The notes under the pieces were generated by a model. The model was given only the letters and a program-made list of their open reading frames with translations, was not told the DNA's origin and made no database searches. The translations under genes and the position numbers were made by a program. 64,000 nucleotides of DNA from Acutalibacteraceae bacterium (GTDB lineage Bacteria > Actinomycetota > Coriobacteriia > Coriobacteriales > QAMH01), in the NCBI GenBank assembly GCA_963606965.1, contig CAVDAL010000032.1, forward strand, positions 25 through 64,024. Direction: 5' to 3'. How positions within the stretch are numbered: the first letter of the stretch is position 1; each line of letters opens with the position of its first letter. Shown here one piece after another: positions 1-64,000 of the stretch.

Positions 1-1384
1 GAGAATCATGCGCAATAGTTGTAGCAATTGCTCCGCATTTTAAGCCATATCCACCAAGCAATGCACAAGAAACATTGCCTGTTCCGTTGTGACGTTCAAC
101 AACAGTAAGCTTCACAACATCCTGGTTTGGGTCGCGCACAAACATGTCTTCACTGTCAAGCAAGACAGTTGCTGCGCCTTTCTTTGTTACAATTTCACCC
201 GGCTGAATTTCAATAACATTTGCCTTATTGCTATGCAAGTGAATCTTTAGCTTATCTTTTGTGAAGTCTTTAACATTCATCTTGTTGCGCACAGGTGTAA
301 TGTCTTCATGCATGACGCGAGGGATATATTCGCCATCTTCGGCGACAAGCTTGCCTTCAATCCAAACTTTTTGAGCATTGAAATTTTCCAAATTATCAAG
401 CAAAACAATATTTGCATGATAGCCAGGAGCAATTGCACCATAGTTTTTCAAGTTAAATGCAGTTGCAGGGTTCAGCGTTGCCATTTGCATTGCACTTAGT
501 GCGTCGATGCCTTCTTCAATGCAAATGCGCAAGTGGCTATCGATGTGCCCTTCATTGAAAATTGTTTTTGGTTGTCTATCATCTGAACAGAGTAAGCATC
601 TTGATAAGTTTTGCGGAGTTACGCACTTCAAAAGTTGGCGCAAGTCGTGGCATGCTGAACCTTCACGCAGCAAGCCATACATTCCGCGTGAAATGCGCTG
701 TTCAAGTTCTTCAGCCGTAGTGCATTCATGTTCACCAAAAATTCCAGCGCAAGAATATGCATTGAGCTCTTTGCCAGAAATTCCGGGAGCATGACCATCT
801 ATCAATTTGCCGCATTTATGAGCTAATTCAATCTTTGCTAAGTCTGGACGTTGTGCTTCAATTACGCCAGGGAAGTTCATATATTCGCCAAGGCCTAAAA
901 TTTCATCACGCAGGATTGGCTCTTCCATTGCTGCTGCATCAATGACTGCACCTGAATGTTCAAATGGTGTTGCAGGCACGCATGATGGCAACATGAATTT
1001 GATATCTAAAGCAGTATTTTTTGCTGCGCGAATCATGTAATCAAGACCGTCTATTCCGCAGACGTTTACAATTTCATGTGGGTCAGCAATTATGCAGCTT
1101 GTGCCATGTGGAACAAGCAATTTGCCAAGTTCTTCAGGGCATAAAAAGGACGATTCTATATGAATGTGGCTGTCTATAAAACTTGGGCTAGCATATGCAC
1201 CTTTTGCATCGAGTTCAACTTCGCCGCTGTATTCGCCAACGCCAGCAATCATGTCGCCGCAAAAAGCGATGTCGCCATCAATAATTTTATGGGTGAAAAT
1301 GTTTACAACTTTGCAATTTTTGATAACAAAACTTGCCGGTATTCTGCCAGCTGCTGTGTCGATTAAAGTTTTAAGATCTGCCAT
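1..1384 (-). CDS. ade: adenine deaminase, truncated at its 3' end by the window edge (about 461 N-terminal codons present)
   Basis: Not in the ORF track because no stop lies inside the window. Manual translation from the ATG (complement of 1382-1384, SD GGAGAAGG upstream) gives MADLKTLIDTAAGRIPASFVIKNCKVVNIF...SFIDSHIHIESSFLCPEELGKLLVPHGTSCIIADPHEIVNVCG. This carries the amidohydrolase HxH metal site and the PHGT..DPHE block typical of Ade. The frame stays open to position 1. Confidence 0.8.
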   Translation of the reverse strand, partial: MADLKTLIDTAAGRIPASFVIKNCKVVNIFTHKIIDGDIAFCGDMIAGVGEYSGEVELDAKGAYASPSFIDSHIHIESSFLCPEELGKLLVPHGTSCIIADPHEIVNVCGIDGLDYMIRAAKNTALDIKFMLPSCVPATPFEHSGAVIDAAAMEEPILRDEILGLGEYMNFPGVIEAQRPDLAKIELAHKCGKLIDGHAPGISGKELNAYSCAGIFGEHECTTAEELEQRISRGMYGLLREGSACHDLRQLLKCVTPQNLSRCLLCSDDRQPKTIFNEGHIDSHLRICIEEGIDALSAMQMATLNPATAFNLKNYGAIAPGYHANIVLLDNLENFNAQKVWIEGKLVAEDGEYIPRVMHEDITPVRNKMNVKDFTKDKLKIHLHSNKANVIEIQPGEIVTKKGAATVLLDSEDMFVRDPNQDVVKLTVVERHNGTGNVSCALLGGYGLKCGAIATTIAHDS

Positions 1385-1552
1385 ACCTTCTCCGTTTTAA
1401 AAATTGTTAAGAAATAAAATAACATCAAAAAGGTGAATGCGTGCGAAGAAAACGCAAGATTAACAATTTGCTCGAAAAATGAATGTGCCCTTTTGCATAA
1501 AGCTGTTCATGTTTGCTGTTGCATGACTTTTGCGCTTTGGTAAAGTGGAATT

Positions 1553-2635
1553 ATGAGAAAATCACAGAAAATGTCAAATAAAAAATTATTGTCTATTGCA
1601 ATTGGCTTGCTGCTTGTTGCAGGAATTGCTGGCGGTGGTGGTTCTGCAATAGAAAGCGGCTCTTCAAATTCTGCTGACAATGCTGCGCAAAGCGGACAAT
1701 CTTCACAATATTATTATTCAAGCGACGATCAAGATTCATATGGCAGCAGTTCAAGTGCGGATGAGTCAACTTCAAGTTCGTCTTCATCTTCTTCTAGCTC
1801 TGCATCTTCTGCCTCTTCAAATGATGAGTCAGAAAATGTTGGCAAAAATTCAAGTTTCAAAGTGACATTTTTTGATATTGGACAAGGAGATTGCGCGCTT
1901 GTGCAATGCAATGGGCACAACATGTTGATAGATGGCGGGCCGCAACCTGCGTCATCAACTTTGTATTCTTATTTTTTACGCAAAAAGATAAAGAAGCTTG
2001 ATTATGTTATTGCAACACATGCTGACACGGATCATACTGGCGGAATATCGGGTGCATTGCAGGTTGCAAAAGCGAAGCATGCATATTGTTCTGTGACTTC
2101 TTCATATCAACAAACATTTAATTCAATGAAGAAAATACTCAAAAGCCAAGGCGTTTCAATTAAAGTACCTGCTTGTGGCTCAAGTTTTAAGCTTGGGAAG
2201 GCAAAAGTTTATGTCATAGGCCCTGAAAATATCACGGAAAATGGCGACAATAATGACGATTCAATCATGCTGAAAATTACATATGGCAAGACTGTTTTTG
2301 TCTTTACGGGGGACGCAAATTATGATGAAGAAAAGTCTGCCTGCAAATATTTAGACGGATGCGATGTTTTGAAAGTTGCTCATCATGGTTCTGCATCTAG
2401 CAGCAGCTATCAATTTTTGCGCGCAGCAATGCCAAAGAATGCAATCATAAGCGTTGGGGCTGGCAATACTTATGGCCACCCGAAGGAAAAGGCTTTGTCG
2501 CGCTTGAAAGACTGCGGCGCAAAAATTTATAGAACAGATTTACAAGGCGACATTGTTGTGACTAGCAATGGCAAGAAGGTCAAAATTTCTGTATCAAAAA
2601 ATAAGAATGCTAATACTCTGCAACCCGGTAAGTAA
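1553..2635 (+). CDS. secreted or membrane-anchored MBL-fold hydrolase (ComEC C-terminal-domain-like) with a Ser-rich linker
   Basis: N-terminal hydrophobic anchor (LLSIAIGLLLVAGIAGGGG), a poly-Ser low-complexity linker, then the metallo-beta-lactamase signature ATHADTDHTGG (HxHxDH) and a downstream VAHHGS. Start is alternatively at 1571. Confidence 0.7.
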   Translation: MRKSQKMSNKKLLSIAIGLLLVAGIAGGGGSAIESGSSNSADNAAQSGQSSQYYYSSDDQDSYGSSSSADESTSSSSSSSSSSASSASSNDESENVGKNSSFKVTFFDIGQGDCALVQCNGHNMLIDGGPQPASSTLYSYFLRKKIKKLDYVIATHADTDHTGGISGALQVAKAKHAYCSVTSSYQQTFNSMKKILKSQGVSIKVPACGSSFKLGKAKVYVIGPENITENGDNNDDSIMLKITYGKTVFVFTGDANYDEEKSACKYLDGCDVLKVAHHGSASSSSYQFLRAAMPKNAIISVGAGNTYGHPKEKALSRLKDCGAKIYRTDLQGDIVVTSNGKKVKISVSKNKNANTLQPGK

Positions 2636-3089
2636 CTTATTCAAAATGCTGCAGAATTTTGCTTGTAATTTAACCCATCTTCAATATGTACATTTCTTAT
2701 TTCTTGCAAATTTATTTAAAAAACCTCCATTTTCTATTTTTGAAATAGTCTGTCTGCATTGCTATAAAGTTCTATACAATTTTCAATTTCTCTTATGCTC
2801 AATTCATCTGTAATATGGCGATATGATGTAATAATTTCTTTATAATAATCAAGTGGTAAAGAAGTAAAGCAGTGTAAAAGCTCAACAAGCATTCGCTTTT
2901 TTGAAAACAAACGAATTGTGTTTTAAAGTAAACAGCTCACATTAAGCAAGGCAGTGTGAATAATTAGTTTAAATTTATATTTGCTTATGTCGTGAATGTT
3001 GTGCTTTGTATATTATCGAGGTTTCATAGAGAAAAGCCGCCCAGATAATAAAAATCCAGACGGCTTATATTTAATAAAAATTAGTATAA

Positions 3090-4061
3090 TTATTCAAGAG
3101 ATTTAAATCCAAGATCTGCCATTGTCATATCAAGGTTACTATCATTTACTATATTTTGTAATCTTTTAGTAATTGATTTAAGAATTGAAGGTGTGCAAGA
3201 ATTAAGAGAGGAAATATTAGAACTACTACTGGAAGCACGTGTGGATAATTTTAAGAGACTTTGCACATATTCTAAAGATTCAATAATATCAGAACTAGGG
3301 CTAGCATTGAAAACATTCGAGCTATCTATTGCCCAATCAGATAAATTATCTCCTAATTTATAATTTTCTACAAACCATACACTTTCAGCTTGTTCGTAAT
3401 GAGGATACAAAAAAGACATATTAGCAAATGTTCCATTTACCATTGCTATTATTCCGTGTTCATCTGTATATACGAATGAAAAGACAAACAACTTTGCAGT
3501 AGTGCTATTACCAGATTTATTATTATTATGATAAGAGATGTCAAAACCAGACTTGTCTTCGCGTACTGCAATCCAATTTAGTGATTTGTTTTCATTAAGC
3601 TTATCTTGATTCTTTTCTAAATAATTAAGAAACATATTCCATTTACATAAAGATAACTTATTATCACTATCTTTAAAATTATTCAGACCTTCGTATATAG
3701 AGGCAGCTTCTTGGTAACTTCCATTATTAAATAATGATTCGGCTTTATTGTATTTATAAAGCGGAATGCCTAAAGTAATCCCAAGAATAATTAATACAAC
3801 GCAGATACAAACAATAGAAATTATTATTGGTTTTTTATGAGATTTTTTAGGTTTTTCTTGAGGACTTTCTTCAGATGGAATATCTGGATTTTTGGAAATT
3901 TCATCTGGTGAATCATTATCAGGTTTATCTAAATTAGAAGGTTCGCTGTGGGTTTGCTCAGTTGCAGATGCGGCGGCTGCTATATCATCGGCAGCTTCAT
4001 CAATTTGAGCATCATTTAAATTGACATTTTCATTTTGGTTTTCATCCATAATTTCCTCCAA
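3090..4061 (-). CDS. hypothetical single-pass membrane protein (acidic disordered N-terminus, TM helix, extracytoplasmic domain)
   Basis: 323-aa ORF with an Asp/Glu/Pro-rich N-terminus, one clear TM segment (IIISIVCICVVLIILGITLGIPL) and a TPR-like YQEAASIYEGL segment. Lies in a markedly AT-rich stretch. I recognise no family. Confidence 0.5.
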   Translation of the reverse strand: MEEIMDENQNENVNLNDAQIDEAADDIAAAASATEQTHSEPSNLDKPDNDSPDEISKNPDIPSEESPQEKPKKSHKKPIIISIVCICVVLIILGITLGIPLYKYNKAESLFNNGSYQEAASIYEGLNNFKDSDNKLSLCKWNMFLNYLEKNQDKLNENKSLNWIAVREDKSGFDISYHNNNKSGNSTTAKLFVFSFVYTDEHGIIAMVNGTFANMSFLYPHYEQAESVWFVENYKLGDNLSDWAIDSSNVFNASPSSDIIESLEYVQSLLKLSTRASSSSSNISSLNSCTPSILKSITKRLQNIVNDSNLDMTMADLGFKSLE

Positions 4062-4330
4062 ACAATAAATGGTAATTGAACAAGTTAATGCTATATCTAA
4101 TTAGCCATAATGATTATGAAATAAGAAAGGCTTAGGAATCATAACTCCATTGATCTTTATTATGAAATGTGGCTGTCTTAATTTAAAAGGTGGCCACATG
4201 CTCAATGAAAGCAATGATAGGCAGTAGAGGATGCTGTTTCTTTTTTTCAATGTCTTCAATATTATCGAAAGGCGTTGTTATATTACATATTTTTCTTTCT
4301 TCGATTTTGCTCATTTTTTTGAAGCATTTG

Positions 4331-4358
4331 TTGCTTGTGGCAAAATTTAGCATATAAT
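4331..4358 (+). promoter_or_regulatory. candidate sigma-70-type promoter of the toxin-antitoxin pair
   Basis: TTGCTT (4331-4336), 16 nt spacer, TATAAT (4353-4358), about 28 nt upstream of the antitoxin ATG. Confidence 0.4.
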
Positions 4359-4385
4359 ATAGCCACACGAGAAAAGGAGAAAACG

Positions 4386-4643
4386 ATGCAAATTATCCCA
4401 ATGAGAGATCTAAAGAATACAGTTGAAGTTGAGCGAAGATGCGCAGAAGAAAATGGACCTGTTTTTGTTACGAAAAATGGATATGGGCGCCTTGTTGTTA
4501 TGGATATTGAATATTATGAGCAAACAATGAGAAAACTTGATGAAGCTAGAATTATTTTCGATGGACTGAGAGATGTTGAAAATGGATGCATTATTGATGG
4601 TGATGATGCTATAAATAAAATAAAGAGTAAATATGGCATATAA
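4386..4643 (+). CDS. type II antitoxin, Phd/YefM family
   Basis: MQIIPMRDLKNTVEVERRCAEENGPVFVTKNGYGRLVVMDIEYYE is the typical Phd/YefM N-terminus. SD AAGGAGAA precedes the ATG at 4386, so the track start at 4335 is probably too long. Overlaps the toxin gene by 11 nt. Confidence 0.75.
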   Translation: MQIIPMRDLKNTVEVERRCAEENGPVFVTKNGYGRLVVMDIEYYEQTMRKLDEARIIFDGLRDVENGCIIDGDDAINKIKSKYGI

Positions 4644-4965
4644 ATTCAAATACAAGTTAACGCACAAGGCAAACAAAGATTTGGATGATATTGTTAAGTA
4701 TATCTCTGTGGATTTGTCCAATTTAAAGGCTGCCTCGGAATTTATAGATAGGCTTGAAAAGGGTATAGATGACATAAGAAGTTTTCCTCAAAGCTGTCAA
4801 TTAGTTGAAAATGAATTTCTTCTTGGCATGAAAATTAGAAAAAAGTTAATCGGTAATTATGTCATGTATTATCAAGTTGATGAGCATGACGAAATTATTC
4901 TAATCTTAAGAGTTATATATGGAAGAAGAAACTTGGATGAAATTTTAAGGAAGTTGAATAACTGA
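4633..4965 (+). CDS. type II toxin, RelE/ParE family
   Basis: 110 aa, overlapping the upstream antitoxin. ParE-like pattern: LTHKANKDLDDIVKYI...SFPQSCQLV...KKLIGNYVMYYQVDEHDEIILILRVIYGRRN. Confidence 0.75.
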   Translation: MAYKFKYKLTHKANKDLDDIVKYISVDLSNLKAASEFIDRLEKGIDDIRSFPQSCQLVENEFLLGMKIRKKLIGNYVMYYQVDEHDEIILILRVIYGRRNLDEILRKLNN

Positions 4966-5038
4966 GCGCTTTGTGCGAAATATAATGAGATAATGTTGCA
5001 AGATATTCTTGCAAGGTTCTAGATTCATTGGAGAAAAA

Positions 5039-5596
5039 ATGAGTATCGGTTTAATTATTGTTATTGTAATTGTTGTATTGCTTATTATTTATGTCATTAG
5101 CATGTATAACAAGTTTGTGTCTTTGCGCAATCGCGTTGACAATGCTTGGGCACAGATTGATGTTCAGTTGCAGCGCCGCGCAGACCTTATCCCAAATTTG
5201 GTGGAAACTGTTAAAGGCTATGCAAAGCATGAAAGCGGTACATTAGAGGCGGTAACGCAAGCCAGAAGTGCTGTTGCAAATGCTGGCACTCCAGCAGAAG
5301 CAATGGAAGCAAACAACGTTTTGACTTCAACATTGAAGACTTTATTTGCTGTTGCGGAAGCTTATCCAGATTTGAAAGCGAACACAAACTTTATTGAGTT
5401 GCAAAATGAACTTTCTGAAACTGAAGACAAAATTAGCTATATGCGCCAGAGCTTCAATGATGTTGTGATGAAATACAATAATGCTATTCAGCAATTCCCA
5501 GGCAACATCTTTGCTGGCATTTTCCATTTTGAAGCACGCGATTCATTTGATGCTGTTGCAGGTGCAGAAGTTGCGCCAAAAGTTAGCTTTGAATAA
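5039..5596 (+). CDS. lemA: LemA family membrane protein
   Basis: N-terminal TM helix followed by [43 protein letters not shown], the LemA signature. SD GGAGAAAA precedes the ATG at 5039. Confidence 0.85.
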
Positions 5597-5626
5597 GCTC
5601 GCAATTTCTAAATAAAGGAATCATGG

Positions 5627-7600
5627 ATGGTTTTATCTAAAAAGCTAAGCAAGCTCACTCTGCCATTTGTTGTGCTTTTCATAACAATATTGATGTGCAC
5701 TTTTCTGTTGCCGCAACAGGCGCAAGCAGACGACTATTCTGTTACAAATGTTGATATAGACGCAACTGTTAAAGATGATGCTTCGCTACATGTTGTTGAA
5801 GATAGAACATTTTCTTTTGATGGCAGCTTTACTTGTGTTTGGTGGAAGTTTGATAGCTTGCCTCAAAATTCGACTCTCGACATAAATGGCGTAAGCCTTA
5901 AAACTGATGAAGATAGCAAGTGGCAAAAGCTCAAAAAAGTTGAATTTCAATATGAGTGGACTTATGAAGGCGGTCCTGGCGGTTTTGCATATTCAGTAGA
6001 TGAAGAAGATAAAGCTGTTTATGTCTTTTTTAAAGCAGAAGACACAGACATGCAAGTCATGCTTGATATGACATATAACAATGCTGTCCAAATTTATGAA
6101 GACACAGCAGAACTTTATTGGAAATATGTTGGCACTGATTGGGAAGTTGATTCAGAAAATGTAACAATGTCTTTGACTTTGCCGAATCCGTTTTCATCAT
6201 CCTTTGAACTTGGCAGCGACGTGTGCGCTTGGGGTCATGGTAATTTGAGCGGCAGTTTGGCTGCAGGCTCAGAAAATAATATCATTTATGATACAGGCAC
6301 TGTTAAGCCTGGCAAATATGCAGAAGCAAGAGTTTTGTTCCCAAAGTCATGGGTCAGTAATGCACCAAAAGTTGTGCTTAATGCACATAGCGGCATATAT
6401 CGCACAAATGAAGTTTTGGAACAAGAACAGCAATGGGCTGATGAAGCTAACAGAGAGCGCATGTTTGAGCGTCTCAAAATTTTTGGCTTTGCTGGTATTT
6501 GCTTGATAATAATTGTTGCTTGCATATTCATGTATTTGCGCTTTGGCAGAGAGTATAAGCCAAATTTCACTAATGACTACTGGCGCGACGACCCGCTGCC
6601 AGGCACCAACCCTGCTGTTATTGGCAGAATTTGGCGCATGAATAAAGAAGACAAGAATGACTTCATGACTGTCATTATGTATTTGTGCGACAAAGGCTTC
6701 ATTAATCTTGGTGTTGAAAAAGTTGAAAAAGACCGCTTGATTTTTGGCACAACAGAAGAAGAGCTTTATTATCTTGACCGTGTAAAGACAAAGTCTGAAG
6801 AAGACGAGCAAGGCCTGGATGACATAAGCAATGGTGTTCTTGATTTAATATTTAATAAAATTGGCAACAAACATGCAAAGCGTGTTTATCTTACAGAGAT
6901 AAGCGACTTTGCAAAAGATGACCCTGATAGCTTCAAGAGCGAAATTGAAAGCTGGCAAGCAAGTGTTGAAACAGAAACATTGCGCGGCGGCTTTTTTGAA
7001 CAGGCCTCTTTAAAGTGGCAAAAAAGGTCAAATGTTTTAAGCTTCCTTCCTCTTGTTGTTTCCTTTATTCTTTTAGTTATTTCAGATTTTGACTTAGTAT
7101 CAATTTGCGAATTTTTCTGCGCTCTTATAACTTTGGCTATCTGCCTTATTGTTTCTAGGGCAGTTTCAAAGCGCAGCCAGCTTGGTGCAGATGTTAATGC
7201 TAAATGCGAAGCTTTGCGCAAGTGGCTTAAAGACTTCACAGCGCTTGATGAATATGTTCCAACAGATATTAAAGTCTGGGGTAAATATATGGTTTATGCG
7301 CATCTGTTTGGCATTGCTGAAGAAGTTATGCATAAATTAAAGAATGCTATTCCAAGTGTCTTTGGTGAAGATGCATATACAGATGTTAATGACACGACTT
7401 ATATTCCATGGTACTGGTTCTGGTATTCGCATGGAAGTTATTCATATACAGGCAATTCATTCAATGATGTCTTTAGTGATAGCTTCACCGAAGCTTTTGA
7501 TGCTGCATTTTCTGATGATTCATCTGGTGGAGGATTCGGCGGAGGATTTTCCGGCGGCGGAGGCGGCGGCTTTGGCGGAGGCGGCGGCGGAGCCAGATAG
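5627..7600 (+). CDS. DUF2207-type membrane protein (usual LemA partner) with a Gly-rich C-terminal tail
   Basis: Signal peptide, large extracytoplasmic domain, several TM helices and a terminal SSGGGFGGGFSGGGGGGFGGGGGGAR tail. The position directly after lemA matches the conserved LemA-DUF2207 pairing. Confidence 0.7.
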   Translation: MVLSKKLSKLTLPFVVLFITILMCTFLLPQQAQADDYSVTNVDIDATVKDDASLHVVEDRTFSFDGSFTCVWWKFDSLPQNSTLDINGVSLKTDEDSKWQKLKKVEFQYEWTYEGGPGGFAYSVDEEDKAVYVFFKAEDTDMQVMLDMTYNNAVQIYEDTAELYWKYVGTDWEVDSENVTMSLTLPNPFSSSFELGSDVCAWGHGNLSGSLAAGSENNIIYDTGTVKPGKYAEARVLFPKSWVSNAPKVVLNAHSGIYRTNEVLEQEQQWADEANRERMFERLKIFGFAGICLIIIVACIFMYLRFGREYKPNFTNDYWRDDPLPGTNPAVIGRIWRMNKEDKNDFMTVIMYLCDKGFINLGVEKVEKDRLIFGTTEEELYYLDRVKTKSEEDEQGLDDISNGVLDLIFNKIGNKHAKRVYLTEISDFAKDDPDSFKSEIESWQASVETETLRGGFFEQASLKWQKRSNVLSFLPLVVSFILLVISDFDLVSICEFFCALITLAICLIVSRAVSKRSQLGADVNAKCEALRKWLKDFTALDEYVPTDIKVWGKYMVYAHLFGIAEEVMHKLKNAIPSVFGEDAYTDVNDTTYIPWYWFWYSHGSYSYTGNSFNDVFSDSFTEAFDAAFSDDSSGGGFGGGFSGGGGGGFGGGGGGAR

Positions 7601-7658
7601 TTGCGGTGAAGCTAGGCAGCTTTTAATAAAGCCAGAGTTGTTATATTGTTTTTTAGGG

Positions 7659-7693
7659 GCGGCTTGTCTGTGCGACAAGCCGCTATTTTGTTT
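7659..7693 (+). terminator. rho-independent terminator after the DUF2207 gene
   Basis: 10-bp GC-rich stem GCGGCTTGTC / GACAAGCCGC with a 5-nt loop, followed by TATTTTGTTT. Confidence 0.7.
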
Positions 7694-7789
7694 AGACTAT
7701 GTGAATATTTGACGCCGAGCGCATCTTAGTATTTATTCTTTGTGTTCTTTGCGGTATAGTTTGGAAGTTTTAAGTTTGGTTTTAAACGA

Positions 7790-8857
7790 TTGAATGGAAG
7801 TAGTAATATTTCAGTGGCTTCTCAAGTTAAAAAATGGATTTTCAATATAGCCTTTTTTGTCATCATTATTGGGCTGACTATCTATTTTGTTTTGCGCGGC
7901 AGCGACCTTTCAGGCGCGTGGGATCTTTTAACTTCTGCAAATGTTTATTGGTGTTTAGTTGCAGTTTTACTTGTTATTTTATTCATAATTTCAGAATCTG
8001 CGATTATTGCATACCTTGCTCATTCTCTTAAAATTAGCATTAATTTTTTGCATTGCATTTTATATTCATTTGTTGGATTTTTCTTTTCAGCAATTACACC
8101 TTCAGCTTCAGGCGGACAGCCATTCCAAATTGTATTTATGAAGCGCGATGGAATTTCAATTTCAACATCTTGCGCAATATTAGCGATTGTTACAATCCTT
8201 TATAAGACTGTTTTAATTTTGGTTGGTGTACTTGTTTTTATATTCCGCCCCGAGCCACTAATGATTCTTATAGCGCCGCATATTGGCTGGTACATTCTTG
8301 GTCTTTTCTTAAATGTCATATTTGTATCTGCAATGGTAGTTATGGTTTTCAAGCCTCGCATTATTGAAGTGCCTGTCATAGCAATCTTTGATTTTGCAAA
8401 TAAGATTTTCAAATTTAAAAAAGCAGATTCTAAACGTGAAAGACTTCGTAATGGTGTGCATAAGTATGCAAGTGTGACAGCAAACTTTACTGCAAGCTGG
8501 CGCACGCTGTTTGTGGCCTTCATTATGACTTTAATTCAGCGCTTCTTCCTTTTCCTAGTTACATATATCGCTGCGCTTGCTTTGTATCAAATACATGTTA
8601 ATATGCCATTGGTTGTTTCTGTACAAGCAATGATTTCTGTTGCAGTTGACATGATGCCAATGCCTGGTGGCAGTGGTTTGGCAGAATTTTTATTCCAGCG
8701 AGCATTTGCGCCGCTAGTAAGCCGCGATATACTCTTACCATTGCTTATCTTAAGCAGAGGAATTGGATATTATACTCAAATTATTTTGGGCGGCATCGGA
8801 ACACTTGCTGCTTTAGTAGTTATTCGCGATAAAGGCAAGAAAGAAATTAAAGAATGA
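7790..8857 (+). CDS. UPF0104 / lysyl-phosphatidylglycerol-synthase-TM-region (flippase-like) membrane protein
   Basis: Polytopic membrane protein containing AITPSASGGQPFQIVFMKRDGIS. The only in-frame start near the 5' end is TTG 7790 (or GTG 7814). 4-nt overlap (ATGA) with pssA. Confidence 0.6.
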   Translation: MNGSSNISVASQVKKWIFNIAFFVIIIGLTIYFVLRGSDLSGAWDLLTSANVYWCLVAVLLVILFIISESAIIAYLAHSLKISINFLHCILYSFVGFFFSAITPSASGGQPFQIVFMKRDGISISTSCAILAIVTILYKTVLILVGVLVFIFRPEPLMILIAPHIGWYILGLFLNVIFVSAMVVMVFKPRIIEVPVIAIFDFANKIFKFKKADSKRERLRNGVHKYASVTANFTASWRTLFVAFIMTLIQRFFLFLVTYIAALALYQIHVNMPLVVSVQAMISVAVDMMPMPGGSGLAEFLFQRAFAPLVSRDILLPLLILSRGIGYYTQIILGGIGTLAALVVIRDKGKKEIKE

Positions 8858-9522
8858 TTGGTTTTTGGAATTACACAATAGTGCTGACCTTTTTAGGTTT
8901 GGTATTTTCGATTTTTGGAATGACGCAAGCAGACGCAAATCACATGGTAATTGCTGTTGCATGTTTGGCTGCGTCTGGTTTATGCGATGCATTCGATGGT
9001 AGGGTAGCAGGCACAAAGACAGACAGAACTCAAAAAGAAGTTATCTTCGGCATACAACTTGATTCTCTTTGCGATGTTATTTGCTTTGGTATCTTCCCAG
9101 CAGTGATTTGCTATTCAAGTGGAGTTGGCCACTATATAGGCGGCATTGCTCTTAGCTATTATTGCATTTGCGCTGTTATTCGCCTTGCATTCTTCAATAC
9201 TTTGGAAACTGAAAAGCTTGGGCAAGAAGTCCAAACTGAAAAGGTCTATCATGGTTTGCCCATCACTTCAATTTCAATTATTTTGCCAATCATATTTTTT
9301 GTTTGCATGGTTTTTGTGCCAGAAAAAGCGCACCCAATTATTTATACATTTATGCTATTTATTGTTGGCACGCTTTTCATTCTTGACTTTAAACTCAAAA
9401 AGCCAAGCTTAAAACAACTGATTCTTATCATTGTTGTTGTATTTATTTTTGTTGTCGCATCATTTGTTGTATTTGGTTTAACTAAAGGCGGAACTACAAG
9501 TCTGTTTGGATTTATGCATTGA
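8854..9522 (+). CDS. pssA: CDP-alcohol phosphatidyltransferase (phosphatidylserine synthase type)
   Basis: CDP-alcohol motif DAFDGRVAG...GIQLDSLCDVICFG, multiple TM helices, and psd immediately downstream. Confidence 0.75.
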   Translation: MIGFWNYTIVLTFLGLVFSIFGMTQADANHMVIAVACLAASGLCDAFDGRVAGTKTDRTQKEVIFGIQLDSLCDVICFGIFPAVICYSSGVGHYIGGIALSYYCICAVIRLAFFNTLETEKLGQEVQTEKVYHGLPITSISIILPIIFFVCMVFVPEKAHPIIYTFMLFIVGTLFILDFKLKKPSLKQLILIIVVVFIFVVASFVVFGLTKGGTTSLFGFMH

Positions 9523-10388
9523 TTGCTCGCAAAAGAAATGGCGACAATGTTGAAGTTTATGATGCGCAAGGCGGTTTAATTAAATTTTTATATACAAACT
9601 GCTTTGGACGGGTTTTGCTATCTTTATTGGTTAAGCCGCCCGTCTCGCGTCTTGTTGGGCATTTCATGGATAGTGCGATTTCAAAGTTCATGATTAAGTC
9701 TTTTATTCGTAATAATAATATTGATTTGTCACAATATCAAAAGCAAGAATTTTCATCATATAATGACTGTTTTTGCAGAAAGATTAAGCCGCAGTTTCGC
9801 CCTTTTGATGATGAGTCAAGTCATCTTGTTTCGCCCTGTGATGCAAAGCTAACAATTTGCAATATAAGTGCAGATGTAAAGTTTGATATTAAAGGTCATA
9901 AATATACACTTTCTGAGCTTTTGAAGGATGAAAAATTAGCTAAGCATTATGACGGCGGCAAGCTGGCAATTTTTCGTCTTAGCGTGGACGACTATCACAG
10001 ATATAGCTTTTTTGATAGCGGCAAGATTATTTCACAGAAAAAAATCTCTGGAGTTTTTCATACTGTGAATCCTTTGGCTGTAAGTTTGCGCCCAATATAT
10101 AAAGAGAATACGCGGACATATTCTGTTTTAGAAACTCAAAATTTTAGTGAAGCAATTCAGATGGAAGTTGGAGCTTTGCTTGTTGGCAGAATTGTTAATG
10201 AAAGTCTAAATGCTGATGCGCATTTTAATAGAGGCGATGAAAAAGGTCACTTTGAATTTGGCGGATCAACAGTCATTTTAATTTTTGGGAAAGACGCAGT
10301 CACATTTGATGACGACATTGAAAAGAATAGTTCTGAAGATATTGAAACTATCGTCAAAATGGGAGAGCGCATAGGGCGTTCTAAATAA
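9519..10388 (+). CDS. psd: phosphatidylserine decarboxylase proenzyme
   Basis: C-terminal self-cleavage region GHFEFGGSTVILIF (G-S-T) and the overall Psd layout. TTG start overlaps the pssA stop by 4 nt. Confidence 0.8.
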   Translation: MIARKRNGDNVEVYDAQGGLIKFLYTNCFGRVLLSLLVKPPVSRLVGHFMDSAISKFMIKSFIRNNNIDLSQYQKQEFSSYNDCFCRKIKPQFRPFDDESSHLVSPCDAKLTICNISADVKFDIKGHKYTLSELLKDEKLAKHYDGGKLAIFRLSVDDYHRYSFFDSGKIISQKKISGVFHTVNPLAVSLRPIYKENTRTYSVLETQNFSEAIQMEVGALLVGRIVNESLNADAHFNRGDEKGHFEFGGSTVILIFGKDAVTFDDDIEKNSSEDIETIVKMGERIGRSK

Positions 10389-10397
10389 AAATACTCC

Positions 10398-10571
10398 ATA
10401 AAAGGAAAAACGAGCTAGGGAGGGGACCTAGCTCGTGGCCTGCAAAAAGAACCCTGTGAAATAATTCACTTTCAAGCCCAAGAAGCAGGGCCTGAGGCTT
10501 GAGGGATTGCAAGCCCTGCTCGAGGAGAAGGGGGCAGAGAGAAGATAGAGGAGGGTATTATCTTTCTGCAA
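10398..10571 (-). ncRNA. candidate small RNA (about 170 nt) with its own promoter and terminator and CU-rich anti-SD-like segments
   Basis: Minus strand: TTGACC (10605-10600), 17 nt, TATATT (10582-10577). A 10-bp terminator stem ACGAGCTAGG / CCTAGCTCGT (10411-10437) is followed on the minus strand by TTTTTCCTTTT. The 5' end GCAGAAAGA can pair with UCUUUUUGC just upstream of the terminator. Contains no ATG. Confidence 0.4.
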
Positions 10572-10624
10572 GAAGAAATATACTACATTTATTATTCACG
10601 GTCAAGAATAAATATTTAAATTGT

Positions 10625-11443
10625 TTATTTTTTCTTTGAAGCATGCGCTGCATACATTATGCTTGCAACAAGTATGCCCCCAATAATATTTCCAATTGTT
10701 ACAGGAATAAGGTTATTGATAATAAAACTTCCAAAATTCAAAACTGCTGTATTTATTCCAGCTTCAGCAATCATGCCTGCAAATGCAGAATTCATATTCG
10801 CAAAAATTCCAGCAGGGATGTAATACATATTTGCAACGCTATGTTCAAAGCCTGCAATAACAAATCCAAAGATTGGCAAGAACAAACCCATAATGCGTCC
10901 GGCTGTGTCATGCGCAGTGCTTCCTAAATAAACAGCTATGCAAACCAAGATGTTGCAGAACACGCCAAGTGCTAAAGCCTTTCCCCAGCTCAATGATGCT
11001 TTTGAGGCTGCTACTTTTGCAGTATATACAGCAAGTGCTCCGCCACCGATATCAAGCTGACCCAAAAAAGCCATGCATGCTGCTAAAGCAATAGCGCCAA
11101 CAAAATTGCCAACATATACAAGTCCCCAATTTCTTAAGAGCTTGCCTACTGTAATTTCTTTTGCATATACAGCAGAAATCATTAAGCAATTTCCTGTGAA
11201 AAGTTCTGTTCCAAGCAAAACAACCATAACCAAGCCAATAGGAAAGATTGCTCCGCTTACAAAGCGCACCATTCCAACATCGCTTAATGCATGCGCTGCA
11301 GTAGAAGATGCAACTGCGCCAAATCCAATTAAAACACCTGCAGCAATTCCCAAAACAAAAAGCTTCCACGCTGGAGCATTCGCTTTAGATATACTCGATT
11401 TTATGTAGTTGTCTGTGATTTCTGTAGGGCTGTTATAAGCCAT
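10625..11443 (-). CDS. formate/nitrite transporter (FNT) family channel
   Basis: Six-TM FNT layout with FLPIFGFVIAGFEHSVANMYYIP (the FNT central His region). SD GGAGGAACC precedes the ATG at 11443 (MAYNSPTEI...). Confidence 0.85.
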   Translation of the reverse strand: MAYNSPTEITDNYIKSSISKANAPAWKLFVLGIAAGVLIGFGAVASSTAAHALSDVGMVRFVSGAIFPIGLVMVVLLGTELFTGNCLMISAVYAKEITVGKLLRNWGLVYVGNFVGAIALAACMAFLGQLDIGGGALAVYTAKVAASKASLSWGKALALGVFCNILVCIAVYLGSTAHDTAGRIMGLFLPIFGFVIAGFEHSVANMYYIPAGIFANMNSAFAGMIAEAGINTAVLNFGSFIINNLIPVTIGNIIGGILVASIMYAAHASKKK

Positions 11444-11600
11444 GGTTCCTCCTAAGCTCATTCACACATTTGTGAATATCCATTATGTCTTGTGGATATT
11501 TATAAGGCATTGCAAGTTCAAGTTCTAATATGGCGTGGCATTGAACTTGGCATTCGTATTTGAATAATCTATAAGGCGCTTGCTTGCGTTTTGGCGCATG

Positions 11601-12314
11601 CTATTCAGAAATAATATCGCGTATAACTTTGGAAGCTATCATTTGACCCATGATTGCAGGGTAATATGAAATTGTTCCAATGTTTGCTCTGGCTTTGCGC
11701 GTGTTGTTATCTGCCGGAATGACAAGAGGCTCTTCAGGCGAATAGATGACCTGCATTTTTTCAAGCCCGCACTTTCTGGCATGCTTGCGAACAGCTTTAC
11801 ACATTCTGCATGTGTGAGTTTCATAGATATCTGCAAATTGCAACATTTGCGGGTCGAGCTTGTTCCCAGACCCAAGCGCGGCAATATAAGGAATTTCTAA
11901 GCTTTCAGCGCGCATTGCAAGAGCAACTTTTGTTGTGACAAGGTCTGCTGTGTCAACAATATAGTTTGGAACAAAATCCATCTTGCTGAAAAATTCATCA
12001 ATATTGTCAGGTAGCAGTTGCATAGAGATGCATTGAACTTTCGCGTCTGGGTTTATTTCTTTGATAATCGCAGACATCACTTCAAGCTTGCTTTTTCCAA
12101 TAGTGCTATTGAATGCAAGAGCTTGTCTATTTATGTTACTTTCGGAAACAATATCATAATCAACAAGGATAAATGCACCAATACCTGCGCGCGCCAAGCT
12201 TTCAACACAGTTGCTCCCGACGCCACCAATGCCAACCACTGAAACGCACGAATTAGCCAGTTCGCTAATTCCATGTTCGCCAATAAGGATTTTTGTTCGT
12301 TCATTAAAAGACAT
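11601..12314 (-). CDS. tcdA: tRNA threonylcarbamoyladenosine dehydratase (ThiF/E1-like)
   Basis: VSVVGIGGVGSNCVESLARAGIG..LVDYD..SNINRQ nucleotide-binding block plus the C-terminal CRMCKAVRKHARK segment typical of TcdA/CsdL. The likely start is the internal ATG at 12314 (MSFNERTK...). Confidence 0.7.
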   Translation of the reverse strand: MSFNERTKILIGEHGISELANSCVSVVGIGGVGSNCVESLARAGIGAFILVDYDIVSESNINRQALAFNSTIGKSKLEVMSAIIKEINPDAKVQCISMQLLPDNIDEFFSKMDFVPNYIVDTADLVTTKVALAMRAESLEIPYIAALGSGNKLDPQMLQFADIYETHTCRMCKAVRKHARKCGLEKMQVIYSPEEPLVIPADNNTRKARANIGTISYYPAIMGQMIASKVIRDIISE

Positions 12315-12459
12315 GGGAGTATTATATCCTATGGCTTGGGTGGGTGTTGCGCCGTCAGCACTTTGCTTATTTGTATTCGCGGAATTACATATTTTCAAGT
12401 CGGTAGTTTGCGTTACACTACTATAAGACATATGCCAATAGGAGTGAGGGGAAAGTTCC

Positions 12460-13341
12460 ATGGCTATAGGCACTAGTGGAAAACAAAGTATAAAAGAGAG
12501 GATAGCAACGCGTAATGCTGCAAGAAATGCAAAGCGCGATGCTGTGAATCAACATTATGCTGAAGTTGCAAATAATGTTCGCGCAATCACTCAAGATGAA
12601 AATCAATCATGTTCATCTGCATCTTCCTGCTCATGCAAAGATGCTAGAAGGCTTTATCCTGAACAGGTTATAGATGGAGTTCCTCAAGCAGCACTTCTTG
12701 CTTCTCGTGGCTGTGGCAATCCTTTTGACAGAACATGTTTAAAGGAAGGCGACACTGTTTTAGACCTTGGCTGTGGCGGCGGCATTGATGTTTTGTTAGC
12801 TGCACAAAAGGTTGGGGAAAGTGGTCATGTCACTGGCGTAGACATGACAGAAGAAATGCTTCAAATAGCCAGGGAAAATCAAGCCCTTACTAACATTACA
12901 AACGTTGACTTTGTTCAAGGATATCTTGAACATCTTCCATTTGATGATAATTCATTTGATTGCGTAATTTCTAATTGTGTTATAAATCTTTGTGAAGATA
13001 AAAGCAAAGTTCTGGCTGAAGCCTTGCGCGTTTTAAAGCCACTTGGCTGCTTTGTTGTTGCAGATATTGCTTTTGATTCTGCATATTATCAAGCACAAAG
13101 TGTGGATTCTGCTGCTGCAATCTTGGGCTGCACTTCTGGCGTTTTGGACATTCAGCAGTACAGAGGAATTTTAAACCAACTTGGTTTCTTAAGTTCAAAT
13201 ATTGAAATTTATAGGCGCTATCCTTATGAAACTTTGCAAGAAAAGGCACAGCAAAAAGGAATGCAGCAAGACTTAGCAGCATATTCTCCGCAATATATCG
13301 ATAATGCTTTTTGCGGTGTTTATGTTACAGCTTATAAATAA
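12460..13341 (+). CDS. arsM: ArsM-family SAM-dependent (arsenite-type) methyltransferase
   Basis: SAM motif VLDLGCGGGID plus the ArsM-specific Cys contexts: CSC near the N-terminus, SRGCGNP, ISNCVINL and ILGCTSG. SD GAGGGGA precedes the ATG. Confidence 0.7.
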   Translation: MAIGTSGKQSIKERIATRNAARNAKRDAVNQHYAEVANNVRAITQDENQSCSSASSCSCKDARRLYPEQVIDGVPQAALLASRGCGNPFDRTCLKEGDTVLDLGCGGGIDVLLAAQKVGESGHVTGVDMTEEMLQIARENQALTNITNVDFVQGYLEHLPFDDNSFDCVISNCVINLCEDKSKVLAEALRVLKPLGCFVVADIAFDSAYYQAQSVDSAAAILGCTSGVLDIQQYRGILNQLGFLSSNIEIYRRYPYETLQEKAQQKGMQQDLAAYSPQYIDNAFCGVYVTAYK

Positions 13342-13345
13342 GTTT

Positions 13346-14326
13346 TTAATCAAATAGCATTTTTAAAGGATATCTTGGCACATCCCAATCTTCGCCTTTG
13401 AGCGTTCTGATTTTATGCAAAACTTCATAAGCTAAAATGTCAAAATCTTCACTTGGCCTTTTGCCTCTTGGGCTTGTTCCAGCATCTGCCCAAAGCACAT
13501 TGCCAGCCCCTGTTCCAAAAGGAATGCTTTCCCCAGCGCACAAACGCATGATACATGCGAGCTGTTTGACTCGTGCGCCGCTTATTGTTTCTGTATTTTC
13601 CATAGCAGTGCCTCTGGCAGGCGTGAGCTTGCCAATTCCAGAACAATATGGCTTATAAGCAATGACTTCAAACATTCGCTGGACAATTTCTTTAGGATCG
13701 CTTGATGCTTGTACTGGTTCAACAGATGTCATTATTTGCAATCCTGCAGATACAGCAGCATCCAAAGTTGCTATGCGGCTTTGCGGATTGATTGAAGTTA
13801 TTGTTCCTTCTTCTAGCCTGTGTGCATGATAAATCGATTGCACGCCGAGCTTTTTGAGTTTTTGCGCTTGCTCAAACGTAATGTCTCCGATGTTTGCCAT
13901 TACAGGCATATTGTCTGAAATATTTTCACGCACTGCTTGTACAACTTCGCAAAATTGATCAAATGGATATGCTGCTGTGCTCATCAAGCTAATTAAGTGA
14001 GCGCCGCCTTTGTCAAAAGCTTGCGCAAATCTAACAATATCTTCAAGGGGAACAATCTGTTCATTTTTGCTATATGTATTTTGTTTTGCAGCAAATTTAC
14101 AAAAGTCGCAATTTGCGGGGCAAGGCAATTTGTCTAAGCCAATTTGTGCATAAACTTGACCGATATTTTTTGAAGCTTTTCTAGAAATTATCATTGCAGC
14201 ATTTATTGTGCATGCAGCTTCAAAAGAATCTGGCTCAAATTCCATAAATCGCAAAGCTTCTTCTTCATTTAAAAGCTTGCCACGCAAAACTTCATCAAGT
14301 CGTTTTTCTATCCATTTATCAAGCAT
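13346..14326 (-). CDS. radical SAM protein, BioB/HydE-like TIM-barrel class (paralog 1), function unknown
   Basis: Cluster motif CPANCDFC (CxxxCxxC) preceded by YAQIGL. Shares blocks with 16865-17878: TSVEPV vs TCVEPV, and GAGNVLWADAGTSPRG vs SGGNLTWAEVGSNPRD. Lies 18 nt downstream of the SufS-like fusion gene. Confidence 0.75.
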   Translation of the reverse strand: MLDKWIEKRLDEVLRGKLLNEEEALRFMEFEPDSFEAACTINAAMIISRKASKNIGQVYAQIGLDKLPCPANCDFCKFAAKQNTYSKNEQIVPLEDIVRFAQAFDKGGAHLISLMSTAAYPFDQFCEVVQAVRENISDNMPVMANIGDITFEQAQKLKKLGVQSIYHAHRLEEGTITSINPQSRIATLDAAVSAGLQIMTSVEPVQASSDPKEIVQRMFEVIAYKPYCSGIGKLTPARGTAMENTETISGARVKQLACIMRLCAGESIPFGTGAGNVLWADAGTSPRGKRPSEDFDILAYEVLHKIRTLKGEDWDVPRYPLKMLFD

Positions 14327-14344
14327 TAGTCTTCCTTATAAATT

Positions 14345-16507
14345 TTATCTGTCCCAATAAAGTTTTGAACAAAGTGAAACACTTGTAAGCAAAGCTTCAA
14401 TATCTTCAAGCGTTGTATGCACAGCAATGCTTGCACGTCCTGTGCCAATTGTACCAAAAGCGCCTGAAAGAGGAATTGCACAATGCGAACCTGCGCGAAT
14501 TGCAACGCCGCGATTCCCGCAGAAAGCTGCAAGCTGCGGCGGCGTGACGCCATCAAGTGAAAATGAAACAAGTCCATTTTGTCCATCAGCTTTTGAATGG
14601 TCGCCCCAAATTGTAATTCCCCAGATTTTCTTTAGCCCAGCAACAAGTGCTTTTGTCATTGCAACTTTGTGGTTTTGGCGTTCGCCTTCATCTAAGCTTT
14701 CAAGATAGTCGATTGCGCCACCCAAAGCTATAGCTTGTGAAATTGCAGGTGTGCCTGTTTCATATTGAATTGCGCCAAGTCTCAAATAGTAAGAGTCAAG
14801 CGACACATGAGAAATTACACCTCCGCCCAATGCAAGCGGGTCCATTTCTTCAAATGCATCTGGGTGAATCCACAAGCCACCAATCCCAAATGGTGCATAC
14901 ATTTTGTGCCCTGAAAATGCAATAAAATCAGCACCTGTTTTATAAACATCAATTTTTTGATGCGGCATTGATTGCGCAGCATCCAGCACAAATCTAGCTC
15001 CGCACTCATGTGCCATCTTTGCCATCTTTTCAACTGGCGCTTTAATTCCTGTGACATTTGAAATATGTGCAATGCAAACAAGCTTTGGCTTTTGTTCAAG
15101 AAGCTTTTCATAAGCTTCCATGTCAAGTCTGCAATCAGTTGTTAGCGGCAGGGCTTCCAATCTTGCACCCTTGCGTTGTGCCAAAGCAAGCCATGGCAAA
15201 TAATTTGAATGATGCTCAGCAATTGTGCTGATAATCAAGTCACCTTCAGAAATATTATGTTCGCCCCATGCTAAAGCAACAAGATTTAGCGAATCACTTG
15301 TATTCTTTGTATATACAGTTTCACGCCTGGAAGCGCCAATATAATCTTCCAACTTCGCTCTGGCATCATTTAGCATAGCCGTTGCTTTTGCAGAAAGCTC
15401 ATAAGCACCTCTATAAACATTTGCATTTTCATGCTTGTCAAAATTTTCCTGTGCTTGCAAAGCTTGGAAGCAACGCTGGCTTGTAGCAGCAGAGTCTAAA
15501 AATGCTAAGCTGTCTTTGTTTTTTGTATCCAGCAAAATGGGGAAGTTTTTGACTTGGCTTTTTCCAAAAGCATCCGCATCTGTTAGCTTTTTGCGCAAAG
15601 GCATAGGGAATGCTTTGTTTAAGGATGAAATAACATCTTTAGCTGCGTCGATAAGCTGCATATCAGCATTGTTATAGTTTTCTTTCTTGTGCTTTTTGCC
15701 TATGCTAAGCTTCATTTGTTCATGCGCAATACGCACAGCTTCACGCGCGCTCAAAGTGCATTCTTTTTCAAAGTCTTCAACGCGCTTGCAAGCTGGCAAA
15801 TTTGAGTCAAGGCGTTCTTCACCAAAATTATGATCCTTAATTTTGAGCATTGGAAGAATGCGCTCTTTTGGTGTCATTTCATAGATGGAATTTTCAAGCA
15901 AATCGCGCGAAACCAGAAGCGGAGTGTGGCGTGTCCATGCAATCCAAGATGTAACGCAATCAAGACTTGTATCATTGCGAAAATCTTGGCAAACTTCAAT
16001 TATGTGAGCAGGCGTCAACCTGACCTGGTCGCATGAAAGCAAGATAATTGAATCAATATCCGGATCATCTTCAATTTCTTCAAAAGCTATATCAAAAATC
16101 CCTTTTGTGAAACTGAACAAATCGAAAAAGCCAGATTCTTTGCTAGCTTTAGCATCCTTTTTGGAGTCATATCTAATTACGGAAGCATCATGTGCTAACT
16201 TTTTTGGCAACCTTAAATCTGGAGCTGCAATAATGTCAACGGATGCAAATTCGCACTGGCAAGCGCATTCATAAGATTGTTCAATCAAAGTCTTTTTCTG
16301 CCACACTTGCAAAGGTCTTGAGGCTTCTTTGCAAAGCTTTGGATCTTTACCAGGAATATCAGATTGCACTTTCAATGGAGTTGTGCCCATATTGTTTGCA
16401 AGAATGAATGCAGCTGTTCTTCCGCATGCTGCTTTCAACTCGTTTTTGCTTGGATTTTCCCGCTTAGGAATTTCCATGCTTGGTTGGTGCAACTTTCGAT
16501 CTTCCAT
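14345..16507 (-). CDS. fusion protein: unassigned ~340-aa N-terminal domain (possibly a degenerate MobA/MocA-like fold) plus a SufS/CsdA-type cysteine desulfurase
   Basis: C-terminal half carries LDSAATSQ, ANVYRGAYELS, AEHHSNYLPW, the PLP lysine in FSGHKMYAPFGIGGLW, ETGTP, and the active-site Cys in RAGSHCA. N-terminal half contains AAFILANNMGTTPLKV and IILLSCDQVRLTPAHI. SD AGAGGAG precedes the ATG at 16507. Confidence 0.75.
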   Translation of the reverse strand: MEDRKLHQPSMEIPKRENPSKNELKAACGRTAAFILANNMGTTPLKVQSDIPGKDPKLCKEASRPLQVWQKKTLIEQSYECACQCEFASVDIIAAPDLRLPKKLAHDASVIRYDSKKDAKASKESGFFDLFSFTKGIFDIAFEEIEDDPDIDSIILLSCDQVRLTPAHIIEVCQDFRNDTSLDCVTSWIAWTRHTPLLVSRDLLENSIYEMTPKERILPMLKIKDHNFGEERLDSNLPACKRVEDFEKECTLSAREAVRIAHEQMKLSIGKKHKKENYNNADMQLIDAAKDVISSLNKAFPMPLRKKLTDADAFGKSQVKNFPILLDTKNKDSLAFLDSAATSQRCFQALQAQENFDKHENANVYRGAYELSAKATAMLNDARAKLEDYIGASRRETVYTKNTSDSLNLVALAWGEHNISEGDLIISTIAEHHSNYLPWLALAQRKGARLEALPLTTDCRLDMEAYEKLLEQKPKLVCIAHISNVTGIKAPVEKMAKMAHECGARFVLDAAQSMPHQKIDVYKTGADFIAFSGHKMYAPFGIGGLWIHPDAFEEMDPLALGGGVISHVSLDSYYLRLGAIQYETGTPAISQAIALGGAIDYLESLDEGERQNHKVAMTKALVAGLKKIWGITIWGDHSKADGQNGLVSFSLDGVTPPQLAAFCGNRGVAIRAGSHCAIPLSGAFGTIGTGRASIAVHTTLEDIEALLTSVSLCSKLYWDR

Positions 16508-16560
16508 AAAAATCTCCTCTTATATGACTTGCCGCCTTTTGCACATAATGCAAATAGTAT

Positions 16561-16603
16561 ATAAAAAATGACAGATTCTTGAGGCCTGATCCAAGAATCT
16601 GTC
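16561..16603 (-). terminator. intrinsic terminator inside the 5' leader of the fusion/rSAM operon (attenuator or riboswitch expression platform)
   Basis: Perfect 12-bp stem GACAGATTCTTG / CAAGAATCTGTC (16570-16581 with 16592-16603) and a 10-nt loop. On the minus strand it is followed by ATTTTTTAT. It lies 54 nt upstream of the ATG at 16507 and before the SD. Confidence 0.55.
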
Positions 16604-16701
16604 AAGTCATCCTTCTTCTTTCATCTTTAAAATAATTGCCCATTTGTTCGGACAAATGCAAAGAAATAATACTTTTGCTGCCTGTGCTTCGACCGTTTAA
16701 C

Positions 16702-16731
16702 AGTATAAGACAATGTCAAATAAAAGCGCAA
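16702..16731 (-). promoter_or_regulatory. candidate promoter for the attenuated leader
   Basis: Minus strand TTGCGC (16731-16726), 18 nt, TATACT (16707-16702). This would give a leader of about 190 nt. Confidence 0.3.
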
Positions 16732-16792
16732 GTCCATACTTTGGCGAAAAATACTTGCATTCTTGCATATACTTTAGTTATTCTGTTAGTGG

Positions 16793-16810
16793 TTAGCGAC
16801 TAATAGCTAA
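16793..16810. promoter_or_regulatory. inverted repeat TTAGC-N8-GCTAA (candidate operator) in the divergent control region
   Basis: TTAGCGACTAATAGCTAA at 16793-16810, preceded by further TTAG copies (16774-16777, 16786-16789). About 55-70 nt upstream of the rSAM paralog 2 start. Confidence 0.3.
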
Positions 16811-16864
16811 AGTTACTATATGTTAAATAAAATAAAGAATTGTTAACTCGGGGAGATGTTTTTT

Positions 16865-17878
16865 ATGCAGAAGTTAACACCAAAAGTTGTTGAGCTTTTA
16901 GAAAAAGCTGAAGAAGGCAATGGCCTTGAATTTGACGAGATGGAATATCTTTATGGTCTTGACCCAACATCGCGCGATGCATGGCTTGTGCGTTGGGTTG
17001 CACATCAAATGTCTCTTGAAGCTACAAATGGTAAAGCTGAAATTCATGCACAAATTGGTTTGAATGGCAGCCCTTGTGGCAAAAATTGCAAGTTCTGCAG
17101 CTTTGCCGTTTGCAATGGTTTAACAAAAGAAAAAGTGGAACTTGATGTTGAAGATGTTAAAGCTTATTGCGATGCATATATGGAAGAAGGCGCAAACCTG
17201 ATTCTTATGCTAACAACAGCATCTTATAAGTTTGAAAAAATTCTTGAAATGGGGCAGGTCGCACGCGAAATTATTGGCAAAGACATGCCTCTTTTGGTAA
17301 ATACAGCAGACATGACGCTTGAACAAACAAAGCAAATTAAGGCTGCTGGCTTTAATGGCGCATATCATGCAATTCGCATGCGTGAAGGCGAAGATACAGA
17401 AATTCCAGTAGAAGAAAGACTTAATACAATTAAGAATTTGCAAGCGGCAGGCTTGTCAATTTCAACATGTGTTGAACCTGTCGGTCCAGAAGCAAGCGCA
17501 CATGAAATTGCAGAAGCTTCTGCACTTTGCATGAGCTATCCAAACAATTCTGCTGGCGTTGGCAGAAGAATTACTGTTCCTGGCACAATGGTTGAACCAC
17601 GCGGGCAGATTAGCGACCTTGTTGCTTCTTTATATGTTGCTGTCTATGGCCTTACAACTGGTTTCAAACCAGCTCTTAACTGTTCTGTTTGCTCACCACT
17701 TTCTGCTGTATCTGGCGGCAACTTAACTTGGGCGGAAGTCGGTTCTAACCCACGCGACGCTGTTGAACGCACAGAAAATGGCGGACGCGGTGCAAGCATT
17801 GAACGCTGCCGCAGCGAATATGAAAAGGCTGGCTGGGAAGTTTTAGAAGGACCTTCACAGGGCTGGATTCTAGATTAG
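16865..17878 (+). CDS. radical SAM protein, BioB/HydE-like class (paralog 2), function unknown
   Basis: CGKNCKFC (CxxxCxxC) preceded by HAQIGL, with blocks shared with 13346-14326. SD GGGGAG is correctly spaced for the ATG at 16865, whereas the track start at 16856 abuts the SD. Confidence 0.75.
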   Translation: MQKLTPKVVELLEKAEEGNGLEFDEMEYLYGLDPTSRDAWLVRWVAHQMSLEATNGKAEIHAQIGLNGSPCGKNCKFCSFAVCNGLTKEKVELDVEDVKAYCDAYMEEGANLILMLTTASYKFEKILEMGQVAREIIGKDMPLLVNTADMTLEQTKQIKAAGFNGAYHAIRMREGEDTEIPVEERLNTIKNLQAAGLSISTCVEPVGPEASAHEIAEASALCMSYPNNSAGVGRRITVPGTMVEPRGQISDLVASLYVAVYGLTTGFKPALNCSVCSPLSAVSGGNLTWAEVGSNPRDAVERTENGGRGASIERCRSEYEKAGWEVLEGPSQGWILD

Positions 17879-17887
17879 TAATTAACA

Positions 17888-17931
17888 AAATGAAATAAGA
17901 AGTGTGGGGGCGCTTCTTCTTTTCATTTTTT
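17888..17931 (+). terminator. probable rho-independent terminator (or partial terminator) after rSAM paralog 2
   Basis: AAATGAAA-T-AAGAAG / CTTCTT-CT-TTTCATTT bipartite stem (8+6 bp) with loop TGTGGGGGCG. The 3' arm runs into TTTTT. Confidence 0.5.
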
Positions 17932-17971
17932 AGGGCCTTTTGACAGCTTCAATTTGGGAGGAAATTAAAAA

Positions 17972-18982
17972 GTGGCAAAGAAGGATACTAGTGTAGAAAA
18001 AGCGATACGCACTACACGCAGGGCAAAAGATTATGTGAAGATGCTTTTGCCTATTGCTGGCGTTTTAATTGCGTTGGCAGAATGGTATGGCACAGATATC
18101 GTATACCCTTTGACATATACAGGAACTGTTAATCCAATTTGGTTTTCAACATTTTTAAAGGTTTATGGAATCATTTATATAATCTTTTATTTGATTTCAA
18201 TTTTTAGCGGCTCTATTCGTTATCATCTTGTGAAATGGGCATGGCTTTTATTTATGGTTCCATTCCTTTTATGTATTTGGGACTTAACAACTTTGAAATC
18301 TGGCATCTTTAAGTTGCCATTTACTCCAGGTCCAGACAAGATTCTTTCAATTGTTCCATTGAATTGGCAAGACTTAATTTATCACTTGTGGGAATCTATG
18401 AAGTTGCTCTTCACAGGCGTGTTCATTGGTCTTGTAACAGGTTTTGTTTCCGGATTGCTTATTGGCTGGTCACACTTCTTTGATTATTGGATTTCTCCTT
18501 TAATGAAGATTATTGGCCCTGTTCCATCAGCAGCATGGCTTCCAATTGCTGTTGCAATCATGCCATCGTCACGCGCAGCTGGCTTGCTCTTGATTGCAAT
18601 TGCTGTTTGGTTCCCGCTTACTTTGATGCTTTCATCAGAATTAAAATCAACAGACATTCGTAAGATTGAAGCAGCACGTGTTCTTGGTGCAAGCGAAAGA
18701 TATATTTTGTTCAAAGTTGCTTTGCCATCTGCATTGCCTGGAATTTTTAACGGCTTATTCATGGGCTTGTCATCGTCATTCGGCGCTTTGGTTATCGCTG
18801 AACAGCTTGGCGTTAAAGCAGGTCTTGGTTGGTATATCAACTGGGCTGCATCATGGGCAGAATATGCAAAAGTATTCGCAACAGTCGGCATCTTCATTAT
18901 AATTTTCTATGTTTTGACAACATTGCTCTTTAAGTTGCGCGACGGAATTATGAAGTGGCAAGAGGGTACGGTGAAGTGGTAA
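17972..18982 (+). CDS. ABC transporter permease, NitT/TauT (SsuC/ThiX-like) family
   Basis: EAA-loop region IEAARVLGASERYILFKVALPSALPGI and multiple TM helices. GTG start is preceded by GGGAGG. Confidence 0.8.
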   Translation: MAKKDTSVEKAIRTTRRAKDYVKMLLPIAGVLIALAEWYGTDIVYPLTYTGTVNPIWFSTFLKVYGIIYIIFYLISIFSGSIRYHLVKWAWLLFMVPFLLCIWDLTTLKSGIFKLPFTPGPDKILSIVPLNWQDLIYHLWESMKLLFTGVFIGLVTGFVSGLLIGWSHFFDYWISPLMKIIGPVPSAAWLPIAVAIMPSSRAAGLLLIAIAVWFPLTLMLSSELKSTDIRKIEAARVLGASERYILFKVALPSALPGIFNGLFMGLSSSFGALVIAEQLGVKAGLGWYINWAASWAEYAKVFATVGIFIIIFYVLTTLLFKLRDGIMKWQEGTVKW

Positions 18983-19848
18983 TGGCTTTGAAGAAAGATA
19001 CAAGTCGCAGTGTGCAAGAAACAAAAGAAATTGCATCAGAACAAATGCTTGATGAAAATTTAGCAAAAGAAACTTTATTGCGACATGAAAATCATATATT
19101 GAAATCTGTTGGCATTCGACAGGTCTTTAATGAAGAAGAAGAAAATGAAGTCATAGCTTTGGAAGGCGTTGACTTAGAAATTAGTGGCGATGACATCGTT
19201 GGTTTAATTGGTCCTTCTGGCTGTGGTAAGTCGACATTTTTGCGCATTGCTGCTGGCTTGGATAAGCCAACAAGTGGCGAAATCACATTTGATGGTGAAC
19301 CTATCAAAGGCCCAGATTGGCATCGTGGCGTTGTATTTCAAGGCGCACAGCTTTTTGAATTTTTGACTGTTTATGGCAATGTTGCATTTGGTTTGAAAGC
19401 TCGTGGAGTTTATAAAGGTAATGAAGATAAAGTTGACGAATTTTTAAAGCTTGTTGGCTTGGAACAGTTTGCTCATTCTTACCCGCATCAAATTTCTGGC
19501 GGCATGGCTGCTCGTGTTGCAATTGCAAGAACTTTAATTCAGCAGCCTGGCCTTGTTTTGATGGATGAGCCGCTTTCTGCTTTGGATGCGTTCACACGTG
19601 GCACGATTCAAGATGAAATTATCAAGCTTTTAAAGACGTCAAACACTCTTTCAATGCTTGTTACACATGATATTGAAGAGGCTGTTTATATGTGCGACAG
19701 AGTTTTGGTTATGTCGCCACGTCCTGGTCGCGTTGTTGCGGATATCAAAATCGATCTTGAACATCCACGCGACAGGATTTCGCCTGAATTTGTTGAATAC
19801 AGGCGTCAAGTGCTCGATGCATTAAATGATGCACATGCACTTGATTAA
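18982..19848 (+). CDS. ABC transporter ATP-binding protein, NitT/TauT family
   Basis: Walker A GPSGCGKST, signature ISGGMAARV, Walker B LVLMDEPLSALD. TAATG start/stop overlap with the permease gene; the track start at 18955 is probably too long. Confidence 0.85.
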   Translation: MALKKDTSRSVQETKEIASEQMLDENLAKETLLRHENHILKSVGIRQVFNEEEENEVIALEGVDLEISGDDIVGLIGPSGCGKSTFLRIAAGLDKPTSGEITFDGEPIKGPDWHRGVVFQGAQLFEFLTVYGNVAFGLKARGVYKGNEDKVDEFLKLVGLEQFAHSYPHQISGGMAARVAIARTLIQQPGLVLMDEPLSALDAFTRGTIQDEIIKLLKTSNTLSMLVTHDIEEAVYMCDRVLVMSPRPGRVVADIKIDLEHPRDRISPEFVEYRRQVLDALNDAHALD

Positions 19849-19917
19849 TTTTGGTTTCGACCTGGTTAAGATGGTCAGGTGAAATAATACTCAATTTTTC
19901 TACATGGGAGGTTTTTT

Positions 19918-20961
19918 ATGAGTATTACAAGAAGGAAATTTATTGGTGCTGCGGCAGCAGCAGGTGCTCTTGCAGCAAGTGGCGCAGCAGTAAGTGGCTG
20001 CGGCAGCGAAGAGACAACTTCAACAGAAGTTGACAAGGTTGTTGTTGGCTACTGGGGTGGCACTTGCGAAGCTCCTATCTTTATTGCTAAAGAAAAGGGC
20101 TACTTTGAAGAAGAAGGTCTTGAAGCAGAAGTTACTTTGCTCGACTCTGATGGTGGCATTTCTTCAGAATCAGGCGTTGCTAATGGTGAACTTGACTGCT
20201 ATGAATTGACACCTGATAAGTTCAAGCCAATTGAACAAGGCTCACCAATGAAGGTTATCGATTCTCTTCACATTGGCTGCATCCAAGCTTGCGCTTCAAA
20301 AAAGAGTGGCATTACATCTGTTAAGGATCTTGAAGGCAAAAAGGTTGCTGCTTCACAGGGCAGCATTGCTCACATCATGTTGGCAAACCAGATGATCTTG
20401 GAAGGTGCTGACCCAACTAAGGTTGAATGGCTCACTTATAAAAACCCAATGATGGAAGCTGCAATTGATGCTGGCGAAGTTGACGCTATGGCTTGCTATG
20501 ACCCATATGTTGACATTGCTGTAAAGAATGGCAAGAAGCGCTTCTGGTCATGGACATATGATGAAGGCGTTAATGAAATCCTTTGCTGCTTCGTTGGCTG
20601 CAGTCAGTTGACATTTGAAAATAAACCAAATGCTCCTAAGAAACTTGCTGCTGCTTTCAAGAAGGCAACACAGTTCTTGGAAGAAAATCCAGAAGAAGCT
20701 GCACAAATTATCATTGATGGTGGCTATGTTAAACTCAATGATGACTCAGGCTTCACGAAGGATATCATGGTTACTGAAATTAAGGATTATCAATGGTTAT
20801 CTGGTGACAAAGATGTATTCGACAAGTCATATAAATACATTTGGGAAGCTATCTGGCGTGCTGGCGCTCTTGATGATTATGATTTCAAGACTGTTGAAGA
20901 AGTTGACGAATGGTGCATGGGCGATATGTACACTCAAATGTGTGAATATTGCGGTGAATAA
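19918..20961 (+). CDS. ABC substrate-binding lipoprotein, NMT1/THI5-like (SsuA/ThiY-like)
   Basis: Tat-like lipoprotein signal MSITRRKFIGAAAAAGALAASGAAVSGC, then a periplasmic-binding fold of the NitT/TauT type. SD GGGAGG upstream. Confidence 0.75.
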   Translation: MSITRRKFIGAAAAAGALAASGAAVSGCGSEETTSTEVDKVVVGYWGGTCEAPIFIAKEKGYFEEEGLEAEVTLLDSDGGISSESGVANGELDCYELTPDKFKPIEQGSPMKVIDSLHIGCIQACASKKSGITSVKDLEGKKVAASQGSIAHIMLANQMILEGADPTKVEWLTYKNPMMEAAIDAGEVDAMACYDPYVDIAVKNGKKRFWSWTYDEGVNEILCCFVGCSQLTFENKPNAPKKLAAAFKKATQFLEENPEEAAQIIIDGGYVKLNDDSGFTKDIMVTEIKDYQWLSGDKDVFDKSYKYIWEAIWRAGALDDYDFKTVEEVDEWCMGDMYTQMCEYCGE

Positions 20962-20992
20962 TTCTCGATTTTTAAAAGGATTGATGATTTAA

Positions 20993-21439
20993 ATGAAATC
21001 TTCGCTTTGGAAAACTGTTTCAATACTTACATGTGTTCTTGCTATCGCTGCTTTGATTGTATGCATCGCCATGGGCGGTTGCAGCAAGCAGCTTGAAACA
21101 ACTGCAGGTGGAGTTTGCTACATGAAATGTTATTGGTGCTTTAGAGCATCTACTATTGTTTTAGGTTTAACAATTATTGCTTCTTTTGCTCAAATTTTTA
21201 AGAAAGAAGCTGATACGCGCCGTGTTTGCGCTGTGTTTACGGGGCTTGGCGCTGTGGGCACAATCGCAATGAATGCAACATCTATTGTTGGCATTTGCGT
21301 GGGCGCTGCAGAAGCTGGAATGCATTGCTTCACAACTGCATTGGTGGTTGATATCATTTGCGCAGTTATAATAATTCTGGCTTTTGTTGCAATTTTTGGT
21401 TCAAAGCCAAAATCTAATAAACCAAAAATGACTTTGTAA
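20993..21439 (+). CDS. Cys-rich small membrane protein, DUF4418-like
   Basis: 148 aa, four hydrophobic helices, conserved-looking Cys contexts (GGCSK, CYMKCYWC, MHCF). Position upstream of an FtsX/MacB ABC pair is as commonly seen for DUF4418. Family assignment is from memory. Confidence 0.45.
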   Translation: MKSSLWKTVSILTCVLAIAALIVCIAMGGCSKQLETTAGGVCYMKCYWCFRASTIVLGLTIIASFAQIFKKEADTRRVCAVFTGLGAVGTIAMNATSIVGICVGAAEAGMHCFTTALVVDIICAVIIILAFVAIFGSKPKSNKPKMTL

Positions 21440-21469
21440 CATTAATATTTGTCTGTAAAAGGAACCTTC

Positions 21470-22684
21470 ATGAAAGAACTCATTTTTAGCAGTTTAAAGA
21501 AGCGTAAAATTCAGACGATTTCGGTTGTGCTTGTGGTTGCCGCAAGCACAACCCTTCTTTTTTCTCTGCTCTTAATTTATAGTGGTGTGTCTTCAGGTGT
21601 GACACTTTCAAAAGAACGCGGTGGTGCAGAACTTATGCTTTTGCCAGCCGACGCAGATGAATCAATATCAGATAACACTTTGCTATTTACTGGTTCTCCT
21701 ACACCTGTTTATATGAATTCTGATGTCTTGGAAAAGGCAGCAAAAATTGATGGAGTTGCAAAGGTTGCTCCGCAATTTTTCTCGCAAACAATAGAAGCAA
21801 GCTGCTGCACAACTGGCAGTGAAACAAGAGTTATTGGCTTTGACCCGAAAAGCGATTGGGTAGTCCAGCCATTGACTGATTGTGATCTTTCTAATGGTCT
21901 TGCTGAAGACGAAGTGCTTGTTGGCGCACGAATGTCTGATTATGGCGGAGACACCATTAGTATGCTTGGAAAAGAGTACAAGATTGCTGGATATCTTGCA
22001 GAAACAGGTTCTGATATTGACCTATCATTAATGGTTGATATTGAAACTGCACGTCAGATGTCTAGGGAGATTGTTGGCTATGATCATTATTGGGAAAAAT
22101 ATGGTGACCCAGACACGCTTGTTTCAAGCGTTTTGATAGATGTAGATGACAGCCTGTCTGAAACTGAACAAACTATGGTTTTGCGTAAATTGAGCAATAT
22201 CGATGGCGTTAGAGTTTTGGAAAGAAGCAGTGTTATTGATAGTTCGCAAGAATCTTTATCAAGTGTTTTTGCTGTGATGTTTGCAGCTGGAATTTTGATG
22301 CTTATTGTTTGTATTTTGCAATTGTTCTCGCGCTATTACTCTTGCGTGTGGGAACGCAAATCAGAACTTGCTTTATATAGAGCTGTTGGAGCTACGCAAA
22401 AGCAGCTTTCAGGCTTGATAGGCGGGGAAGCAGCAATATTGAGTGGTGCCGGAATTGTGATAGGCCTTGTGCTTGGCGTAATACTTTATTTTGCTGGTCA
22501 AGCATGGCTTTCTAGCATGGAATCATTCCCATTTGTTGCACCATCAATTCTGATTTCAATAGCTTTTGGAGCTGGCGTGGTTGTGCTGCTAGCACTTGTG
22601 ACCTTGCTTTCTATCATTGCTCCGTTAAGACAACTTAATCGCATTGACCCTTCGCTTGCTATGCAGCAAAGTGATATCGATTAA
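21470..22684 (+). CDS. ABC transporter permease, FtsX/MacB type
   Basis: N-terminal TM helix, large extracytoplasmic domain, C-terminal FtsX 3-TM bundle (ELALYRAVGATQKQL...). SD AAAGGAA precedes the ATG at 21470. Confidence 0.75.
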   Translation: MKELIFSSLKKRKIQTISVVLVVAASTTLLFSLLLIYSGVSSGVTLSKERGGAELMLLPADADESISDNTLLFTGSPTPVYMNSDVLEKAAKIDGVAKVAPQFFSQTIEASCCTTGSETRVIGFDPKSDWVVQPLTDCDLSNGLAEDEVLVGARMSDYGGDTISMLGKEYKIAGYLAETGSDIDLSLMVDIETARQMSREIVGYDHYWEKYGDPDTLVSSVLIDVDDSLSETEQTMVLRKLSNIDGVRVLERSSVIDSSQESLSSVFAVMFAAGILMLIVCILQLFSRYYSCVWERKSELALYRAVGATQKQLSGLIGGEAAILSGAGIVIGLVLGVILYFAGQAWLSSMESFPFVAPSILISIAFGAGVVVLLALVTLLSIIAPLRQLNRIDPSLAMQQSDID

Positions 22685-22699
22685 GGGAAGGAGCAAATA

Positions 22700-23371
22700 A
22701 TGGCTGAAGAAACTGTATTAAAAGTTGAACATATTTCAAAATCTTTTGGTGAAACAACAATTTTAAAAGATGTAAACTTCACGCTTGACCGCGGCGAGTC
22801 AATTTCAATAACAAGCCCGTCAGGCTCTGGCAAGTCTACAATTCTTTCTATTGTTGGTTTGTTGCTTGCTCCGGACTCTGGTCAAATTATCATCAATGGC
22901 AAAGAAGCTATTGGTTTAGATGATGATGAACTTTCGCAATTGCGTCGCCAAGCATTTGGCTTTGTCTTTCAACATACTCAATTGATTGGTTCTTTGCGTG
23001 CTTATGAAAATGCAGCTGTGCCAGCAAGATTTGATGGAAATCAAGATGCAAATGCAGATGAAAAAGCAAAAGAGCTTCTTGTTGCATTAGGTTTGGAAGA
23101 GCGTCTTGAACATTATCCGCATCAATTAAGTGTTGGGCAAAAGCGCCGCGTTGCTGTTGCTCGTGCGTTATTACTTAATCCGCAAATCATTCTTGCAGAT
23201 GAGCCAACAAATGACTTGGATGCAGGTTCAGCAAATTCTGTTGCAGAAATGCTTTTTGAACAACCAAAGAATGGCAAGTCGCTTATTCTTGTTACGCATG
23301 ATGTACAGCTTGCTGAAAAGACAGACCATCAATATCATTTGACAGATGGTAAGCTTGAGCAAATTCGATAA
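22700..23371 (+). CDS. ABC transporter ATP-binding protein (LolD/MacB-ATPase-like)
   Basis: Walker A SPSGSGKST, signature LSVGQKRRVAVARAL, Walker B IILADEPTNDLD. Confidence 0.85.
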   Translation: MAEETVLKVEHISKSFGETTILKDVNFTLDRGESISITSPSGSGKSTILSIVGLLLAPDSGQIIINGKEAIGLDDDELSQLRRQAFGFVFQHTQLIGSLRAYENAAVPARFDGNQDANADEKAKELLVALGLEERLEHYPHQLSVGQKRRVAVARALLLNPQIILADEPTNDLDAGSANSVAEMLFEQPKNGKSLILVTHDVQLAEKTDHQYHLTDGKLEQIR

Positions 23372-23398
23372 TTATCCTTTTTGATGGGTTTGCAACGA

Positions 23399-23430
23399 AT
23401 GGGCGCAGTGGCTTTTCGCACTGCGCCCAT
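23399..23430. terminator. strong hairpin between convergent genes (bidirectional terminator candidate)
   Basis: 12-bp stem ATGGGCGCAGTG / CACTGCGCCCAT with an 8-nt loop. Neither side has a clean U-tract. Confidence 0.5.
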
Positions 23431-23445
23431 CTTGTGTGCGGTAGC

Positions 23446-24513
23446 TTAAAAACAAGTATCCAAACAGAATTCAAGATAGTCTTTGCTTAAATAAATTTTA
23501 AGCTTATTAAATGTCTTTTCATTTTTAAGCTGCCGCGCACAGGTATGATATTCCACCCAAGCATTGCAGCTCCATGTTATTCCGCGCAAGCAATTTGAAC
23601 TTACATATGCGCCGAAGCGTTCTTCAAAATTGCCCGTGTCGAAACGACTGCCAACATGCTTCCAGTAATCTTCAACAAAATTTTCGCGTTCTTTTTGTTT
23701 GAAGATATATTCGCTGTCCCAAATTGTTGTTGTAGGCGACAAATAATAAGCAATATCTTGTGCGACTTCTGCGATTATTGGCTTTTCCCAGTCAACCATT
23801 TTGCCCTGCTTGATATTGCCATTTTCATCATGCTGAATAATGAAGTGTGAAGGAACAGCTTCTGTATTGATGATATGCGATGCATCTTCTTCAACAAAAC
23901 GGCTATTGTTTAGCTTTTGCTTTGTTTGCTTAATCATCTGCTGTGCGCGCTTCATTACCATATCATCTGCAAGCGCAGACTTTTCATATGCTTTAAAAAA
24001 GCCCATGCATTCATTGAATTGGTCCTGCAATGGGTCGCCCGGTTTTAGTATTCCATGCGCCGGAGGGCAAACAGAATGAATATCTGCAAGGATGTGTGCA
24101 CATTCTGTAACATCTTGCGGTTTTTCAAAATCCATCCATTCGCCTTGCAAGAATTCTTGAACCAAAATGCCTTTATCAAGAAGTTTGCAAGAATTATCAA
24201 CATATATCGGCAATGCTGTTCTGCAACTTTTATAAAGAGCTTTTAAAGCGTTATATTCATATTCAATTTGATTATCAAGATTAAGCTGACTTGAAAAATT
24301 AATTCTAAAGACATATTTTTGTTCAAAGAGCAAGCCTTTGTTTGCAGTAATCAAAAAGTTCATATTATGTTCGCCTTGAGCAAGCATTTCGCATGTGAAA
24401 GAATCTTTATCTTCCAAATTCAAAGCTTTTTGGAGCTCGGCATTGCTGCTGATATATCTTCGTATTTCTTCACATTGCATCTGTTTAGCACACTTTCTCT
24501 TCAGTATTTGCAC
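23446..24513 (-). CDS. phosphotransferase-family (APH/choline-kinase-like) protein
   Basis: Kinase-like layout with LAQGEHNMNF near the N-terminus and ...IIQHDENGNIKQGKMVDWEKPIIAEVAQDIAYYL (the H.D..N ... DWE ... D motif region). Start is either GTG 24513 or ATG 24480. Confidence 0.5.
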   Translation of the reverse strand: MQILKRKCAKQMQCEEIRRYISSNAELQKALNLEDKDSFTCEMLAQGEHNMNFLITANKGLLFEQKYVFRINFSSQLNLDNQIEYEYNALKALYKSCRTALPIYVDNSCKLLDKGILVQEFLQGEWMDFEKPQDVTECAHILADIHSVCPPAHGILKPGDPLQDQFNECMGFFKAYEKSALADDMVMKRAQQMIKQTKQKLNNSRFVEEDASHIINTEAVPSHFIIQHDENGNIKQGKMVDWEKPIIAEVAQDIAYYLSPTTTIWDSEYIFKQKERENFVEDYWKHVGSRFDTGNFEERFGAYVSSNCLRGITWSCNAWVEYHTCARQLKNEKTFNKLKIYLSKDYLEFCLDTCF

Positions 24514-24595
24514 TTGTCTAGTATACTTGTTTGCGAAGCTAAATTTTATTTATGTTCTTCCCAAATTGAGTTATATATCTTAAAAAGAGGTAAAA

Positions 24596-25453
24596 ATGCA
24601 ACGAGTTATTTTATTATGTGATAATACTTTTGGAGTCAAAGGCTGCGACGTTGACGATGGCTTGGCTCTTTTGATGCTTTTGGGCAGCGATGCTGTTAAA
24701 GTGGAAGCAGTCTGCACGTGCTATGGTAATAACACAATAGACGTCGTACATGAAAACACATTGCGTTTTATGAATGAGCTAAAGCTTGATATTCCTGTTT
24801 ATAAGGGCGCTGCAAGCCCAGCTGAGCCAATAAGCGAAGCAGCAAAATTCATGGCTGCTTATTGCGCACAAAATTCAGGCGAAGTTGCTATTCTTTCTAC
24901 TGGTTCAACAACAGATTTGCTTGGCGCACAGCTTGTGGATGCAGACTTTTTCAAACACGTGCCAAGCATCACAATGATGGGTGGCGTCACAGAATCGCTT
25001 CATATTAAAGGTGGCAAAATCATGGACGAGCTTAATCTTTCTTGTGACCCACATGCAACGCTTGCAGTGCTTAGTGCTCCATGCAAAATTGCAATTGCAA
25101 GTGCGCAAAATTGCATGCCAGCGTTTTTCACATGGCAAGAATTTGCAGATGAATTCGGCGAAGATTCATGGATTTTGCAAGCGATAGATTATTGGTTTGA
25201 TGACATGGATGAAGCTTATAAATGGAATGGCTGGGTTGCATGGGATCCTGTCGCTGCAGCAATGTTAACTGCACCACAGCTTTTTGACTGGAAATATAAG
25301 CAAATCACATTATATGAACGATTTTTGTCTGTTGGCTATCTTGAACAAGCAAACAAAGATGTACCGCAAGCAAAGATTGCATTCCCTGAAATTAAAGATG
25401 TGCAAGCTTTCAAAAAATATGCATTTGAGGCATGGAAGCGCGCGCTGCTTTAA
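24596..25453 (+). CDS. nucleoside hydrolase-like (IU-NH fold) protein, divergent N-terminal Asp cluster
   Basis: VILLCDNTFGVKGCDVDDGLALLMLL resembles the DxDxxxDD calcium/ribose motif but is interrupted by an insertion. Size (285 aa) and the downstream pattern fit the IUNH family. SD AAGAGG upstream. Confidence 0.55.
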   Translation: MQRVILLCDNTFGVKGCDVDDGLALLMLLGSDAVKVEAVCTCYGNNTIDVVHENTLRFMNELKLDIPVYKGAASPAEPISEAAKFMAAYCAQNSGEVAILSTGSTTDLLGAQLVDADFFKHVPSITMMGGVTESLHIKGGKIMDELNLSCDPHATLAVLSAPCKIAIASAQNCMPAFFTWQEFADEFGEDSWILQAIDYWFDDMDEAYKWNGWVAWDPVAAAMLTAPQLFDWKYKQITLYERFLSVGYLEQANKDVPQAKIAFPEIKDVQAFKKYAFEAWKRALL

Positions 25454-25582
25454 ATGTCTTCAAAGCTTTAGTTGTGGCTCTTGATTGATGAACATGCAAC
25501 TTGCGCTTTTATGACGCTTTTACTTCGTTATAATTTGAAACACGCATTTGGTGTTATCAAATTTTATTTCAATCGAGGGTAA

Positions 25583-25897
25583 ATGGCATATCTTTTGCTT
25601 AGCATTTCAATAATTTGTGAAGTTGGCGCAGACACATGCATGAAGTTGTCGCAAGGCTTCAAGCGCAAGCGCTGGCTTATTGGCGTTGTTGTTGGATATG
25701 TCATTTCTTTATATATGATGGGCCATGTTTTGGCTCAGCTTTCACTTGGATATGCATATGCTTTATGGATTAGCATCGCAATTGCTTTGACTGCAATTGT
25801 TGGGCATATCATCTGGAAAGAAGGCTTCAATACAAAAAAAGTTGTCGGCATTATTTTGATTATAGCTGGCGTTGCTTTAATGCGCTTGGGAGTATAA
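25583..25897 (+). CDS. SMR-family small multidrug/guanidinium-type exporter subunit A
   Basis: 104 aa, 4 TM helices, membrane-embedded Glu in SIICEVGADTCMK (the conserved E of EmrE-like proteins). Confidence 0.8.
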   Translation: MAYLLLSISIICEVGADTCMKLSQGFKRKRWLIGVVVGYVISLYMMGHVLAQLSLGYAYALWISIAIALTAIVGHIIWKEGFNTKKVVGIILIIAGVALMRLGV

Positions 25898-25902
25898 GTA
25901 AA

Positions 25903-26289
25903 ATGACACAGAAGCAAAAAACATGGCTTATGCTTTTTATCGCAATAATTTGTGAAGTTACTGGCACAACATGCTTGAAGATGTCTGACAGCTTCACTCA
26001 TCCATATTATGCAATTGTCACAGTAATTGGCTTTGCAGCATCTTTTGCCTTATTTATCAAAGTGCTTGAACATATGTCATTAGGTCTGGCTTATGGCGTG
26101 TGGGGCGGTGTTGGCTCTGCATGTACAGTTGCTATTGGAATAATTTTGTGGGGCGATGCTTTAACCCCACTGATGTGCGCAGGTTTGTGCCTTGTTATTG
26201 TTGGCATAATCTTTTTGAATAAAGGCACAGACGAATTGGAAGAAAAACAGGCGAAAGCACTAAACAATCAAGATAATAAAGCTGAGTAA
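25903..26289 (+). CDS. SMR-family exporter subunit B (paired SMR) with a hydrophilic C-terminal tail
   Basis: IAIICEVTGTTCLK with the conserved Glu and 4 TM helices. Lies 5 nt after subunit A, the paired-SMR heterodimer arrangement. Confidence 0.8.
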   Translation: MTQKQKTWLMLFIAIICEVTGTTCLKMSDSFTHPYYAIVTVIGFAASFALFIKVLEHMSLGLAYGVWGGVGSACTVAIGIILWGDALTPLMCAGLCLVIVGIIFLNKGTDELEEKQAKALNNQDNKAE

Positions 26290-26309
26290 AAAGAATTGAG
26301 GAGATGAGC

Positions 26310-27731
26310 GTGGGCGGGTTTTTTGGAATTGCATCGAAAAAGGACTGTATGGGCGATGTCTTTTTTGGCATCGATTATCATTCGCACTTGGGCACTTATG
26401 CTGGCGGCATGGCAGCATGGGACAAAGAAATCGGCCTTCAGCGTCGAATTCATAGCATTAAAAATGCTCCATTTCGCACAAAGTTCAATGATATTTTCGA
26501 TGAGATGTGGGGCACGTCAGCAATAGGTAGCATAAGCGATACTCATCCGCAGCCGTTGCTTGTTCGCACGAAATTTGGCGCTTTTGCTATAAGCATGATT
26601 GGCGTTATTCAAAATGAAAAAGAGCTCATTGACATATGCTTGGAAAATGGCTGCTGCTTTGATGCTATGGCTGGTGGGCGCGTCAATCAAAATGAACTTA
26701 TTGCCGCTCTTATCAATACGCAAGATTCAATTGCAAGCGGCATTCAATTTGCTCAAGAAAAAGTTGAAGGCACTTTATCTTTGCTGATTTTGAAAGATGA
26801 TGGTTCAATTATTGCTGCACGCGACAAAGTTGGCAGACTTCCAATTCGCATTGGTAAAAATGAAGACGGTTTTGCTGTTGCTTTTGAAGCATATGCATAT
26901 CAAAAACTTGGCTTTGAAGATTATGGCGAACTAGGCCCTGGTGAAGTTGTTTCCATCACGCCTGAAGGGGTGACACAAATTGTTGCTCCTGGCAAAGAGA
27001 TGAAGATGTGTGCATTTTTGTGGAGCTATTATGGTTATCCGACTTCAACATATGAAGGTGAAAATGTTGAAATTATGCGTTATAGAAATGGCGCAATAAT
27101 GGCAAAGCATGATGCTGAATGCGGAAAGCTTGATGGCATAGATTATGTTGGTGGTGTTCCTGATAGCGGCACTCCGCATGCTATAGGTTTTGCTAATGAA
27201 AGTGGCATTCCTTTTGCTCGTGCTTTTGTTAAATATACTCCAACATGGCAGCGCAGCTTCATGCCAACTTCGCAAAAAGACCGCGACAAAGTTGCTTATA
27301 TGAAGCAAATTCTTATCAAAGAATTGATTGAAGATAAAAGCTTGCTTTTCGTTGATGATTCAATTGTTCGCGGCACGCAGTTGCGTGAAACAGTAAACTT
27401 TCTTTATGAAAATGGCGCGAAGGAAGTTCACATGCGTTCTGCTTGCCCGCCAATTATGTATGGCTGCAAGTATCTTAATTTTTCACGCGCAACAAGTGAC
27501 ATGGAACTTCTTGCGCGTCGCGTTATTGTTGAACTTGAAGGTGAGCAAGGCCTTGAACATATGGATGAATATGCATCAAGTTCTACAGAGCGTGGCAAAA
27601 ATATGCGACAAGCTATTTGTGATAAATTCAAGTTTACATCTTTAGATTTTCAAAGTGTTGAAGGCTTGGTTGAAGCTATTGGCTTAGAGCCTTGCAAACT
27701 GTGCACTTATTGCTGGACTGGTAAAGAATAG
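26310..27731 (+). CDS. purF: amidophosphoribosyltransferase-like protein lacking the N-terminal catalytic Cys
   Basis: N-terminus (M)GGFFGIASKKDC..GIDYHSHLGT aligns with the PurF CGI(V/F)G start, but Gly replaces Cys1. PRPP-binding loop LLFVDDSIVRGTQ is present. SD GAGGAG sits 6 nt before GTG 26310 (ATG 26304 is the alternative). Lies directly upstream of purL. Confidence 0.7.
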   Translation: MGGFFGIASKKDCMGDVFFGIDYHSHLGTYAGGMAAWDKEIGLQRRIHSIKNAPFRTKFNDIFDEMWGTSAIGSISDTHPQPLLVRTKFGAFAISMIGVIQNEKELIDICLENGCCFDAMAGGRVNQNELIAALINTQDSIASGIQFAQEKVEGTLSLLILKDDGSIIAARDKVGRLPIRIGKNEDGFAVAFEAYAYQKLGFEDYGELGPGEVVSITPEGVTQIVAPGKEMKMCAFLWSYYGYPTSTYEGENVEIMRYRNGAIMAKHDAECGKLDGIDYVGGVPDSGTPHAIGFANESGIPFARAFVKYTPTWQRSFMPTSQKDRDKVAYMKQILIKELIEDKSLLFVDDSIVRGTQLRETVNFLYENGAKEVHMRSACPPIMYGCKYLNFSRATSDMELLARRVIVELEGEQGLEHMDEYASSSTERGKNMRQAICDKFKFTSLDFQSVEGLVEAIGLEPCKLCTYCWTGKE

Positions 27732-27746
27732 GATAGGAGAGCGTTC

Positions 27747-30700
27747 ATGGTTTCACGTGTTTATGTTGAAAAGAAGCCCGGTTTTGATATTGAAGCGCAG
27801 CAGCTTTGTGCAGAATTGCAAAATATTCTGCAGGTCAAAAGCTTGAGTGCTTTGCGCATTATCAATAGATATGACGTTGAAGGAATAAGTGAAGAGCTTT
27901 TTGAATCTTGCGTTCCTACTGTTTTCAGCGAGCCACAAACAGATATAGCATTTTTTGAATTGCCACAAAGCAAGCAGATGTTTGCTGTTGAATATCTACC
28001 AGGGCAGTTTGACCAGCGCGCAGACAGCGCTAGTGAATGCATTCAGCTTATTAGCCAAGGTGAACGCCCAACTGTTCGTTCAGCAAAAATTTATATTCTG
28101 GAAGGCGAACTTAGCGAAGACGAAATTGCTTCAATCAAAAATTATGTAATCAATCCAATTGAATCGCGTGAAGCAAGTTTTGACGAATTCCAAACGCTAA
28201 AGATGGAATATGTTGAGCCTGACGATGTTGAAATTGTCGATGGATTCATTGAATTTAACAAAGATGAATTGGCTGCTTTTATTGATGAGCGCGGTCTTGC
28301 AATGGACTTGGCAGACATAATATTTTTCCAGAGTTATTTCAAGGAACAAGGTCGTAACCCAAGCATTACTGAAGTTAAGCTTGTTGACACATATTGGTCT
28401 GACCATTGCAGGCATACAACATTTGGCACAATTCTTGAAAATATTGAAATCAATGATGCTCGTGTCCAGGATTCATTTGAGCGCTATTTGGAAATTCGTG
28501 AAGAGCTTGGTCGTGAAAAAAAGCCAATCTGTTTGATGGATTTGGGGACAATTGGCGCTAAATATTTGAAGCATAAAGGCATTCTTACAAATTTAGATGA
28601 ATCTGAAGAAATCAATGCTTGTACTGTTAAAGTCAAAGTTGATGTTGATGGTAAAGATGAAGACTGGCTTTATTTATTCAAGAATGAAACTCATAATCAT
28701 CCAACAGAAGTTGAGCCATTTGGTGGTGCTGCGACATGTGTTGGTGGCGCAATTCGCGACCCTCTTTCAGGACGCAGTTATGTTTATCAATCAATGCGCA
28801 TTACAGGTGCTGCCAACCCACTAAAGCCGGTTTCAGAAACTTTGCCTGGTAAGCTGCCACAGCGCAAGCTTGTAACAACAGCTGCTGCTGGTTTTTCAAG
28901 CTATGGCAACCAGATTGGTTTAGCGACTGGCCAAGTGCAAGAACTTTATCATCCGGGATACGCTGCAAAGCGCATGGAAATTGGCGCTGTTGTTGGAGCA
29001 ACACCTGCAGATCATGTTCGTCGTGAAACTCCTATCCCAGGGGACGTTATTGTTTTGCTTGGTGGGCGCACAGGTCGCGATGGTATTGGCGGCGCAACTG
29101 GTTCATCAAAAGCTCATACATCAAGCAGTTTGGAAACTTGTGGAGCTGAAGTTCAAAAAGGTAATGCTCCTGTCGAACGCAAATTGCAAAGGCTTTTCCG
29201 TCGTGGCGATGCTTGCAAACTTATCAAACGCTGCAATGATTTTGGAGCTGGCGGAGTTAGCGTTGCAACAGGAGAGCTTGCAGATGGCCTGCAAATAAAT
29301 TTGGATGCTGTTCCAAAGAAATATGAAGGCTTGGATGGCACTGAACTTGCAATCGCTGAAAGTCAAGAGCGCATGGCTGTTGTATTAGCTGCTAAAGACG
29401 TTGATGAATTCTTAAGCTATGCAAAAGAAGAAAATTTGGAAGCGACGCCAATTGCTGAAGTTACTGAGTCTCCAAGGCTTTGCATGAATTGGCGAGGGAA
29501 GAAAATTGTCGATGTCAGTCGCAAGTTTTTGAATTCAAATGGTGCGCCAAAGTTTGCAAATGTTTGCGTTCCTGTTCAAGGCGACTATAAGCCTGCATGG
29601 GAAGGCAGCAACTTTGAACAGCGCATGAATTCGCTGGTAAAGGACTTAAATGTTTGTTCAAACAAAGGCTTGGTTGAAAGGTTTGATTCAACAATTGGTG
29701 CAGCAACTGTCATGATGCCATTTGGTGGTAAAAAGCAGTTGACACCAAGCATGGCTATGGTTGCAAAGATGCCAGTAGATGGAGAGACAACAACATGCTC
29801 TGGTATGGCTTGGGGCTTTAATCCTTACTTGGCTGAAAAAGACCAATATTCTGGCGCATATTTGGCTGTTTTGGAAAGCTTGTCAAAGCTGGTTGCTGCT
29901 GGCTTTAGTCGCAAGAGCGCATATTTTACATTCCAAGAATATTATGGAAAGCTGCGCGATGAAGATGAACGTTGGGGCATGCCTTTTGCTGCACTTCTTG
30001 GTGCCTTGGATGCTCAGCTTGATTTGGAAGTTGCATCTATTGGTGGTAAAGATTCAATGAGTGGTAGCTTTGAAGATTTGGATGTTCCGCCAACTCTTGT
30101 TAGCTTTGCAACAGCAACTGGAAGCATTGATAATATTTGTTCTGCTGAATTCAAAAATGATAATTCAGAAGTTGTATTTATAACGCCAACGCATAATCCA
30201 TCAATTATGCCAGTTGCACAAGATTTGCAAGTAATCCTTGATTTTGTTAGCGAACTAATTGCAAGCGGCAAAGTTGTTGCTGCATCAACTCCTAGCTTTG
30301 GCGGTATTGCAGAAGCTTTATTCAAGATGTGCCTTGGTAATGAAATTGGCTTCAAGCTTAATGAAGCTATTAACCCAGACAGTCTGTTTGAGCTTGCATA
30401 TGGCAGCTTTATTTTGGAACTTAAAGACGGTGTTGCGCTTGATGATATTCCAGAAGAAATTGCTCTTGTTAATTTGGGTACAACTTGCAAAGATTATGTC
30501 ATGCAATATGCTGGTGGCACAATCGACTTGCACAAATTGCAAGAAGTTTGGGAAGAAAAACTTGAATCTGTTTATCCATATCGCAAGAATGGTGAAAGTG
30601 TAAAACAGATTAGCGACGACTCACATTTGCCTCTTGTTTATAATGGCGAACTTGCAAAGCCTCGTGTTGTTATTCCAGTATTCCCTGGAACAAATTGCGA

Positions 30701-31457
30701 ATATGATACAGCTCGTGCATTCAGACGTGCAGGTGCTGAAGCTGAAGTTTTTGTCATAAATAACTTGAGCCCACAAGCTGTAGCGCAAAGTGCAGATGAG
30801 TTTGCAAAATTAATTTCACAAAGCCAAATTATTATGATTCCAGGCGGTTTTTCTGGTGGCGATGAACCTGATGGCTCAGCAAAATTGATAACAGCATTCT
30901 TCCGTGCTCCTCGCGTGACAGAAGCCGTGCGTGACTTGCTGCAGAATCGCGATGGCTTAATGCTTGGCATTTGCAATGGCTTCCAAGCTCTTATCAAGCT
31001 TGGTCTTGTTCCATTTGGTGATATTAAAGAAATGGATGAAGATTGTCCGACTTTGACATTTAATACAATCGGCAGACATCAAAGCCGTCTTGTTCGCACT
31101 CGTATTGCATCAAACTTGAGCCCATGGCTTAGCCGCTGCAATGTTGGTGACATTCACACTCTTGCAATTAGTCATGGTGAAGGTCGCTTTGTTGCAAGCG
31201 ATGCTTTGCTTGAACAGATGCTAAAGCAAGGACAAATTGCAACTCAATATGTTGATGAAAATGGCAACCCGTCAATGAATTGGGATGTCAACCCTAATGG
31301 CTCTGTTCTTTCGATTGAAGGAATTACAAGCCCTGATGGCAGAGTGTTTGGCAAGATGGGGCATACAGAGCGCAGCGCAAATGGCTTATATAAAAATGTG
31401 CCTGGCAACACTTTCCAAGAGCTTTTTGAAGGCGGCGTGGAATATTTCACAGCATAA
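27747..31457 (+). CDS. purL: phosphoribosylformylglycinamidine synthase, single-chain large form
   Basis: 1236 aa. FGAM synthase blocks DTYWSDHCRHTTF and NETHNHPTEVEPFGGAATCVGGAIRD. C-terminal glutaminase with GICNGFQAL (nucleophile Cys) and the H..E triad region. Confidence 0.9.
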   Translation: MVSRVYVEKKPGFDIEAQQLCAELQNILQVKSLSALRIINRYDVEGISEELFESCVPTVFSEPQTDIAFFELPQSKQMFAVEYLPGQFDQRADSASECIQLISQGERPTVRSAKIYILEGELSEDEIASIKNYVINPIESREASFDEFQTLKMEYVEPDDVEIVDGFIEFNKDELAAFIDERGLAMDLADIIFFQSYFKEQGRNPSITEVKLVDTYWSDHCRHTTFGTILENIEINDARVQDSFERYLEIREELGREKKPICLMDLGTIGAKYLKHKGILTNLDESEEINACTVKVKVDVDGKDEDWLYLFKNETHNHPTEVEPFGGAATCVGGAIRDPLSGRSYVYQSMRITGAANPLKPVSETLPGKLPQRKLVTTAAAGFSSYGNQIGLATGQVQELYHPGYAAKRMEIGAVVGATPADHVRRETPIPGDVIVLLGGRTGRDGIGGATGSSKAHTSSSLETCGAEVQKGNAPVERKLQRLFRRGDACKLIKRCNDFGAGGVSVATGELADGLQINLDAVPKKYEGLDGTELAIAESQERMAVVLAAKDVDEFLSYAKEENLEATPIAEVTESPRLCMNWRGKKIVDVSRKFLNSNGAPKFANVCVPVQGDYKPAWEGSNFEQRMNSLVKDLNVCSNKGLVERFDSTIGAATVMMPFGGKKQLTPSMAMVAKMPVDGETTTCSGMAWGFNPYLAEKDQYSGAYLAVLESLSKLVAAGFSRKSAYFTFQEYYGKLRDEDERWGMPFAALLGALDAQLDLEVASIGGKDSMSGSFEDLDVPPTLVSFATATGSIDNICSAEFKNDNSEVVFITPTHNPSIMPVAQDLQVILDFVSELIASGKVVAASTPSFGGIAEALFKMCLGNEIGFKLNEAINPDSLFELAYGSFILELKDGVALDDIPEEIALVNLGTTCKDYVMQYAGGTIDLHKLQEVWEEKLESVYPYRKNGESVKQISDDSHLPLVYNGELAKPRVVIPVFPGTNCEYDTARAFRRAGAEAEVFVINNLSPQAVAQSADEFAKLISQSQIIMIPGGFSGGDEPDGSAKLITAFFRAPRVTEAVRDLLQNRDGLMLGICNGFQALIKLGLVPFGDIKEMDEDCPTLTFNTIGRHQSRLVRTRIASNLSPWLSRCNVGDIHTLAISHGEGRFVASDALLEQMLKQGQIATQYVDENGNPSMNWDVNPNGSVLSIEGITSPDGRVFGKMGHTERSANGLYKNVPGNTFQELFEGGVEYFTA

Positions 31458-31479
31458 GTTTTTGAGCTAAATAGATTTG

Positions 31480-31511
31480 CGAGGCTAGCTAAATGCTGGC
31501 CTCGTTTTTTA
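31480..31511 (+). terminator. rho-independent terminator after purL
   Basis: 10-bp stem CGAGGCTAGC / GCTGGCCTCG (one G-U pair) with a 5-nt loop, followed by TTTTTTAT. Confidence 0.7.
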
Positions 31512-31560
31512 TGCTGCAATATCGTTCACCGGATAATTTTGACATAATTTTCATAATTAC

Positions 31561-31588
31561 TTCACATATTGGTTTAGCGTGATATACT
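31561..31588 (+). promoter_or_regulatory. candidate promoter of the glycine-riboswitch leader
   Basis: TTCACA (31561-31566), 16 nt, TATACT (31583-31588) with TG two bases upstream (extended -10-like). Confidence 0.4.
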
Positions 31589-31658
31589 CGCCGAGTTGTA
31601 AATTACATAAATCCTATGAAGCAGGTTGAATTCTTTTGAAAACAGTCTGTGGAGGAAC

Positions 31659-31739
31659 CTCTGGAGAACCTCACAAAATGTGAGTACCGAAGGTGCAAGG
31701 CTTGGAAACAAGCTGAAACTCTCAGGTAAAAGGACAGAG
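31659..31739 (+). promoter_or_regulatory. glycine riboswitch, single aptamer
   Basis: CUCUGGAGAAcc...GUACCGAAGGUGCAAgg...ACUCUCAGGUAAAAGGACAGAG matches the conserved glycine-aptamer blocks (CUCUGGAGAG / ACCGAAGGGGCAA / CUCAGGCAAAAGGAC). P1 is CUCUG/CAGAG. Only one ACCGAAGG core is present. The downstream gene is a sodium:alanine/glycine symporter, a classic regulon member. Confidence 0.8.
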
Positions 31740-31776
31740 CAAACATAGACTTACATGTCGTGCTTGCAAATTCTCC

Positions 31777-31803
31777 AGAGCTGTTTATACAGCTCTTTTT
31801 TTA
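31777..31803 (+). terminator. expression-platform terminator of the glycine riboswitch
   Basis: AGAGCTGT / ACAGCTCT 8-bp stem with a TTAT loop, followed by TTTTTTT. Ends 20 nt before the SD/ATG of agcS. Confidence 0.75.
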
Positions 31804-31822
31804 TGTCGAAAGGAGAACAAGG

Positions 31823-33241
31823 ATGCTGTTACAGATAGTACAAACTATCAATTCGTATTTGTCGGATTATGTTTTGGTCATTTTGCTTATTGGCGTTGGC
31901 CTTTGGTTCACTATTCGCACTCGCTTTGTGCAGGTGCGCTGCTTTGGTGAAGGTATGCGCAGACTTTTTGGTAACTTCAGCTTGCGCGGCAAAAAGCATG
32001 ATAGTGGAATGAGTTCATTCCAAGCTTTAGCAACTGCAATTGCAGCACAGGTTGGTACTGGTAATATCATTGGTGCTTCTGGTGCGATTTTGACAGGTGG
32101 CCCTGGCGCGATTTTTTGGATGTGGATTATCGCATTCTTTGGCATGGCAACAAATTATGCTGAAGCAACACTTGCACAAAAGACTCGTAAAGTTGGCGAA
32201 GATGGGGAAGTTAAAGGTGGTCCTGTCTATTACATTCGCACAGCTTTTACTGGCGGCTTTGGTAAGTTTTTGGCTGGATTTTTTGCTGTTGCAATTACAT
32301 TAGCTTTAGGCTTCTTTGGCTGCATGGTTCAATCAAATTCAATTGGTTCAACTTTGGAAAATGCAATTGGAATTCCAACATGGGTTATGGGCATTATTCT
32401 TGTTTTAATTTGCGCTGTAATCTTTCTTGGTGGAGTTAACAGACTTGCTTCTGTAACAGAAAAACTTGTCCCACTGATGGCAATGATTTTCTTGATTGGT
32501 AGCTTATTTGTTTTGATTGTTCGCATTAAATATATTCCAGAAACATTCTATTTGATTTTTAAATATGCGTTCCACCCAGACGCAATTATTGGCGGCGGTA
32601 TTGGCTATGCTCTTAAAACTGCAATCAGCCAAGGTGCAAAGCGCGGCCTGTTTTCAAATGAAGCTGGCATGGGTTCAACTCCACATGCTCATGCTCTTGC
32701 AAATGTTAAAAAGCCACATGATCAAGGCGTTATGGCAATGATGGGTGTTTTCATCGATACATTTGTTGTTTTGACTTTGAATGCTTTGGTTATCATTTCA
32801 ACAATGTATGCAGGCGACGGCATTTTAGCTGGTGGCTATACTGACAGCCTTGTTGACATAATTGGTAAGTCGAATTTGGCGCAGATGGCATTCGGTACTG
32901 TTATGGGTGAAAAGTTCGGCTCTATCTTTGTTGCTGTTTGCTTGTTCTTCTTTGCATTCTCTACAATTTTAAGCTGGAATTTGTTCGGCAAAATTAATGT
33001 TAAATATATGTTTGAAAAATTCCTTGGCAAAAAGAGCACAATCATTTATACAGTAATTGCACTTATCTTTATTTTCATTGGCACGCTTGCTTCAAATGAT
33101 CTTGTTTGGGAACTTTCAGATATGTTTAACCAGCTGATGGTTATTCCAAATGCACTTGCACTATTTGCATTAACAAAGCTTGTTATCAGCGCTGTTAATG
33201 AAGGATATGCTGAAAAGAAAAAGCAAAAAGAAGAAAAATAA
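31823..33241 (+). CDS. agcS: sodium:alanine (glycine) symporter, AGCS family
   Basis: Polytopic AGCS pattern: SSFQALATAIAAQVGTGNIIGASGAI, GGPGAIFWMW, NEAGMGSTPHAHA. SD AAAGGAGAA precedes the ATG at 31823. The track start at 31760 lies inside the riboswitch platform. Confidence 0.85.
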   Translation: MLLQIVQTINSYLSDYVLVILLIGVGLWFTIRTRFVQVRCFGEGMRRLFGNFSLRGKKHDSGMSSFQALATAIAAQVGTGNIIGASGAILTGGPGAIFWMWIIAFFGMATNYAEATLAQKTRKVGEDGEVKGGPVYYIRTAFTGGFGKFLAGFFAVAITLALGFFGCMVQSNSIGSTLENAIGIPTWVMGIILVLICAVIFLGGVNRLASVTEKLVPLMAMIFLIGSLFVLIVRIKYIPETFYLIFKYAFHPDAIIGGGIGYALKTAISQGAKRGLFSNEAGMGSTPHAHALANVKKPHDQGVMAMMGVFIDTFVVLTLNALVIISTMYAGDGILAGGYTDSLVDIIGKSNLAQMAFGTVMGEKFGSIFVAVCLFFFAFSTILSWNLFGKINVKYMFEKFLGKKSTIIYTVIALIFIFIGTLASNDLVWELSDMFNQLMVIPNALALFALTKLVISAVNEGYAEKKKQKEEK

Positions 33242-33271
33242 TAAATTCTTGTTGCTGATATTTTGAAGATG

Positions 33272-33301
33272 AAAGCGCCGCATTTTTTGCGGCGCTTTTT
33301 T
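33272..33301. terminator. bidirectional terminator between agcS and the convergent SufS-like gene
   Basis: AAAGCGCCGC / GCGGCGCTTT 10-bp stem flanked by an A-run and a T-run. Confidence 0.7.
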
Positions 33302-35054
33302 AATTTTTGCAAATTGATATTAAAACATTCAAGAACTTATCAATGTCTTCAAAACTGTTATAGCATGCAATAGATGCACGAACTGTTGAATCAAAACCAA
33401 GAGAATTAAGATATGGTTGCGCGCAGTGACGCCCAGAGCGTACTGCAATTCCATAGCTGTCTAGAATTTGTGCGCATTTATATGAAGACATGCCATCTAC
33501 AACAAAAGATATGGCTCCAATGCGTTCAGAACTTCTGCCAAATATTTTAATTTTTGGAATTTCTTCTAATCCCGATTGAATTTTATCCATAAGTTTTTGC
33601 TCATGATTTATGCGTGAATCTTCATCTATTAAAGTCCAAAAATTAATTGCAGCAGCAAGAGAAATTGCACCGTCAATAGGGGGAGTTCCAGGCTCGAACC
33701 GTTCAATTCCATTGCGCAAGATAAATGAACTTGTTGTGACATTTTCAACAGTTCCTCCTCCAAAAGTGCATGGCTGAAGTGTTTTTAAAAGCTCACTTTT
33801 AACCCAAAGTGCTCCAACTCCTGCAAGAGAACCAAGCTTGTGACCAGAAAATGCATACATATCACAATCAAGCTCTTTTGGCTTGTGACATGCATGGACT
33901 GCCCCTTGCGCTCCATCTATGATAATTATTGCATCTGATTTCTTCCTGGCTATGCTTGTGAGTTTCTGGTGTGGTATAGAGATTCCAGAAACATTTGAAA
34001 GCTGTGTAAATGAAAGAATGGCTGTGTTTTCGTCAATGATTTCATTAGCACTTTCTATGTTTAAAGTTCCATCTTCAAGCACTGGGATTATGCGAAGTTC
34101 ACAAGATTTTTCTTTAGCTAAATTCATCCAAGGAAGCAAATTTGAATGATGTTCCATTTCAGTTATGACAATATTTGATTTTTTGCCAAGTTTATTGCTT
34201 AGCATCCTTGCAGCTTTATTAAGCCCGTCGCTTGTGCCATAAGTAAAGATGAGTTCTTCTGCTTTAACATCTAAAAATTTTGCAACTTGCATTCTTGCTG
34301 AATCAAAAGCATCTGAACAAAGCTGAGACAATTTGTGTGTGCCTCTGTGGACATTTGAATAATTGCCTTGGCGCAGTTTGGTAATGCTTTGAATAACTTT
34401 TTGCGGCATCTGCATGCTGGCAGCATTATCCAAATAAACAAGACTGTGCCCATTAATTTCTTGCTGGAAAGCGCGAAATTGCAAGCGCAAAGCTTCATAA
34501 TCAAAGCATGATAAATTTTGTTTTTTGGAAGCGGCGACCTTATCTTGTGGGCTTTCATTGTGCATCACTGCAACTGCACAATTTTTGCCTGTACATTTTT
34601 TGATTGCTTCTATTAAGACATCAGCTAATTCGCTAATATTTTCCGCAAGGGCTGCCTTCATTGTGTCAAGCTTCACATTAAAATCGTTTTGAATCGCCAT
34701 CATCAGCAGAGCTTGTTTTGTATCAAGCGTACTTGCTCCATCACAAGTGGCAGAACGCAAAGATTCTTTAGCTAATTTTGGGTTTAATTTAAAAGCTTTA
34801 TCAATGCTTTTTTGTGTCAATTTGTCAAAGTCACAATTGCATTTTAATGTGTCGGCAAGTTCCAAAAGGTCAAATTTTGCGAGTATATAAAGCTTTAATT
34901 GCTCATCTATATAATCTTTTGAATAATTGTTCGACTGCACATTCTTAAGTATATTATTTGTGCAAGCAGAGGCTACTGACTCTCGCTTTTCAGTAGCCTC
35001 ATTTTTTATTTGCGTTGCCTGTTTCATAAGTGAAAATGTAGAAAATTTATGCAA
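33300..35054 (-). CDS. SufS/CsdA-type cysteine desulfurase with a ~185-aa N-terminal extension (carrier-protein-like helical segment)
   Basis: YLDNAASMQ, SNVHRGTHKLS, MEHHSNLLPW, PLP lysine in FSGHKLGSLAGVGALW, FEPGTPP, active-site RSGRHCAQP. The N-terminal extension contains CDGASTLDTKQALLMMAIQNDF. 8-nt overlap with the upstream gene. Confidence 0.75.
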   Translation of the reverse strand: MHKFSTFSLMKQATQIKNEATEKRESVASACTNNILKNVQSNNYSKDYIDEQLKLYILAKFDLLELADTLKCNCDFDKLTQKSIDKAFKLNPKLAKESLRSATCDGASTLDTKQALLMMAIQNDFNVKLDTMKAALAENISELADVLIEAIKKCTGKNCAVAVMHNESPQDKVAASKKQNLSCFDYEALRLQFRAFQQEINGHSLVYLDNAASMQMPQKVIQSITKLRQGNYSNVHRGTHKLSQLCSDAFDSARMQVAKFLDVKAEELIFTYGTSDGLNKAARMLSNKLGKKSNIVITEMEHHSNLLPWMNLAKEKSCELRIIPVLEDGTLNIESANEIIDENTAILSFTQLSNVSGISIPHQKLTSIARKKSDAIIIIDGAQGAVHACHKPKELDCDMYAFSGHKLGSLAGVGALWVKSELLKTLQPCTFGGGTVENVTTSSFILRNGIERFEPGTPPIDGAISLAAAINFWTLIDEDSRINHEQKLMDKIQSGLEEIPKIKIFGRSSERIGAISFVVDGMSSYKCAQILDSYGIAVRSGRHCAQPYLNSLGFDSTVRASIACYNSFEDIDKFLNVLISICKN

Positions 35055-36570
35055 TGACTGGTTCTAAACCAAGGCGTTCGGCCACAAAGCTAAGCTCTTC
35101 AACATAATCGCCATAAACAAGCGGAAGGTGGAGTCCAAAGCGTGCATGTTTTTGGAAGAAGTCATTAATGTTATTCACTTTGAAAATGAAGCCACCATTG
35201 CAGTTGTCTGTGTCATATCCAAGTCCAGCAACAATTTCGCCTTTTCCAATAAACATTTGCTTGCAATCAGAAGAAATACGAATCATCGTGATTGTTTGGC
35301 CTTTGTCTTTTTGGAAGTCATGGCGTTGAACTGCACCAAAGCCAGCATCCAGTGCAAAATGCCTTAATGCATATTCATCCAAATTATCAAAGCCATGGAA
35401 TGCACGGCATGGTGTTGAATGTGTGCACACATATAGATTTTCTTTTGTATCTACATCTGTTTCATATTTCGGGTCTGAAAAATTGATTTCGCCTTTTTCA
35501 TTAACTGGACATGGAAGAGTGTTACCCATATATGCAGCTTTTCCTGAAATTGCCATAACAATCAACATACAAAGAGCTGTGGTTACATCATATTCACAAG
35601 CTGAACCAAAGCCTTGTTCCAAATTTAGTGAATGTGTTAGGCAGAATGTGAATTGAATTTCATTCAGGCGGCGAGTTGAACATGAATCAGGACATGGTGC
35701 AGCAAAAGCAGAACAGTCATAATAATCCATCATCTTGCTAACCACTTTATATGCTTTTAGTGAATTGACAACAAATTTCTTTTCGATATTGCAGAAGCTT
35801 GCACCATTCATAAGTTCGTCAGCGAGTTCTTCACATTGAGCAATTTCTTCCTCTGTGATGTTATTTGTAATGCGCCCTGGAGTTGTATGATTTCCACCTT
35901 CTGGTAAAGGCGACATATAATCCATCATTTCATGTATATTAACGTAGCGGAAGTTTGTGCCCAACTTATCGCGCACCAAATTAAGGTTGTCGAATGTGTC
36001 TGTTCCGCCTGCCATTGCTTTGTCAGAACCAAAGCGTGTTGCACATAAGATGTTTGCATTGCGAACAATTTTTTCTGCAAGAAGGCCAATAAGTTTAGAT
36101 TTGAGTTCTTTCCAATCAAGAGCAAAAATCACATCTGCACCTCTGCGCACTGAAGATGCAAAGCAAAGCTGACCAAACATTTTGAATGGGTTTGCAGCAA
36201 TTGGCTTTTTTGTACGCAAGCAAAATTCTTCAATAACTGTATTAGCTCCAAATGCTGTATTTACAAGATAGAAGTCTGCTTCATGATCATCTTTAAGAGC
36301 TTCTTCAAACCATTCTTCTTTAATATCCCAATCATCCGTGCAACGAATAGTAGCTGGTTCAAGAACATTAAATCGTGGATCATTTTCAAGATTGAATTTT
36401 ATTGCTTGTGTGAATCCTTTATAGATTTTGCCATTAATTACTCCGTCAAAGCCTGGCTTTAATGCATCTCCTGAAGACATACGGCATGGACCTTCATAAT
36501 AATATTGATGTTCCATTGCAAAAAATACTGGCTTTACATTGAGTTGAAAATCCTTGATACTCTTTTTCAT
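35047..36570 (-). CDS. hypothetical enzyme, possibly of the L-fucose/L-arabinose-isomerase-like superfamily
   Basis: 507 aa from the ATG at 36570 (SD AGGGGAAAAG). Cys-rich core (FAAPCPDSCSTRR, GSACEYDVTTALCML) and a C-terminus (RFGLHLPLVYGDYVEELSFVAERLGLEPV) that resembles FucI/AraA-family C-termini. The family call is a weak recollection only. Confidence 0.35.
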   Translation of the reverse strand: MKKSIKDFQLNVKPVFFAMEHQYYYEGPCRMSSGDALKPGFDGVINGKIYKGFTQAIKFNLENDPRFNVLEPATIRCTDDWDIKEEWFEEALKDDHEADFYLVNTAFGANTVIEEFCLRTKKPIAANPFKMFGQLCFASSVRRGADVIFALDWKELKSKLIGLLAEKIVRNANILCATRFGSDKAMAGGTDTFDNLNLVRDKLGTNFRYVNIHEMMDYMSPLPEGGNHTTPGRITNNITEEEIAQCEELADELMNGASFCNIEKKFVVNSLKAYKVVSKMMDYYDCSAFAAPCPDSCSTRRLNEIQFTFCLTHSLNLEQGFGSACEYDVTTALCMLIVMAISGKAAYMGNTLPCPVNEKGEINFSDPKYETDVDTKENLYVCTHSTPCRAFHGFDNLDEYALRHFALDAGFGAVQRHDFQKDKGQTITMIRISSDCKQMFIGKGEIVAGLGYDTDNCNGGFIFKVNNINDFFQKHARFGLHLPLVYGDYVEELSFVAERLGLEPVIA

Positions 36571-36691
36571 CTTTTCCCCTTTATTCGATATTCGAACTGG
36601 CATTTTGCCAAAACATTAGCTGAATTGTATGAAGGCCAAATTTCTATTACAATGTTAAACTGCACAAGGAAATAAGAAAAAGGACAGCAAA

Positions 36692-37975
36692 ATGACAAAG
36701 ACAGTTCAGTCTTTTATAAATGATTTGCGTGAATCAAATGTTGTTTATACAAGCAGCAACGGCGATATAAGCGCTTCAAAAGTAGCATGGGTTATAGCTA
36801 TGCAAAATTCACTTTTGCAAGGGGGCGGATATCAAGAGCTCATTGATTTAGCTCAGCCAATTTTGCAAAACGCTCTTACTATGTCCGATGCTGGATTTCG
36901 CATTGTTGCTAACACGCAAGAAATTAAGCCTAGCATGCCAGAAGTAAAAAAGGCTATCGAACAAGGCTTTTTTGGAAATGAAGAACTTGAAGTTTTCAGA
37001 AAAAACGGGCGTCCTTTGCGCTGGAGCACTCAAAGCGGCATAGCAATTTTGGAAAATACAAATGGCAAAGGAATTGTTGAATGTATCTTCCGAGTGAAAG
37101 GTCTTTATGCTGCACATCTTGTGATGGAATGTATTGGCCGCAAGCTTGATGATGAAAATTTAATGAATGATTTTTCTCTTTTATGCAATTGCATAGAAAT
37201 GCATATCAAGCAAAATTTGCCTGCAAGTAGTATATTGAATCAAGGCTCAACAAAAGTTTTGGTCGACTTGGCTCATGGAATTTCAGTTCCAAAACAGCGC
37301 CTGCGAGCATGGATGCGCACAACAGATTTTGAAGATGGAATTTTGCACACGCTTGCTTTATTTGATTTTGCATATCAGAAAGAAGAAAAACAGTTGGCGG
37401 TAGCTGCTTGTTTGCGCATAGGTGAGCTCTTTCCACATGCTATTGTTGGCTTGGATGATTGCAGAGCTGTAATGGTTTTTCCTCATGATGTTAATGATAA
37501 TTCTTATAGTAAAAAACTTTTGTCATATGCGCATTATAGTGGGTCTATTATTGGCATTTCTGATAATTTTAATAATATTAATGATATTTCATTTGCTTAT
37601 AAACAAGCTTGCATTGCACTTGAACGAAGGAACGACTTGCACAGTGCAATTTATCCTTTCAAACAGTGCTTTGCATCATATGTAATGTCTGCTCAAGACA
37701 GAGATGACGAACTTATTAGCTATTGTTTGCAGCATTGTATCCCAATGCGTCTTATGGAATCTGATAAAAAAATGAATACAGATGATTGCAGATTGCTCTT
37801 TGAATATTTGCGAGGCGAAAGGAAGTCATCTGCGGTTGCAAATTTGCTGCATATGCACAGGAATACTCTTTTATATAGAATTAAACGAATTGAAGATGAA
37901 TATCATATCGACTTAGATGATTGGTCAACTCGCGAAAGACTTATTGTTGAATATCGCGCGATGAGTTATGAATAA
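36692..37975 (+). CDS. PucR/CdaR-family transcriptional regulator
   Basis: C-terminal PucR-type HTH SAVANLLHMHRNTLLYRIKRIEDEYHIDLDD. Divergent from the 35047-36570 / 33300-35054 operon. Confidence 0.7.
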   Translation: MTKTVQSFINDLRESNVVYTSSNGDISASKVAWVIAMQNSLLQGGGYQELIDLAQPILQNALTMSDAGFRIVANTQEIKPSMPEVKKAIEQGFFGNEELEVFRKNGRPLRWSTQSGIAILENTNGKGIVECIFRVKGLYAAHLVMECIGRKLDDENLMNDFSLLCNCIEMHIKQNLPASSILNQGSTKVLVDLAHGISVPKQRLRAWMRTTDFEDGILHTLALFDFAYQKEEKQLAVAACLRIGELFPHAIVGLDDCRAVMVFPHDVNDNSYSKKLLSYAHYSGSIIGISDNFNNINDISFAYKQACIALERRNDLHSAIYPFKQCFASYVMSAQDRDDELISYCLQHCIPMRLMESDKKMNTDDCRLLFEYLRGERKSSAVANLLHMHRNTLLYRIKRIEDEYHIDLDDWSTRERLIVEYRAMSYE

Positions 37976-38160
37976 AACTTTACTTCATTTTTTAGGTCGC
38001 GGCTAAGAATGTCAAAGCAGCAAGCAAGTGATAATTATGCGCCGCCTGTAATACTCGCTATTCACTTCGCACTATAAGTGTGCTGCTCGTATGCTTAATT
38101 CGTACGCTTTGAAGGTACAATCCTTGTTCGGCTGTTTACAGACTTTAACAAAGGATTGCA

Positions 38161-40989
38161 ATGACAGAAGAAACCCCAAATTATAAACAGACAATGAATT
38201 TGCCAAAAACTGCTTTTAAAATGAAGGCTGGTCTTCCGCAAAAAGAACCACAGCGCTTGAAGGTGTGGGAAGAAGCTGACCTTTATCATAAAGTTTTAGA
38301 GCAGAATAAAGATAATGAACCATTTATTTTGCATGATGGCCCGCCATATGCAAATGGCCCTATTCATATTGGCCATGCTTTCAACAAGATTTTAAAAGAT
38401 ATCATTGTTAAATATAAATCACAGCGTGGATATTATGCTCCATATGTCCCAGGTTGGGATTGCCATGGTTTGCCTATTGAAAATAAAGTGGAAAACCAAC
38501 TTGGTCCAGAAAAGATGAAGAAAATTCCTACGCCAACATTCCGCAAAATCTGCCGTGAATATGCTGAAAAGCAATTGGATGGTCAGCGTGAAGGCTTTAA
38601 GCGTCTTGGCGTTGGTGGTGAATGGGACGACCCATATTTAACATTCTTGCCTGAATATGAAGCTGGCAATATTGAAGTCTTCAAAAAGATGTATCTGGAC
38701 GGCGCAATTTATCAAGGACGCAAGCCAATTCATTGGTGTTCGCATTGTCATACAGCTTTAGCTGAAGCTGAAATTGAATATTCAGATGAAGTTTCACCTT
38801 CAATTTATGTGAAATTTTATTTCACAAAAATGCCTCAAGCTTTTGCTGAAGCAGCAAAGGCTGCTGGGCTTGCAGAAGCAAAAAGCGGCATCATTATTTG
38901 GACAACAACTCCATGGACTTTGCCTGCAAATAAAGCAGTAAGCCTTGCACCTAGTGCTGATTATGTTGCTGTTATTGTTGATGGTGAACTGCTTATTATG
39001 GCTCAAGAGCTTGTTGAACAAGTTGCAGAAATTGTTGGCTGGAATGCTTATGAAATTTTGCAAAGCAATGGTGCTGACTTCACTGTTAAGGGCAAAGATT
39101 TAGCTCAAGAACATTATGTTCACCCAATCTTGGATGGTGAAGAAGGCATTCTTATCTATGGCGACCATGTCACATTAGACACTGGTACTGGTGCTGTTCA
39201 TACAGCTCCAGGTCATGGCATGGATGACTACTTGGTTTGCCAAGATTTTGGAATTGAAACTGTAATGCCAGTTGATGACGATGGCAAATTTATGGCTGGC
39301 ACTTGCCCTTGGGAAGGTAAAGATGCAGTTGAATCAAATCCTGAAATTATTGAGTGGCTGCGCGAGCGTGGCACAATGCTGGCTGCTGTTAAGATTTCTC
39401 ACTCTTATCCACATTGTTGGCGCTGCAAAGAACCAGTAATCTTCCGTGCAACAACACAATGGTTTGTTTCTATGGACAAAACTGGTTTGCGCGATGCAGC
39501 CATGAATGAAATCAATAATAACGTGCAATGGATTCCTGGTTGGGCATCTAACCGCATTGGTTCAATGGTTCAAGATCGTCCTGATTGGTGCATTAGCCGC
39601 CAGCGCTTCTGGGGTGTTCCAATTCCTGTATTTACCTGCAAGGATTGCGGGGAAACTATAGCAACAGAAGAAACTTTCGATGCCGTCATCGAGCTTTTCA
39701 AAACGGAAGGCGCAGATGCTTGGTATTCAAAGTCTGCTCAAGAAATTTTGCCAGCTGGCACATGTTGTCCAAAGTGCGGCAGCAAAAATATCGAAGGCGA
39801 CAAAGACGTCTTGGATGTTTGGTGGGAATCTGGCGTTTCACATACAAGCGTTTGTGAAGCTCGTCCATATTTGCAGCGCCCAGCAGATCTTTATTTGGAA
39901 GGCAGCGACCAACATCGTGGTTGGTTCCAATCTTCGCTTTTAACAAGCACAGCTGCTTATGGCAAAGCTCCTTATAAAGCTGTTATGAGCTGCGGATTTA
40001 CTGTGGACAAAGATGGCAAAAAGATGTCAAAGTCAATTGGCAATGTCATCGACCCTGCAGATGTTATTGCAAAGGTTGGCGCTGACGTTTTGCGCTTGTG
40101 GGTTGGTTCAGTTGATTATTCGCAAGATGTAAGCATTGGCGATGAAATTATCGACCGCACTTCTGAAGCATATCGACGCATCCGCAATACATATCGCTAT
40201 TTGTTAAGCAATCTTTATGATTTTTCAAATGATGATTATGTTGCAGAAGGCGACATGCTTGAATTTGATGCATGGGCACAAGCAAAATTGATGCAAGTTT
40301 GTGAAGAAGTCACAAAGCATTATGACGAATATCATTTCCATGCAGCATATCGCACATGGTATGACTTCATTGTTATGATTTCTTCTGTATATTTTGATGC
40401 AATTAAAGATAGGCTTTATTCTGATGCTGCTGTTTCATTGCAGCGCCGCAGCGCACAGACTGTTTTAGCAAATATGCTTGAAGCTATGGTGCGTCAGCTT
40501 GCTCCAATTTTGACATTCACAACAGATGAAGTTTGGGGCTTTTATCCTGATGGCTTGAAGAAAGAAGACCGCCCTGAATTTATCCAACTTGCTGGCTGGG
40601 TTGAAGCTAGTGATTTTGTCCCTTCACTTTCTGAAGAAAAGCGTGCAAGCTTGCTTGAAACATATGAGGCAGTTTCTGCTGCTAGAGACGTTGTAACAAA
40701 AGCTCTGGAAGAAGCTCGCAATGCTGAACTTATCAACAAGAGCCAAGAAGCAAGTGTTATTTTGACTGCTCCTTCAGATATGTTTGACTTGTTGAATGCA
40801 CGCGGCAAAGATGCTTTGGCTGAGATGTTCATTGTTTCTGAAGTTGAATTGCAGCAGGGTGACGAATTGTCAGCTGAAGTTAAAAAAGCATCTGGTGAAA
40901 AATGCCCACGTTGTTGGAACTATAGAGAACTTGGTGAAGATGGTTTGTGCCAACGTTGCCATGCGGTGGTGGATGCTTTTGAAGCGTAA
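38161..40989 (+). CDS. ileS: isoleucine--tRNA ligase
   Basis: HIGH region PPYANGPIHIGHAFN, KMSKS as GKKMSKSIGN, editing-domain blocks, and C-terminal zinc knuckles CPRCWNY...CQRC. Confidence 0.95.
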   Translation: MTEETPNYKQTMNLPKTAFKMKAGLPQKEPQRLKVWEEADLYHKVLEQNKDNEPFILHDGPPYANGPIHIGHAFNKILKDIIVKYKSQRGYYAPYVPGWDCHGLPIENKVENQLGPEKMKKIPTPTFRKICREYAEKQLDGQREGFKRLGVGGEWDDPYLTFLPEYEAGNIEVFKKMYLDGAIYQGRKPIHWCSHCHTALAEAEIEYSDEVSPSIYVKFYFTKMPQAFAEAAKAAGLAEAKSGIIIWTTTPWTLPANKAVSLAPSADYVAVIVDGELLIMAQELVEQVAEIVGWNAYEILQSNGADFTVKGKDLAQEHYVHPILDGEEGILIYGDHVTLDTGTGAVHTAPGHGMDDYLVCQDFGIETVMPVDDDGKFMAGTCPWEGKDAVESNPEIIEWLRERGTMLAAVKISHSYPHCWRCKEPVIFRATTQWFVSMDKTGLRDAAMNEINNNVQWIPGWASNRIGSMVQDRPDWCISRQRFWGVPIPVFTCKDCGETIATEETFDAVIELFKTEGADAWYSKSAQEILPAGTCCPKCGSKNIEGDKDVLDVWWESGVSHTSVCEARPYLQRPADLYLEGSDQHRGWFQSSLLTSTAAYGKAPYKAVMSCGFTVDKDGKKMSKSIGNVIDPADVIAKVGADVLRLWVGSVDYSQDVSIGDEIIDRTSEAYRRIRNTYRYLLSNLYDFSNDDYVAEGDMLEFDAWAQAKLMQVCEEVTKHYDEYHFHAAYRTWYDFIVMISSVYFDAIKDRLYSDAAVSLQRRSAQTVLANMLEAMVRQLAPILTFTTDEVWGFYPDGLKKEDRPEFIQLAGWVEASDFVPSLSEEKRASLLETYEAVSAARDVVTKALEEARNAELINKSQEASVILTAPSDMFDLLNARGKDALAEMFIVSEVELQQGDELSAEVKKASGEKCPRCWNYRELGEDGLCQRCHAVVDAFEA

Positions 40990-41440
40990 AGGTTCATTTG
41001 TAACTTTTATAATAGAGCTGCTCATCTTTGTCACGCTTGATCGCATTACAAAGATTTGGGCAGAAAATGCAAACTTTAGCGAGGCCGATTCATTTGGCCT
41101 CGTCCGCTTTACGCTTGTTCATAATCAAGGTGCAGCTTTTGGAATAGGGCAAGGCAAGCAAGGTCTTTTTATTGTAATAGCTGCTGTAATTTTTATCATC
41201 ATTTTGCTGTGGCTCCTTATAGCAAGCAGGCATGGCAAACTTGAAGTGTTTTCTCTTGGCCTTCTTGCTGCTGGTGCTTTTGGCAATGTTGTCGACCGCG
41301 TTGACTATGGCTATGTTGTTGACTTCATCGACTTTACTTTCATTGATTTTCCCGTCTTTAATGTCGCAGATATTTGCGTTGTTGTTGGCGTCATATTGTT
41401 TGTTGTGTCCATCTTATTCTTTTCCCCGCAAGAGGACTGA
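40973..41440 (+). CDS. lspA: lipoprotein signal peptidase II
   Basis: LDRITKIWA, NQGAAFGIG, GNVVDRV..GYVVDFIDF, FPVFNVADICVVVG (catalytic Asp contexts). The ATG at 40973 overlaps the ileS end; the track start at 40796 lies inside ileS. Confidence 0.85.
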   Translation: MLLKRKGSFVTFIIELLIFVTLDRITKIWAENANFSEADSFGLVRFTLVHNQGAAFGIGQGKQGLFIVIAAVIFIIILLWLLIASRHGKLEVFSLGLLAAGAFGNVVDRVDYGYVVDFIDFTFIDFPVFNVADICVVVGVILFVVSILFFSPQED

Positions 41441-41445
41441 TAATT

Positions 41446-42486
41446 GTGGCAGAGCATGTACGACATATTGTTGATGCGCAAGAACATGGCAAACGCTTAG
41501 ACATTTGCATTGCTGAACTTGAAATTGATGCGATTGCTTCGCGCAGTGCAGCTGTGCGTTTAATTGAATCTGGCAGAGTGATGCTTAATGGCAAGCCTTC
41601 CACAAAAAAGCATATAGTTATGGAAGGCGACACCATCACAATGGAAATTGTTCCGCGCACGCCTGCAGACACTTGTGTTGAGCCAACATATTCAATAGAT
41701 TTAGATATTCGCTATGAAGATGAACATGTGATTGTCTTGTCAAAACAGGCTGGGCTTGTTTGCCACCCGTCGCGCGGACATTATAATGACACGCTTGCAA
41801 ATGCTCTTGTTGCGCACTGCGGGTTGGAAAATTTAGCAGAAGTTCAAGGGGAGGACAGGCCTGGAATTGTACACAGACTCGACCGCGACACAAGTGGTTT
41901 AATGCTTGCCGCAAAAACTGATATTGCTGCTGCAAGATTGCAGGATGCTATTCGCATGCGCGAAGTTGACAGGCGTTATATGACTTTGGTTCATGGTTCA
42001 ATTGCTCATGATACTGGAATGATTGATGCTCCAATTGCGCGCGCAAGTGCAGACCGCATGCGCATGATGGTAAGTGATAATCCAAGTGCAAGAAGTTCTG
42101 TTACAACATTTAGTGTTTTGGAACGCTTTGCAGCAGGGCAGTTCGATGACGGCTATTCGCTTTTGGAATGCAAACTTTATACTGGCCGCACCCACCAAAT
42201 TCGAGTGCACATGGCATATGCTCATCATCCTGTTGTTGGTGACCCATTGTATGGACGCGCTGCAAATGTGAAAGCTCGCAATAAAGCTGCTGCTCTTAAA
42301 ACAGAATTAGGCCTTGAGAGGCAATTTCTTCATTCATATAAGTTAGAATTTACTCACCCTGTTAGTGGCGAGCTTTTGAGCTTTCAAGATGATATTTCTG
42401 AAGATTTGCAAGAAGTGCTTGATGGCTTGGCATGTCATTCGATGGGGCGCACAGATTATGGCCAAGAAGTATTAGATAAAGAATAA
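41446..42486 (+). CDS. rluD: RluA/RluD-family 23S rRNA pseudouridine synthase
   Basis: S4-like N-terminus (KRLDICIAEL...ASRSAAVRLIESGRVMLNG) and catalytic motif HRLDRDTSGLML. Probable GTG start at 41446. Confidence 0.8.
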   Translation: MAEHVRHIVDAQEHGKRLDICIAELEIDAIASRSAAVRLIESGRVMLNGKPSTKKHIVMEGDTITMEIVPRTPADTCVEPTYSIDLDIRYEDEHVIVLSKQAGLVCHPSRGHYNDTLANALVAHCGLENLAEVQGEDRPGIVHRLDRDTSGLMLAAKTDIAAARLQDAIRMREVDRRYMTLVHGSIAHDTGMIDAPIARASADRMRMMVSDNPSARSSVTTFSVLERFAAGQFDDGYSLLECKLYTGRTHQIRVHMAYAHHPVVGDPLYGRAANVKARNKAAALKTELGLERQFLHSYKLEFTHPVSGELLSFQDDISEDLQEVLDGLACHSMGRTDYGQEVLDKE

Positions 42487-42500
42487 TTGTTAGGTGAATT

Positions 42501-43331
42501 ATGGCTGACGGCAAACATAACAAGAGAAAAGGCTTGGAAGCATCTCCACAAGATTTGCGCAAACATAGTGCATATAGTCGAACAACTCATGATGCTCAAG
42601 AATTTCAAGGCTTGCAGGACAAGCGCAAACGCAGAAAGAAGCGCAAGTCTGCAAATGTCATGTTCTTTATTTTCTTGGCAATCTTTATCATCTCTTTAGC
42701 TTGTCTTGCTTATTATGGAATCAATAGATATGTTATGCCCGAGCGCGAATTTACAAAGTTGGCTCAGCAATCATCAGAAATTGCTAAGCTTAATGAACAA
42801 AATGGTGCATGCGTTGGTTGGGTAAAGGTTGAAGACACTCGTATCGATTATCCTGTGATGTTTACTCCTTCAGACCCGGAAAAATATTTGCATCTTGACT
42901 TTGATAAAAATTATTCAGCGGCTGGCACTCCATTTATTGGTGAAGGATGCGATATGGAAAGCAATAGCATAATTGTTTATGGTCACCATATGCGCGTTGG
43001 TACAATGTTTGCAAACTTGACTAAGTTCGAAGATGTTGATTTTGCGAAGTCGCATGATATTGAATTTGAAACATTAATGCGTGCTAAAGCTTCATATCAA
43101 GTTGTTGCTGTTGTTCGATGTGACTTAACAAGCAGTGACTATTATAAATTCTGGAATCATGTTGGCGATTTAACAGAAGATGAATATGAAGAATTTGTCC
43201 AAACAATGAAGGGGCTTTCATCTATTGATACAGGCGTCGAGCCAAAATATGGACAGAATTTGTTAATGCTTTCCACGTGTACATATGGCACAGATGATGA
43301 ACGTCTTGTTGTTTTAGCGGTGCAAAAATAA
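42501..43331 (+). CDS. srtB: class B sortase
   Basis: N-terminal basic stretch plus a TM anchor, WVKVEDTRIDYPVM, VYGHHM, the catalytic LSTC (TLxTC-type) and a downstream conserved Arg region. Confidence 0.7.
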   Translation: MADGKHNKRKGLEASPQDLRKHSAYSRTTHDAQEFQGLQDKRKRRKKRKSANVMFFIFLAIFIISLACLAYYGINRYVMPEREFTKLAQQSSEIAKLNEQNGACVGWVKVEDTRIDYPVMFTPSDPEKYLHLDFDKNYSAAGTPFIGEGCDMESNSIIVYGHHMRVGTMFANLTKFEDVDFAKSHDIEFETLMRAKASYQVVAVVRCDLTSSDYYKFWNHVGDLTEDEYEEFVQTMKGLSSIDTGVEPKYGQNLLMLSTCTYGTDDERLVVLAVQK

Positions 43332-43954
43332 TGTCAAAACGCTGCATAATTGTTGCTTCTGCACTCGAGGATGCATGCGCTGTGGAATGCGCTGCAGGTG
43401 ATTTTGTGGTTGCGGCAGATGCAGGATATTTGTGCTGCAACAAGCACGGAATAATTCCAGATTTGGTTGTTGGCGACTTTGATTCTATGCGCATCGAAGA
43501 ACTTGATGGTGCAGCTTGTGAACATGTGCAGCTGCCTTGTGCAAAGGACGACACAGACACTTTAGCTGCAATTCGTGCTGGCCTTGAACAAGGTTGCAGT
43601 GAATTTCATATTTATGGCGGCATTAGCACAGACATGGCTCATTCATTTGCAAACTTTCAATGTTTAAATTTCTTGGAAGAGCATAATGCACATGGCTTTC
43701 TTCATACGGAAGGGCAAGTTGCTCAGCTTGTATATGCTGGCAGCGAGCTGCAATTTGAAGATGAAATTAATAAAAGGCTTTCGATTTTTGCACTGGGGCA
43801 AAGAGCTTGCAAAGTTAGTTTGTGTGGCACAAAATGGACTCTTGACAATGCAACTTTAAGTGAAGCATTTCCTGTTGGCGTTAGCAATGTCATCATTGAA
43901 AAATCAGCCAAGCTTTCTGTTCATGAAGGCAAGCTACTTTGTATCCTTGGCTAG
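43331..43954 (+). CDS. thiN: thiamine diphosphokinase
   Basis: ADAGY...PDLVVGDFDS...KDDTD motif series typical of TPK. TAATG overlap with srtB. Confidence 0.7.
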   Translation: MSKRCIIVASALEDACAVECAAGDFVVAADAGYLCCNKHGIIPDLVVGDFDSMRIEELDGAACEHVQLPCAKDDTDTLAAIRAGLEQGCSEFHIYGGISTDMAHSFANFQCLNFLEEHNAHGFLHTEGQVAQLVYAGSELQFEDEINKRLSIFALGQRACKVSLCGTKWTLDNATLSEAFPVGVSNVIIEKSAKLSVHEGKLLCILG

Positions 43955-44112
43955 AATTTTCCTGCATGAAATATGGATTTTATTTTATGAAGCTATGAAG
44001 AGCTTGTGCTTATGTGCGCCATATACAAGGTTTTGTCTTGCGCAGCGTTATTAGCTCGCGTAAAATGCTTAAAAGTCTTTTTGAATGAAGATTAATTGCA
44101 GAAAAGAGAGGC

Positions 44113-45633
44113 ATGAGTTATATAACTCGCACATCTAATAAAATCACATTTATATTTATGTTTGTAGCTTTGCTATTTGCATCTGTTCTTGCATTGGTAA
44201 TTGTCCCGCAGGCATTTGCTGCGCGCGATTATGGCTTTCTTTCTTCAAAATATGAATCAAGCGACAACCCATCAAGCATTGACAAAAATTCATATGTTAG
44301 TGGCCTGAGCATTCAAGAATATGGTGTTGCATATGGTGCTTATCAAATGAGCAGTGGCAATGCAGAAAATTTTGCAAAATGGCTTAAGAAAAGCAAAAAT
44401 ACAAATTATGTAAGCTGGGGTAAGTCTTTAGTTTCTGCTGGTAACAAAGATAAAAAAGATGATAGCCAAAAAGGATATTTTTGCGGCACAAACTTTGACA
44501 AAAAGTGGCGTGAAATTGCAAAGAATAATCCAAGTTCATTTTTTACAGCTCAATATCTTTATTGCTTGGAAGCTTATTATGAACCAGCACTTGCATATTG
44601 GAAAAAGGCAGAACCAGATTTTGATATAAATGATTATGGCACAGCTTTGCGTGCAACTTTATTTTCAACAGCAATCCAGCATGGTCCATATGGAAGTGCA
44701 TATTATATTTTTGCAAAAGTTTCATATGTAAAAGGCATGGCTGAAAAAGATTTAATTAAACGCATTTATGAAGAGCGTGCTCGCGTCACAAGCGTTGCTC
44801 CTGAAAAAGGTGCGACAAAAATTAAGTCAAATTCAATATCAAGAAAATATGGAATTAATGGCAAGTACCTTGCTCATTTTTATAGTTGTTCTTCTGATGC
44901 GCAAATAAGCATTTATAACAGACTTTGGAATAATGAAAAAGCGGATGCTTTGAACTATTGCCCGCATTCAAAAACAACAAAATTGGTCATTAAATATACA
45001 AAGAAAAATGACAAATATGTAAAGAAGAGCACTAACGCTACAAAGTGCTTGATATGTGGGGGAATTGCAACGGCAAGCTCTGTGAAAAATGTCAAAGTTG
45101 CATATACATATAAGGGCAGCAAGATGCTCGACCAATCTGGCACAAAAGCTACAGTCCATTCAAAGGGATATTACAAAGTTGACGCAAGCTCATTGATTGT
45201 GCGCAAAAGCGCTAAGAAAAGCTCAAAAGCAAAAGGGCTTTTATATAAAGGCAAAATTTTTAAAGTGAAAAATGTTGTTATGGGCTCCGATGGATATTAT
45301 TGGGCTCAATTTAGCGGCAAACAAGTTAAAGGATATGTGCGGATGAATTATCTTGTTCCAGTTGGAACATCTTCTGTACATTATTTTGTTAGTGGCAAGT
45401 GCAAATATTGCGGCATTACAAAGAAGAAAGCAGGATATGTTAATGCTGGCAAATATAAAGCTGCGCAAAATTTGACTATCCATAAGGCAGCATATACTGA
45501 ATCTGCAAGTGTGACAACCGTTGCAAAAGGCAAAAAAATCAAGATTGTAAAAGTTGTCAAAAACGCCTATAAAGATTATTGGGGAAAGCTTGATAAAGGC
45601 GGATATGTCGACATGTCTTTGCTGAAGAAATAG
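44113..45633 (+). CDS. secreted protein: N-terminal lysozyme-like/unknown catalytic domain plus two CxxC-SH3b-like modules
   Basis: Signal peptide ending AFAARD. The C-terminal half has two repeats of a CxxCG motif (CLICGG, CKYCG), each followed by an SH3b-like segment (GYYWAQFSG..GYVRMNYL and YKDYWGKLDKGGYVDMSLL). Confidence 0.5.
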   Translation: MSYITRTSNKITFIFMFVALLFASVLALVIVPQAFAARDYGFLSSKYESSDNPSSIDKNSYVSGLSIQEYGVAYGAYQMSSGNAENFAKWLKKSKNTNYVSWGKSLVSAGNKDKKDDSQKGYFCGTNFDKKWREIAKNNPSSFFTAQYLYCLEAYYEPALAYWKKAEPDFDINDYGTALRATLFSTAIQHGPYGSAYYIFAKVSYVKGMAEKDLIKRIYEERARVTSVAPEKGATKIKSNSISRKYGINGKYLAHFYSCSSDAQISIYNRLWNNEKADALNYCPHSKTTKLVIKYTKKNDKYVKKSTNATKCLICGGIATASSVKNVKVAYTYKGSKMLDQSGTKATVHSKGYYKVDASSLIVRKSAKKSSKAKGLLYKGKIFKVKNVVMGSDGYYWAQFSGKQVKGYVRMNYLVPVGTSSVHYFVSGKCKYCGITKKKAGYVNAGKYKAAQNLTIHKAAYTESASVTTVAKGKKIKIVKVVKNAYKDYWGKLDKGGYVDMSLLKK

Positions 45634-45693
45634 CTGCCCATCCGTGCGCAATTCCTCTAACGTGATTTTCATGCACATTTAAATATAATCTAG

Positions 45694-45722
45694 TTCAAAA
45701 TCTTTGCATAATGCGTTACAAT
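45694..45722 (+). promoter_or_regulatory. candidate promoter of rpsB-tsf
   Basis: TTCAAA (45694-45699), 17 nt, TACAAT (45717-45722). Leaves a leader of about 140 nt, relatively GC-rich. Confidence 0.35.
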
Positions 45723-45866
45723 CGGACGGCTGTGCTAATAAGGGCATAGTTAATAGCGAAACATGCAAGGGGAGCCGCCCCGCTAGTGACTTGAAGTAAG
45801 GTGCTTTAAGTTGCGGGAAGAGCTGGCGATGATCCGCGCAGAAGATTAACGAAAGAGGTTATTTTT

Positions 45867-46640
45867 ATGGCTACTACTGTATCCATCAAGACCCTGTTGG
45901 ACGCTGGTGTTCACTTCGGTCATCAAACACGCCGCTGGAATCCAAAAATGAAACCATATATTTTTGGTGAGCGCAACGGAATCTACATTCTCGATTTAAA
46001 AAAGACTCTTTATGGAATTGACGATGCTTATACTGTCGTTAAAGACTTGGCTGCTCGCGGCAAAAAAGTTTTGTTCGTAGGCACAAAGAAGCAAGCTCAA
46101 GAACCAATCAAAGAGCAGGCAGAACGCTGCGGCATGCCTTATGTCAACTTCCGCTGGATGGGCGGCATGATGACAAACTTCCAGACAATTCGCAAACGCG
46201 TAAAGCGCATGGAAGAAATCGAAGACATGAAGGAAACTGGCGTTTTTGATTCTTACAACAAGAAGGAACAGGCTAAGATCAACAAGGAACATGAAAAGTT
46301 GAAGCTTGCTTTGGGCGGCATTCGTGAAATGTATGACTTGCCAGCAGCAATTTTTGTTGTAGACACAAAGCATGAAATCAATGCTGTTCGTGAAGCTCGT
46401 CGTCTTAACATTCCAATTATTGGTTTGCTCGACACAAATGCTGATCCTGATGAAGTTGATTATGGCATTCCTGCAAATGATGACGCAATTCGTGCAATTG
46501 AACTTATGTGCACATTGATGTCAGACGCTGTTTTGGCTGGTACAGAAGCTGAAGTTAGTGTTGAAGAAATGACTGGCGAAGCTGCTGCTGAAGCACCTGC
46601 ACAGGAAGCTCAAGCTGAACAAGCAGCTACTGAAGAATAA
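45867..46640 (+). CDS. rpsB: 30S ribosomal protein S2
   Basis: [35 protein letters not shown] is the S2 signature. Acidic Ala/Glu-rich C-terminal tail. Confidence 0.95.
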
Positions 46641-46667
46641 GACAAAGCTTTAAAAGGAGGCAAACAA

Positions 46668-47543
46668 ATGGCTAACATTACCGCTGCTTTGGTAAAGGAA
46701 CTGCGCGAAATTACTGGCGCAGGCATGATGGAGTGCAAAAAGGCGCTCGTCGAAGTTGAAGGCGAAATTGAAAAGGCAGTTGACGTTTTGCGTTCTAAGG
46801 GCTTAGCAGCTGCTGCAAAGAAGGCAGGTCGTGCAACTAATGAAGGTCGCGTAACTGCTCTTGTTTGCGCTGGCGACCCTAAGAAGGGTGCTGTTGCAGA
46901 GATTAACTGTGAAACAGACTTTGTTGCAATCAATGACAAATTCGCTGAATATTGCGACACATTCACACGCGCAATTGTTATGAACAACCCTGCAGACGTT
47001 GATGCCTTGCTTGAATCTGAATACAATGATGAAAAGGTTTCAGACATTTTGACTGACGCTATTCACGTTATTGGTGAAAACATGAAGATTGCTCGCTTCG
47101 AGCGTCTTGAAGTTGAAGGCACTGGCGCATTGGTCAGCTATGTTCATATGAATGGCAAAATTGGTGTTTTGGTTGCATTTTCTTGCGAAGATGAAGCAAC
47201 AACAACTAAGGACGAATTCCAAGCAATGGGCAAGGATGTTGCAATGCAGATTGCTGCAACAAATCCTGTTGCTTTGGATGAAGCAAGTGTTCCTGCAGAT
47301 GTTGCTGCTCATGAGCTTGAAATTTATAAGGCACAAGCTGCTGAATCTGGCAAACCAGAAAACATTCAGCAGAAAATTGCTGAAGGCCGCATGAAGAAGT
47401 TCTACAAAGAAAGCTGCTTGACTCAGCAAGACTTTGTTAAAGATCCAGACATGACAGTCGAACAATATGTAAACAAGTGCGCTAAAGAAATGGGCGACAA
47501 AATCAAGATCGTTGAGTTTGCTCGCATGGCTTTAGGCGAATAA
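46668..47543 (+). CDS. tsf: translation elongation factor Ts
   Basis: ITAALVKELREITGAGMMECKKAL UBA-like N-terminus and the EF-Ts core. Immediately follows rpsB. Confidence 0.95.
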   Translation: MANITAALVKELREITGAGMMECKKALVEVEGEIEKAVDVLRSKGLAAAAKKAGRATNEGRVTALVCAGDPKKGAVAEINCETDFVAINDKFAEYCDTFTRAIVMNNPADVDALLESEYNDEKVSDILTDAIHVIGENMKIARFERLEVEGTGALVSYVHMNGKIGVLVAFSCEDEATTTKDEFQAMGKDVAMQIAATNPVALDEASVPADVAAHELEIYKAQAAESGKPENIQQKIAEGRMKKFYKESCLTQQDFVKDPDMTVEQYVNKCAKEMGDKIKIVEFARMALGE

Positions 47544-47564
47544 TTTTATTCCGCACATAAAAGT

Positions 47565-47603
47565 GGAGCCAGGGGGCACATGCTCGCTGGCTCCTTATTT
47601 TTT
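47565..47603 (+). terminator. rho-independent terminator after tsf, abutting the gltX ribosome-binding site
   Basis: GGAGCCAG / CTGGCTCC stem with a 14-nt loop, then TTATTTTTT. The gltX SD CAGGAGAA starts right after the T-tract. Confidence 0.7.
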
Positions 47604-47615
47604 CAGGAGAAAAAT

Positions 47616-49067
47616 ATGTCAGATGTTAGAGTTCGTTTTGCACCATCACCAACTGGCAAGTTGCACATTGGTGGCGCAAGGACGGCAATTTATAATTGGG
47701 CTTTTGCTCGTGCTATGGGTGGCAAATTTATTTTGCGTATTGAAGATACAGATCCAGAACGCTCAACACAGGAAAATGTTGATTTGATTTTGCGTGCCAT
47801 GCGTTGGCTTGGTCTTGATTGGGATGAAGGTCCAGAAGTTGGTGGCGATTTTGGCCCATATTTTCAAACACAGCGCAATGAAAGCTATAACCAAGCTTTG
47901 CAAAAGCTAATTGAATCTGGAGCAGCTTACCCTTGTTTCTGCACGGCGGATGAAAATGCAGCACGTCGCGATGCAATTCAAAAAGAAGGTCACATAATTC
48001 ATGACGCATGTCGTTCGCTTTCACCTGAAGAAGCAAAAGCAAAAATTGAAGCAGGGGAGCCTCATGTTTGGCGACTTGCTGTTCCGCAAGACAGAGGAAT
48101 GATTACTGTTCATGATCTTGTTCATGGCGATGTTGATTTTGATGCTGCTTTGCAAGATGACATGATTATTGTTCGAAGCGATGGCAGCCCGACTTATAAT
48201 TTTGCTGTTGTTTGCGATGATGTGAATATGAAGATGACTCATATCATTCGTGGTGATGACCATTTTTCAAACACTCCGCGCCAGATTCTTGTTTATGAAG
48301 CTTTGGGTTATCCAACTCCAACTTTTGTTCACATTCCAATGATTTGCGGTGAAGATGGCAAGAAGCTTTCAAAGCGCCATGGTGCTGCAAGTGTTGAAGA
48401 ATATGCTGAGCTTGGATATTTGCCAGACGCATTATTCAATTATCTTGCTTTGCTTGGCTGGGCTCCAGATGGTGAAACAACAATCTTTAGTCGCAGTGAA
48501 ATGACAAAAGTTTTTTCACTTGAACATTTGAGCAAAAACCCAAGTTCGCTTGATTTGAAGAAGCTCAATTGGATTAACAATCAATACATTCGCGCCCTTG
48601 GCGCAGATGAATTTGCAGATGCAATTATCCCAATGCTTGAGGAAGCTGGATTTGATGTTGCGAGCCAGCGCGACCGCATTAAAGAAATGTATCCGCTTGT
48701 TTATGAGCGCATTAATTTGATGAATGAAGCAGTGCCCATGCTTCGTTATTTCTTTGTTGATGAACCTGAATATGATGAAGCAAGCGTTAAAAAGAATTTG
48801 CAAAAGGAAGGCGCTGGCGCAAAGAAAGTTTTAGAGGCTGCAATTGAAGCTTTGAAGTCTTGCGACTGGACTTTAGATGCCATAACGCAAGCTTTGCAAG
48901 CTTTGCCAGCTGCGCTAGAGATGAAGCCTCGTGTAATCTTTCAGCCAATGCGAGTTGCTTTAACAGGCAACCAAGTTAGCCCGCCGCTTTTTGAATCTAT
49001 TGTTCTGTTTGAGCAGGATGAAGTTTTAAAGCGCTTTGAAAAAGCAGCTTCTATTGCTTGTGACTAA
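47616..49067 (+). CDS. gltX: glutamate--tRNA ligase
   Basis: RVRFAPSPTGKLHIGGARTA (HIGH) and KLSKRHGA (KMSKS). Starts at the ATG at 47616; the track start at 47580 lies inside the terminator hairpin. Confidence 0.9.
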   Translation: MSDVRVRFAPSPTGKLHIGGARTAIYNWAFARAMGGKFILRIEDTDPERSTQENVDLILRAMRWLGLDWDEGPEVGGDFGPYFQTQRNESYNQALQKLIESGAAYPCFCTADENAARRDAIQKEGHIIHDACRSLSPEEAKAKIEAGEPHVWRLAVPQDRGMITVHDLVHGDVDFDAALQDDMIIVRSDGSPTYNFAVVCDDVNMKMTHIIRGDDHFSNTPRQILVYEALGYPTPTFVHIPMICGEDGKKLSKRHGAASVEEYAELGYLPDALFNYLALLGWAPDGETTIFSRSEMTKVFSLEHLSKNPSSLDLKKLNWINNQYIRALGADEFADAIIPMLEEAGFDVASQRDRIKEMYPLVYERINLMNEAVPMLRYFFVDEPEYDEASVKKNLQKEGAGAKKVLEAAIEALKSCDWTLDAITQALQALPAALEMKPRVIFQPMRVALTGNQVSPPLFESIVLFEQDEVLKRFEKAASIACD

Positions 49068-49106
49068 ACAGATTTTTAGTTATAGAACAAAAAGTGTGTC
49101 TTGCTT

Positions 49107-49138
49107 CGGGCGTTGACGCAGGTCAACGCCCGTTTTTT
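49107..49138. terminator. terminator shared by convergent gltX and aroQ
   Basis: 11-bp stem CGGGCGTTGAC / GTCAACGCCCG with a GCAG loop, then TTTTTT on the plus strand. Overlaps the aroQ stop codon. Confidence 0.75.
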
Positions 49139-49568
49139 ATGCAAAAAATTCAAGCGCACACTTGTAGCCTTCAAAGTCTTTGCCACTAATTGTTTTTTCA
49201 GCATATATTGAAACATAAGAAGTTTTACGAAAGTCTTCTCTGTTGAAAATATCTGACAAGTGAACTTCAACTGTTGGGATTGCAACAGCTGCTAAAGCAT
49301 CTAAAATTGCGATTGATGTGTGAGTATATGCAGCAGGGTTGATTATTATCCCATCAAACTTTTTATATGCATCTTGAATTTTGTCAACAATTTCACCTTC
49401 ATGATTCGATTGAAAAAGCTCAACTTCTAAATTCAAACTTGCAGCTTGTTCTTTGATATATGTGCAAAGCGCATTAAAGTCAGACGTGCCATATGTTTTT
49501 GGTTCGCGAATTCCAAGCATATTCATATTTGGCCCATTGATTACTAAAATCTTTTTTTGGTTTGGCAT
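49137..49568 (-). CDS. aroQ: type II 3-dehydroquinate dehydratase
   Basis: KILVINGPNMNMLGIREPKTYG...NPAAYTHTSIAILDA are type II DHQase signatures. SD GGAGG precedes the ATG at 49568. Confidence 0.85.
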   Translation of the reverse strand: MPNQKKILVINGPNMNMLGIREPKTYGTSDFNALCTYIKEQAASLNLEVELFQSNHEGEIVDKIQDAYKKFDGIIINPAAYTHTSIAILDALAAVAIPTVEVHLSDIFNREDFRKTSYVSIYAEKTISGKDFEGYKCALEFFA

Positions 49569-49569
49569 A

Positions 49570-50340
49570 TCAAAAGCCTCCATTTTCAATTTGCTGCAGT
49601 GCCCAGCTGTATACTTCCATAATTTTATCTTGCGATATTTCAATATCAAAGAATAATTCTTCAGCTTTTGCAGCCTGCGCAACAAGCATTAAAAGTCCAT
49701 TGAAGCATGCAATTCCGTGTTTGTGTGCGTCTTGCAATAATTTTGTTTGCAGTGGGTTATAAATAAGATCAAATACAGCTTCAAGCTGCGGGAAGTTGCA
49801 AATATCAATTAAAGATGAATCAATATTTGGAAACATCCCAACCGGCGTTGCATTTACAATAATTTGTGCGTCGCTATGTTGTTGCAGATTGTTGTAATTA
49901 ACTTCACCGCTGCGTGAAACAATAATAATGTTAGAAGCTTTATGTTTTTCAAGAATAGCTTTTATGATTGGAGTGCTGCCGCCATTACCAAGAATCAGCG
50001 CCTTCTTGCCAGTGATATCAACATTTGATTTTTTCACAAGCATGTTAAAACCAAAAATATCAGTGTTGTAGCCATGCAGAGTTCCATCGCTTTTGCAGAT
50101 GATTGTATTAATACTTCCAAGTGCGGATGCTTCTTCAGAAATAGAATCAATATATGCGGTGACGCTTTTCTTATAAGGAATAGTCACATTTATTCCTCTG
50201 AAGTTTTTATTTTGGAAAAAATTCTTTAACTTGTCTGGCTCAATACAGATAAGTTCATAATTACTGCACCCAAATGCTTTATGGATTTGCGGTGAATAGC
50301 TGTGACTTAATTGCCGTCCAAGTAATCCAAAGCTAGGCAT
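49570..50340 (-). CDS. aroE: shikimate dehydrogenase
   Basis: SHSYSPQIHK, NVTIPYKKSV, the NTD motif (YNTDIFGF) and the GNGGS Rossmann loop. Confidence 0.8.
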   Translation of the reverse strand: MPSFGLLGRQLSHSYSPQIHKAFGCSNYELICIEPDKLKNFFQNKNFRGINVTIPYKKSVTAYIDSISEEASALGSINTIICKSDGTLHGYNTDIFGFNMLVKKSNVDITGKKALILGNGGSTPIIKAILEKHKASNIIIVSRSGEVNYNNLQQHSDAQIIVNATPVGMFPNIDSSLIDICNFPQLEAVFDLIYNPLQTKLLQDAHKHGIACFNGLLMLVAQAAKAEELFFDIEISQDKIMEVYSWALQQIENGGF

Positions 50341-50626
50341 TGTTAAGTCCTGAACTCTGCAAGTTACCCATTGTATCTTTTTGATATTTTTTTGACTCGT
50401 CCATGATGTGCTTATAAACTTCGCTTATGTATGGCGCAAGCTCAGTGCCAGCACATTTGCATATATCATCTAGTTTTTGTTCTTCACGAGACTCATCTAA
50501 AATTGCTAGATTGTTTTGCATTTTATAGTTGGCGACTTCACTGCAGAAAGCAAAGCGCTTGCAAAGAAGCTGAACTATTTCTTCATCAATTTCATCAATA
50601 TTTTTTCGTATGTTTTTTAAATCCAT
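50333..50626 (-). CDS. chorismate mutase (AroQ-class, CM_2)
   Basis: 97-aa helical protein. LKNIRKNIDEIDEEIVQLLCKRF...ESREEQ is the typical CM_2 pattern. Embedded in the aro operon. Confidence 0.7.
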   Translation of the reverse strand: MDLKNIRKNIDEIDEEIVQLLCKRFAFCSEVANYKMQNNLAILDESREEQKLDDICKCAGTELAPYISEVYKHIMDESKKYQKDTMGNLQSSGLNNA

Positions 50627-50666
50627 TTTGCATCCTTTTATTTCTTAAAGAATAGCATAATGCAAA

Positions 50667-51755
50667 TTAGTCGCTTTGAGCATCATAAAGCGCATCAAGA
50701 ATTGCAATGGCACATGCAGCTTCAACAACAGGGACAGCTCTTGGAACAATGCAAGGGTCATGTCTGCCGCTAATCGTGAGTTTTGTATTTTGCATTGTTT
50801 TAAGGTTGACGCTTTCTTGTTCAATAGAAATTGAAGGAGTTGGTTTAATTGCAACTCTAAAAATAATTGGCATACCTGAGGCTATTCCACCAAGTATCCC
50901 GCCATGATTGTTTGTTTTTGTAATTATCTTGCCATCATCATTTATGTGGAACTGGTCATTATGTTTGCTGCCATGCATTTGTGCAGCTTCAAAGCCTGCG
51001 CCAAATTCTATGCCGCGAACAGCAGGGATTCCAAAAATGATAGAGCTTATGCTGCTTTCAAGACTATCTGTTAAAGGTCCGCCAATGCCAGCTGCTACAT
51101 TCAATGCAACACATTCAATAATGCCGCCAACAGAATCACCTTCAGCTGCTGCATTTTCAATTTCAGCCTTCATGGCATTGCGAATATCTTCACCATTAGC
51201 GGGGAAGTCATATGTTTTTACTTCTTCCAAATTTCCTTTAGTGAAGATTCCATCGCTAAATTTATTGCCACAAACAGTGCCAATTTGTGTGATGTGGGCA
51301 GCAATTGTAATTCCGTAAGTTTCAAGGATCTGTAAACAAATGCCACCAAGAATGCAAAGAGGGGCTGTCATTCTTCCAGAAAAAGGACCACCGCCAGACA
51401 TATTAATGCTACTGCCATATTTTATGTGTGCTGTGTAATCTGCATGTGATGGTCGCGGAATGCTTAAATCATAATCTTGCGAGCGAATATCATTATTCTT
51501 GATTATTGCACGCAGCTTTTCTCCATCAAGCACGTCATCAGAAATCCCACTTTCAAATATAGGAATGTCATTTTCTTTGCGCTTGCTTGACCATTCATTT
51601 TGTCCGGGCGATCTGCGATTCATAAAAGATTGCAGTTTGTCTATTGAAATTTTTGAGCCAGCTTTTAAACCCGTTGCTTCAATTCCAATTTCTTCTTCAT
51701 GGGAGCCGCCAAAAATTGTATAGCTAATTTTTTTGCCATTATATGTTGTCTGCAT
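50667..51755 (-). CDS. aroC: chorismate synthase
   Basis: FGGSHEEEIG, RPSHADYTAHIKYG, GRHDPCIVPRAVPV signatures. Confidence 0.9.
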   Translation of the reverse strand: MQTTYNGKKISYTIFGGSHEEEIGIEATGLKAGSKISIDKLQSFMNRRSPGQNEWSSKRKENDIPIFESGISDDVLDGEKLRAIIKNNDIRSQDYDLSIPRPSHADYTAHIKYGSSINMSGGGPFSGRMTAPLCILGGICLQILETYGITIAAHITQIGTVCGNKFSDGIFTKGNLEEVKTYDFPANGEDIRNAMKAEIENAAAEGDSVGGIIECVALNVAAGIGGPLTDSLESSISSIIFGIPAVRGIEFGAGFEAAQMHGSKHNDQFHINDDGKIITKTNNHGGILGGIASGMPIIFRVAIKPTPSISIEQESVNLKTMQNTKLTISGRHDPCIVPRAVPVVEAACAIAILDALYDAQSD

Positions 51756-51758
51756 TAT

Positions 51759-53147
51759 TTAAGCTCCCTTGACCTTGCCACCAAGAATCGCAAAGTCATC
51801 AAAAAATGATGGATAAGATTTGCTTACTGCACTTGCATTTATGATTGTAACAGGTTCATCGCATAAAATTGATGCGCATGCTGCCATCATTGCAATGCGG
51901 TGGTCGTTGTATGAATCAATGCATGCTCCATGCATCTTCGCTTTTCCATAAATAACAAGCTCATCATCATTTTCAATATCAAGCTTTGCGCCAAGTTTGT
52001 CAAGCGCTTCGCATATTGCTTCAAGTCTGTCAGACTCCTTTAAGCGCAATCTGCCAACATTATGAATGTGTGTTGTGCCTTCTGCTGCGCATGCGACTAA
52101 AGCAATTGCAGGAACAAGATCTGGAATATCTGCAGCATCTAAATCAATAGCGCGCAAGCTGCCGCCTTGTGGTTTTTGTACTGTGATTTTGCAATATTTA
52201 TCTTTTGTGTGCAGATTGATTTCTGCTCCAAATTGCTTCAAAATCCAAATGATTTTTTCATCACCTTGAAGGCTTGTTATTGAGTTGGCTGACTTATTGA
52301 TTATTAGCCTGTTGTCATTGCCAATTTTGCAGACAATAGCATCGTTGGGGCAAAGCAAGTTCAAACCATTTTTGCTTATTGCACCAGCGCAAAGCCAAAA
52401 AGCTCTATTTGACCAATCGAGTTCTGTGCTGACTTCATAGTCATCAAACATTCCATATTTCCCTGCAACAATAAATTCATTTTCGCTGGTAGTAATATTG
52501 ATGCCAAAGCAGCGCATTGCCACAACTGTCATATTTATATATGGCTTTGATTCTGTCTTGCTATAAATTTTTAAGCAGCTTTTACCAAGAAGGGGAAGAG
52601 CTAGCAAAATTCCGCTAATAAATTGCGAAGACTCGGTAGACTCAAGATTAAATGTGCCTCCACTAATCTTTCCTGTGCAATGCAATTTTGTTTTGTCTTC
52701 TTTATCCCAGTAAATGTTTGCTCCATGATTTTTAAGCTCATCAATAAGTGGTTGTATGGGGCGTTCGCTCAAACGCTTGCTCAAATTAAAAGTGCAATTA
52801 ATTCCAAGAGCGCAAACAACTGGCAGCAAAAAGCGAAAAGTTGAACCTGATTCACCAACATTTAATTCTGCATAATCAATAAGCTTAGTTCTATCTATTG
52901 GAGTTACTGCAAAACCATCAGAGCTTTGCTTAATTTTTGCACCAAGCGCATTCAAACATTGCACAGTTGCAAATACATCTTTAGCCTGCGTTTTGCAAAT
53001 GATACGCGTTGTGTATTCAGATAAAGCAGCGCAGATTAAAAATCTGTGTAATTCCGATTTTGATGCAAGTTCATAATTTAGCGTTCCGCCAAAATTTTTT
53101 GCAGAAACTTCAATTGCATCATTATGTGTCCTTGCTGGCTTGTCCAT
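51759..53147 (-). CDS. aroA: 3-phosphoshikimate 1-carboxyvinyltransferase (EPSP synthase)
   Basis: SKSELHRFLICAAL, ESGSTFRFLLP, LRLKESDRL and a YNDHRIAMM-type block. Start is ATG 53147, or TTG 53159 directly after the aroB stop. Confidence 0.85.
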   Translation of the reverse strand: MDKPARTHNDAIEVSAKNFGGTLNYELASKSELHRFLICAALSEYTTRIICKTQAKDVFATVQCLNALGAKIKQSSDGFAVTPIDRTKLIDYAELNVGESGSTFRFLLPVVCALGINCTFNLSKRLSERPIQPLIDELKNHGANIYWDKEDKTKLHCTGKISGGTFNLESTESSQFISGILLALPLLGKSCLKIYSKTESKPYINMTVVAMRCFGINITTSENEFIVAGKYGMFDDYEVSTELDWSNRAFWLCAGAISKNGLNLLCPNDAIVCKIGNDNRLIINKSANSITSLQGDEKIIWILKQFGAEINLHTKDKYCKITVQKPQGGSLRAIDLDAADIPDLVPAIALVACAAEGTTHIHNVGRLRLKESDRLEAICEALDKLGAKLDIENDDELVIYGKAKMHGACIDSYNDHRIAMMAACASILCDEPVTIINASAVSKSYPSFFDDFAILGGKVKGA

Positions 53148-53159
53148 TTTTTCCCGCAA

Positions 53160-54206
53160 TTAATAGCCAGAAGCAATATAATTTGCAAGTTCACTATAAG
53201 GAGTTTCTCTTATTTCACACTTGCCAATTTCACGCGGAATAATTAATTTTATTGAATCGCCGTCGCGCTTTTTATCTGTCATCATAACGCGAACAAGCTC
53301 ATTTGGTTCATAATCAATCTCTGTTGGCAAATTTGCTTTTGTTAAAGATTCAACAATCTTTTTTACACATTCTTGCGAACATTCACCATTTGCATAAGCA
53401 GAGCGAGCGATTCCGGCAATCCCAATGCTAACAGCACGCCCGTGTGTCACTTTATATTCGCTTAAAACTTCAAATGCATGCCCTATGCTGTGCCCCAGAT
53501 TCAGCATCACTCTAGAGCCTGTTTCACGTTCGTCTTCTTCAGTATATTTCTTCTTAATTTTTATACAGCGCGTGATAATTTCTTCAATGTTGCTATGCAT
53601 GTCTTGCATTAAGTCTAAAATTTCTGGATCGTCTAAAATTGCATATTTGATGACTTCTGCACAGCCATCTGCAAAGATTTTTGCAGATAAAGTTGAAAGA
53701 ACTTCAATGTCGCACAAAACAAGGTTTGGCTGCCAAAATGCGCCAACCAAATTTTTGTGAGCACCAAGATTGATTGCAGTTTTGCCACCAATTGATGCAT
53801 CGACCATTGCAAGAAGAGTTGTTGGAATATTGATAAGCGATATCCCACGCATATATGTTGCAGCAGCATATCCTGCCATGTCGCTTGCGACTCCGCCGCC
53901 TAGTGCGATAATGCTGTCCTGCCTGTCAAAGCTCATGTCTGCTAAGAATTCTAAAATATCAATATATGTTTTTGTTGTTTTATATTTTTCCCCACTTGGG
54001 AAGACAAATTTGTGTACTGTGAATCCAGCTTCCTTCAGGCTTTTTAGCACTCGTTCGCCATAAATTAAGTCAACATTTGAGTCGCTTATGAGCGCGCAAT
54101 GCTTTGACTTTGTGACTTTTGAAATTTCTTCACCACATGTGTCAAGTAAGCCAGACCCAATTTCAACATTGTAATTTTTCGAGCTATGCACGCAAACGCT
54201 ATTCAT
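53160..54206 (-). CDS. aroB: 3-dehydroquinate synthase
   Basis: GGGVASDMAGYAAATYMRGISLINIPTTLLAMVDASIGGKTAINL and the His-rich metal site region (LNLGHSIGHAFE). Confidence 0.9.
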   Translation of the reverse strand: MNSVCVHSSKNYNVEIGSGLLDTCGEEISKVTKSKHCALISDSNVDLIYGERVLKSLKEAGFTVHKFVFPSGEKYKTTKTYIDILEFLADMSFDRQDSIIALGGGVASDMAGYAAATYMRGISLINIPTTLLAMVDASIGGKTAINLGAHKNLVGAFWQPNLVLCDIEVLSTLSAKIFADGCAEVIKYAILDDPEILDLMQDMHSNIEEIITRCIKIKKKYTEEDERETGSRVMLNLGHSIGHAFEVLSEYKVTHGRAVSIGIAGIARSAYANGECSQECVKKIVESLTKANLPTEIDYEPNELVRVMMTDKKRDGDSIKLIIPREIGKCEIRETPYSELANYIASGY

Positions 54207-54374
54207 TCCTGATAAACCCCTTTGTAATTACTAGCGCGTATTGTTTAAGATGTTTTACCACAAATTGTGCAGCACTTGCAAAAAGTTTGCCTTATTGTTT
54301 TCTATTTGTGCATAAATGTAACTAGACAAGTTTTTTTGTATGTTGGCAGATATGAACTCTGGTTTTAGTAAAAT

Positions 54375-55232
54375 ATGCATATAAACAAATTAATGAAAGC
54401 TGAAAGTATGGAAAAAGACCCATTTGAAAATTATTCAATAGAAACTGAACCGGAAAAAGCCAAAAAAAGCTATGCGTGGAATACAGCAATTGGTTTGCAA
54501 GCTGTTGATGGACTTAAAGTCTCTGATTATCTTGTTGAAACAGCAACAAAAAATATTGAAGGTGAAATCACATTAGAACAAGCACGTTCGATGATTGATA
54601 GCTATTATGCTGAAAAGTCACAACGTGCTATTGATGATAATGATCGCACAGAGGAAGCTGATAAAGTTTCAAGCAGAATTTCTGAACTGATTTCTGAGCC
54701 GGCATTTTCACTTTCTGTAAATGAATATGTTTCCATACATCGCAAACTGTTTTATGGAATATATGACCATGCAGGAAAGGTTCGTGATTATAACATCACA
54801 AAAAAAGAATGGGTTTTAGATGGCGCAACTGTGATATATGGCACAGCTTCTGAATTAGAATCAACTCTTGAATATGATATTTCTAAAGAAAAGGCTTTTT
54901 CATATAAGGGTCTTTTGCCAGAAGAAATGATTAATCATCTTGCTATTTTTATATCCAACTTGTGGCAAATTCATGCTTTTGCAGAAGGCAACACAAGAAC
55001 CACTGCTGTCTTTTTAATTAAATACTTACAGGTCTTGGGCTATGATGTGACCAATGATTTATTTAAAGAAAATTCTTGGTATTTCAGAAATGCTCTTGTT
55101 CGCGCAAATTATACAAATTTGCAAAAGAACATACATGAAACAACTAAATATCTTGAACTATTTTTAAAGAACTTGCTTTTTAATGAGCAAAATGAACTAA
55201 ATAATCGAGATTTGCATATAGATAACGAATAG
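54375..55232 (+). CDS. Fic/Fido-family protein with a VbhA-like N-terminal domain and a non-canonical active-site motif
   Basis: Fic core HAFAEGNTRTTA vs canonical HxFx(D/E)GNGRxxR. N-terminus NTAIGLQAVDGLKVSDYLVETATKNIEGEITLEQARSMI resembles the VbhA antitoxin fold. Start is ambiguous (54375, 54393 or 54408). Confidence 0.7.
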   Translation: MHINKLMKAESMEKDPFENYSIETEPEKAKKSYAWNTAIGLQAVDGLKVSDYLVETATKNIEGEITLEQARSMIDSYYAEKSQRAIDDNDRTEEADKVSSRISELISEPAFSLSVNEYVSIHRKLFYGIYDHAGKVRDYNITKKEWVLDGATVIYGTASELESTLEYDISKEKAFSYKGLLPEEMINHLAIFISNLWQIHAFAEGNTRTTAVFLIKYLQVLGYDVTNDLFKENSWYFRNALVRANYTNLQKNIHETTKYLELFLKNLLFNEQNELNNRDLHIDNE

Positions 55233-55247
55233 AGGGAAGAAGCAAAA

Positions 55248-55853
55248 ATGAACATAACTGTATTTTTAGGTGCTGCAGAAGGCAATAATCCAAAGTTTAA
55301 AGAATGCGTGGCAGAGCTTGGCTCATGGTTTGGCAAAACAGGCAATACGCTAGTTTATGGCGGGTCAAAAACTGGCTTGATGGGTGTTTTGGCAACAAGT
55401 GCGATTCAAGCTGGAGCAGAAGTTATTGGTGTGGAAACAACCTTTTTTGTTGAACAAAATGTGCATTTTGAACAGGCAACAAAGTTAATCATTGAAGATG
55501 ATTTATCTAAGCGCAAAGATAGCATGATCAATGCTGCAGATGCGTTCATCATTTTTCCTGGTGGCAATGGCACGCTTGATGAAGCTAGCGATGTCATGGC
55601 AAAAGCTTCACTTGGACATATAGATGCGCCATGCATTTTTTATAATATTGATGGCTATTACAATTCTTTGAAAGATTTTTTGCAAAATATGATTGATTGC
55701 GGCTTTTCAACAAAGAACCGCCAGCGCACTATAAGTTTTGCTTCATCATTGGAAGAAATTGAAGAAATTTTGCAAAACTTTACAAAGGCTGAAATGGATA
55801 AAACTTCTGGTGAAGCATTCCGCGATCTTTGCGCCGAGCAATTAGGCATTTAG
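55248..55853 (+). CDS. LOG-family (TIGR00730) nucleotide phosphoribohydrolase
   Basis: VYGGSKTGLMG and the PGGNGTLDE signature (PGGxGTxxE). SD AGGGAAGAAG upstream. Confidence 0.8.
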   Translation: MNITVFLGAAEGNNPKFKECVAELGSWFGKTGNTLVYGGSKTGLMGVLATSAIQAGAEVIGVETTFFVEQNVHFEQATKLIIEDDLSKRKDSMINAADAFIIFPGGNGTLDEASDVMAKASLGHIDAPCIFYNIDGYYNSLKDFLQNMIDCGFSTKNRQRTISFASSLEEIEEILQNFTKAEMDKTSGEAFRDLCAEQLGI

Positions 55854-56014
55854 CACATCTATCAACAAATTTTATGTGAGCTTATATCAGTTCTGTAATA
55901 TGCTATGTCGGTTATTCTTTTCATGCGCATACATATAGCAAAGCTTTGACTTGCTGTTATGTGCATGAATGGCAAAGTTGAGCACAAAACTAATAGCTTA
56001 TATAGATGGGAAGT

Positions 56015-57088
56015 ATGGAAGCAAAAAGCGCCATAGCAAAAGAGCTTGTTGATAAACTTGCATTAAAGCATTGTCTTGAACTTGAAGAATATGAACTACT
56101 TGTTTCTAGCTTTGATTGTGAACTAGCAGCATATGCAGCAAGTTTAGCTGTTGATGCATGCTTGGGTGTTTATGGCAAGAATATATATGTTCGTGGGCTT
56201 ATTGAATTTAGCAACTATTGCAAAAATAATTGCTATTATTGCGGCATCCGTGCTGAAAATAAAGCATGTGAACGTTATAGGCTGACAAATTCCCAAATTC
56301 TTGAATGTGCAGATGAAGGTTACAAACTTGGATATCGCACTATTGTTTTGCAAAGTGGCGAAGATGAATATTATACAGATGAGATTTTGTGCAATTTAAT
56401 TTCCGCTTTGAAAGAGCAGCATCAAGATTGCGCTGTCACTTTATCTGTTGGGGAGCGCAGTGCCAAAAGCTACCAATTGTTGCGAGCCGCCGGAGCAGAC
56501 AGATATCTTCTGCGTCATGAAACAGCAAATAAAGCACATTATGAAAAGCTACATCCAGGACAAATGAGCTGGCAAAATAGAATGGATTGCTTGCAAAATT
56601 TAAAGGATTGCGGCTTTTGTGTTGGCGCTGGCTTTATTGTTGGTTCACCTTATCAAAGTGCGGCATCTATCGCGCAAGATTTGAAATTCATTGAACAATT
56701 TAAGCCGCAAATGTGCGGGATTGGGCCATTTGTTCCTCATCATGCAACGCAATTTGCAAAGTGCGAGGCTGGCTCTGTTGATTTGACTTGCTATTTGCTT
56801 TCACTTATACGTTTGATTCAACCAAATATCTTGTTACCAGCAACAACAGCGCTTGCAACTCTAGCACAAGATGGTCGCGAGCGCGGAATACTTTCTGGTG
56901 CAAATGTTGTTATGCCAAATTTGTCACCGTGCAATGTTCGCAAAAAATATGAAATTTATGATAACAAAGCATGTACGGGGGAAGAAGCTGCGACAAGTTT
57001 TAAGCGTTTGAAAGCTAGCTTGAGCAAAATTGACAGGAATTTAATTATAGACAGAGGCGACCCAAAGCCGTTAAAAGAGGTGTTATAA
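56015..57088 (+). CDS. hydE: [FeFe]-hydrogenase maturase HydE (radical SAM)
   Basis: CKNNCYYCGIR cluster motif in a BioB-like barrel. Placed first in the hydEGF-hydA operon. Start is ATG 56015 (or 56006). Confidence 0.8.
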   Translation: MEAKSAIAKELVDKLALKHCLELEEYELLVSSFDCELAAYAASLAVDACLGVYGKNIYVRGLIEFSNYCKNNCYYCGIRAENKACERYRLTNSQILECADEGYKLGYRTIVLQSGEDEYYTDEILCNLISALKEQHQDCAVTLSVGERSAKSYQLLRAAGADRYLLRHETANKAHYEKLHPGQMSWQNRMDCLQNLKDCGFCVGAGFIVGSPYQSAASIAQDLKFIEQFKPQMCGIGPFVPHHATQFAKCEAGSVDLTCYLLSLIRLIQPNILLPATTALATLAQDGRERGILSGANVVMPNLSPCNVRKKYEIYDNKACTGEEAATSFKRLKASLSKIDRNLIIDRGDPKPLKEVL

Positions 57089-57091
57089 AAA

Positions 57092-58573
57092 TTGAAAGAA
57101 GAGATGGTTAAAACGCAGGAAAAATATAAATATGATGTCGCATCTTGTTGCGCAGATGAATTTATAAACAATGATGAGATTTTGGAATCTTTGGCTTATG
57201 CGCAGGAAAATAAGGGCAATGTTGAACTATGTCGCAAAATTCTTGCGCAGGCGCAATCGTCACTTGAAAATCCGCGCCGCGACCATGCGCCAGTCATAAC
57301 TCATCGTGAAGCTGCTTTGCTTCTTGCTTGTGAAGATCCACAAATTGATGCTGCTTGCAAGGCGCTGGCTAGGAAAATTAAGCTGCGTTTTTATGGCAAC
57401 AGAATTGTCCTGTTCGCTCCTCTTTATCTTTCAAATTATTGTGTCAATAGCTGTTTGTACTGCCCATATCATGCAAAGAATAAAGAAATCCCGCGTCACA
57501 AATTAACGCAAGAGCAGATACGTGCAGAAGTTATTGCTTTGCAAGATGCAGGGCACAAGCGCTTGGCAATTGAAGCTGGGGAAGATCCACACAACAACCC
57601 GCTTAGTTACATCTTGGAAAGCATAAATACAATCTATGAAACGAAGCACAAAAATGGTGCAATTCGCAGAGTTAATGTAAATATTGCAGCTACTAGTGTT
57701 GATGAATATAAGCAGCTTAAAAGCGCTGGTATTGGCACATATATTTTGTTTCAAGAAACATATAACAAAGAAAAATATTTGCAGTTGCACCCAACAGGCC
57801 CAAAGCATGATTATAACTGGCACACGGAAGCACACGACCGTGCAATGCAAGCTGGTATAGACGATGTTGGACTTGGTGTTTTGTTTGGTTTGGATAGCTA
57901 TGACTATGAGCTTGTTGGTTTGATTATGCATGCGGAACATTTGGAGACTCGTTTTGGCGTTGGTCCGCACACAATCAGCGTTCCGCGAGTGAAGCCTGCA
58001 ATGGATATTAATCCTGATGTTTTTGATAATGGAATTTCAGATGAACTTTTTGAAAAAATCATTGCAATTATTCGCTTGGCTGTTCCATATACAGGCATGA
58101 TAATTTCCACTCGTGAAGGGCAAAGCGTGCGCGATGCTGCGTTGCAATATGGGGTCTCGCAAATTTCTGGCGGTTCGCGCACTAGTGTTGGTGGTTATGT
58201 TCAAAGTGAACGCCCACATGATACAGAGCAATTTAATGTGTCTGACCAGCGCAGTCTTGATGAAGTCATTGGTTGGCTTATTGATCGTGGGCACATTCCA
58301 AGTTTTTGCACAGCTTGTTATAGGGCGGGGCGCACTGGCGATCGCTTTATGGAATTTTGCAAAAATGGTGAAATCTTGAATTATTGTCACCCGAATGCAC
58401 TTTTGACTTTGGAAGAATATTTAAGCGATTATGCTTCAAGTGAAGTGCGCGAAAAGGGAAGAAAGCTTGTTGATATTGAGCTGAATAAAATTACGAATGA
58501 AAACACTCGCGCTTTATGTGGTGAAAGAATAGATCAAATTCGCAACTCGCAGGCGCGAGATTTTCGATTTTAG
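57092..58573 (+). CDS. hydG: [FeFe]-hydrogenase maturase HydG (radical SAM tyrosine lyase)
   Basis: CVNSCLYCPY radical SAM motif, ThiH-like core, and C-terminal auxiliary-cluster cysteines (SFCTACYRAGRTGDRFMEFC). Start is TTG 57092 or ATG 57104. Confidence 0.85.
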   Translation: MKEEMVKTQEKYKYDVASCCADEFINNDEILESLAYAQENKGNVELCRKILAQAQSSLENPRRDHAPVITHREAALLLACEDPQIDAACKALARKIKLRFYGNRIVLFAPLYLSNYCVNSCLYCPYHAKNKEIPRHKLTQEQIRAEVIALQDAGHKRLAIEAGEDPHNNPLSYILESINTIYETKHKNGAIRRVNVNIAATSVDEYKQLKSAGIGTYILFQETYNKEKYLQLHPTGPKHDYNWHTEAHDRAMQAGIDDVGLGVLFGLDSYDYELVGLIMHAEHLETRFGVGPHTISVPRVKPAMDINPDVFDNGISDELFEKIIAIIRLAVPYTGMIISTREGQSVRDAALQYGVSQISGGSRTSVGGYVQSERPHDTEQFNVSDQRSLDEVIGWLIDRGHIPSFCTACYRAGRTGDRFMEFCKNGEILNYCHPNALLTLEEYLSDYASSEVREKGRKLVDIELNKITNENTRALCGERIDQIRNSQARDFRF

Positions 58574-58629
58574 ATTTTGTACTTTTGATTTTGAAATTGC
58601 GAGTACATGAATGGAGGAAAGCTTAAAAC

Positions 58630-59856
58630 ATGGGATTAAATGATGCGCCATCAGGTGAGCGAATGTGCATTGGCTTTTTTGGCGTGCGCAATGCTGGCAA
58701 GTCGAGTCTTGTGAATGCTGTGACAGCACAAGAGATGTCAATTGTCGATGCTAAGCTTGGTACAACAACTGACCCTGTTAGTAAGAATATGGAGCTTTTG
58801 CCATTAGGCCCTGTCACAATTATTGATACTCCGGGCATTGATGATGAAGGTAGCCTTGGCGCTAAGCGAATTGAAAAGACTCATAAAATTTTGGAAACTT
58901 GCGACATTGCTATTCTGGTTGCAGATGCTTCACGCGTGCTTAGTGCAGCAGACAAAGAATTGTTGCAAATTTTTAAAGATAAACAAAAACCATATATTCT
59001 TACTTTGAACAAGATTGATTTGCTTTCAGAAGAAGAAATAAATGAGCTTGAGCAAAAAGAAAACTGCTGCCTTGTGAGTGCGACGTGTGGCAGCGGCATT
59101 TATGAGCTAAAGGAACATATTGGCAAGTTGAAAGATAAAGCGCGTGAACATGAAAGAATGCTTATTCGCGATTTGCTTGAAGCAGGAGATATTGTTGTCT
59201 TGGTTATTCCAATTGACTCAAGCGCGCCAAAGATGCGCATAATCTTGCCGCAACAAATGGTAATGCGTGATTGCTTGGACGCGCATGCAATTCCAGTTTG
59301 CTGCCAGCCACAAGAGCTTGCAAATGTGCTTGATGCCTTGCAGCAAGAGCCAAAAATTGTCATTACAGACTCTCAAGTATTCAAAGAGGTTGAACAGATT
59401 GTTCCAAGTGATATTGCGTTAACTTCATTTTCAATATTGATGGCGCGATACAAAGGCGAGCTAGATGTTTTGCTGCAAGGCGCGCAAGCTTTGCAACAGC
59501 TGACAGATGAAAGCAAAGTGCTCATTTGCGAAGCATGTACGCATCATCGTCAGTGTGAAGATATTGGCACTGTTAAAATTCCTGCATGGGTTAAAGAATG
59601 CAGTGGGAGCAATCCTGAATTTAATTTCACAAGTGGCAAAGACTTCCCGCAAAATTTGGAAGATTATGATTTGGTCATTCATTGCGGCGCATGCATGATT
59701 ACACAAAATGAAATGCATTCGCGCATTGATATAGCAAAAGAAAATGGCGTGCAAATGGTTAATTATGGCATTGCTATAGCAAAGATGAATGGAATTTTGA
59801 CCCGCGCACTTGAGCCTTTTGGCAACAGCGCGATACAAGAAGAAAGGGCCGTATAA
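58630..59856 (+). CDS. hydF: [FeFe]-hydrogenase maturation GTPase HydF
   Basis: P-loop GVRNAGKSS, DTPG, NKID GTPase motifs, and C-terminal cluster ligands CEACTHH...HCGACM. Confidence 0.85.
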   Translation: MGLNDAPSGERMCIGFFGVRNAGKSSLVNAVTAQEMSIVDAKLGTTTDPVSKNMELLPLGPVTIIDTPGIDDEGSLGAKRIEKTHKILETCDIAILVADASRVLSAADKELLQIFKDKQKPYILTLNKIDLLSEEEINELEQKENCCLVSATCGSGIYELKEHIGKLKDKAREHERMLIRDLLEAGDIVVLVIPIDSSAPKMRIILPQQMVMRDCLDAHAIPVCCQPQELANVLDALQQEPKIVITDSQVFKEVEQIVPSDIALTSFSILMARYKGELDVLLQGAQALQQLTDESKVLICEACTHHRQCEDIGTVKIPAWVKECSGSNPEFNFTSGKDFPQNLEDYDLVIHCGACMITQNEMHSRIDIAKENGVQMVNYGIAIAKMNGILTRALEPFGNSAIQEERAV

Positions 59857-59859
59857 ATT

Positions 59860-61686
59860 ATGAGCAAGTTATCTGTTTATGCTCCAACAAAACTTGATGA
59901 AGAAATTGAAGCTATTACTTCATCTGCAATAGATAGAATGTCAGTTTTTGCAGGCGCGACTTGCCCGCTAGAAGCTGCTCTTGGATTTTTCAAAATGTGT
60001 GCTTCGCAAAGCTGTGGCAAGTGCACTCCGTGCCGGATTGGCCTTTCGCGTCTGTCTGATGGTTTGGAAAATATTTTGCGTGGCTCAAATGCAGATGGTG
60101 TCATTGAAAATATCGAATCTATTTGCAATTCCTTATATCAAACAGCAGATTGTGCAATTGGCTTTCAAGCTGGAAAGATTGGTCTTGCTTTTGCGCAGCT
60201 AATTCATGAAGATGCAAAAAGCCATATTGAAAAAGGTATTTGTGCCAAAGAGTTCAGCGCTGTGCCATGCATTAGCAAGTGTCCGTCGCATGTTGATATT
60301 CCAGGCTATATTGCTCTTGTGCGCGCTGGCAGATATGCAGATGCTGTCCGCTTGATAAGAAATGATAATCCCTTCCCGAGTGCATGTGCCTTTGTTTGTG
60401 AACATCCATGTGAAGCATCCTGCCGCCGTGGGATGATAGATGCGCCGCTAAACATTCGTGCAATAAAGCAACATGCAGTTTTGAGTGCAGGTGAAGTTGA
60501 ACCACCGCAAAAGTGTGAAAGCAGTGGCAAGAAAGTTGCAATTATTGGTGGAGGACCAAGTGGGTTGACCTGCGCATATTATGCAGCATTGATGGGGCAT
60601 AGCGTTACAGTTTTCGAGCAAAATGACAAACTTGGCGGCATGCTTTTATATGGCATTCCGCGATATAGGTTGCCTCAAAAATATATCGATTATGATATTG
60701 ATGCAATTTTATCTTTAGGCGTGGAGGTAAAGTTTAATACAAAAGTTGGTAAAGATATAACATTAGATGAAATTGAAGATGCTTTCGATGCTATCTATAT
60801 TGCAATTGGCGCGCACACATTCAAAGCTTTGGGAATTGAATATGAAACTCGTGAAGGCGTATGCGCTGCTGTTGAATTTTTACATGAAGCTTCATCTGGG
60901 GCGCGCAAAGATTTAAGCGGGAAGGATGTTGTTGTTATCGGCGGCGGCAATGTTGCAATGGATGCTACTCGCACAGCAAAGCGTCTTGGCGCAAAAAGTG
61001 TTCATTGCATTTATAGACGTCGCAAAGAAGATATGACAGCTTTGCCGCAGGAAATTGAATCTGCAATTGCGGAAGGCTGCGAAATTGTCGAACTTATGGC
61101 ACCTGATCATGTTGAAGTTGGAAAGGATAAGCCGCTGGTTTTTGTTGGACAGCCGCAAATTCCTGGTGAATATAGAGCTGGCAGGCCAAGTCCTGTTGCA
61201 GCTATGACTGCAAAGCATGAATATCCATGCGACATAATTATTGAAGCAATTGGTCAAGTTATTGAATCTGATTATTTTGAAAAGTGCGGCATCAATACAA
61301 ACCGTGGAAGAATTGTTGCAGATGAATATTGTTCAGTCGATAAAAGTGAAAAAATATTTTCTGGTGGGGATAGCGCGACAGGCCCTTCCACTGTAATTCG
61401 CGCAATTGCTGCTGGTAAAGCTGCTGCTGCAAATATCGATGCGTTCTTGGGCTTCAATCATAATATTTATGATGAAATTAAAATTCCGTCTGCTCAGTTC
61501 AAAACAAATAATGCATGCGGACGCGTGAATATTCAAGAAAGAGAGGCTAGCGAACGCGGAACAGATTTTGAAGGCGTTGAAATTCCTCTTAGCAATGAAG
61601 AAGCGCAACAGGAATGTGGAAGGTGCTTGCGTTGTGACCACTTTGGCATGGGCGCGTTGCATGAAGGGAGAACCCAAGCATGGTAA
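59860..61686 (+). CDS. hydrogenase-associated NAD(P)H oxidoreductase: NuoF-type [4Fe-4S] module fused to a GltD-like flavoprotein
   Basis: N-terminal SCGKCTPCRIG (NuoF N3-cluster motif) without the FMN/NADH domain. GltD-type Cys region CPSHVDIPGYI...CAFVCEHPCEASCRRG. Dinucleotide loops IIGGGPSGL and VIGGGNVAMD. Confidence 0.75.
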   Translation: MSKLSVYAPTKLDEEIEAITSSAIDRMSVFAGATCPLEAALGFFKMCASQSCGKCTPCRIGLSRLSDGLENILRGSNADGVIENIESICNSLYQTADCAIGFQAGKIGLAFAQLIHEDAKSHIEKGICAKEFSAVPCISKCPSHVDIPGYIALVRAGRYADAVRLIRNDNPFPSACAFVCEHPCEASCRRGMIDAPLNIRAIKQHAVLSAGEVEPPQKCESSGKKVAIIGGGPSGLTCAYYAALMGHSVTVFEQNDKLGGMLLYGIPRYRLPQKYIDYDIDAILSLGVEVKFNTKVGKDITLDEIEDAFDAIYIAIGAHTFKALGIEYETREGVCAAVEFLHEASSGARKDLSGKDVVVIGGGNVAMDATRTAKRLGAKSVHCIYRRRKEDMTALPQEIESAIAEGCEIVELMAPDHVEVGKDKPLVFVGQPQIPGEYRAGRPSPVAAMTAKHEYPCDIIIEAIGQVIESDYFEKCGINTNRGRIVADEYCSVDKSEKIFSGGDSATGPSTVIRAIAAGKAAAANIDAFLGFNHNIYDEIKIPSAQFKTNNACGRVNIQEREASERGTDFEGVEIPLSNEEAQQECGRCLRCDHFGMGALHEGRTQAW

Positions 61687-63425
61687 AGAAGATGATTCAT
61701 TTAACGATAGATGGCATAGAAGTTGAAGTTGAAGAAGGCACGACAATTTTAGAAGCTGCTGAAAAGTGCGGCAAAAAAATTCCAACCCTTTGTGCTTTGA
61801 AAGACATTAATTATCCGGGTTCATGCCGCATTTGTGTTGTGCAAATTGAAGGCGAAGACCGCATGGCTGCATCATGCAATACAGTTGCAAGCGATGGCAT
61901 GGTCATTTACACAAACACGCCAGAAGTTATAAATGCGCGCCGTATGAATTTTGAAATGTTACTTTGCGAACATAATGAAAATTGTACAAGGTGTGCAAGG
62001 GTCGACAGCTGTGCTTTAAAAGCTTTAGCTGCAGATTTATGCGTTGAAAGCTTGCCAATTTCTGCTGTGCCAGTCAAAGAAAATTGGGATGAAACATTCC
62101 CGCTGCAGCGCGACAACACAAAATGTATCAAATGCATGCGCTGTGTTGCTTTTTGTGAAAAAGTGCAAAATTGCGGAGTATGGAGCTTTGCTGGTGCAGG
62201 CGCTCACATGAAGGTCACTGTTAAAGGCGGCGCAGACATTAAAGACGCAGGCTGTGCATTATGTGGCCAGTGTGTGACACATTGCCCAACAGGCGCTTTG
62301 TCTGTTAGAAATGATATTAATAAAATTATTGCTGCGCTGGCAGACCCCGACACAAAAACTGTTGTTCAGGTTGCTCCTGCTGTTCGCAGTTCTTGGGGTG
62401 AAGGTGTTGGCCTTGAACGCGAAGCAGCAACGCAGGGCAAAATGGTTGCAGCTTTGCGCGCGCTTGGCTTTGATTATATTTTTGATACTGACTTTGCAGC
62501 AGATTTAACAATTATGGAAGAAGGGAGCGAAGTTGTTGCAGCTTTGAAAGAAAAACAAGCTGGCAATGTGAATGATCTTCCAATTTTTACAAGCTGCTGT
62601 CCTGGATGGGTCAGGTTTGCAAAGCTGCATTATCCGCAAGTTGTTAGCTTGCTTTCCAGTGCAAAATCACCACACCAGATGCTTGGAGCTGTTATCAAAA
62701 ATACAATGTCAAGCACTGCGCAAGAAGAATATAAGCGCTTGTTTTGTGTTTCAATTATGCCTTGTGTTGCAAAGAAATATGAATGCAGTGTTGATGCTTT
62801 GCATACAGCAGAAGGCAAAGATGTTGACGCTGTTTTGACAGTGCGTGAATTTTGCAGAATGTTAAGAATGTTTTCTGTCGATTGTGCTGGCCTGCAGGAA
62901 GAAGAATTTGATCAGCCGCTTGGAACAAGCACAGGCGCAGGAACAATTTTTGGCCGCACTGGTGGCGTTATGGAAGCTGCCTTGCGCACAGCTGCCTTTG
63001 TTATTACTGGTGAAAATCCAGATTTCAGCACTTGTGACTGCACAAGTGCTACTCCTGAAAAACCATGGGTTAGCAAAAAGCTGAACTTAGCAGGAATTGA
63101 TGTGAATATTGCAATTGCTAGTGGGCTTGGCAATGCATCTAAGCTTCTTGATGCAATGGAAGCAGGCGAAGTTTCATATGACTTTGTTGAAGTTATGGCT
63201 TGCCCAGGTGGGTGCGTTGCTGGTGGCGGGCAGCCAATTCATTACAATGAAGAGCTAGGGCTTGAGCGAGCAAAAGTCTTGAATACACTTGATTCAAATG
63301 ATACTTTGCGCAGGTCGCATGAAAACCCGCAAGTTCAAAAGCTTTATAAAGATTGGTTGGACGAGCCTTTAAGTGAACGTTCACATGCATGGCTTCATAC
63401 AAATCATGAGGAATGGCAAATATAA
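61680..63425 (+). CDS. hydA: [FeFe]-hydrogenase catalytic subunit, CpI-like M3 architecture
   Basis: H-cluster motifs FTSCCPGW, MPCVAKKYE, EVMACPGGCVAGGGQP. N-terminal plant-type [2Fe-2S], a His-ligated cluster (HNENCTRCARVDSC) and two ferredoxin CxxCxxCxxxCP motifs. 7-nt ATGGTAA overlap with the upstream gene. Confidence 0.9.
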   Translation: MVKKMIHLTIDGIEVEVEEGTTILEAAEKCGKKIPTLCALKDINYPGSCRICVVQIEGEDRMAASCNTVASDGMVIYTNTPEVINARRMNFEMLLCEHNENCTRCARVDSCALKALAADLCVESLPISAVPVKENWDETFPLQRDNTKCIKCMRCVAFCEKVQNCGVWSFAGAGAHMKVTVKGGADIKDAGCALCGQCVTHCPTGALSVRNDINKIIAALADPDTKTVVQVAPAVRSSWGEGVGLEREAATQGKMVAALRALGFDYIFDTDFAADLTIMEEGSEVVAALKEKQAGNVNDLPIFTSCCPGWVRFAKLHYPQVVSLLSSAKSPHQMLGAVIKNTMSSTAQEEYKRLFCVSIMPCVAKKYECSVDALHTAEGKDVDAVLTVREFCRMLRMFSVDCAGLQEEEFDQPLGTSTGAGTIFGRTGGVMEAALRTAAFVITGENPDFSTCDCTSATPEKPWVSKKLNLAGIDVNIAIASGLGNASKLLDAMEAGEVSYDFVEVMACPGGCVAGGGQPIHYNEELGLERAKVLNTLDSNDTLRRSHENPQVQKLYKDWLDEPLSERSHAWLHTNHEEWQI

Positions 63426-63462
63426 TATATTTATTAAAATATATATAAGTGTTAAAATAACC

Positions 63463-63506
63463 GGCTGCGACTGCTTGGAATTATTTTCAAGTGCGCAGCC
63501 TTTTTT
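63463..63506 (+). terminator. rho-independent terminator after hydA
   Basis: GGCTGCG / CGCAGCC outer stem with inner CTTGGA/TTCAAG pairing, followed by TTTTTT. Confidence 0.6.
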
Positions 63507-63527
63507 GTATAAATATAGGAGCTGACT

Positions 63528-64000
63528 ATGAATGGAATTTCTTCACCAAAGCAATTTAATTTGAGCATGAGCAAAAGAGTTTTAGCAGCTGTGCTTTCTC
63601 TTGTGCTTGTTGTCGCATTTTTGCCAAGTTTCTTTTTTGCGAGTCTTGGCACTGCATATGCGGAAACACAAACAAGGATATCCGGCGGTTCAACAATTAG
63701 CACTGGTGGCACATATAGGATAGTCTCAGATGCAAATGGTTGCACAGCTGGCTGCATTAAAGTTGAAACAACAGAGGCTGTCACTATTATTGGCGACGGT
63801 ATTGGCTCTGGCAGCGACCTTGGCGATGCTGATAAATATGGCAGCTCTGTTTATTTTGATTGTGTAACTGCTTCTCCAGTCAACTTGACATTCAAGGATG
63901 TGTTTTTGAATGGAAAAAAGCATAATGCAGGTGACATCATAGACGTCTCTGGTAGTGATAACATAATTAATTTCGAAGGCGAAAATATTTTAGACTACGA
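63528..64000 (+). CDS. secreted/surface protein, 5' part only (runs off the window)
   Basis: Not in the track (no stop in the window). SD AGGAG then ATG 63528. Signal peptide ...LPSFFFASLGTAYA|ETQ, then a Gly/Ser/Thr/Asp-rich beta-type sequence. The frame is open to position 64000. Confidence 0.6.
   Translation, partial: MNGISSPKQFNLSMSKRVLAAVLSLVLVVAFLPSFFFASLGTAYAETQTRISGGSTISTGGTYRIVSDANGCTAGCIKVETTEAVTIIGDGIGSGSDLGDADKYGSSVYFDCVTASPVNLTFKDVFLNGKKHNAGDIIDVSGSDNIINFEGENILDY

Follow-up and report, generated by a model that had tools for sequence, protein, structure and literature searches.

What controls the small operon at 13346-16507 on the minus strand of the window (the whole stretch of 64,000 nucleotides analysed here), and does the RNA at its 5′ end take part in that control? 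The operon comprises a 720-aa fusion gene (14345-16507, minus strand), in which an uncharacterised N-domain is joined to a SufS-type class-V aminotransferase, and, downstream of it, a 326-aa BioB-like radical SAM gene (13346-14326, minus strand), both assigned with Pfam and NCBIfam. The two genes are kept together in related loci L001-L003, L041-L049 and others. The operon is preceded by an intergenic region (16508-16855, read here on the minus strand) that forms the spacer between two divergent genes, the second being a radical SAM gene on the plus strand (16856-17878), after which an ABC importer follows. A first-pass annotation picked out a 5′ leader with a terminator in this spacer, and read it as a possible orphan riboswitch or attenuator. 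The attenuator half of that reading is well supported by what follows; the parts that were specific to a riboswitch fail, and the orphan riboswitch is at best possible. Our preferred reading, to which we give a probability of roughly one half, is that a lineage-specific transcription-attenuation leader has been added to an operon that is under ancestral operator control.

Many gut Coriobacteriia carry this operon, which is wholly uncharacterised, and a clue to its inducer would help to assign its function. The fusion family is large, and nearly all of its members come from Coriobacteriia (Eggerthellaceae, Ellagibacter; 51-71% GC). The window has a GC content of 40% and is a member of a small low-GC clade. 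The N-domain of the fusion protein, ~330 aa long, has a weak MobA-like match (NTP_transf_3), and the SufS part reaches 411 bits against TIGR01979, short of the equivalog cut-off. No sequence relatives of the N-domain, or of the divergent radical SAM protein, were found in the PDB. The start of the fusion gene is placed at the ATG at 16507-16505, which has the Shine-Dalgarno (SD) sequence AAGAGGAG upstream of it at 16521-16514 (the whole feature spans 16505-16521, minus strand), and the N-terminus of the protein aligns with its homologues, with an HQP motif at residues 7-9. Neighbouring genes encode an ArsM-like methyltransferase, a ThiF-like enzyme, an FNT channel and an NMT1/SsuA-type ABC importer, and also a DUF4418 protein and a MacB/FtsX exporter. 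The SAO system (Haft preprint 10.1101/2022.07.06.499078) was considered for this neighbourhood and rejected, the ABC genes scoring far under the SaoA, SaoP and SaoX cut-offs.

Transcription of the operon probably starts from a promoter that the first-pass annotation had proposed, TTGCGC-18-TATACT, and comparison with relatives bears this proposal out. The −35 hexamer, TTGCGC, lies at 16726-16731 and the −10 hexamer, TATACT, at 16702-16707, both on the minus strand and separated by a spacer of 18 nt. TATACT is invariant in the window, L001, L002, L003 and L043-L045. The spacing, and the TTG of the −35 hexamer, are invariant in L002 (TTGAAG) and L003 (TTGAAC), the fusion proteins of which are 73% and 66% identical, respectively, to that of the window; a longer promoter block, TATTTGACAyTGTCyTATACT, is invariant in the window and these two loci. 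With hexamers 16-19 nt apart that are kept in relatives, the element can be classed as a promoter of the sigma-70 type. The automated promoter scan skipped TTGCGC-18-TATACT, the −35 hexamer of which fits at just 3 of the 6 positions. Initiation would occur ~7 nt after TATACT, near 16695, and would be gated by a protein binding to a 19-bp palindrome, TATAAGAC-AAT-GTCAAATA as written on the plus strand, that overlaps the promoter spacer and the −10 hexamer at 16704-16722 and has no strand of its own. The palindrome consensus (TATwAGAC-AAT-GTCTwATA) includes part of the invariant promoter block. The palindrome is single-copy in the window, against 0.07 copies expected by chance, and it is best read as the operator, still putative, of a cluster-specific repressor.

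Between this promoter and the SD lies a hairpin followed by a run of U residues. The perfect 12-bp arms described in the first-pass annotation (16603-16592 and 16581-16570) are indeed present, and they extend to 14 pairs, 16604-16591 with 16582-16569, the apical pair being G·U. The hairpin (16569-16604, minus strand) has an 8-nt loop and, alone, a free energy of −18.8 kcal/mol. The U-tract UUUUUUAU (16561-16568, minus strand; TTTTTTAT as given at 16568-16561) comes directly after it, and L003 has UUUUCUUAU in the same place. The terminator ends 53 nt before the ATG at 16507, upstream of the SD. Across the two strands of the window there are 7 combinations of a hairpin with a T-run at a free energy of −18 kcal/mol or below, compared with 0.25 per dinucleotide shuffle (~28-fold). 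The remaining intergenic examples stand either at gene 3′ ends or between genes; the hairpin in the leader is the sole strong one in the window that comes after a divergent gene and before a start codon, and it matches the genome's bona fide 3′-end terminators in strength. It dominates the fold ensemble, with pair probabilities of ~1.0.

The pairing is also maintained in evolution. Among the window, L043, L044 and L003—only two independent lineages—all 13 of the 13 aligned stem pairs are kept. The changes within the stem consist of two compensatory replacements of A-U by G-C, in L003, and three one-sided changes, G·U pairs among them. The L003 terminator stands at the same distance from its promoter as that of the window. 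We considered whether the hairpin might instead be a palindromic DNA operator, and rejected the idea: the L003 stem pairs in part through G·U wobbles, which speak for a structure at the level of RNA rather than a palindrome in DNA, and the U-tract is retained. By its structure, and by the evolutionary maintenance of its pairing, the element is well supported as an intrinsic terminator, and it would presumably stop transcription.

In the stretch between terminator and SD we found no plausible promoter-like site, and no co-directional gene precedes the leader. Since no promoter intervenes, the operon would be expressed only by transcripts that read through the terminator. One could regard the segment from promoter to terminator as an independent small RNA gene of ~135 nt (16695-16561), with expression of the operon a by-product of read-through. 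Its own conserved promoter, its strong terminator and the purifying selection described below would suit such a gene, and so would the C-rich CCUCCU loop in L003, a type used by sRNAs that target SD sequences. This loop is absent from the window, however, and neither further copies nor targets can be named. Furthermore, the operon has no other promoter, and the 53 nt that follow the terminator are better conserved than the body of the supposed sRNA and pair with its 5′ end. We therefore consider an sRNA gene very unlikely.

The extent of selection on the leader can be judged from four groups of relatives: L001; L043-L045; L003; and L002. The leader of L001 is identical to that of the window. 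L043, L044 and L045 are 94.3% identical to the window in DNA over 16 kb. Across the leader, 16508-16700, the window and L043 differ at 7 of 193 positions (3.6%), compared with 140 of 867 (16.1%) four-fold sites in five flanking genes (binomial P = 4e-8), and the other half of the intergenic region (16735-16855) is ~40% diverged. That the leader diverges far less than four-fold sites shows purifying selection on the whole of it. In the 53 nt after the terminator, there are no substitutions at all between the window and L043. Conservation in relatives, which the first-pass annotation made a test of its proposal, is accordingly found in L001, L043-L045 and L003, and is missing in L002 and in the Coriobacteriia homologues. 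The 5′ box (described below) and the terminator go together: both are present in the window, in L043-L045 and in L003, and L002, the sister with the 73% identical fusion protein, has neither. No comparable leader terminator precedes the fusion gene in ~30 loci of the high-GC Coriobacteriia. A covariance model built from four leaders found no extra copy in the window and 36 related loci (426 kb), and scans of JGI metagenome contigs with DNA patterns and protein sequences found no further homologues of the leader. A scan of genome contigs for homologues returned high-GC Coriobacteriia exclusively, none with a similar leader. Compared with shuffled sequences, the full leader folds with z = −3.3 in the window and z = −3.1 in L003. 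Judged from its sequence, then, the leader appears to be an evolutionarily protected RNA with a strong built-in signal to stop transcription.

Ahead of the terminator, the leader can be divided into three parts, all on the minus strand. The 5′ box, GGUCGAAGCACA (16683-16694), stands at the start of the leader; it is unchanged in L043-L045, shares 11 of its 12 bases with L003 (GGUUGAAGCACA) to give the consensus GGUYGAAGCACA, and is missing in L002. Next comes an irregular hairpin domain. It includes an inner hairpin, AUUUGUCC–8-nt loop–GGGCAAUU, followed by UUAUUUU (16634-16657). Here the first-pass annotation had proposed a 7-bp hairpin, CATTTGT/ACAAATG (16658-16652 and 16647-16641), which is present but loses two of its pairs in L043-L045. 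Of the substitutions in those three loci, the one at 16656 completes the stem of the inner hairpin, and the other two, at 16649 and 16642, lie in the loop of that hairpin. Between the two lineages, the domain differs in sequence and in loop size. Lastly, a purine-rich linker, GAAAGAAGAAGGAUGAC (16606-16622), connects the hairpin domain to the terminator. A linker pattern, GA(A/G)G(G/A)AUGA(C/G)CUUG, is common to the window and L003, and the linker is able to pair with a conserved UUUCUUU at 16666-16660. A mini-ORF, AUG-ACU-UGA, follows GAAGG; its SD-to-AUG spacing is 0-1 nt, and we dismissed it as presumably non-functional.

The start of the leader can also pair with the segment directly 3′ of the U-tract to form a long-range helix, which we call P0. 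Its 5′ strand, GCACA ... GCAAAAGUAU (16669-16687, minus strand), pairs with its 3′ strand, AUACUAUUUGC ... UGUGC (16541-16560, minus strand), in the minimum free energy structure of the full leader, with core pair probabilities of at least 0.95. The leader as a whole folds into a three-way junction of P0, the hairpin domain and the terminator hairpin. In the window, the P0 duplex has a free energy of −19.6 kcal/mol, against −10.1 ± 3.0 for shuffles (P about 0.007). In L003, CAUGGU and AGCACA pair with UGUGCU and ACCAUG at −15.6, against −8.4 ± 2.6. L003 has the block UUAUGUGC unchanged; its partner there is AGCACA, and CAUGGU:ACCAUG lengthens the helix. The significance is about 0.007-0.01 in each lineage, and the partners differ in part in sequence; with two independent lineages only, conservation of the 5′ box and of P0 could in part reflect shared ancestry. 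The 3′ strand of P0 is made only after the decision to terminate has been taken, and therefore P0 cannot be an antiterminator. Most likely, it would stabilise or shape the 5′ end of the read-through mRNA.

Could the leader be a riboswitch of a new and rare kind? If so, a metabolite or ion (sulfur, selenium, a metalloid, or something related to SAM) would stabilise a short helix in which the 5′ box pairs with the 5′ arm of the terminator, at its base or at its top, and turn read-through on. The position and layout of the leader are classic for this, as in transcriptional ON riboswitches such as the pbuE adenine riboswitch, which it resembles in leader position, in having a terminator as its platform, and in having a 5′ segment able to compete. 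Purifying selection acts over the whole leader, and the 5′ box and terminator co-occur. The constraint is uniformly strong across the leader, including the hairpin domain, a pattern that would be expected of an aptamer too.

Unlike the known ON riboswitches, however, the leader has no Rfam match and no conserved multi-helix aptamer, its competing helix is at the level of chance, and it is confined to two lineages, of uncultured low-GC organisms, within a single gene cluster. The first-pass annotation recognised no riboswitch class in it, and the covariance models of Rfam 15 agree, matching no family. At E ≤ 10, only hairpin-type noise was returned for the leader (best score 20.7 bits, where the threshold is 54), and the L003 leader likewise gave noise only, with nothing in common with the window. 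Neither a riboswitch nor a member of any other Rfam family was found beside 31 homologous loci at gathering or at permissive thresholds, and in the whole window the only Rfam match was a glycine riboswitch at 31651-31747. The room for an aptamer of ~90 nt that the first-pass annotation had pointed to does exist, at 16605-16700 (96 nt), and folds just as shuffles do (z = −0.01); as noted above, the domain before the terminator varies in sequence and loop size between the lineages. The HMP-PP (thiS motif) riboswitch, with a terminator-embedded aptamer whose pocket is formed by conserved internal loops or bulges in the stem, is a precedent for very small, terminator-associated aptamers (PMC6478431). 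The stem in the window differs from that of the thiS motif (PMC6478431) in being perfectly paired, leaving no internal loop for a ligand, and in lacking an Rfam match. Nor does the leader RNA recur before related genes in many taxa: it is absent in L002 and in ~30 Coriobacteriia homologues, and no more copies occur in 426 kb.

The competition that a riboswitch of this kind would need is likewise not borne out. The first-pass annotation had suggested that GGUCGAAG, within 16694-16683, pairs with CUUGAC as a P1 helix in competition with the terminator. Such pairing can be drawn. GUCGA can pair with UUGAC at the base of the terminator, where the substitutions in L003 are wobbles that preserve the pairs, and when the nascent RNA is folded as far as the terminator loop, an alternative helix of 7 pairs joins the 5′ box to the upper part of the arm and to the loop. 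Neither pairing is stronger, however, than shuffles would give. Compared with shuffled 5′ segments, the duplex of 5′ box and terminator stands at fractions of 0.17 in the window, 0.55 in L043 and 0.77 in L003, and the best alternative pairing of the terminator 5′ arm adds ~3 kcal/mol, against −18.8 for the terminator. The helix of 7 pairs was rejected as a candidate antiterminator, being no better than shuffles and being opposed by a G to A substitution at 16591 in L043-L045, which converts the apical G·U of the terminator to A-U and breaks one pair of the alternative helix. We found no antiterminator pairing that is mutually exclusive with that of the terminator. The consensus fold of four sequences is 95% paired, a figure derived from those same sequences, which come from two lineages. 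A ligand-stabilised helix of 5-7 bp would not exceed shuffles in any event, so the negative antiterminator test leaves room for an ON riboswitch. All told, ligand sensing by the leader is weakly indicated, and we regard a riboswitch as improbable.

A broader version of this idea would make the leader the first example of a new and rare class of regulatory RNA, either a riboswitch or a protein-binding leader, that senses a metabolite of a sulfur, selenium or metalloid pathway involving the radical SAM, cysteine desulfurase and ArsM-like enzymes. The terminator hairpin would form one arm of the three-way junction, and the 5′ box would toggle between the base of the terminator and its partner beyond it. 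This is speculation, and we think it unlikely to be right.

The leader might, on the other hand, regulate nothing. A fixed fraction of read-through could simply damp a strong promoter, the fold serving the stability or processing of the mRNA and all of the regulation taking place at the operator. No antiterminator was detected; the control common to the whole family is the operator; and P0, which forms only after the termination decision, fits a role in stability or processing. Moreover, in L046, which belongs to another lineage, a plain terminator occurs right before the fusion gene, within an operon. Known 5′-UTR stabilisers, in which 5′ stem-loops protect the mRNAs of Gram-positive bacteria, and leader-trailer pairings, in which flanking sequences form processing stalks, resemble the leader in that a long helix with a downstream segment ties up the start of the transcript, and does so in full-length RNA only; the helix in the window differs from these in having a terminator hairpin and another hairpin domain inside it, which makes a three-way junction. 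Against this explanation, a hairpin of −19 kcal/mol with a U6 run is expected to stop most transcripts, and a weaker promoter would be a simpler route to the same end. A passive terminator, further, needs neither a conserved 5′ box of 12 nt nor a purine linker, and the sister locus, L002, manages without any terminator. An unregulated element is, in our estimate, a doubtful explanation, about on a par with the riboswitch.

Attenuation by a leader peptide can be set aside as extremely improbable: the window has a uORF of 13 codons (16643-16602), the stop codon of which overlaps the first bases of the terminator, and L003 has one of 14 codons that stops 6 nt before its terminator, but neither uORF has a Shine-Dalgarno sequence, the two peptides are unrelated, and the ATG of the window uORF lies inside a hairpin arm and is ACG in L043, L044 and L045 despite the conservation of the rest of the leader.

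The attenuation leader that we favour would operate as follows. Once initiation is permitted at the operator, the nascent leader would fold first into the irregular hairpin domain and then into the strong terminator (16604-16561). The default outcome would be termination, because nothing else in the RNA competes with the terminator at similar strength. The fusion/radical SAM operon would then be expressed from read-through transcripts alone. Read-through may be a fixed fraction of transcription, or it may be raised by a trans-acting factor, the latter being slightly more likely. Such a factor would recognise two conserved stretches of unpaired RNA, the 5′ box (GGUYGAAGCACA) and the purine linker, which contains GGA and abuts the terminator. 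In the read-through RNA, the 5′ box would pair with the segment after the U-tract, closing the three-way junction.

Protein-controlled attenuators (BglG/LicT-RAT, HutP, ANTAR/EutV, PyrR and TRAP) offer the nearest parallels. They resemble the leader in having a strong terminator between promoter and SD, short conserved segments—single-stranded or in hairpins—beside the 5′ arm, and termination as the default. Examined by eye, the leader contains no recognisable RAT hairpin, UAG/GAG repeats, dual hexaloops or PyrR box, and among the ~27 window genes scanned there is no gene for an RNA-binding regulator, be it a PRD, ANTAR, HutP, PyrR or TRAP protein. These systems also have no counterpart to the helix that, in the window, joins the 5′ box to the segment beyond the terminator. 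By analogy, the leader would work like the terminator-based attenuators of Gram-positive bacteria, without belonging to a described family of them.

If the attenuation reading holds, this one low-GC lineage has acquired a second layer of control, a terminator-containing leader that is under selection. Should read-through depend on a ligand, the leader would represent a new riboswitch class and would point to a metabolite of the pathway; should it not, the leader would be an ordinary attenuator. The first layer, the 19-bp operator, is the more broadly useful result, for the regulon that it marks out can be mined, and the operator itself can serve as bait for the regulator and its inducer. Allowing up to three mismatches, the palindrome occurs in 21 of the 52 loci that were fetched, where it precedes genes belonging to this cluster; the GC content of the hosts ranges over 40-64%. 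The genes include the fusion gene, the BioB-like radical SAM/ABC operon, pairs of AhpD-like and radical SAM genes, binding-protein genes and the ArsM-like methyltransferase gene. In overlapping the spacer and −10, and in preceding several transcription units of one functional cluster across genera, the palindrome resembles the repressor operators of sigma-70-type promoters; it differs from them in that no regulator gene adjoins the sites found here. It is best read, from its distribution in these loci, as the probable ancestral control of the operon throughout the family. In the Ellagibacter loci L007, L010 and L011, TATACT likewise comes after the motif, which is situated ~55 nt before the ATG; this leaves ~30 nt after the −10 hexamer, and hence no room for a leader RNA of the kind found in the window.

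A 19-bp palindrome, TATwAGAC-AAT-GTCTwATA, lies at 16704-16722 and looks like an operator for a putative cluster-specific regulator. It is kept upstream of several transcription units of the cluster: those of the fusion gene, the rSAM/ABC operon, AhpD-like plus rSAM genes, binding-protein genes and an ArsM-like methyltransferase (MTase), in hosts whose GC content ranges from 40 to 64%. Among the homologous loci fetched, it occurs in L002, the sister with 73% identity in the fusion protein (140-158 and 223-241), and in L005 (5920-5938), L007 (5928-5946), L015 (5904-5922), L021 (9574-9592), L022 (2065-2083), L029 (2853-2940), L051 (4450-4468) and L052 (5890-5908), as well as at further loci. The 64-kb window contains a single copy, and no regulator gene adjoins the palindrome.

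The two halves of the intergenic region that separates the fusion gene from the divergent rSAM gene have drifted to different extents. Compared with L043, a locus 94% identical to the window, the side next to the divergent rSAM gene (16735-16855) is ~40% diverged and carries indels, and the leader half differs by 3.6%. Within the former, conservation persists at the Shine-Dalgarno sequence (SD) and in a short block, TTTGGCGAAAAAT.CTTGC.

Relatives carry structures and repeats of several kinds in their upstream regions. In L046 and L049, a single strand carries the genes in the order rSAM, fusion, rSAM. A GC-rich hairpin followed by T7 (5012-5093) lies just ~40 nt upstream of the fusion start in L046, and L049 has, in the equivalent position, a 14-bp hairpin without a U-tract (3754-3824). 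From these two hairpins it follows that a structure immediately upstream of the fusion gene may recur independently. The 95-nt leader of the sister lineage (L002, 243-345) lacks both terminator and U-tract. It can form two mutually exclusive hairpins, GGCGGCA/UGCUGCC and GCUGCCAG/CUGGCAGC, which have UGCUGCC in common, and the stability of the leader as a whole does not reach significance (z = -0.86). Tandem repeats occur upstream of the rSAM gene in L047 (621-986; ~37-nt units, AAAACATGCyrCTTGCTGCrTG...) and in L038 (3438-4000; CGTCGCCGTGACCGAAACCTGCGAGG-type units).

Elsewhere in the window, the plus strand of the divergent operon carries a hairpin that resembles a terminator (17897-17932), AAGAAGTG..CGCTTCTT with CTTTTCATTTTTT after it. 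This hairpin lies in the spacer separating the rSAM gene from the ABC permease, with the next start 46 nt downstream, and may act as a second site of attenuation; the spacer is near-identical in L043 and L044, with 2 differences. A strong hairpin with TTTTTTATT (~34969-35010; dG -18.8), also on the plus strand, lies where two long minus-strand ORFs (33300-35054 and 35047-36603) meet, and could be a sign of a mis-called ORF boundary. The covariance model built from four leaders matches weakly there (E = 0.13). On the plus strand at 31651-31747, an aptamer of the glycine riboswitch family (Rfam RF00504) scores 58.4 bits; it is preceded by a strong terminator (~31460-31512) and directly followed by a 493-aa gene (31760-33241).

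With respect to the fusion protein itself, a query comprising its first 300 residues returned one match only, at 35%, and missed the 99%, 73% and 66% relatives that the full-length query retrieved; the lack of N-terminal fragments in that search is therefore no evidence of their absence. Some members of the family (P0072, P0084 and P0090; 1019-1114 aa) possess an extra, ArsM-like methyltransferase domain. The presence of this domain links the window's neighbouring ArsM-like gene (12460-13341) in function with the fusion protein.

Follow-up and report, generated by a model that had tools for sequence, protein, structure and literature searches.

The stretch of DNA analyzed here (the 64-kb window) encodes, in its middle, three proteins whose open reading frames we confirmed as an earlier note had claimed them. 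On the minus strand, a Cys-rich protein of 507 aa with a predicted L-arabinose/L-fucose isomerase fold (35047-36570), which we call FUCL, is followed by a 584-aa protein (33300-35054, TTG start), in which a domain termed SMALL is fused to a SufS-like cysteine desulfurase. A PucR/CdaR-type transcriptional regulator of 427 aa is encoded divergently from this operon on the plus strand (36692-37975). The longest FUCL frame reaches 36603 (518 aa); we prefer the ATG at 36570 as the start, because it is preceded by the candidate ribosome-binding site AAAGGGGAAAAG, the N-termini of homologues align there, and the site is kept in a syntenic relative, L092. The 8-nt overlap previously described between the FUCL and SMALL-SufS genes holds only with the TTG at 35054 as the start; if translation begins at the alternative ATG at 35027 (575 aa), the genes lie 19 nt apart, and L092 has a 56-nt spacer at the corresponding junction. 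Whichever start is used, the two genes are likely to be co-transcribed. A pattern scan of the junction returned no promoter-like or terminator-like site on the minus strand; within the two coding regions it did place some, at about the frequency seen in shuffled sequence. A GC-rich hairpin (33271-33299; a 12-bp stem with seven GC pairs, then a T-run) between the end of the operon and the convergent AgcS gene is a probable bidirectional terminator.

The 121 bp separating FUCL from the regulator gene (36571-36691) appear to form a divergent control region, with a promoter-like site for the FUCL operon (36652-36624, minus strand), the palindrome TGGCATTTTGCCA (36598-36610) and the ribosome-binding site, all of them consensus matches with partial conservation in L092 only. 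The earlier assignment of the regulator, and its distance of about 120 bp, are borne out: the Pfam domain HTH_30 matches residues 369-421 (E = 1.5e-11; score, 44.3 bits; cutoff, 27), accompanied by a weak GGDEF_2 match (E = 0.0026). Models of characterized members (PucR, CdaR, AdeR, and PmfR) score at best 25.5 bits against cutoffs of 600-800. In L092, a 427-aa regulator of the same kind occupies the corresponding position.

The C-terminal portion of the 584-aa protein (33300-34484, minus strand) is a type II (SufS-like) cysteine desulfurase domain, with Aminotran_5 covering residues 206-574 (Pfam, E = 1e-110). The PLP lysine, Lys406 (33837-33839), lies in an FSGHK motif and aligns with Lys226 of Escherichia coli SufS, whereas the catalytic cysteine, Cys544 (33423-33425), lies in RSGRHCAQ; the alignment has equivalents of all of E. 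coli SufS Arg56, His123, Asp200, Gln203, Lys226, Arg359, Cys364, and Arg379. Neither the sufS model TIGR01979 (399.6 bits; cutoff, 475.1) nor the SufS equivalog NF006791 (332.8 bits; cutoff, 661) is reached, and the closest sequences are the fused protein P0242 (67%) and then the FUCL-linked SufS of Gordonibacter (44-48%). The family 2A encapsulin cargo desulfurase was considered and rejected: NF041166 reaches 380.6 of the 800 bits required, the match is limited to the desulfurase part (model positions 200-621), the N-terminus is instead homologous to SMALL, and no shell-like gene is present among the immediate neighbors of SMALL-SufS. Searches of the 64-kb window with the E. coli proteins (tblastn) detected no homologue of SufB, SufD, SufA, or SufE, in line with the earlier claim that no Fe-S scaffold is nearby, and the L092 locus is likewise devoid of all four.

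Given that Aminotran_5 covers only residues 206-574, approximately the first 185-205 residues of the protein are extra. The earlier note had recognized such an extension of about 185 aa, but this is no anonymous add-on; it is very probably a fused copy of SMALL, a protein of about 140 aa that in other genomes is mostly encoded by a separate gene. Free-standing SMALL proteins match positions 34620-34940 (tblastn; E = 4e-13 and 4e-10), and the domain as delineated here spans 34575-35054 on the minus strand (approximately residues 1-160), followed by a linker at 34485-34574 (minus strand; approximately residues 161-190, with pLDDT below 50 for 162-190). In one related locus, L010, the SMALL and SufS genes are in the same frame, parted by TAG-GAG-ATG. 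Two residues, Cys104 (34743-34745) and Lys113 (34716-34718), are invariant in SMALL (95/95 and 60/60 sequences), the remainder being only 20-30% conserved. The AF2 model (pLDDT 81) is helical, with a four-helix bundle formed by residues 76-154 and two additional N-terminal helices. Acyl carrier proteins (ACPs) dominate the Foldseek matches (target-normalized TM 0.67-0.74, all with E above 0.3), and these include the ACP from the human NFS1-ISD11-ACP complex; further signals come from hhalign against AcpP (probability, 48%) and from weak matches to the PP-binding domain (PF00550) in 4 of 28 members. Together these give moderate support to the C-terminal half of SMALL being probably ACP-like. 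There is no invariant Ser that could carry phosphopantetheine: the best candidate column has Ser in 84, Thr in 9 and another residue in 2 of 95 sequences (88% Ser), with Thr in the window protein. Cys104 is located five residues upstream of this column, in the loop preceding the helix equivalent to ACP helix II, and we lean toward the view that it is a link in a persulfide relay.

FUCL, initially described as being of unclear family, passes the threshold of no Pfam or NCBIfam model; of the isomerase family HMMs only Fucose_iso_C matches, with 15.6 bits (cutoff, 29.3; E = 0.013), and it matches 13 of 34 homologues weakly, at best with E = 6.9e-5. Sequence and profile searches against the PDB gave no match. 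With its AF2 model (pLDDT 91.8), by contrast, Foldseek retrieved 33 AraA chains from the PDB (E = 3e-20 to 4e-17; TM 0.61-0.68; identity 11-14%), as well as FucI and one D-arabinose isomerase at E values of about 1e-11. In this model FUCL is a complete three-domain L-arabinose/L-fucose isomerase fold. The previously noted likeness of its C-terminus to FucI/AraA is accordingly weak by sequence and strong by fold, and it is not confined to the C-terminus but extends over the whole length. No known pathway enzyme emerged that would explain the pairing of FUCL with a desulfurase.

Seven cysteines of FUCL (Cys29, 286, 293, 297, 310, 325, and 457) are invariant in 221 homologues, and the cysteines of the previously reported Cys-rich core, CPDSCSTRR and GSACEYD, are among those conserved throughout the family. 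Four of the seven show the spacing C-X3-C-X12-C-X14-C, and in the model the cysteines are placed where successive strands end and helices begin, which in an alpha/beta domain is usually the edge that holds the cofactor. Adjacent to Cys325 is the first residue of a putative metal triad, Glu326, His384, and His481. Glu326 aligns with E. coli AraA Glu306 (local alignment z = 4.5, a value reached by 0 of 200 shuffles) in the collinear motif QG(F/Y)G.A.E.D, which is common to both families and holds the first catalytic/metal-binding Glu. The second such Glu of AraA, Glu333, corresponds to Gly349, with Gly or Ala in 221/221 sequences. Collinear motifs and co-variation, rather than a superposition, are the basis on which we tentatively equate AraA His350 and His450 with FUCL His384 and His481; three of the four AraA Mn-ligand positions would then be kept, two of them by this tentative mapping. 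In 13 FUCL sequences, the triad is swapped jointly to K/M/M with all seven cysteines retained, and the cysteine set is the more strongly conserved of the two across the family. For four K/M/M versions (L019, L029, L095, and L097) the sequence downstream can be read; these are without a SMALL of their own and lie downstream of, or terminal in, a complete operon. Triad and private SMALL are both missing there, which links SMALL to the AraA-like site. As these copies keep all seven cysteines without their own SMALL, the cysteines of FUCL are likely to have a SMALL-independent role.

FUCL has 567 cluster-level homologues and is found at 202 loci among GTDB species genomes. In 81 non-redundant FUCL loci from Coriobacteriia, Lachnospiraceae, Oscillospiraceae, and Christensenellaceae, we counted SMALL in 78, SufE in 67, SufS in 48, PucR in 37, and LysR in 25; these are minimum figures, many contigs being truncated. 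A co-directional SMALL follows FUCL in 92 of the 101 cases in which this could be checked. SufE retains Cys51 in related loci. In 33 of the 81 loci there is no SufS: contig ends truncate some of them, and others may draw sulfur from a housekeeping desulfurase. Domain fusions tie the four proteins together: SMALL-SufS in the window, P0242, and P0244; SMALL-SufE in P0307 and L042; SufE-SMALL in P0293; and an apparent, possible SufE-FUCL fusion in L054 and L056. In the window and L092, the SMALL-SufS fusion coincides with the absence of SufE from the locus. Every FUCL is paired with a SMALL of its own, also where a single SufS/SufE serves several pairs, and the identity matrices of the two proteins correlate at r = 0.83, a value lowered by within-genome SMALL swaps in 2,000 of 2,000 permutations; by this measure, FUCL and SMALL co-diversify. 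We conclude that FUCL, SMALL, SufE, and SufS almost certainly constitute a conserved, dedicated module, of which the window locus is one compact copy; it is widespread in gut anaerobes and unstudied, our literature searches having found no published work on it.

No Fe-S scaffold gene was present in those module loci whose genes were listed. This, together with the recurrence of FUCL, SMALL, SufE, and SufS at 81 loci in several classes and the domain fusions, supports the earlier proposal of specialized sulfur transfer over general Fe-S assembly; nothing in the analysis points to selenium or purines, which that note had also raised. Its pairing of this gene with a second N-terminally extended SufS paralog fared less well. 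The second fusion, at 14345-16507, is real, but the SufS domains of the two are only about 30% identical, the neighbors of the other are BioB-like radical-SAM, ThiF/TcdA-like, and ArsM-like genes, and the two belong to unrelated systems rather than sharing a theme. Organic-anion transporters are often found next to the FUCL module, whose operons often include importers (DASS, MFS, TRAP, SSF, or ABC) as well as ligand-type regulators, and scattered neighbors encode OYE-type reductases, UbiD, chalcone isomerase, and Mo-oxidoreductases. These transporters and enzymes are a hint that the substrates may be organic or phenolic acids taken up from outside, rather than the sugar-like compound that the earlier note named as one example. 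Neighborhood clustering recovered no recurrent kinase, aldolase, or epimerase partner of FUCL. At one Christensenella locus, an FGGY kinase and a class II aldolase are encoded about 3-5 kb upstream.

Starting from the observed gene content, fusion, folds, conserved residues, co-occurrence, and co-diversification, our best reading, in which we place about even confidence, is a dedicated persulfide relay running from cysteine via SufS, SufE where present, and Cys104 of SMALL to FUCL, which would consume the sulfur. The PucR-type regulator, presumably sensing a small molecule, would turn on the two-gene operon. The SufS domain with its PLP would then remove sulfur from L-cysteine, yielding alanine and a persulfide on Cys544; from this point on, the transfer steps, the part played by Cys104, the metal site, and the reaction at the end are all inferred. 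The persulfide would pass from Cys544 to Cys104 of SMALL, in most genomes with SufE as the intermediate; in the window, where SMALL is fused to SufS and the locus lacks SufE, the transfer might occur within a single polypeptide or dimer. The loaded carrier would dock on its cognate FUCL. In what was once a sugar-isomerase active site (the putative Glu326/His384/His481 metal site with Cys325 adjacent), FUCL would use the sulfur, most likely to form a C-S bond on, or otherwise change, an anionic substrate that bears a carbonyl group and enters through the associated transporters. The end use of the relayed sulfur could be either C-S bond formation or a metal-sulfur cofactor, and we think it somewhat less likely than not that sulfur is consumed as a co-substrate rather than being merely a cofactor building block. 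Counting against the reading, stoichiometric use of cysteine sulfur in an apparently inducible catabolism would be costly, and we know of no thiolated products of diet-derived acids among gut metabolites. More speculative still, and on balance somewhat unlikely, is the possibility that FUCL-SMALL represents a new class of sulfur-dependent enzyme, in which an AraA scaffold with a Glu/His/His site and seven cysteines receives persulfide from a private ACP-like Cys carrier and uses it on diet-derived organic or phenolic acids in the gut, either to form C-S bonds or in a sulfur-assisted conversion without precedent. Were this so, the paralogous FUCL-SMALL pairs would be tuned to different substrates.

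The seven invariant cysteines exceed the need of a simple sulfurtransferase, and a metal-sulfur cluster fits them at least equally well. SufS, SufE, and SMALL might hence supply sulfide solely to build or repair an Fe-S or other metal-sulfur center on these cysteines, with mature FUCL carrying out a sulfur-independent isomerization, dehydration, or redox reaction on an imported organic or phenolic acid. We regard this as unlikely, even though the invariance of the seven cysteines in 221 FUCLs, their position at the cofactor edge of the model, their outlasting of the Glu/His/His triad, the single SufS/SufE set shared by several FUCL paralogues, and the scattered redox or aromatic-acid neighbors (OYE-type reductase, UbiD, chalcone isomerase, Mo-oxidoreductases) all speak for it. 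A desulfurase, transpersulfurase, and private carrier of their own are not a trait of ordinary Fe-S enzymes; the one invariant Cys of SMALL is too few for a scaffold; and strictly 1:1, co-diversifying pairs are closer to sulfur-carrier/synthase pairs than to shared maturation factors. The K/M/M FUCLs, with all cysteines and no SMALL of their own, further suggest that a private SMALL is not needed to fill the cysteine site. SMALL could also be a tether or activator that holds SufS/SufE on FUCL, with SufE or SufS delivering sulfur directly to a FUCL cysteine. The ISD11-ACP pair acts on eukaryotic NFS1, and the appearance of its ACP in the Foldseek list, the probably ACP-like C-terminal half of SMALL, its fusion to SufS or SufE as expected of a docking module, and the apparent SufE-FUCL fusion in L054 and L056 would suit such an adaptor. 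What makes this quite improbable is the invariance of Cys104 and Lys113 (95/95 and 60/60) in a protein otherwise 20-30% conserved, along with the lack of SufE at loci with the SMALL-SufS fusion, which fits SMALL as a replacement acceptor.

Group II desulfurases commonly accept selenocysteine, and the SclA model does match weakly (147 bits); a selenocysteine lyase bringing selenium to FUCL or its substrate is nevertheless very improbable, as that score is far under the 525-bit cutoff and much exceeded by the SufS/CsdA models, no selD or other selenium gene was seen among the window ORFs scanned, and SufE is a sulfur-relay protein. We give hardly any credence to the notion that this is the general SufS of the cell with incidental neighbors. 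Its canonical catalytic residues and best NCBIfam match, the sufS subfamily, are what such an enzyme would have, but the FUCL/SMALL linkage recurs with fusions in 81 loci from several classes, the window lacks SufB, SufD, SufA, and SufE, the sufS score is below cutoff, and the gene is under a divergent PucR-type regulator. It is just as hard to see FUCL as a divergent L-fucose or L-arabinose isomerase unrelated to SufS and engaged in ordinary sugar catabolism. Its fold match is unambiguous and NCBI names some homologues "fucose isomerase"; against this, Gly349 stands at the position of AraA Glu333, all isomerase HMMs stay under threshold, kinase, aldolase, or epimerase neighbors do not recur (the Christensenella locus with its FGGY kinase and class II aldolase being one case), and the seven invariant cysteines and obligatory SMALL are without counterpart in AraA/FucI.

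The dedicated relay that we favor can be set beside several known systems. With E. coli SufS-SufE and CsdA-CsdE-TcdA, it shares a group II PLP desulfurase with an RxGxHCA cysteine, a SufE with a conserved Cys in most related loci, and the proposed passing of persulfide between proteins. Unlike in those relays, the sulfur would end up not on SufBCD or a ThiF-like enzyme but on a protein of AraA fold that has a small partner to itself, a ligand-type regulator is in control, and in the window the place of SufE is taken by a fused domain that is carrier-like and unrelated to it. FUCL resembles AraA and FucI in its predicted three-domain fold, the QG(F/Y)G.A.E.D motif, and the His motifs at what may be two further Mn-ligand positions, and departs from them in its low identity (11-14%), the replacement of the second Glu by Gly, the lack of any HMM match above threshold, the seven invariant cysteines, the obligatory small partner, the proposed sulfur relay, and the lack of recurrent sugar-pathway neighbors. 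The only curated family with a sequence-level match to the FUCL family is the sulfoquinovose isomerase SftI (NF048012; E = 2e-5 to 6e-11, in the active-site region), which is likewise FucI-like and acts on an anionic sugar. FUCL was rejected as an SftI: the cutoff is 700 bits, the window protein scores 23.3, and its best-scoring homologue 41.8. We noticed no sulfoglycolysis genes near FUCL. SMALL may be like ACPs in the four-helix bundle of residues 76-154, for which they are the best, though weak, structural matches, alongside weak sequence signals, and is unlike them in its invariant Cys and Lys in place of Ser and its two extra N-terminal helices. Finally, ThiS-ThiG, which makes thiazole, and BexX, which makes 2-thiosugars, represent carrier/synthase pairs that attack a tautomerized carbonyl, their carriers being ubiquitin-fold proteins with a C-terminal thiocarboxylate formed through ThiF/MoeB-type adenylation. 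The helical, probably ACP-like SMALL would instead bear sulfur on a Cys side chain, in a module without an adenylating enzyme; the likeness is that a small, dedicated protein would carry activated sulfur to an enzyme of the kind that tautomerizes sugars between keto and enol forms.

The three ORFs that the earlier note had described at 33300-37975 are all borne out by an ORF check. On the minus strand, a 507-aa Cys-rich, isomerase-like protein (35047-36570), for which, along with its homologues, we use the name FUCL, is followed by a 584-aa SufS-like protein (33300-35054) with a class V aminotransferase domain at residues 206-574 (Pfam E = 1e-110) and a SufS subfamily as its top NCBIfam match (399.6 bits, under the cutoff of 475.1); a 427-aa regulator with a PucR-type HTH (E = 1.5e-11) is encoded on the plus strand (36692-37975). 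The ATG at 36570 is the preferred start of FUCL because of its good ribosome-binding site and its agreement with the N-termini of homologues. The 8-nt overlap reported for the two minus-strand genes holds if a TTG start is used for the second, while an ATG start at 35027 gives a 19-nt gap instead. A pattern scan placed no promoter-like or terminator-like sites on the minus strand at this junction, and a strong hairpin (33271-33299) lies at the end of the operon. The conserved PucR operator motif envisaged for the intergenic region comes down to one candidate operator, the perfect 13-nt palindrome TGGCA-TTT-TGCCA (36598-36610), which in the FUCL operon sits downstream of the predicted -10 element and ahead of the ribosome-binding site; its conservation is imperfect in the one close relative compared, locus L092, where the intergenic region has ~140 nt of insertions in all and the palindrome is kept in part only. 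The genes flanking the three-ORF locus are housekeeping ones (PurL, AgcS, and IleS), and, as the note had claimed of Fe-S scaffold genes, no homologues of SufB, SufD, SufA, or SufE are found within the 64-kb window. AgcS, an alanine/glycine:cation symporter (31760-33241), is convergent with the operon in both the window and L092; a functional link is conceivable, the SufS product being alanine, or the arrangement may be plain synteny.

The FUCL homologues (567 after clustering at 90%, with lengths of 505-520 aa in nearly every case) include some labelled "fucose isomerase" by NCBI. No Pfam or NCBIfam model matches FUCL above threshold, Fucose_iso_C (E = 0.013) and the sulfoquinovose isomerase SftI (E = 2e-5) both being weak, and searches against the PDB, whether with one sequence or with a profile of 34, return noise only. 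The AlphaFold2 model built with 34 homologues is confident (pLDDT 91.8, pTM 0.92), and a Foldseek search with it against the PDB bears out the resemblance to FucI and AraA noted earlier for the C-terminus; only isomerase structures are returned, with L-arabinose isomerases at the top (E = 3e-20 to 4e-17, TM 0.61-0.68, 11-14% identity) and then, near E = 1e-11, L-fucose isomerases plus a single D-arabinose isomerase. FUCL hence truly belongs to the AraA/FucI superfamily, if as a very distant relative. Since hhalign gives no match between the FUCL profile and the single sequence of Escherichia coli AraA (probability 0.3%), the mapping of residues rests on a local Smith-Waterman match, collinear motifs, and co-variation. 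The AraA motif QGYGFAGEGD, with Glu306, is collinear with QGFGSACEYD of FUCL, with Cys325 and Glu326 (local z = 4.5; none of 200 shuffles scored as high). In the same register, AraA Glu333, the second catalytic Glu, falls on Gly349 of FUCL, and His384 and His481 of FUCL line up with the AraA motifs that hold His350 and His450. AraA has four Mn ligands, and Glu326, His384, and His481 are thus the predicted counterparts of three of them; their joint replacement in 13 sequences is independent evidence that they form one site. Among 221 distinct family members, seven Cys residues (Cys29, 286, 293, 297, 310, 325, and 457) are invariant, as are Glu214, Pro231, Gly232, Arg301, and Asp328. Of the two catalytic Glu residues of the isomerases, FUCL retains one, and its core has become Cys-rich.

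In Coriobacteriia, Christensenella, and Lachnospiraceae, FUCL is followed by a gene for an unannotated protein of ~140 aa (hereafter SMALL), which SufS and SufE follow or precede. Free SMALL proteins match the window at 34620-34940 by tblastn (E = 4e-13 and 4e-10), within the N-terminal extension of the 584-aa protein; this extension is a fused SMALL. A word-indexed search with this extension alone found one protein, and an exhaustive phmmer search and a profile search were needed; the former, over 1.84 billion representative proteins, recovered 76 relatives. Nearly all are free-standing, and the four fusions among them, all Pfam-confirmed, join SMALL to SufS (P0242 and P0244) or to SufE, in either order (SMALL-SufE in P0307, SufE-SMALL in P0293). 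An NCBIfam match had suggested an encapsulin cargo desulfurase, a candidate that we rejected, as the match is limited to the desulfurase part and the N-terminus is SMALL. In two Eggerthellaceae MAGs, an apparent SufE-FUCL ORF of 655 aa (L054, 1530-3497; L056, 9560-11527) could be a real fusion or an assembly frameshift; in a third MAG (L059), SufE and FUCL are separate ORFs with a 29-nt overlap.

Across 95 sequences, SMALL is just 20-30% conserved overall, with Cys104 and Lys113 (window numbering) invariant and Ser83 nearly so. Its AlphaFold2 model (pLDDT 81) has two N-terminal helices and then a four-helix bundle (residues 76-154), for which the best structural matches, all with E > 0.3, are with acyl carrier proteins (target-normalised TM 0.67-0.74). 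PF00550 weakly matches 4 of 28 members, and hhalign against E. coli AcpP gives a probability of 48%. In the column that best matches the phosphopantetheine Ser of the acyl carrier proteins, 88% of sequences have Ser and the window protein has Thr; phosphopantetheinylation as a general feature was rejected, there being no invariant Ser. The invariant Cys lies five residues upstream of this column, in the loop before helix II.

The SufS domain in the window keeps every catalytic residue checked, including the PLP Lys406 and Cys544, and is nearest to that of the fused P0242 (67%), with the unfused, FUCL-linked SufS of Gordonibacter coming second (44-48%); in Gordonibacter the layout is the same as in the window: divergent PucR, then FUCL, SMALL, SufS, and SufE. 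L092 is syntenic, with IleS, PucR (427 aa), FUCL (507 aa), a fused SMALL-SufS (636 aa), and AgcS, and no SufE is found at this locus. In L010, from a high-GC Coriobacteriales MAG, separate SMALL and SufS genes lie in the same frame three codons apart, so that one lost stop codon would suffice for fusion. Despite the large difference in GC content, FUCL is 77% identical between the window and L010, against ~33% for SMALL-SufS and ~28% for PucR; judged from these identities, constraint on FUCL appears far above that on the other two, an unusually steep difference within one operon.

A second SufS fusion in the window (720 aa, 14345-16507) has an N-terminal region with a weak match to MobA-like NTP-transferases and is flanked by two BioB-like radical-SAM proteins (13346-14326 and 16856-17878). 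Alongside, within 11601-17878, lie an adenylyltransferase of the TcdA/ThiF type (11601-12473) and a methyltransferase resembling ArsM (12460-13341; its 246 bits fall short of the 263-bit cutoff); a formate/nitrite transporter and an ABC system of the NMT1/THI5 type are found on the flanks. The SufS domains of the two fusions are ~30% identical, and this is a sulfur-related cluster different from the FUCL operon. Elsewhere in the window (56006-59856), a pair of radical-SAM genes, of which one encodes a BATS domain, precedes a HydF-type GTPase gene, which matches the HydE/HydG/HydF set for [FeFe]-hydrogenase maturation, and a gene for an NADH-dependent Fe-S flavoprotein comes after them; a 506-aa protein with a VgrG3-like C-terminal domain and a bacterial SH3 domain (44113-45633) is probably a cell-wall hydrolase.

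A scan across GTDB species, one genome each, yields at least 202 FUCL loci. The hosts of the best 80 of these are all gut or rumen anaerobes, from Eggerthellaceae and other Coriobacteriia (e.g., Ellagibacter and Gordonibacter), Lachnospiraceae, Oscillospiraceae, Christensenellaceae (e.g., Christensenella), and relatives; Eubacterium oxidoreducens is a further host. Using HMMs made from the window and the first loci on all ORFs of 81 nonredundant loci, we found SMALL in 78, SufE in 67, SufS in 48, a PucR-type regulator in 37, and a LysR-type regulator in 25, and, among the 101 FUCL genes for which enough downstream sequence exists, 92 are followed by a co-directional SMALL; many contigs being short, these counts are lower bounds. 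Many genomes have several FUCL-SMALL pairs, 33-49% identical to each other, which use one SufS/SufE between them. Islands of four pairs each, in tandem in L022 (3052-14093) and also on contig JAZQEX010000094.1 (L027 and L064), have pairs that share just 34-48% identity and are interspersed with PucR and LysR regulators, CoA-transferase III, and bacterial chalcone isomerase. Pairwise identities of FUCL and of SMALL are correlated (r = 0.83 between the two matrices), and swapping SMALLs among the pairs of one locus lowered r in all 2,000 permutations, indicating that each SMALL is matched to its own FUCL. In 13 of the 221 FUCL sequences, Glu326, His384, and His481 are together replaced by Lys, Met, and Met, with every invariant Cys kept. 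In all four contexts with readable downstream sequence (L019, 13821-15347; L029, 14543-16072; L095 and L097, both 5001-6530), such a copy is without a SMALL of its own and either ends a full FUCL-SMALL-SufE-SufS operon or lies downstream of one; in some cases a LIV-type binding protein precedes it. Loss of the Glu/His/His site thus accompanies loss of the private SMALL, and these copies may be noncatalytic subunits or second-step enzymes.

Besides regulators, the recurrent neighbors are importers, namely, DASS, MFS, TRAP DctM, and SSF transporters and LIV-type ABC components or binding proteins. At single or few loci, there are also enzymes of the kind found in polyphenol or aromatic-acid metabolism (OYE-plus-FAD reductase, bacterial chalcone isomerase, CoA-transferase III, UbiD, feruloyl esterases, Mo-bisMGD oxidoreductases, and Amidohydro_2). 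These hint at imported organic or phenolic acids as FUCL substrates. A link to polyphenol metabolism is likewise hinted at by the chalcone isomerase, OYE-type reductase, UbiD, feruloyl esterases, and host species, each such neighbor association being seen at one to three loci; gut anaerobes of these host groups, from humans and animals, are known to transform dietary compounds. PucR together with Mo-oxidoreductases near nine loci, almost all from Eggerthellaceae, prompted us to consider molybdenum-cofactor sulfuration. We set this aside because Eggerthellaceae are rich in such oxidoreductases, nearly all Firmicutes loci are without them, and tandem FUCL-SMALL paralogues with importers are ill-suited to a maturation factor.

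The safest conclusion is that the module is dedicated to sulfur mobilization and serves neither housekeeping Fe-S assembly nor ordinary sugar catabolism. A persulfide relay is the most economical mechanism: sulfur would pass from cysteine to Cys544 of SufS, and the persulfide would then move, by way of SufE where present, to Cys104 of SMALL and on to FUCL. This order is supported by the fusions, the lone invariant Cys of SMALL, its cognate pairing with FUCL, and the fact that SufE is lost at loci in which SMALL and SufS are fused. As smaller rivals, SMALL might be a docking adaptor rather than a carrier, or selenium might be delivered in place of sulfur.

As to the fate of the persulfide, we slightly favor the possibility that FUCL would spend the sulfur as a co-substrate at its AraA-like metal site, by analogy with ThiS-ThiG and BexX, where a carrier brings sulfur to a tautomerized sugar carbonyl. 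Private carriers are typical of such carrier/synthase systems, and SMALL and the Glu/His/His site are lost together, both of which argue for this reading. Almost as strong is the case, from the seven invariant cysteines of FUCL, for a metal-sulfur cofactor that the relay would build or maintain. A categorically new end reaction is a serious possibility, though not the likelier outcome.

In many genomes, several anciently diverged FUCL-SMALL pairs lie beside substrate-type regulators and importers, the usual mark of a family that has diversified over substrates. Once its reaction is known, the module may bring to light novel organosulfur chemistry of the gut or a novel metallocofactor, and the misleading "fucose isomerase" annotation could be corrected; the fusion in the window, which cuts the system to two proteins, offers a convenient starting point for reconstitution. 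There are no curated family models for FUCL or SMALL, and neither full-text searches nor a check of a recent paper on enzyme discovery in Gordonibacter/Ellagibacter turned up a description of the module. The persulfide relays of cysteine desulfurases feed Fe-S scaffolds, tRNA thiolation, and thiamine and molybdopterin synthesis; the FUCL-SMALL module looks like a further branch of these relays, with unprecedented acceptors.
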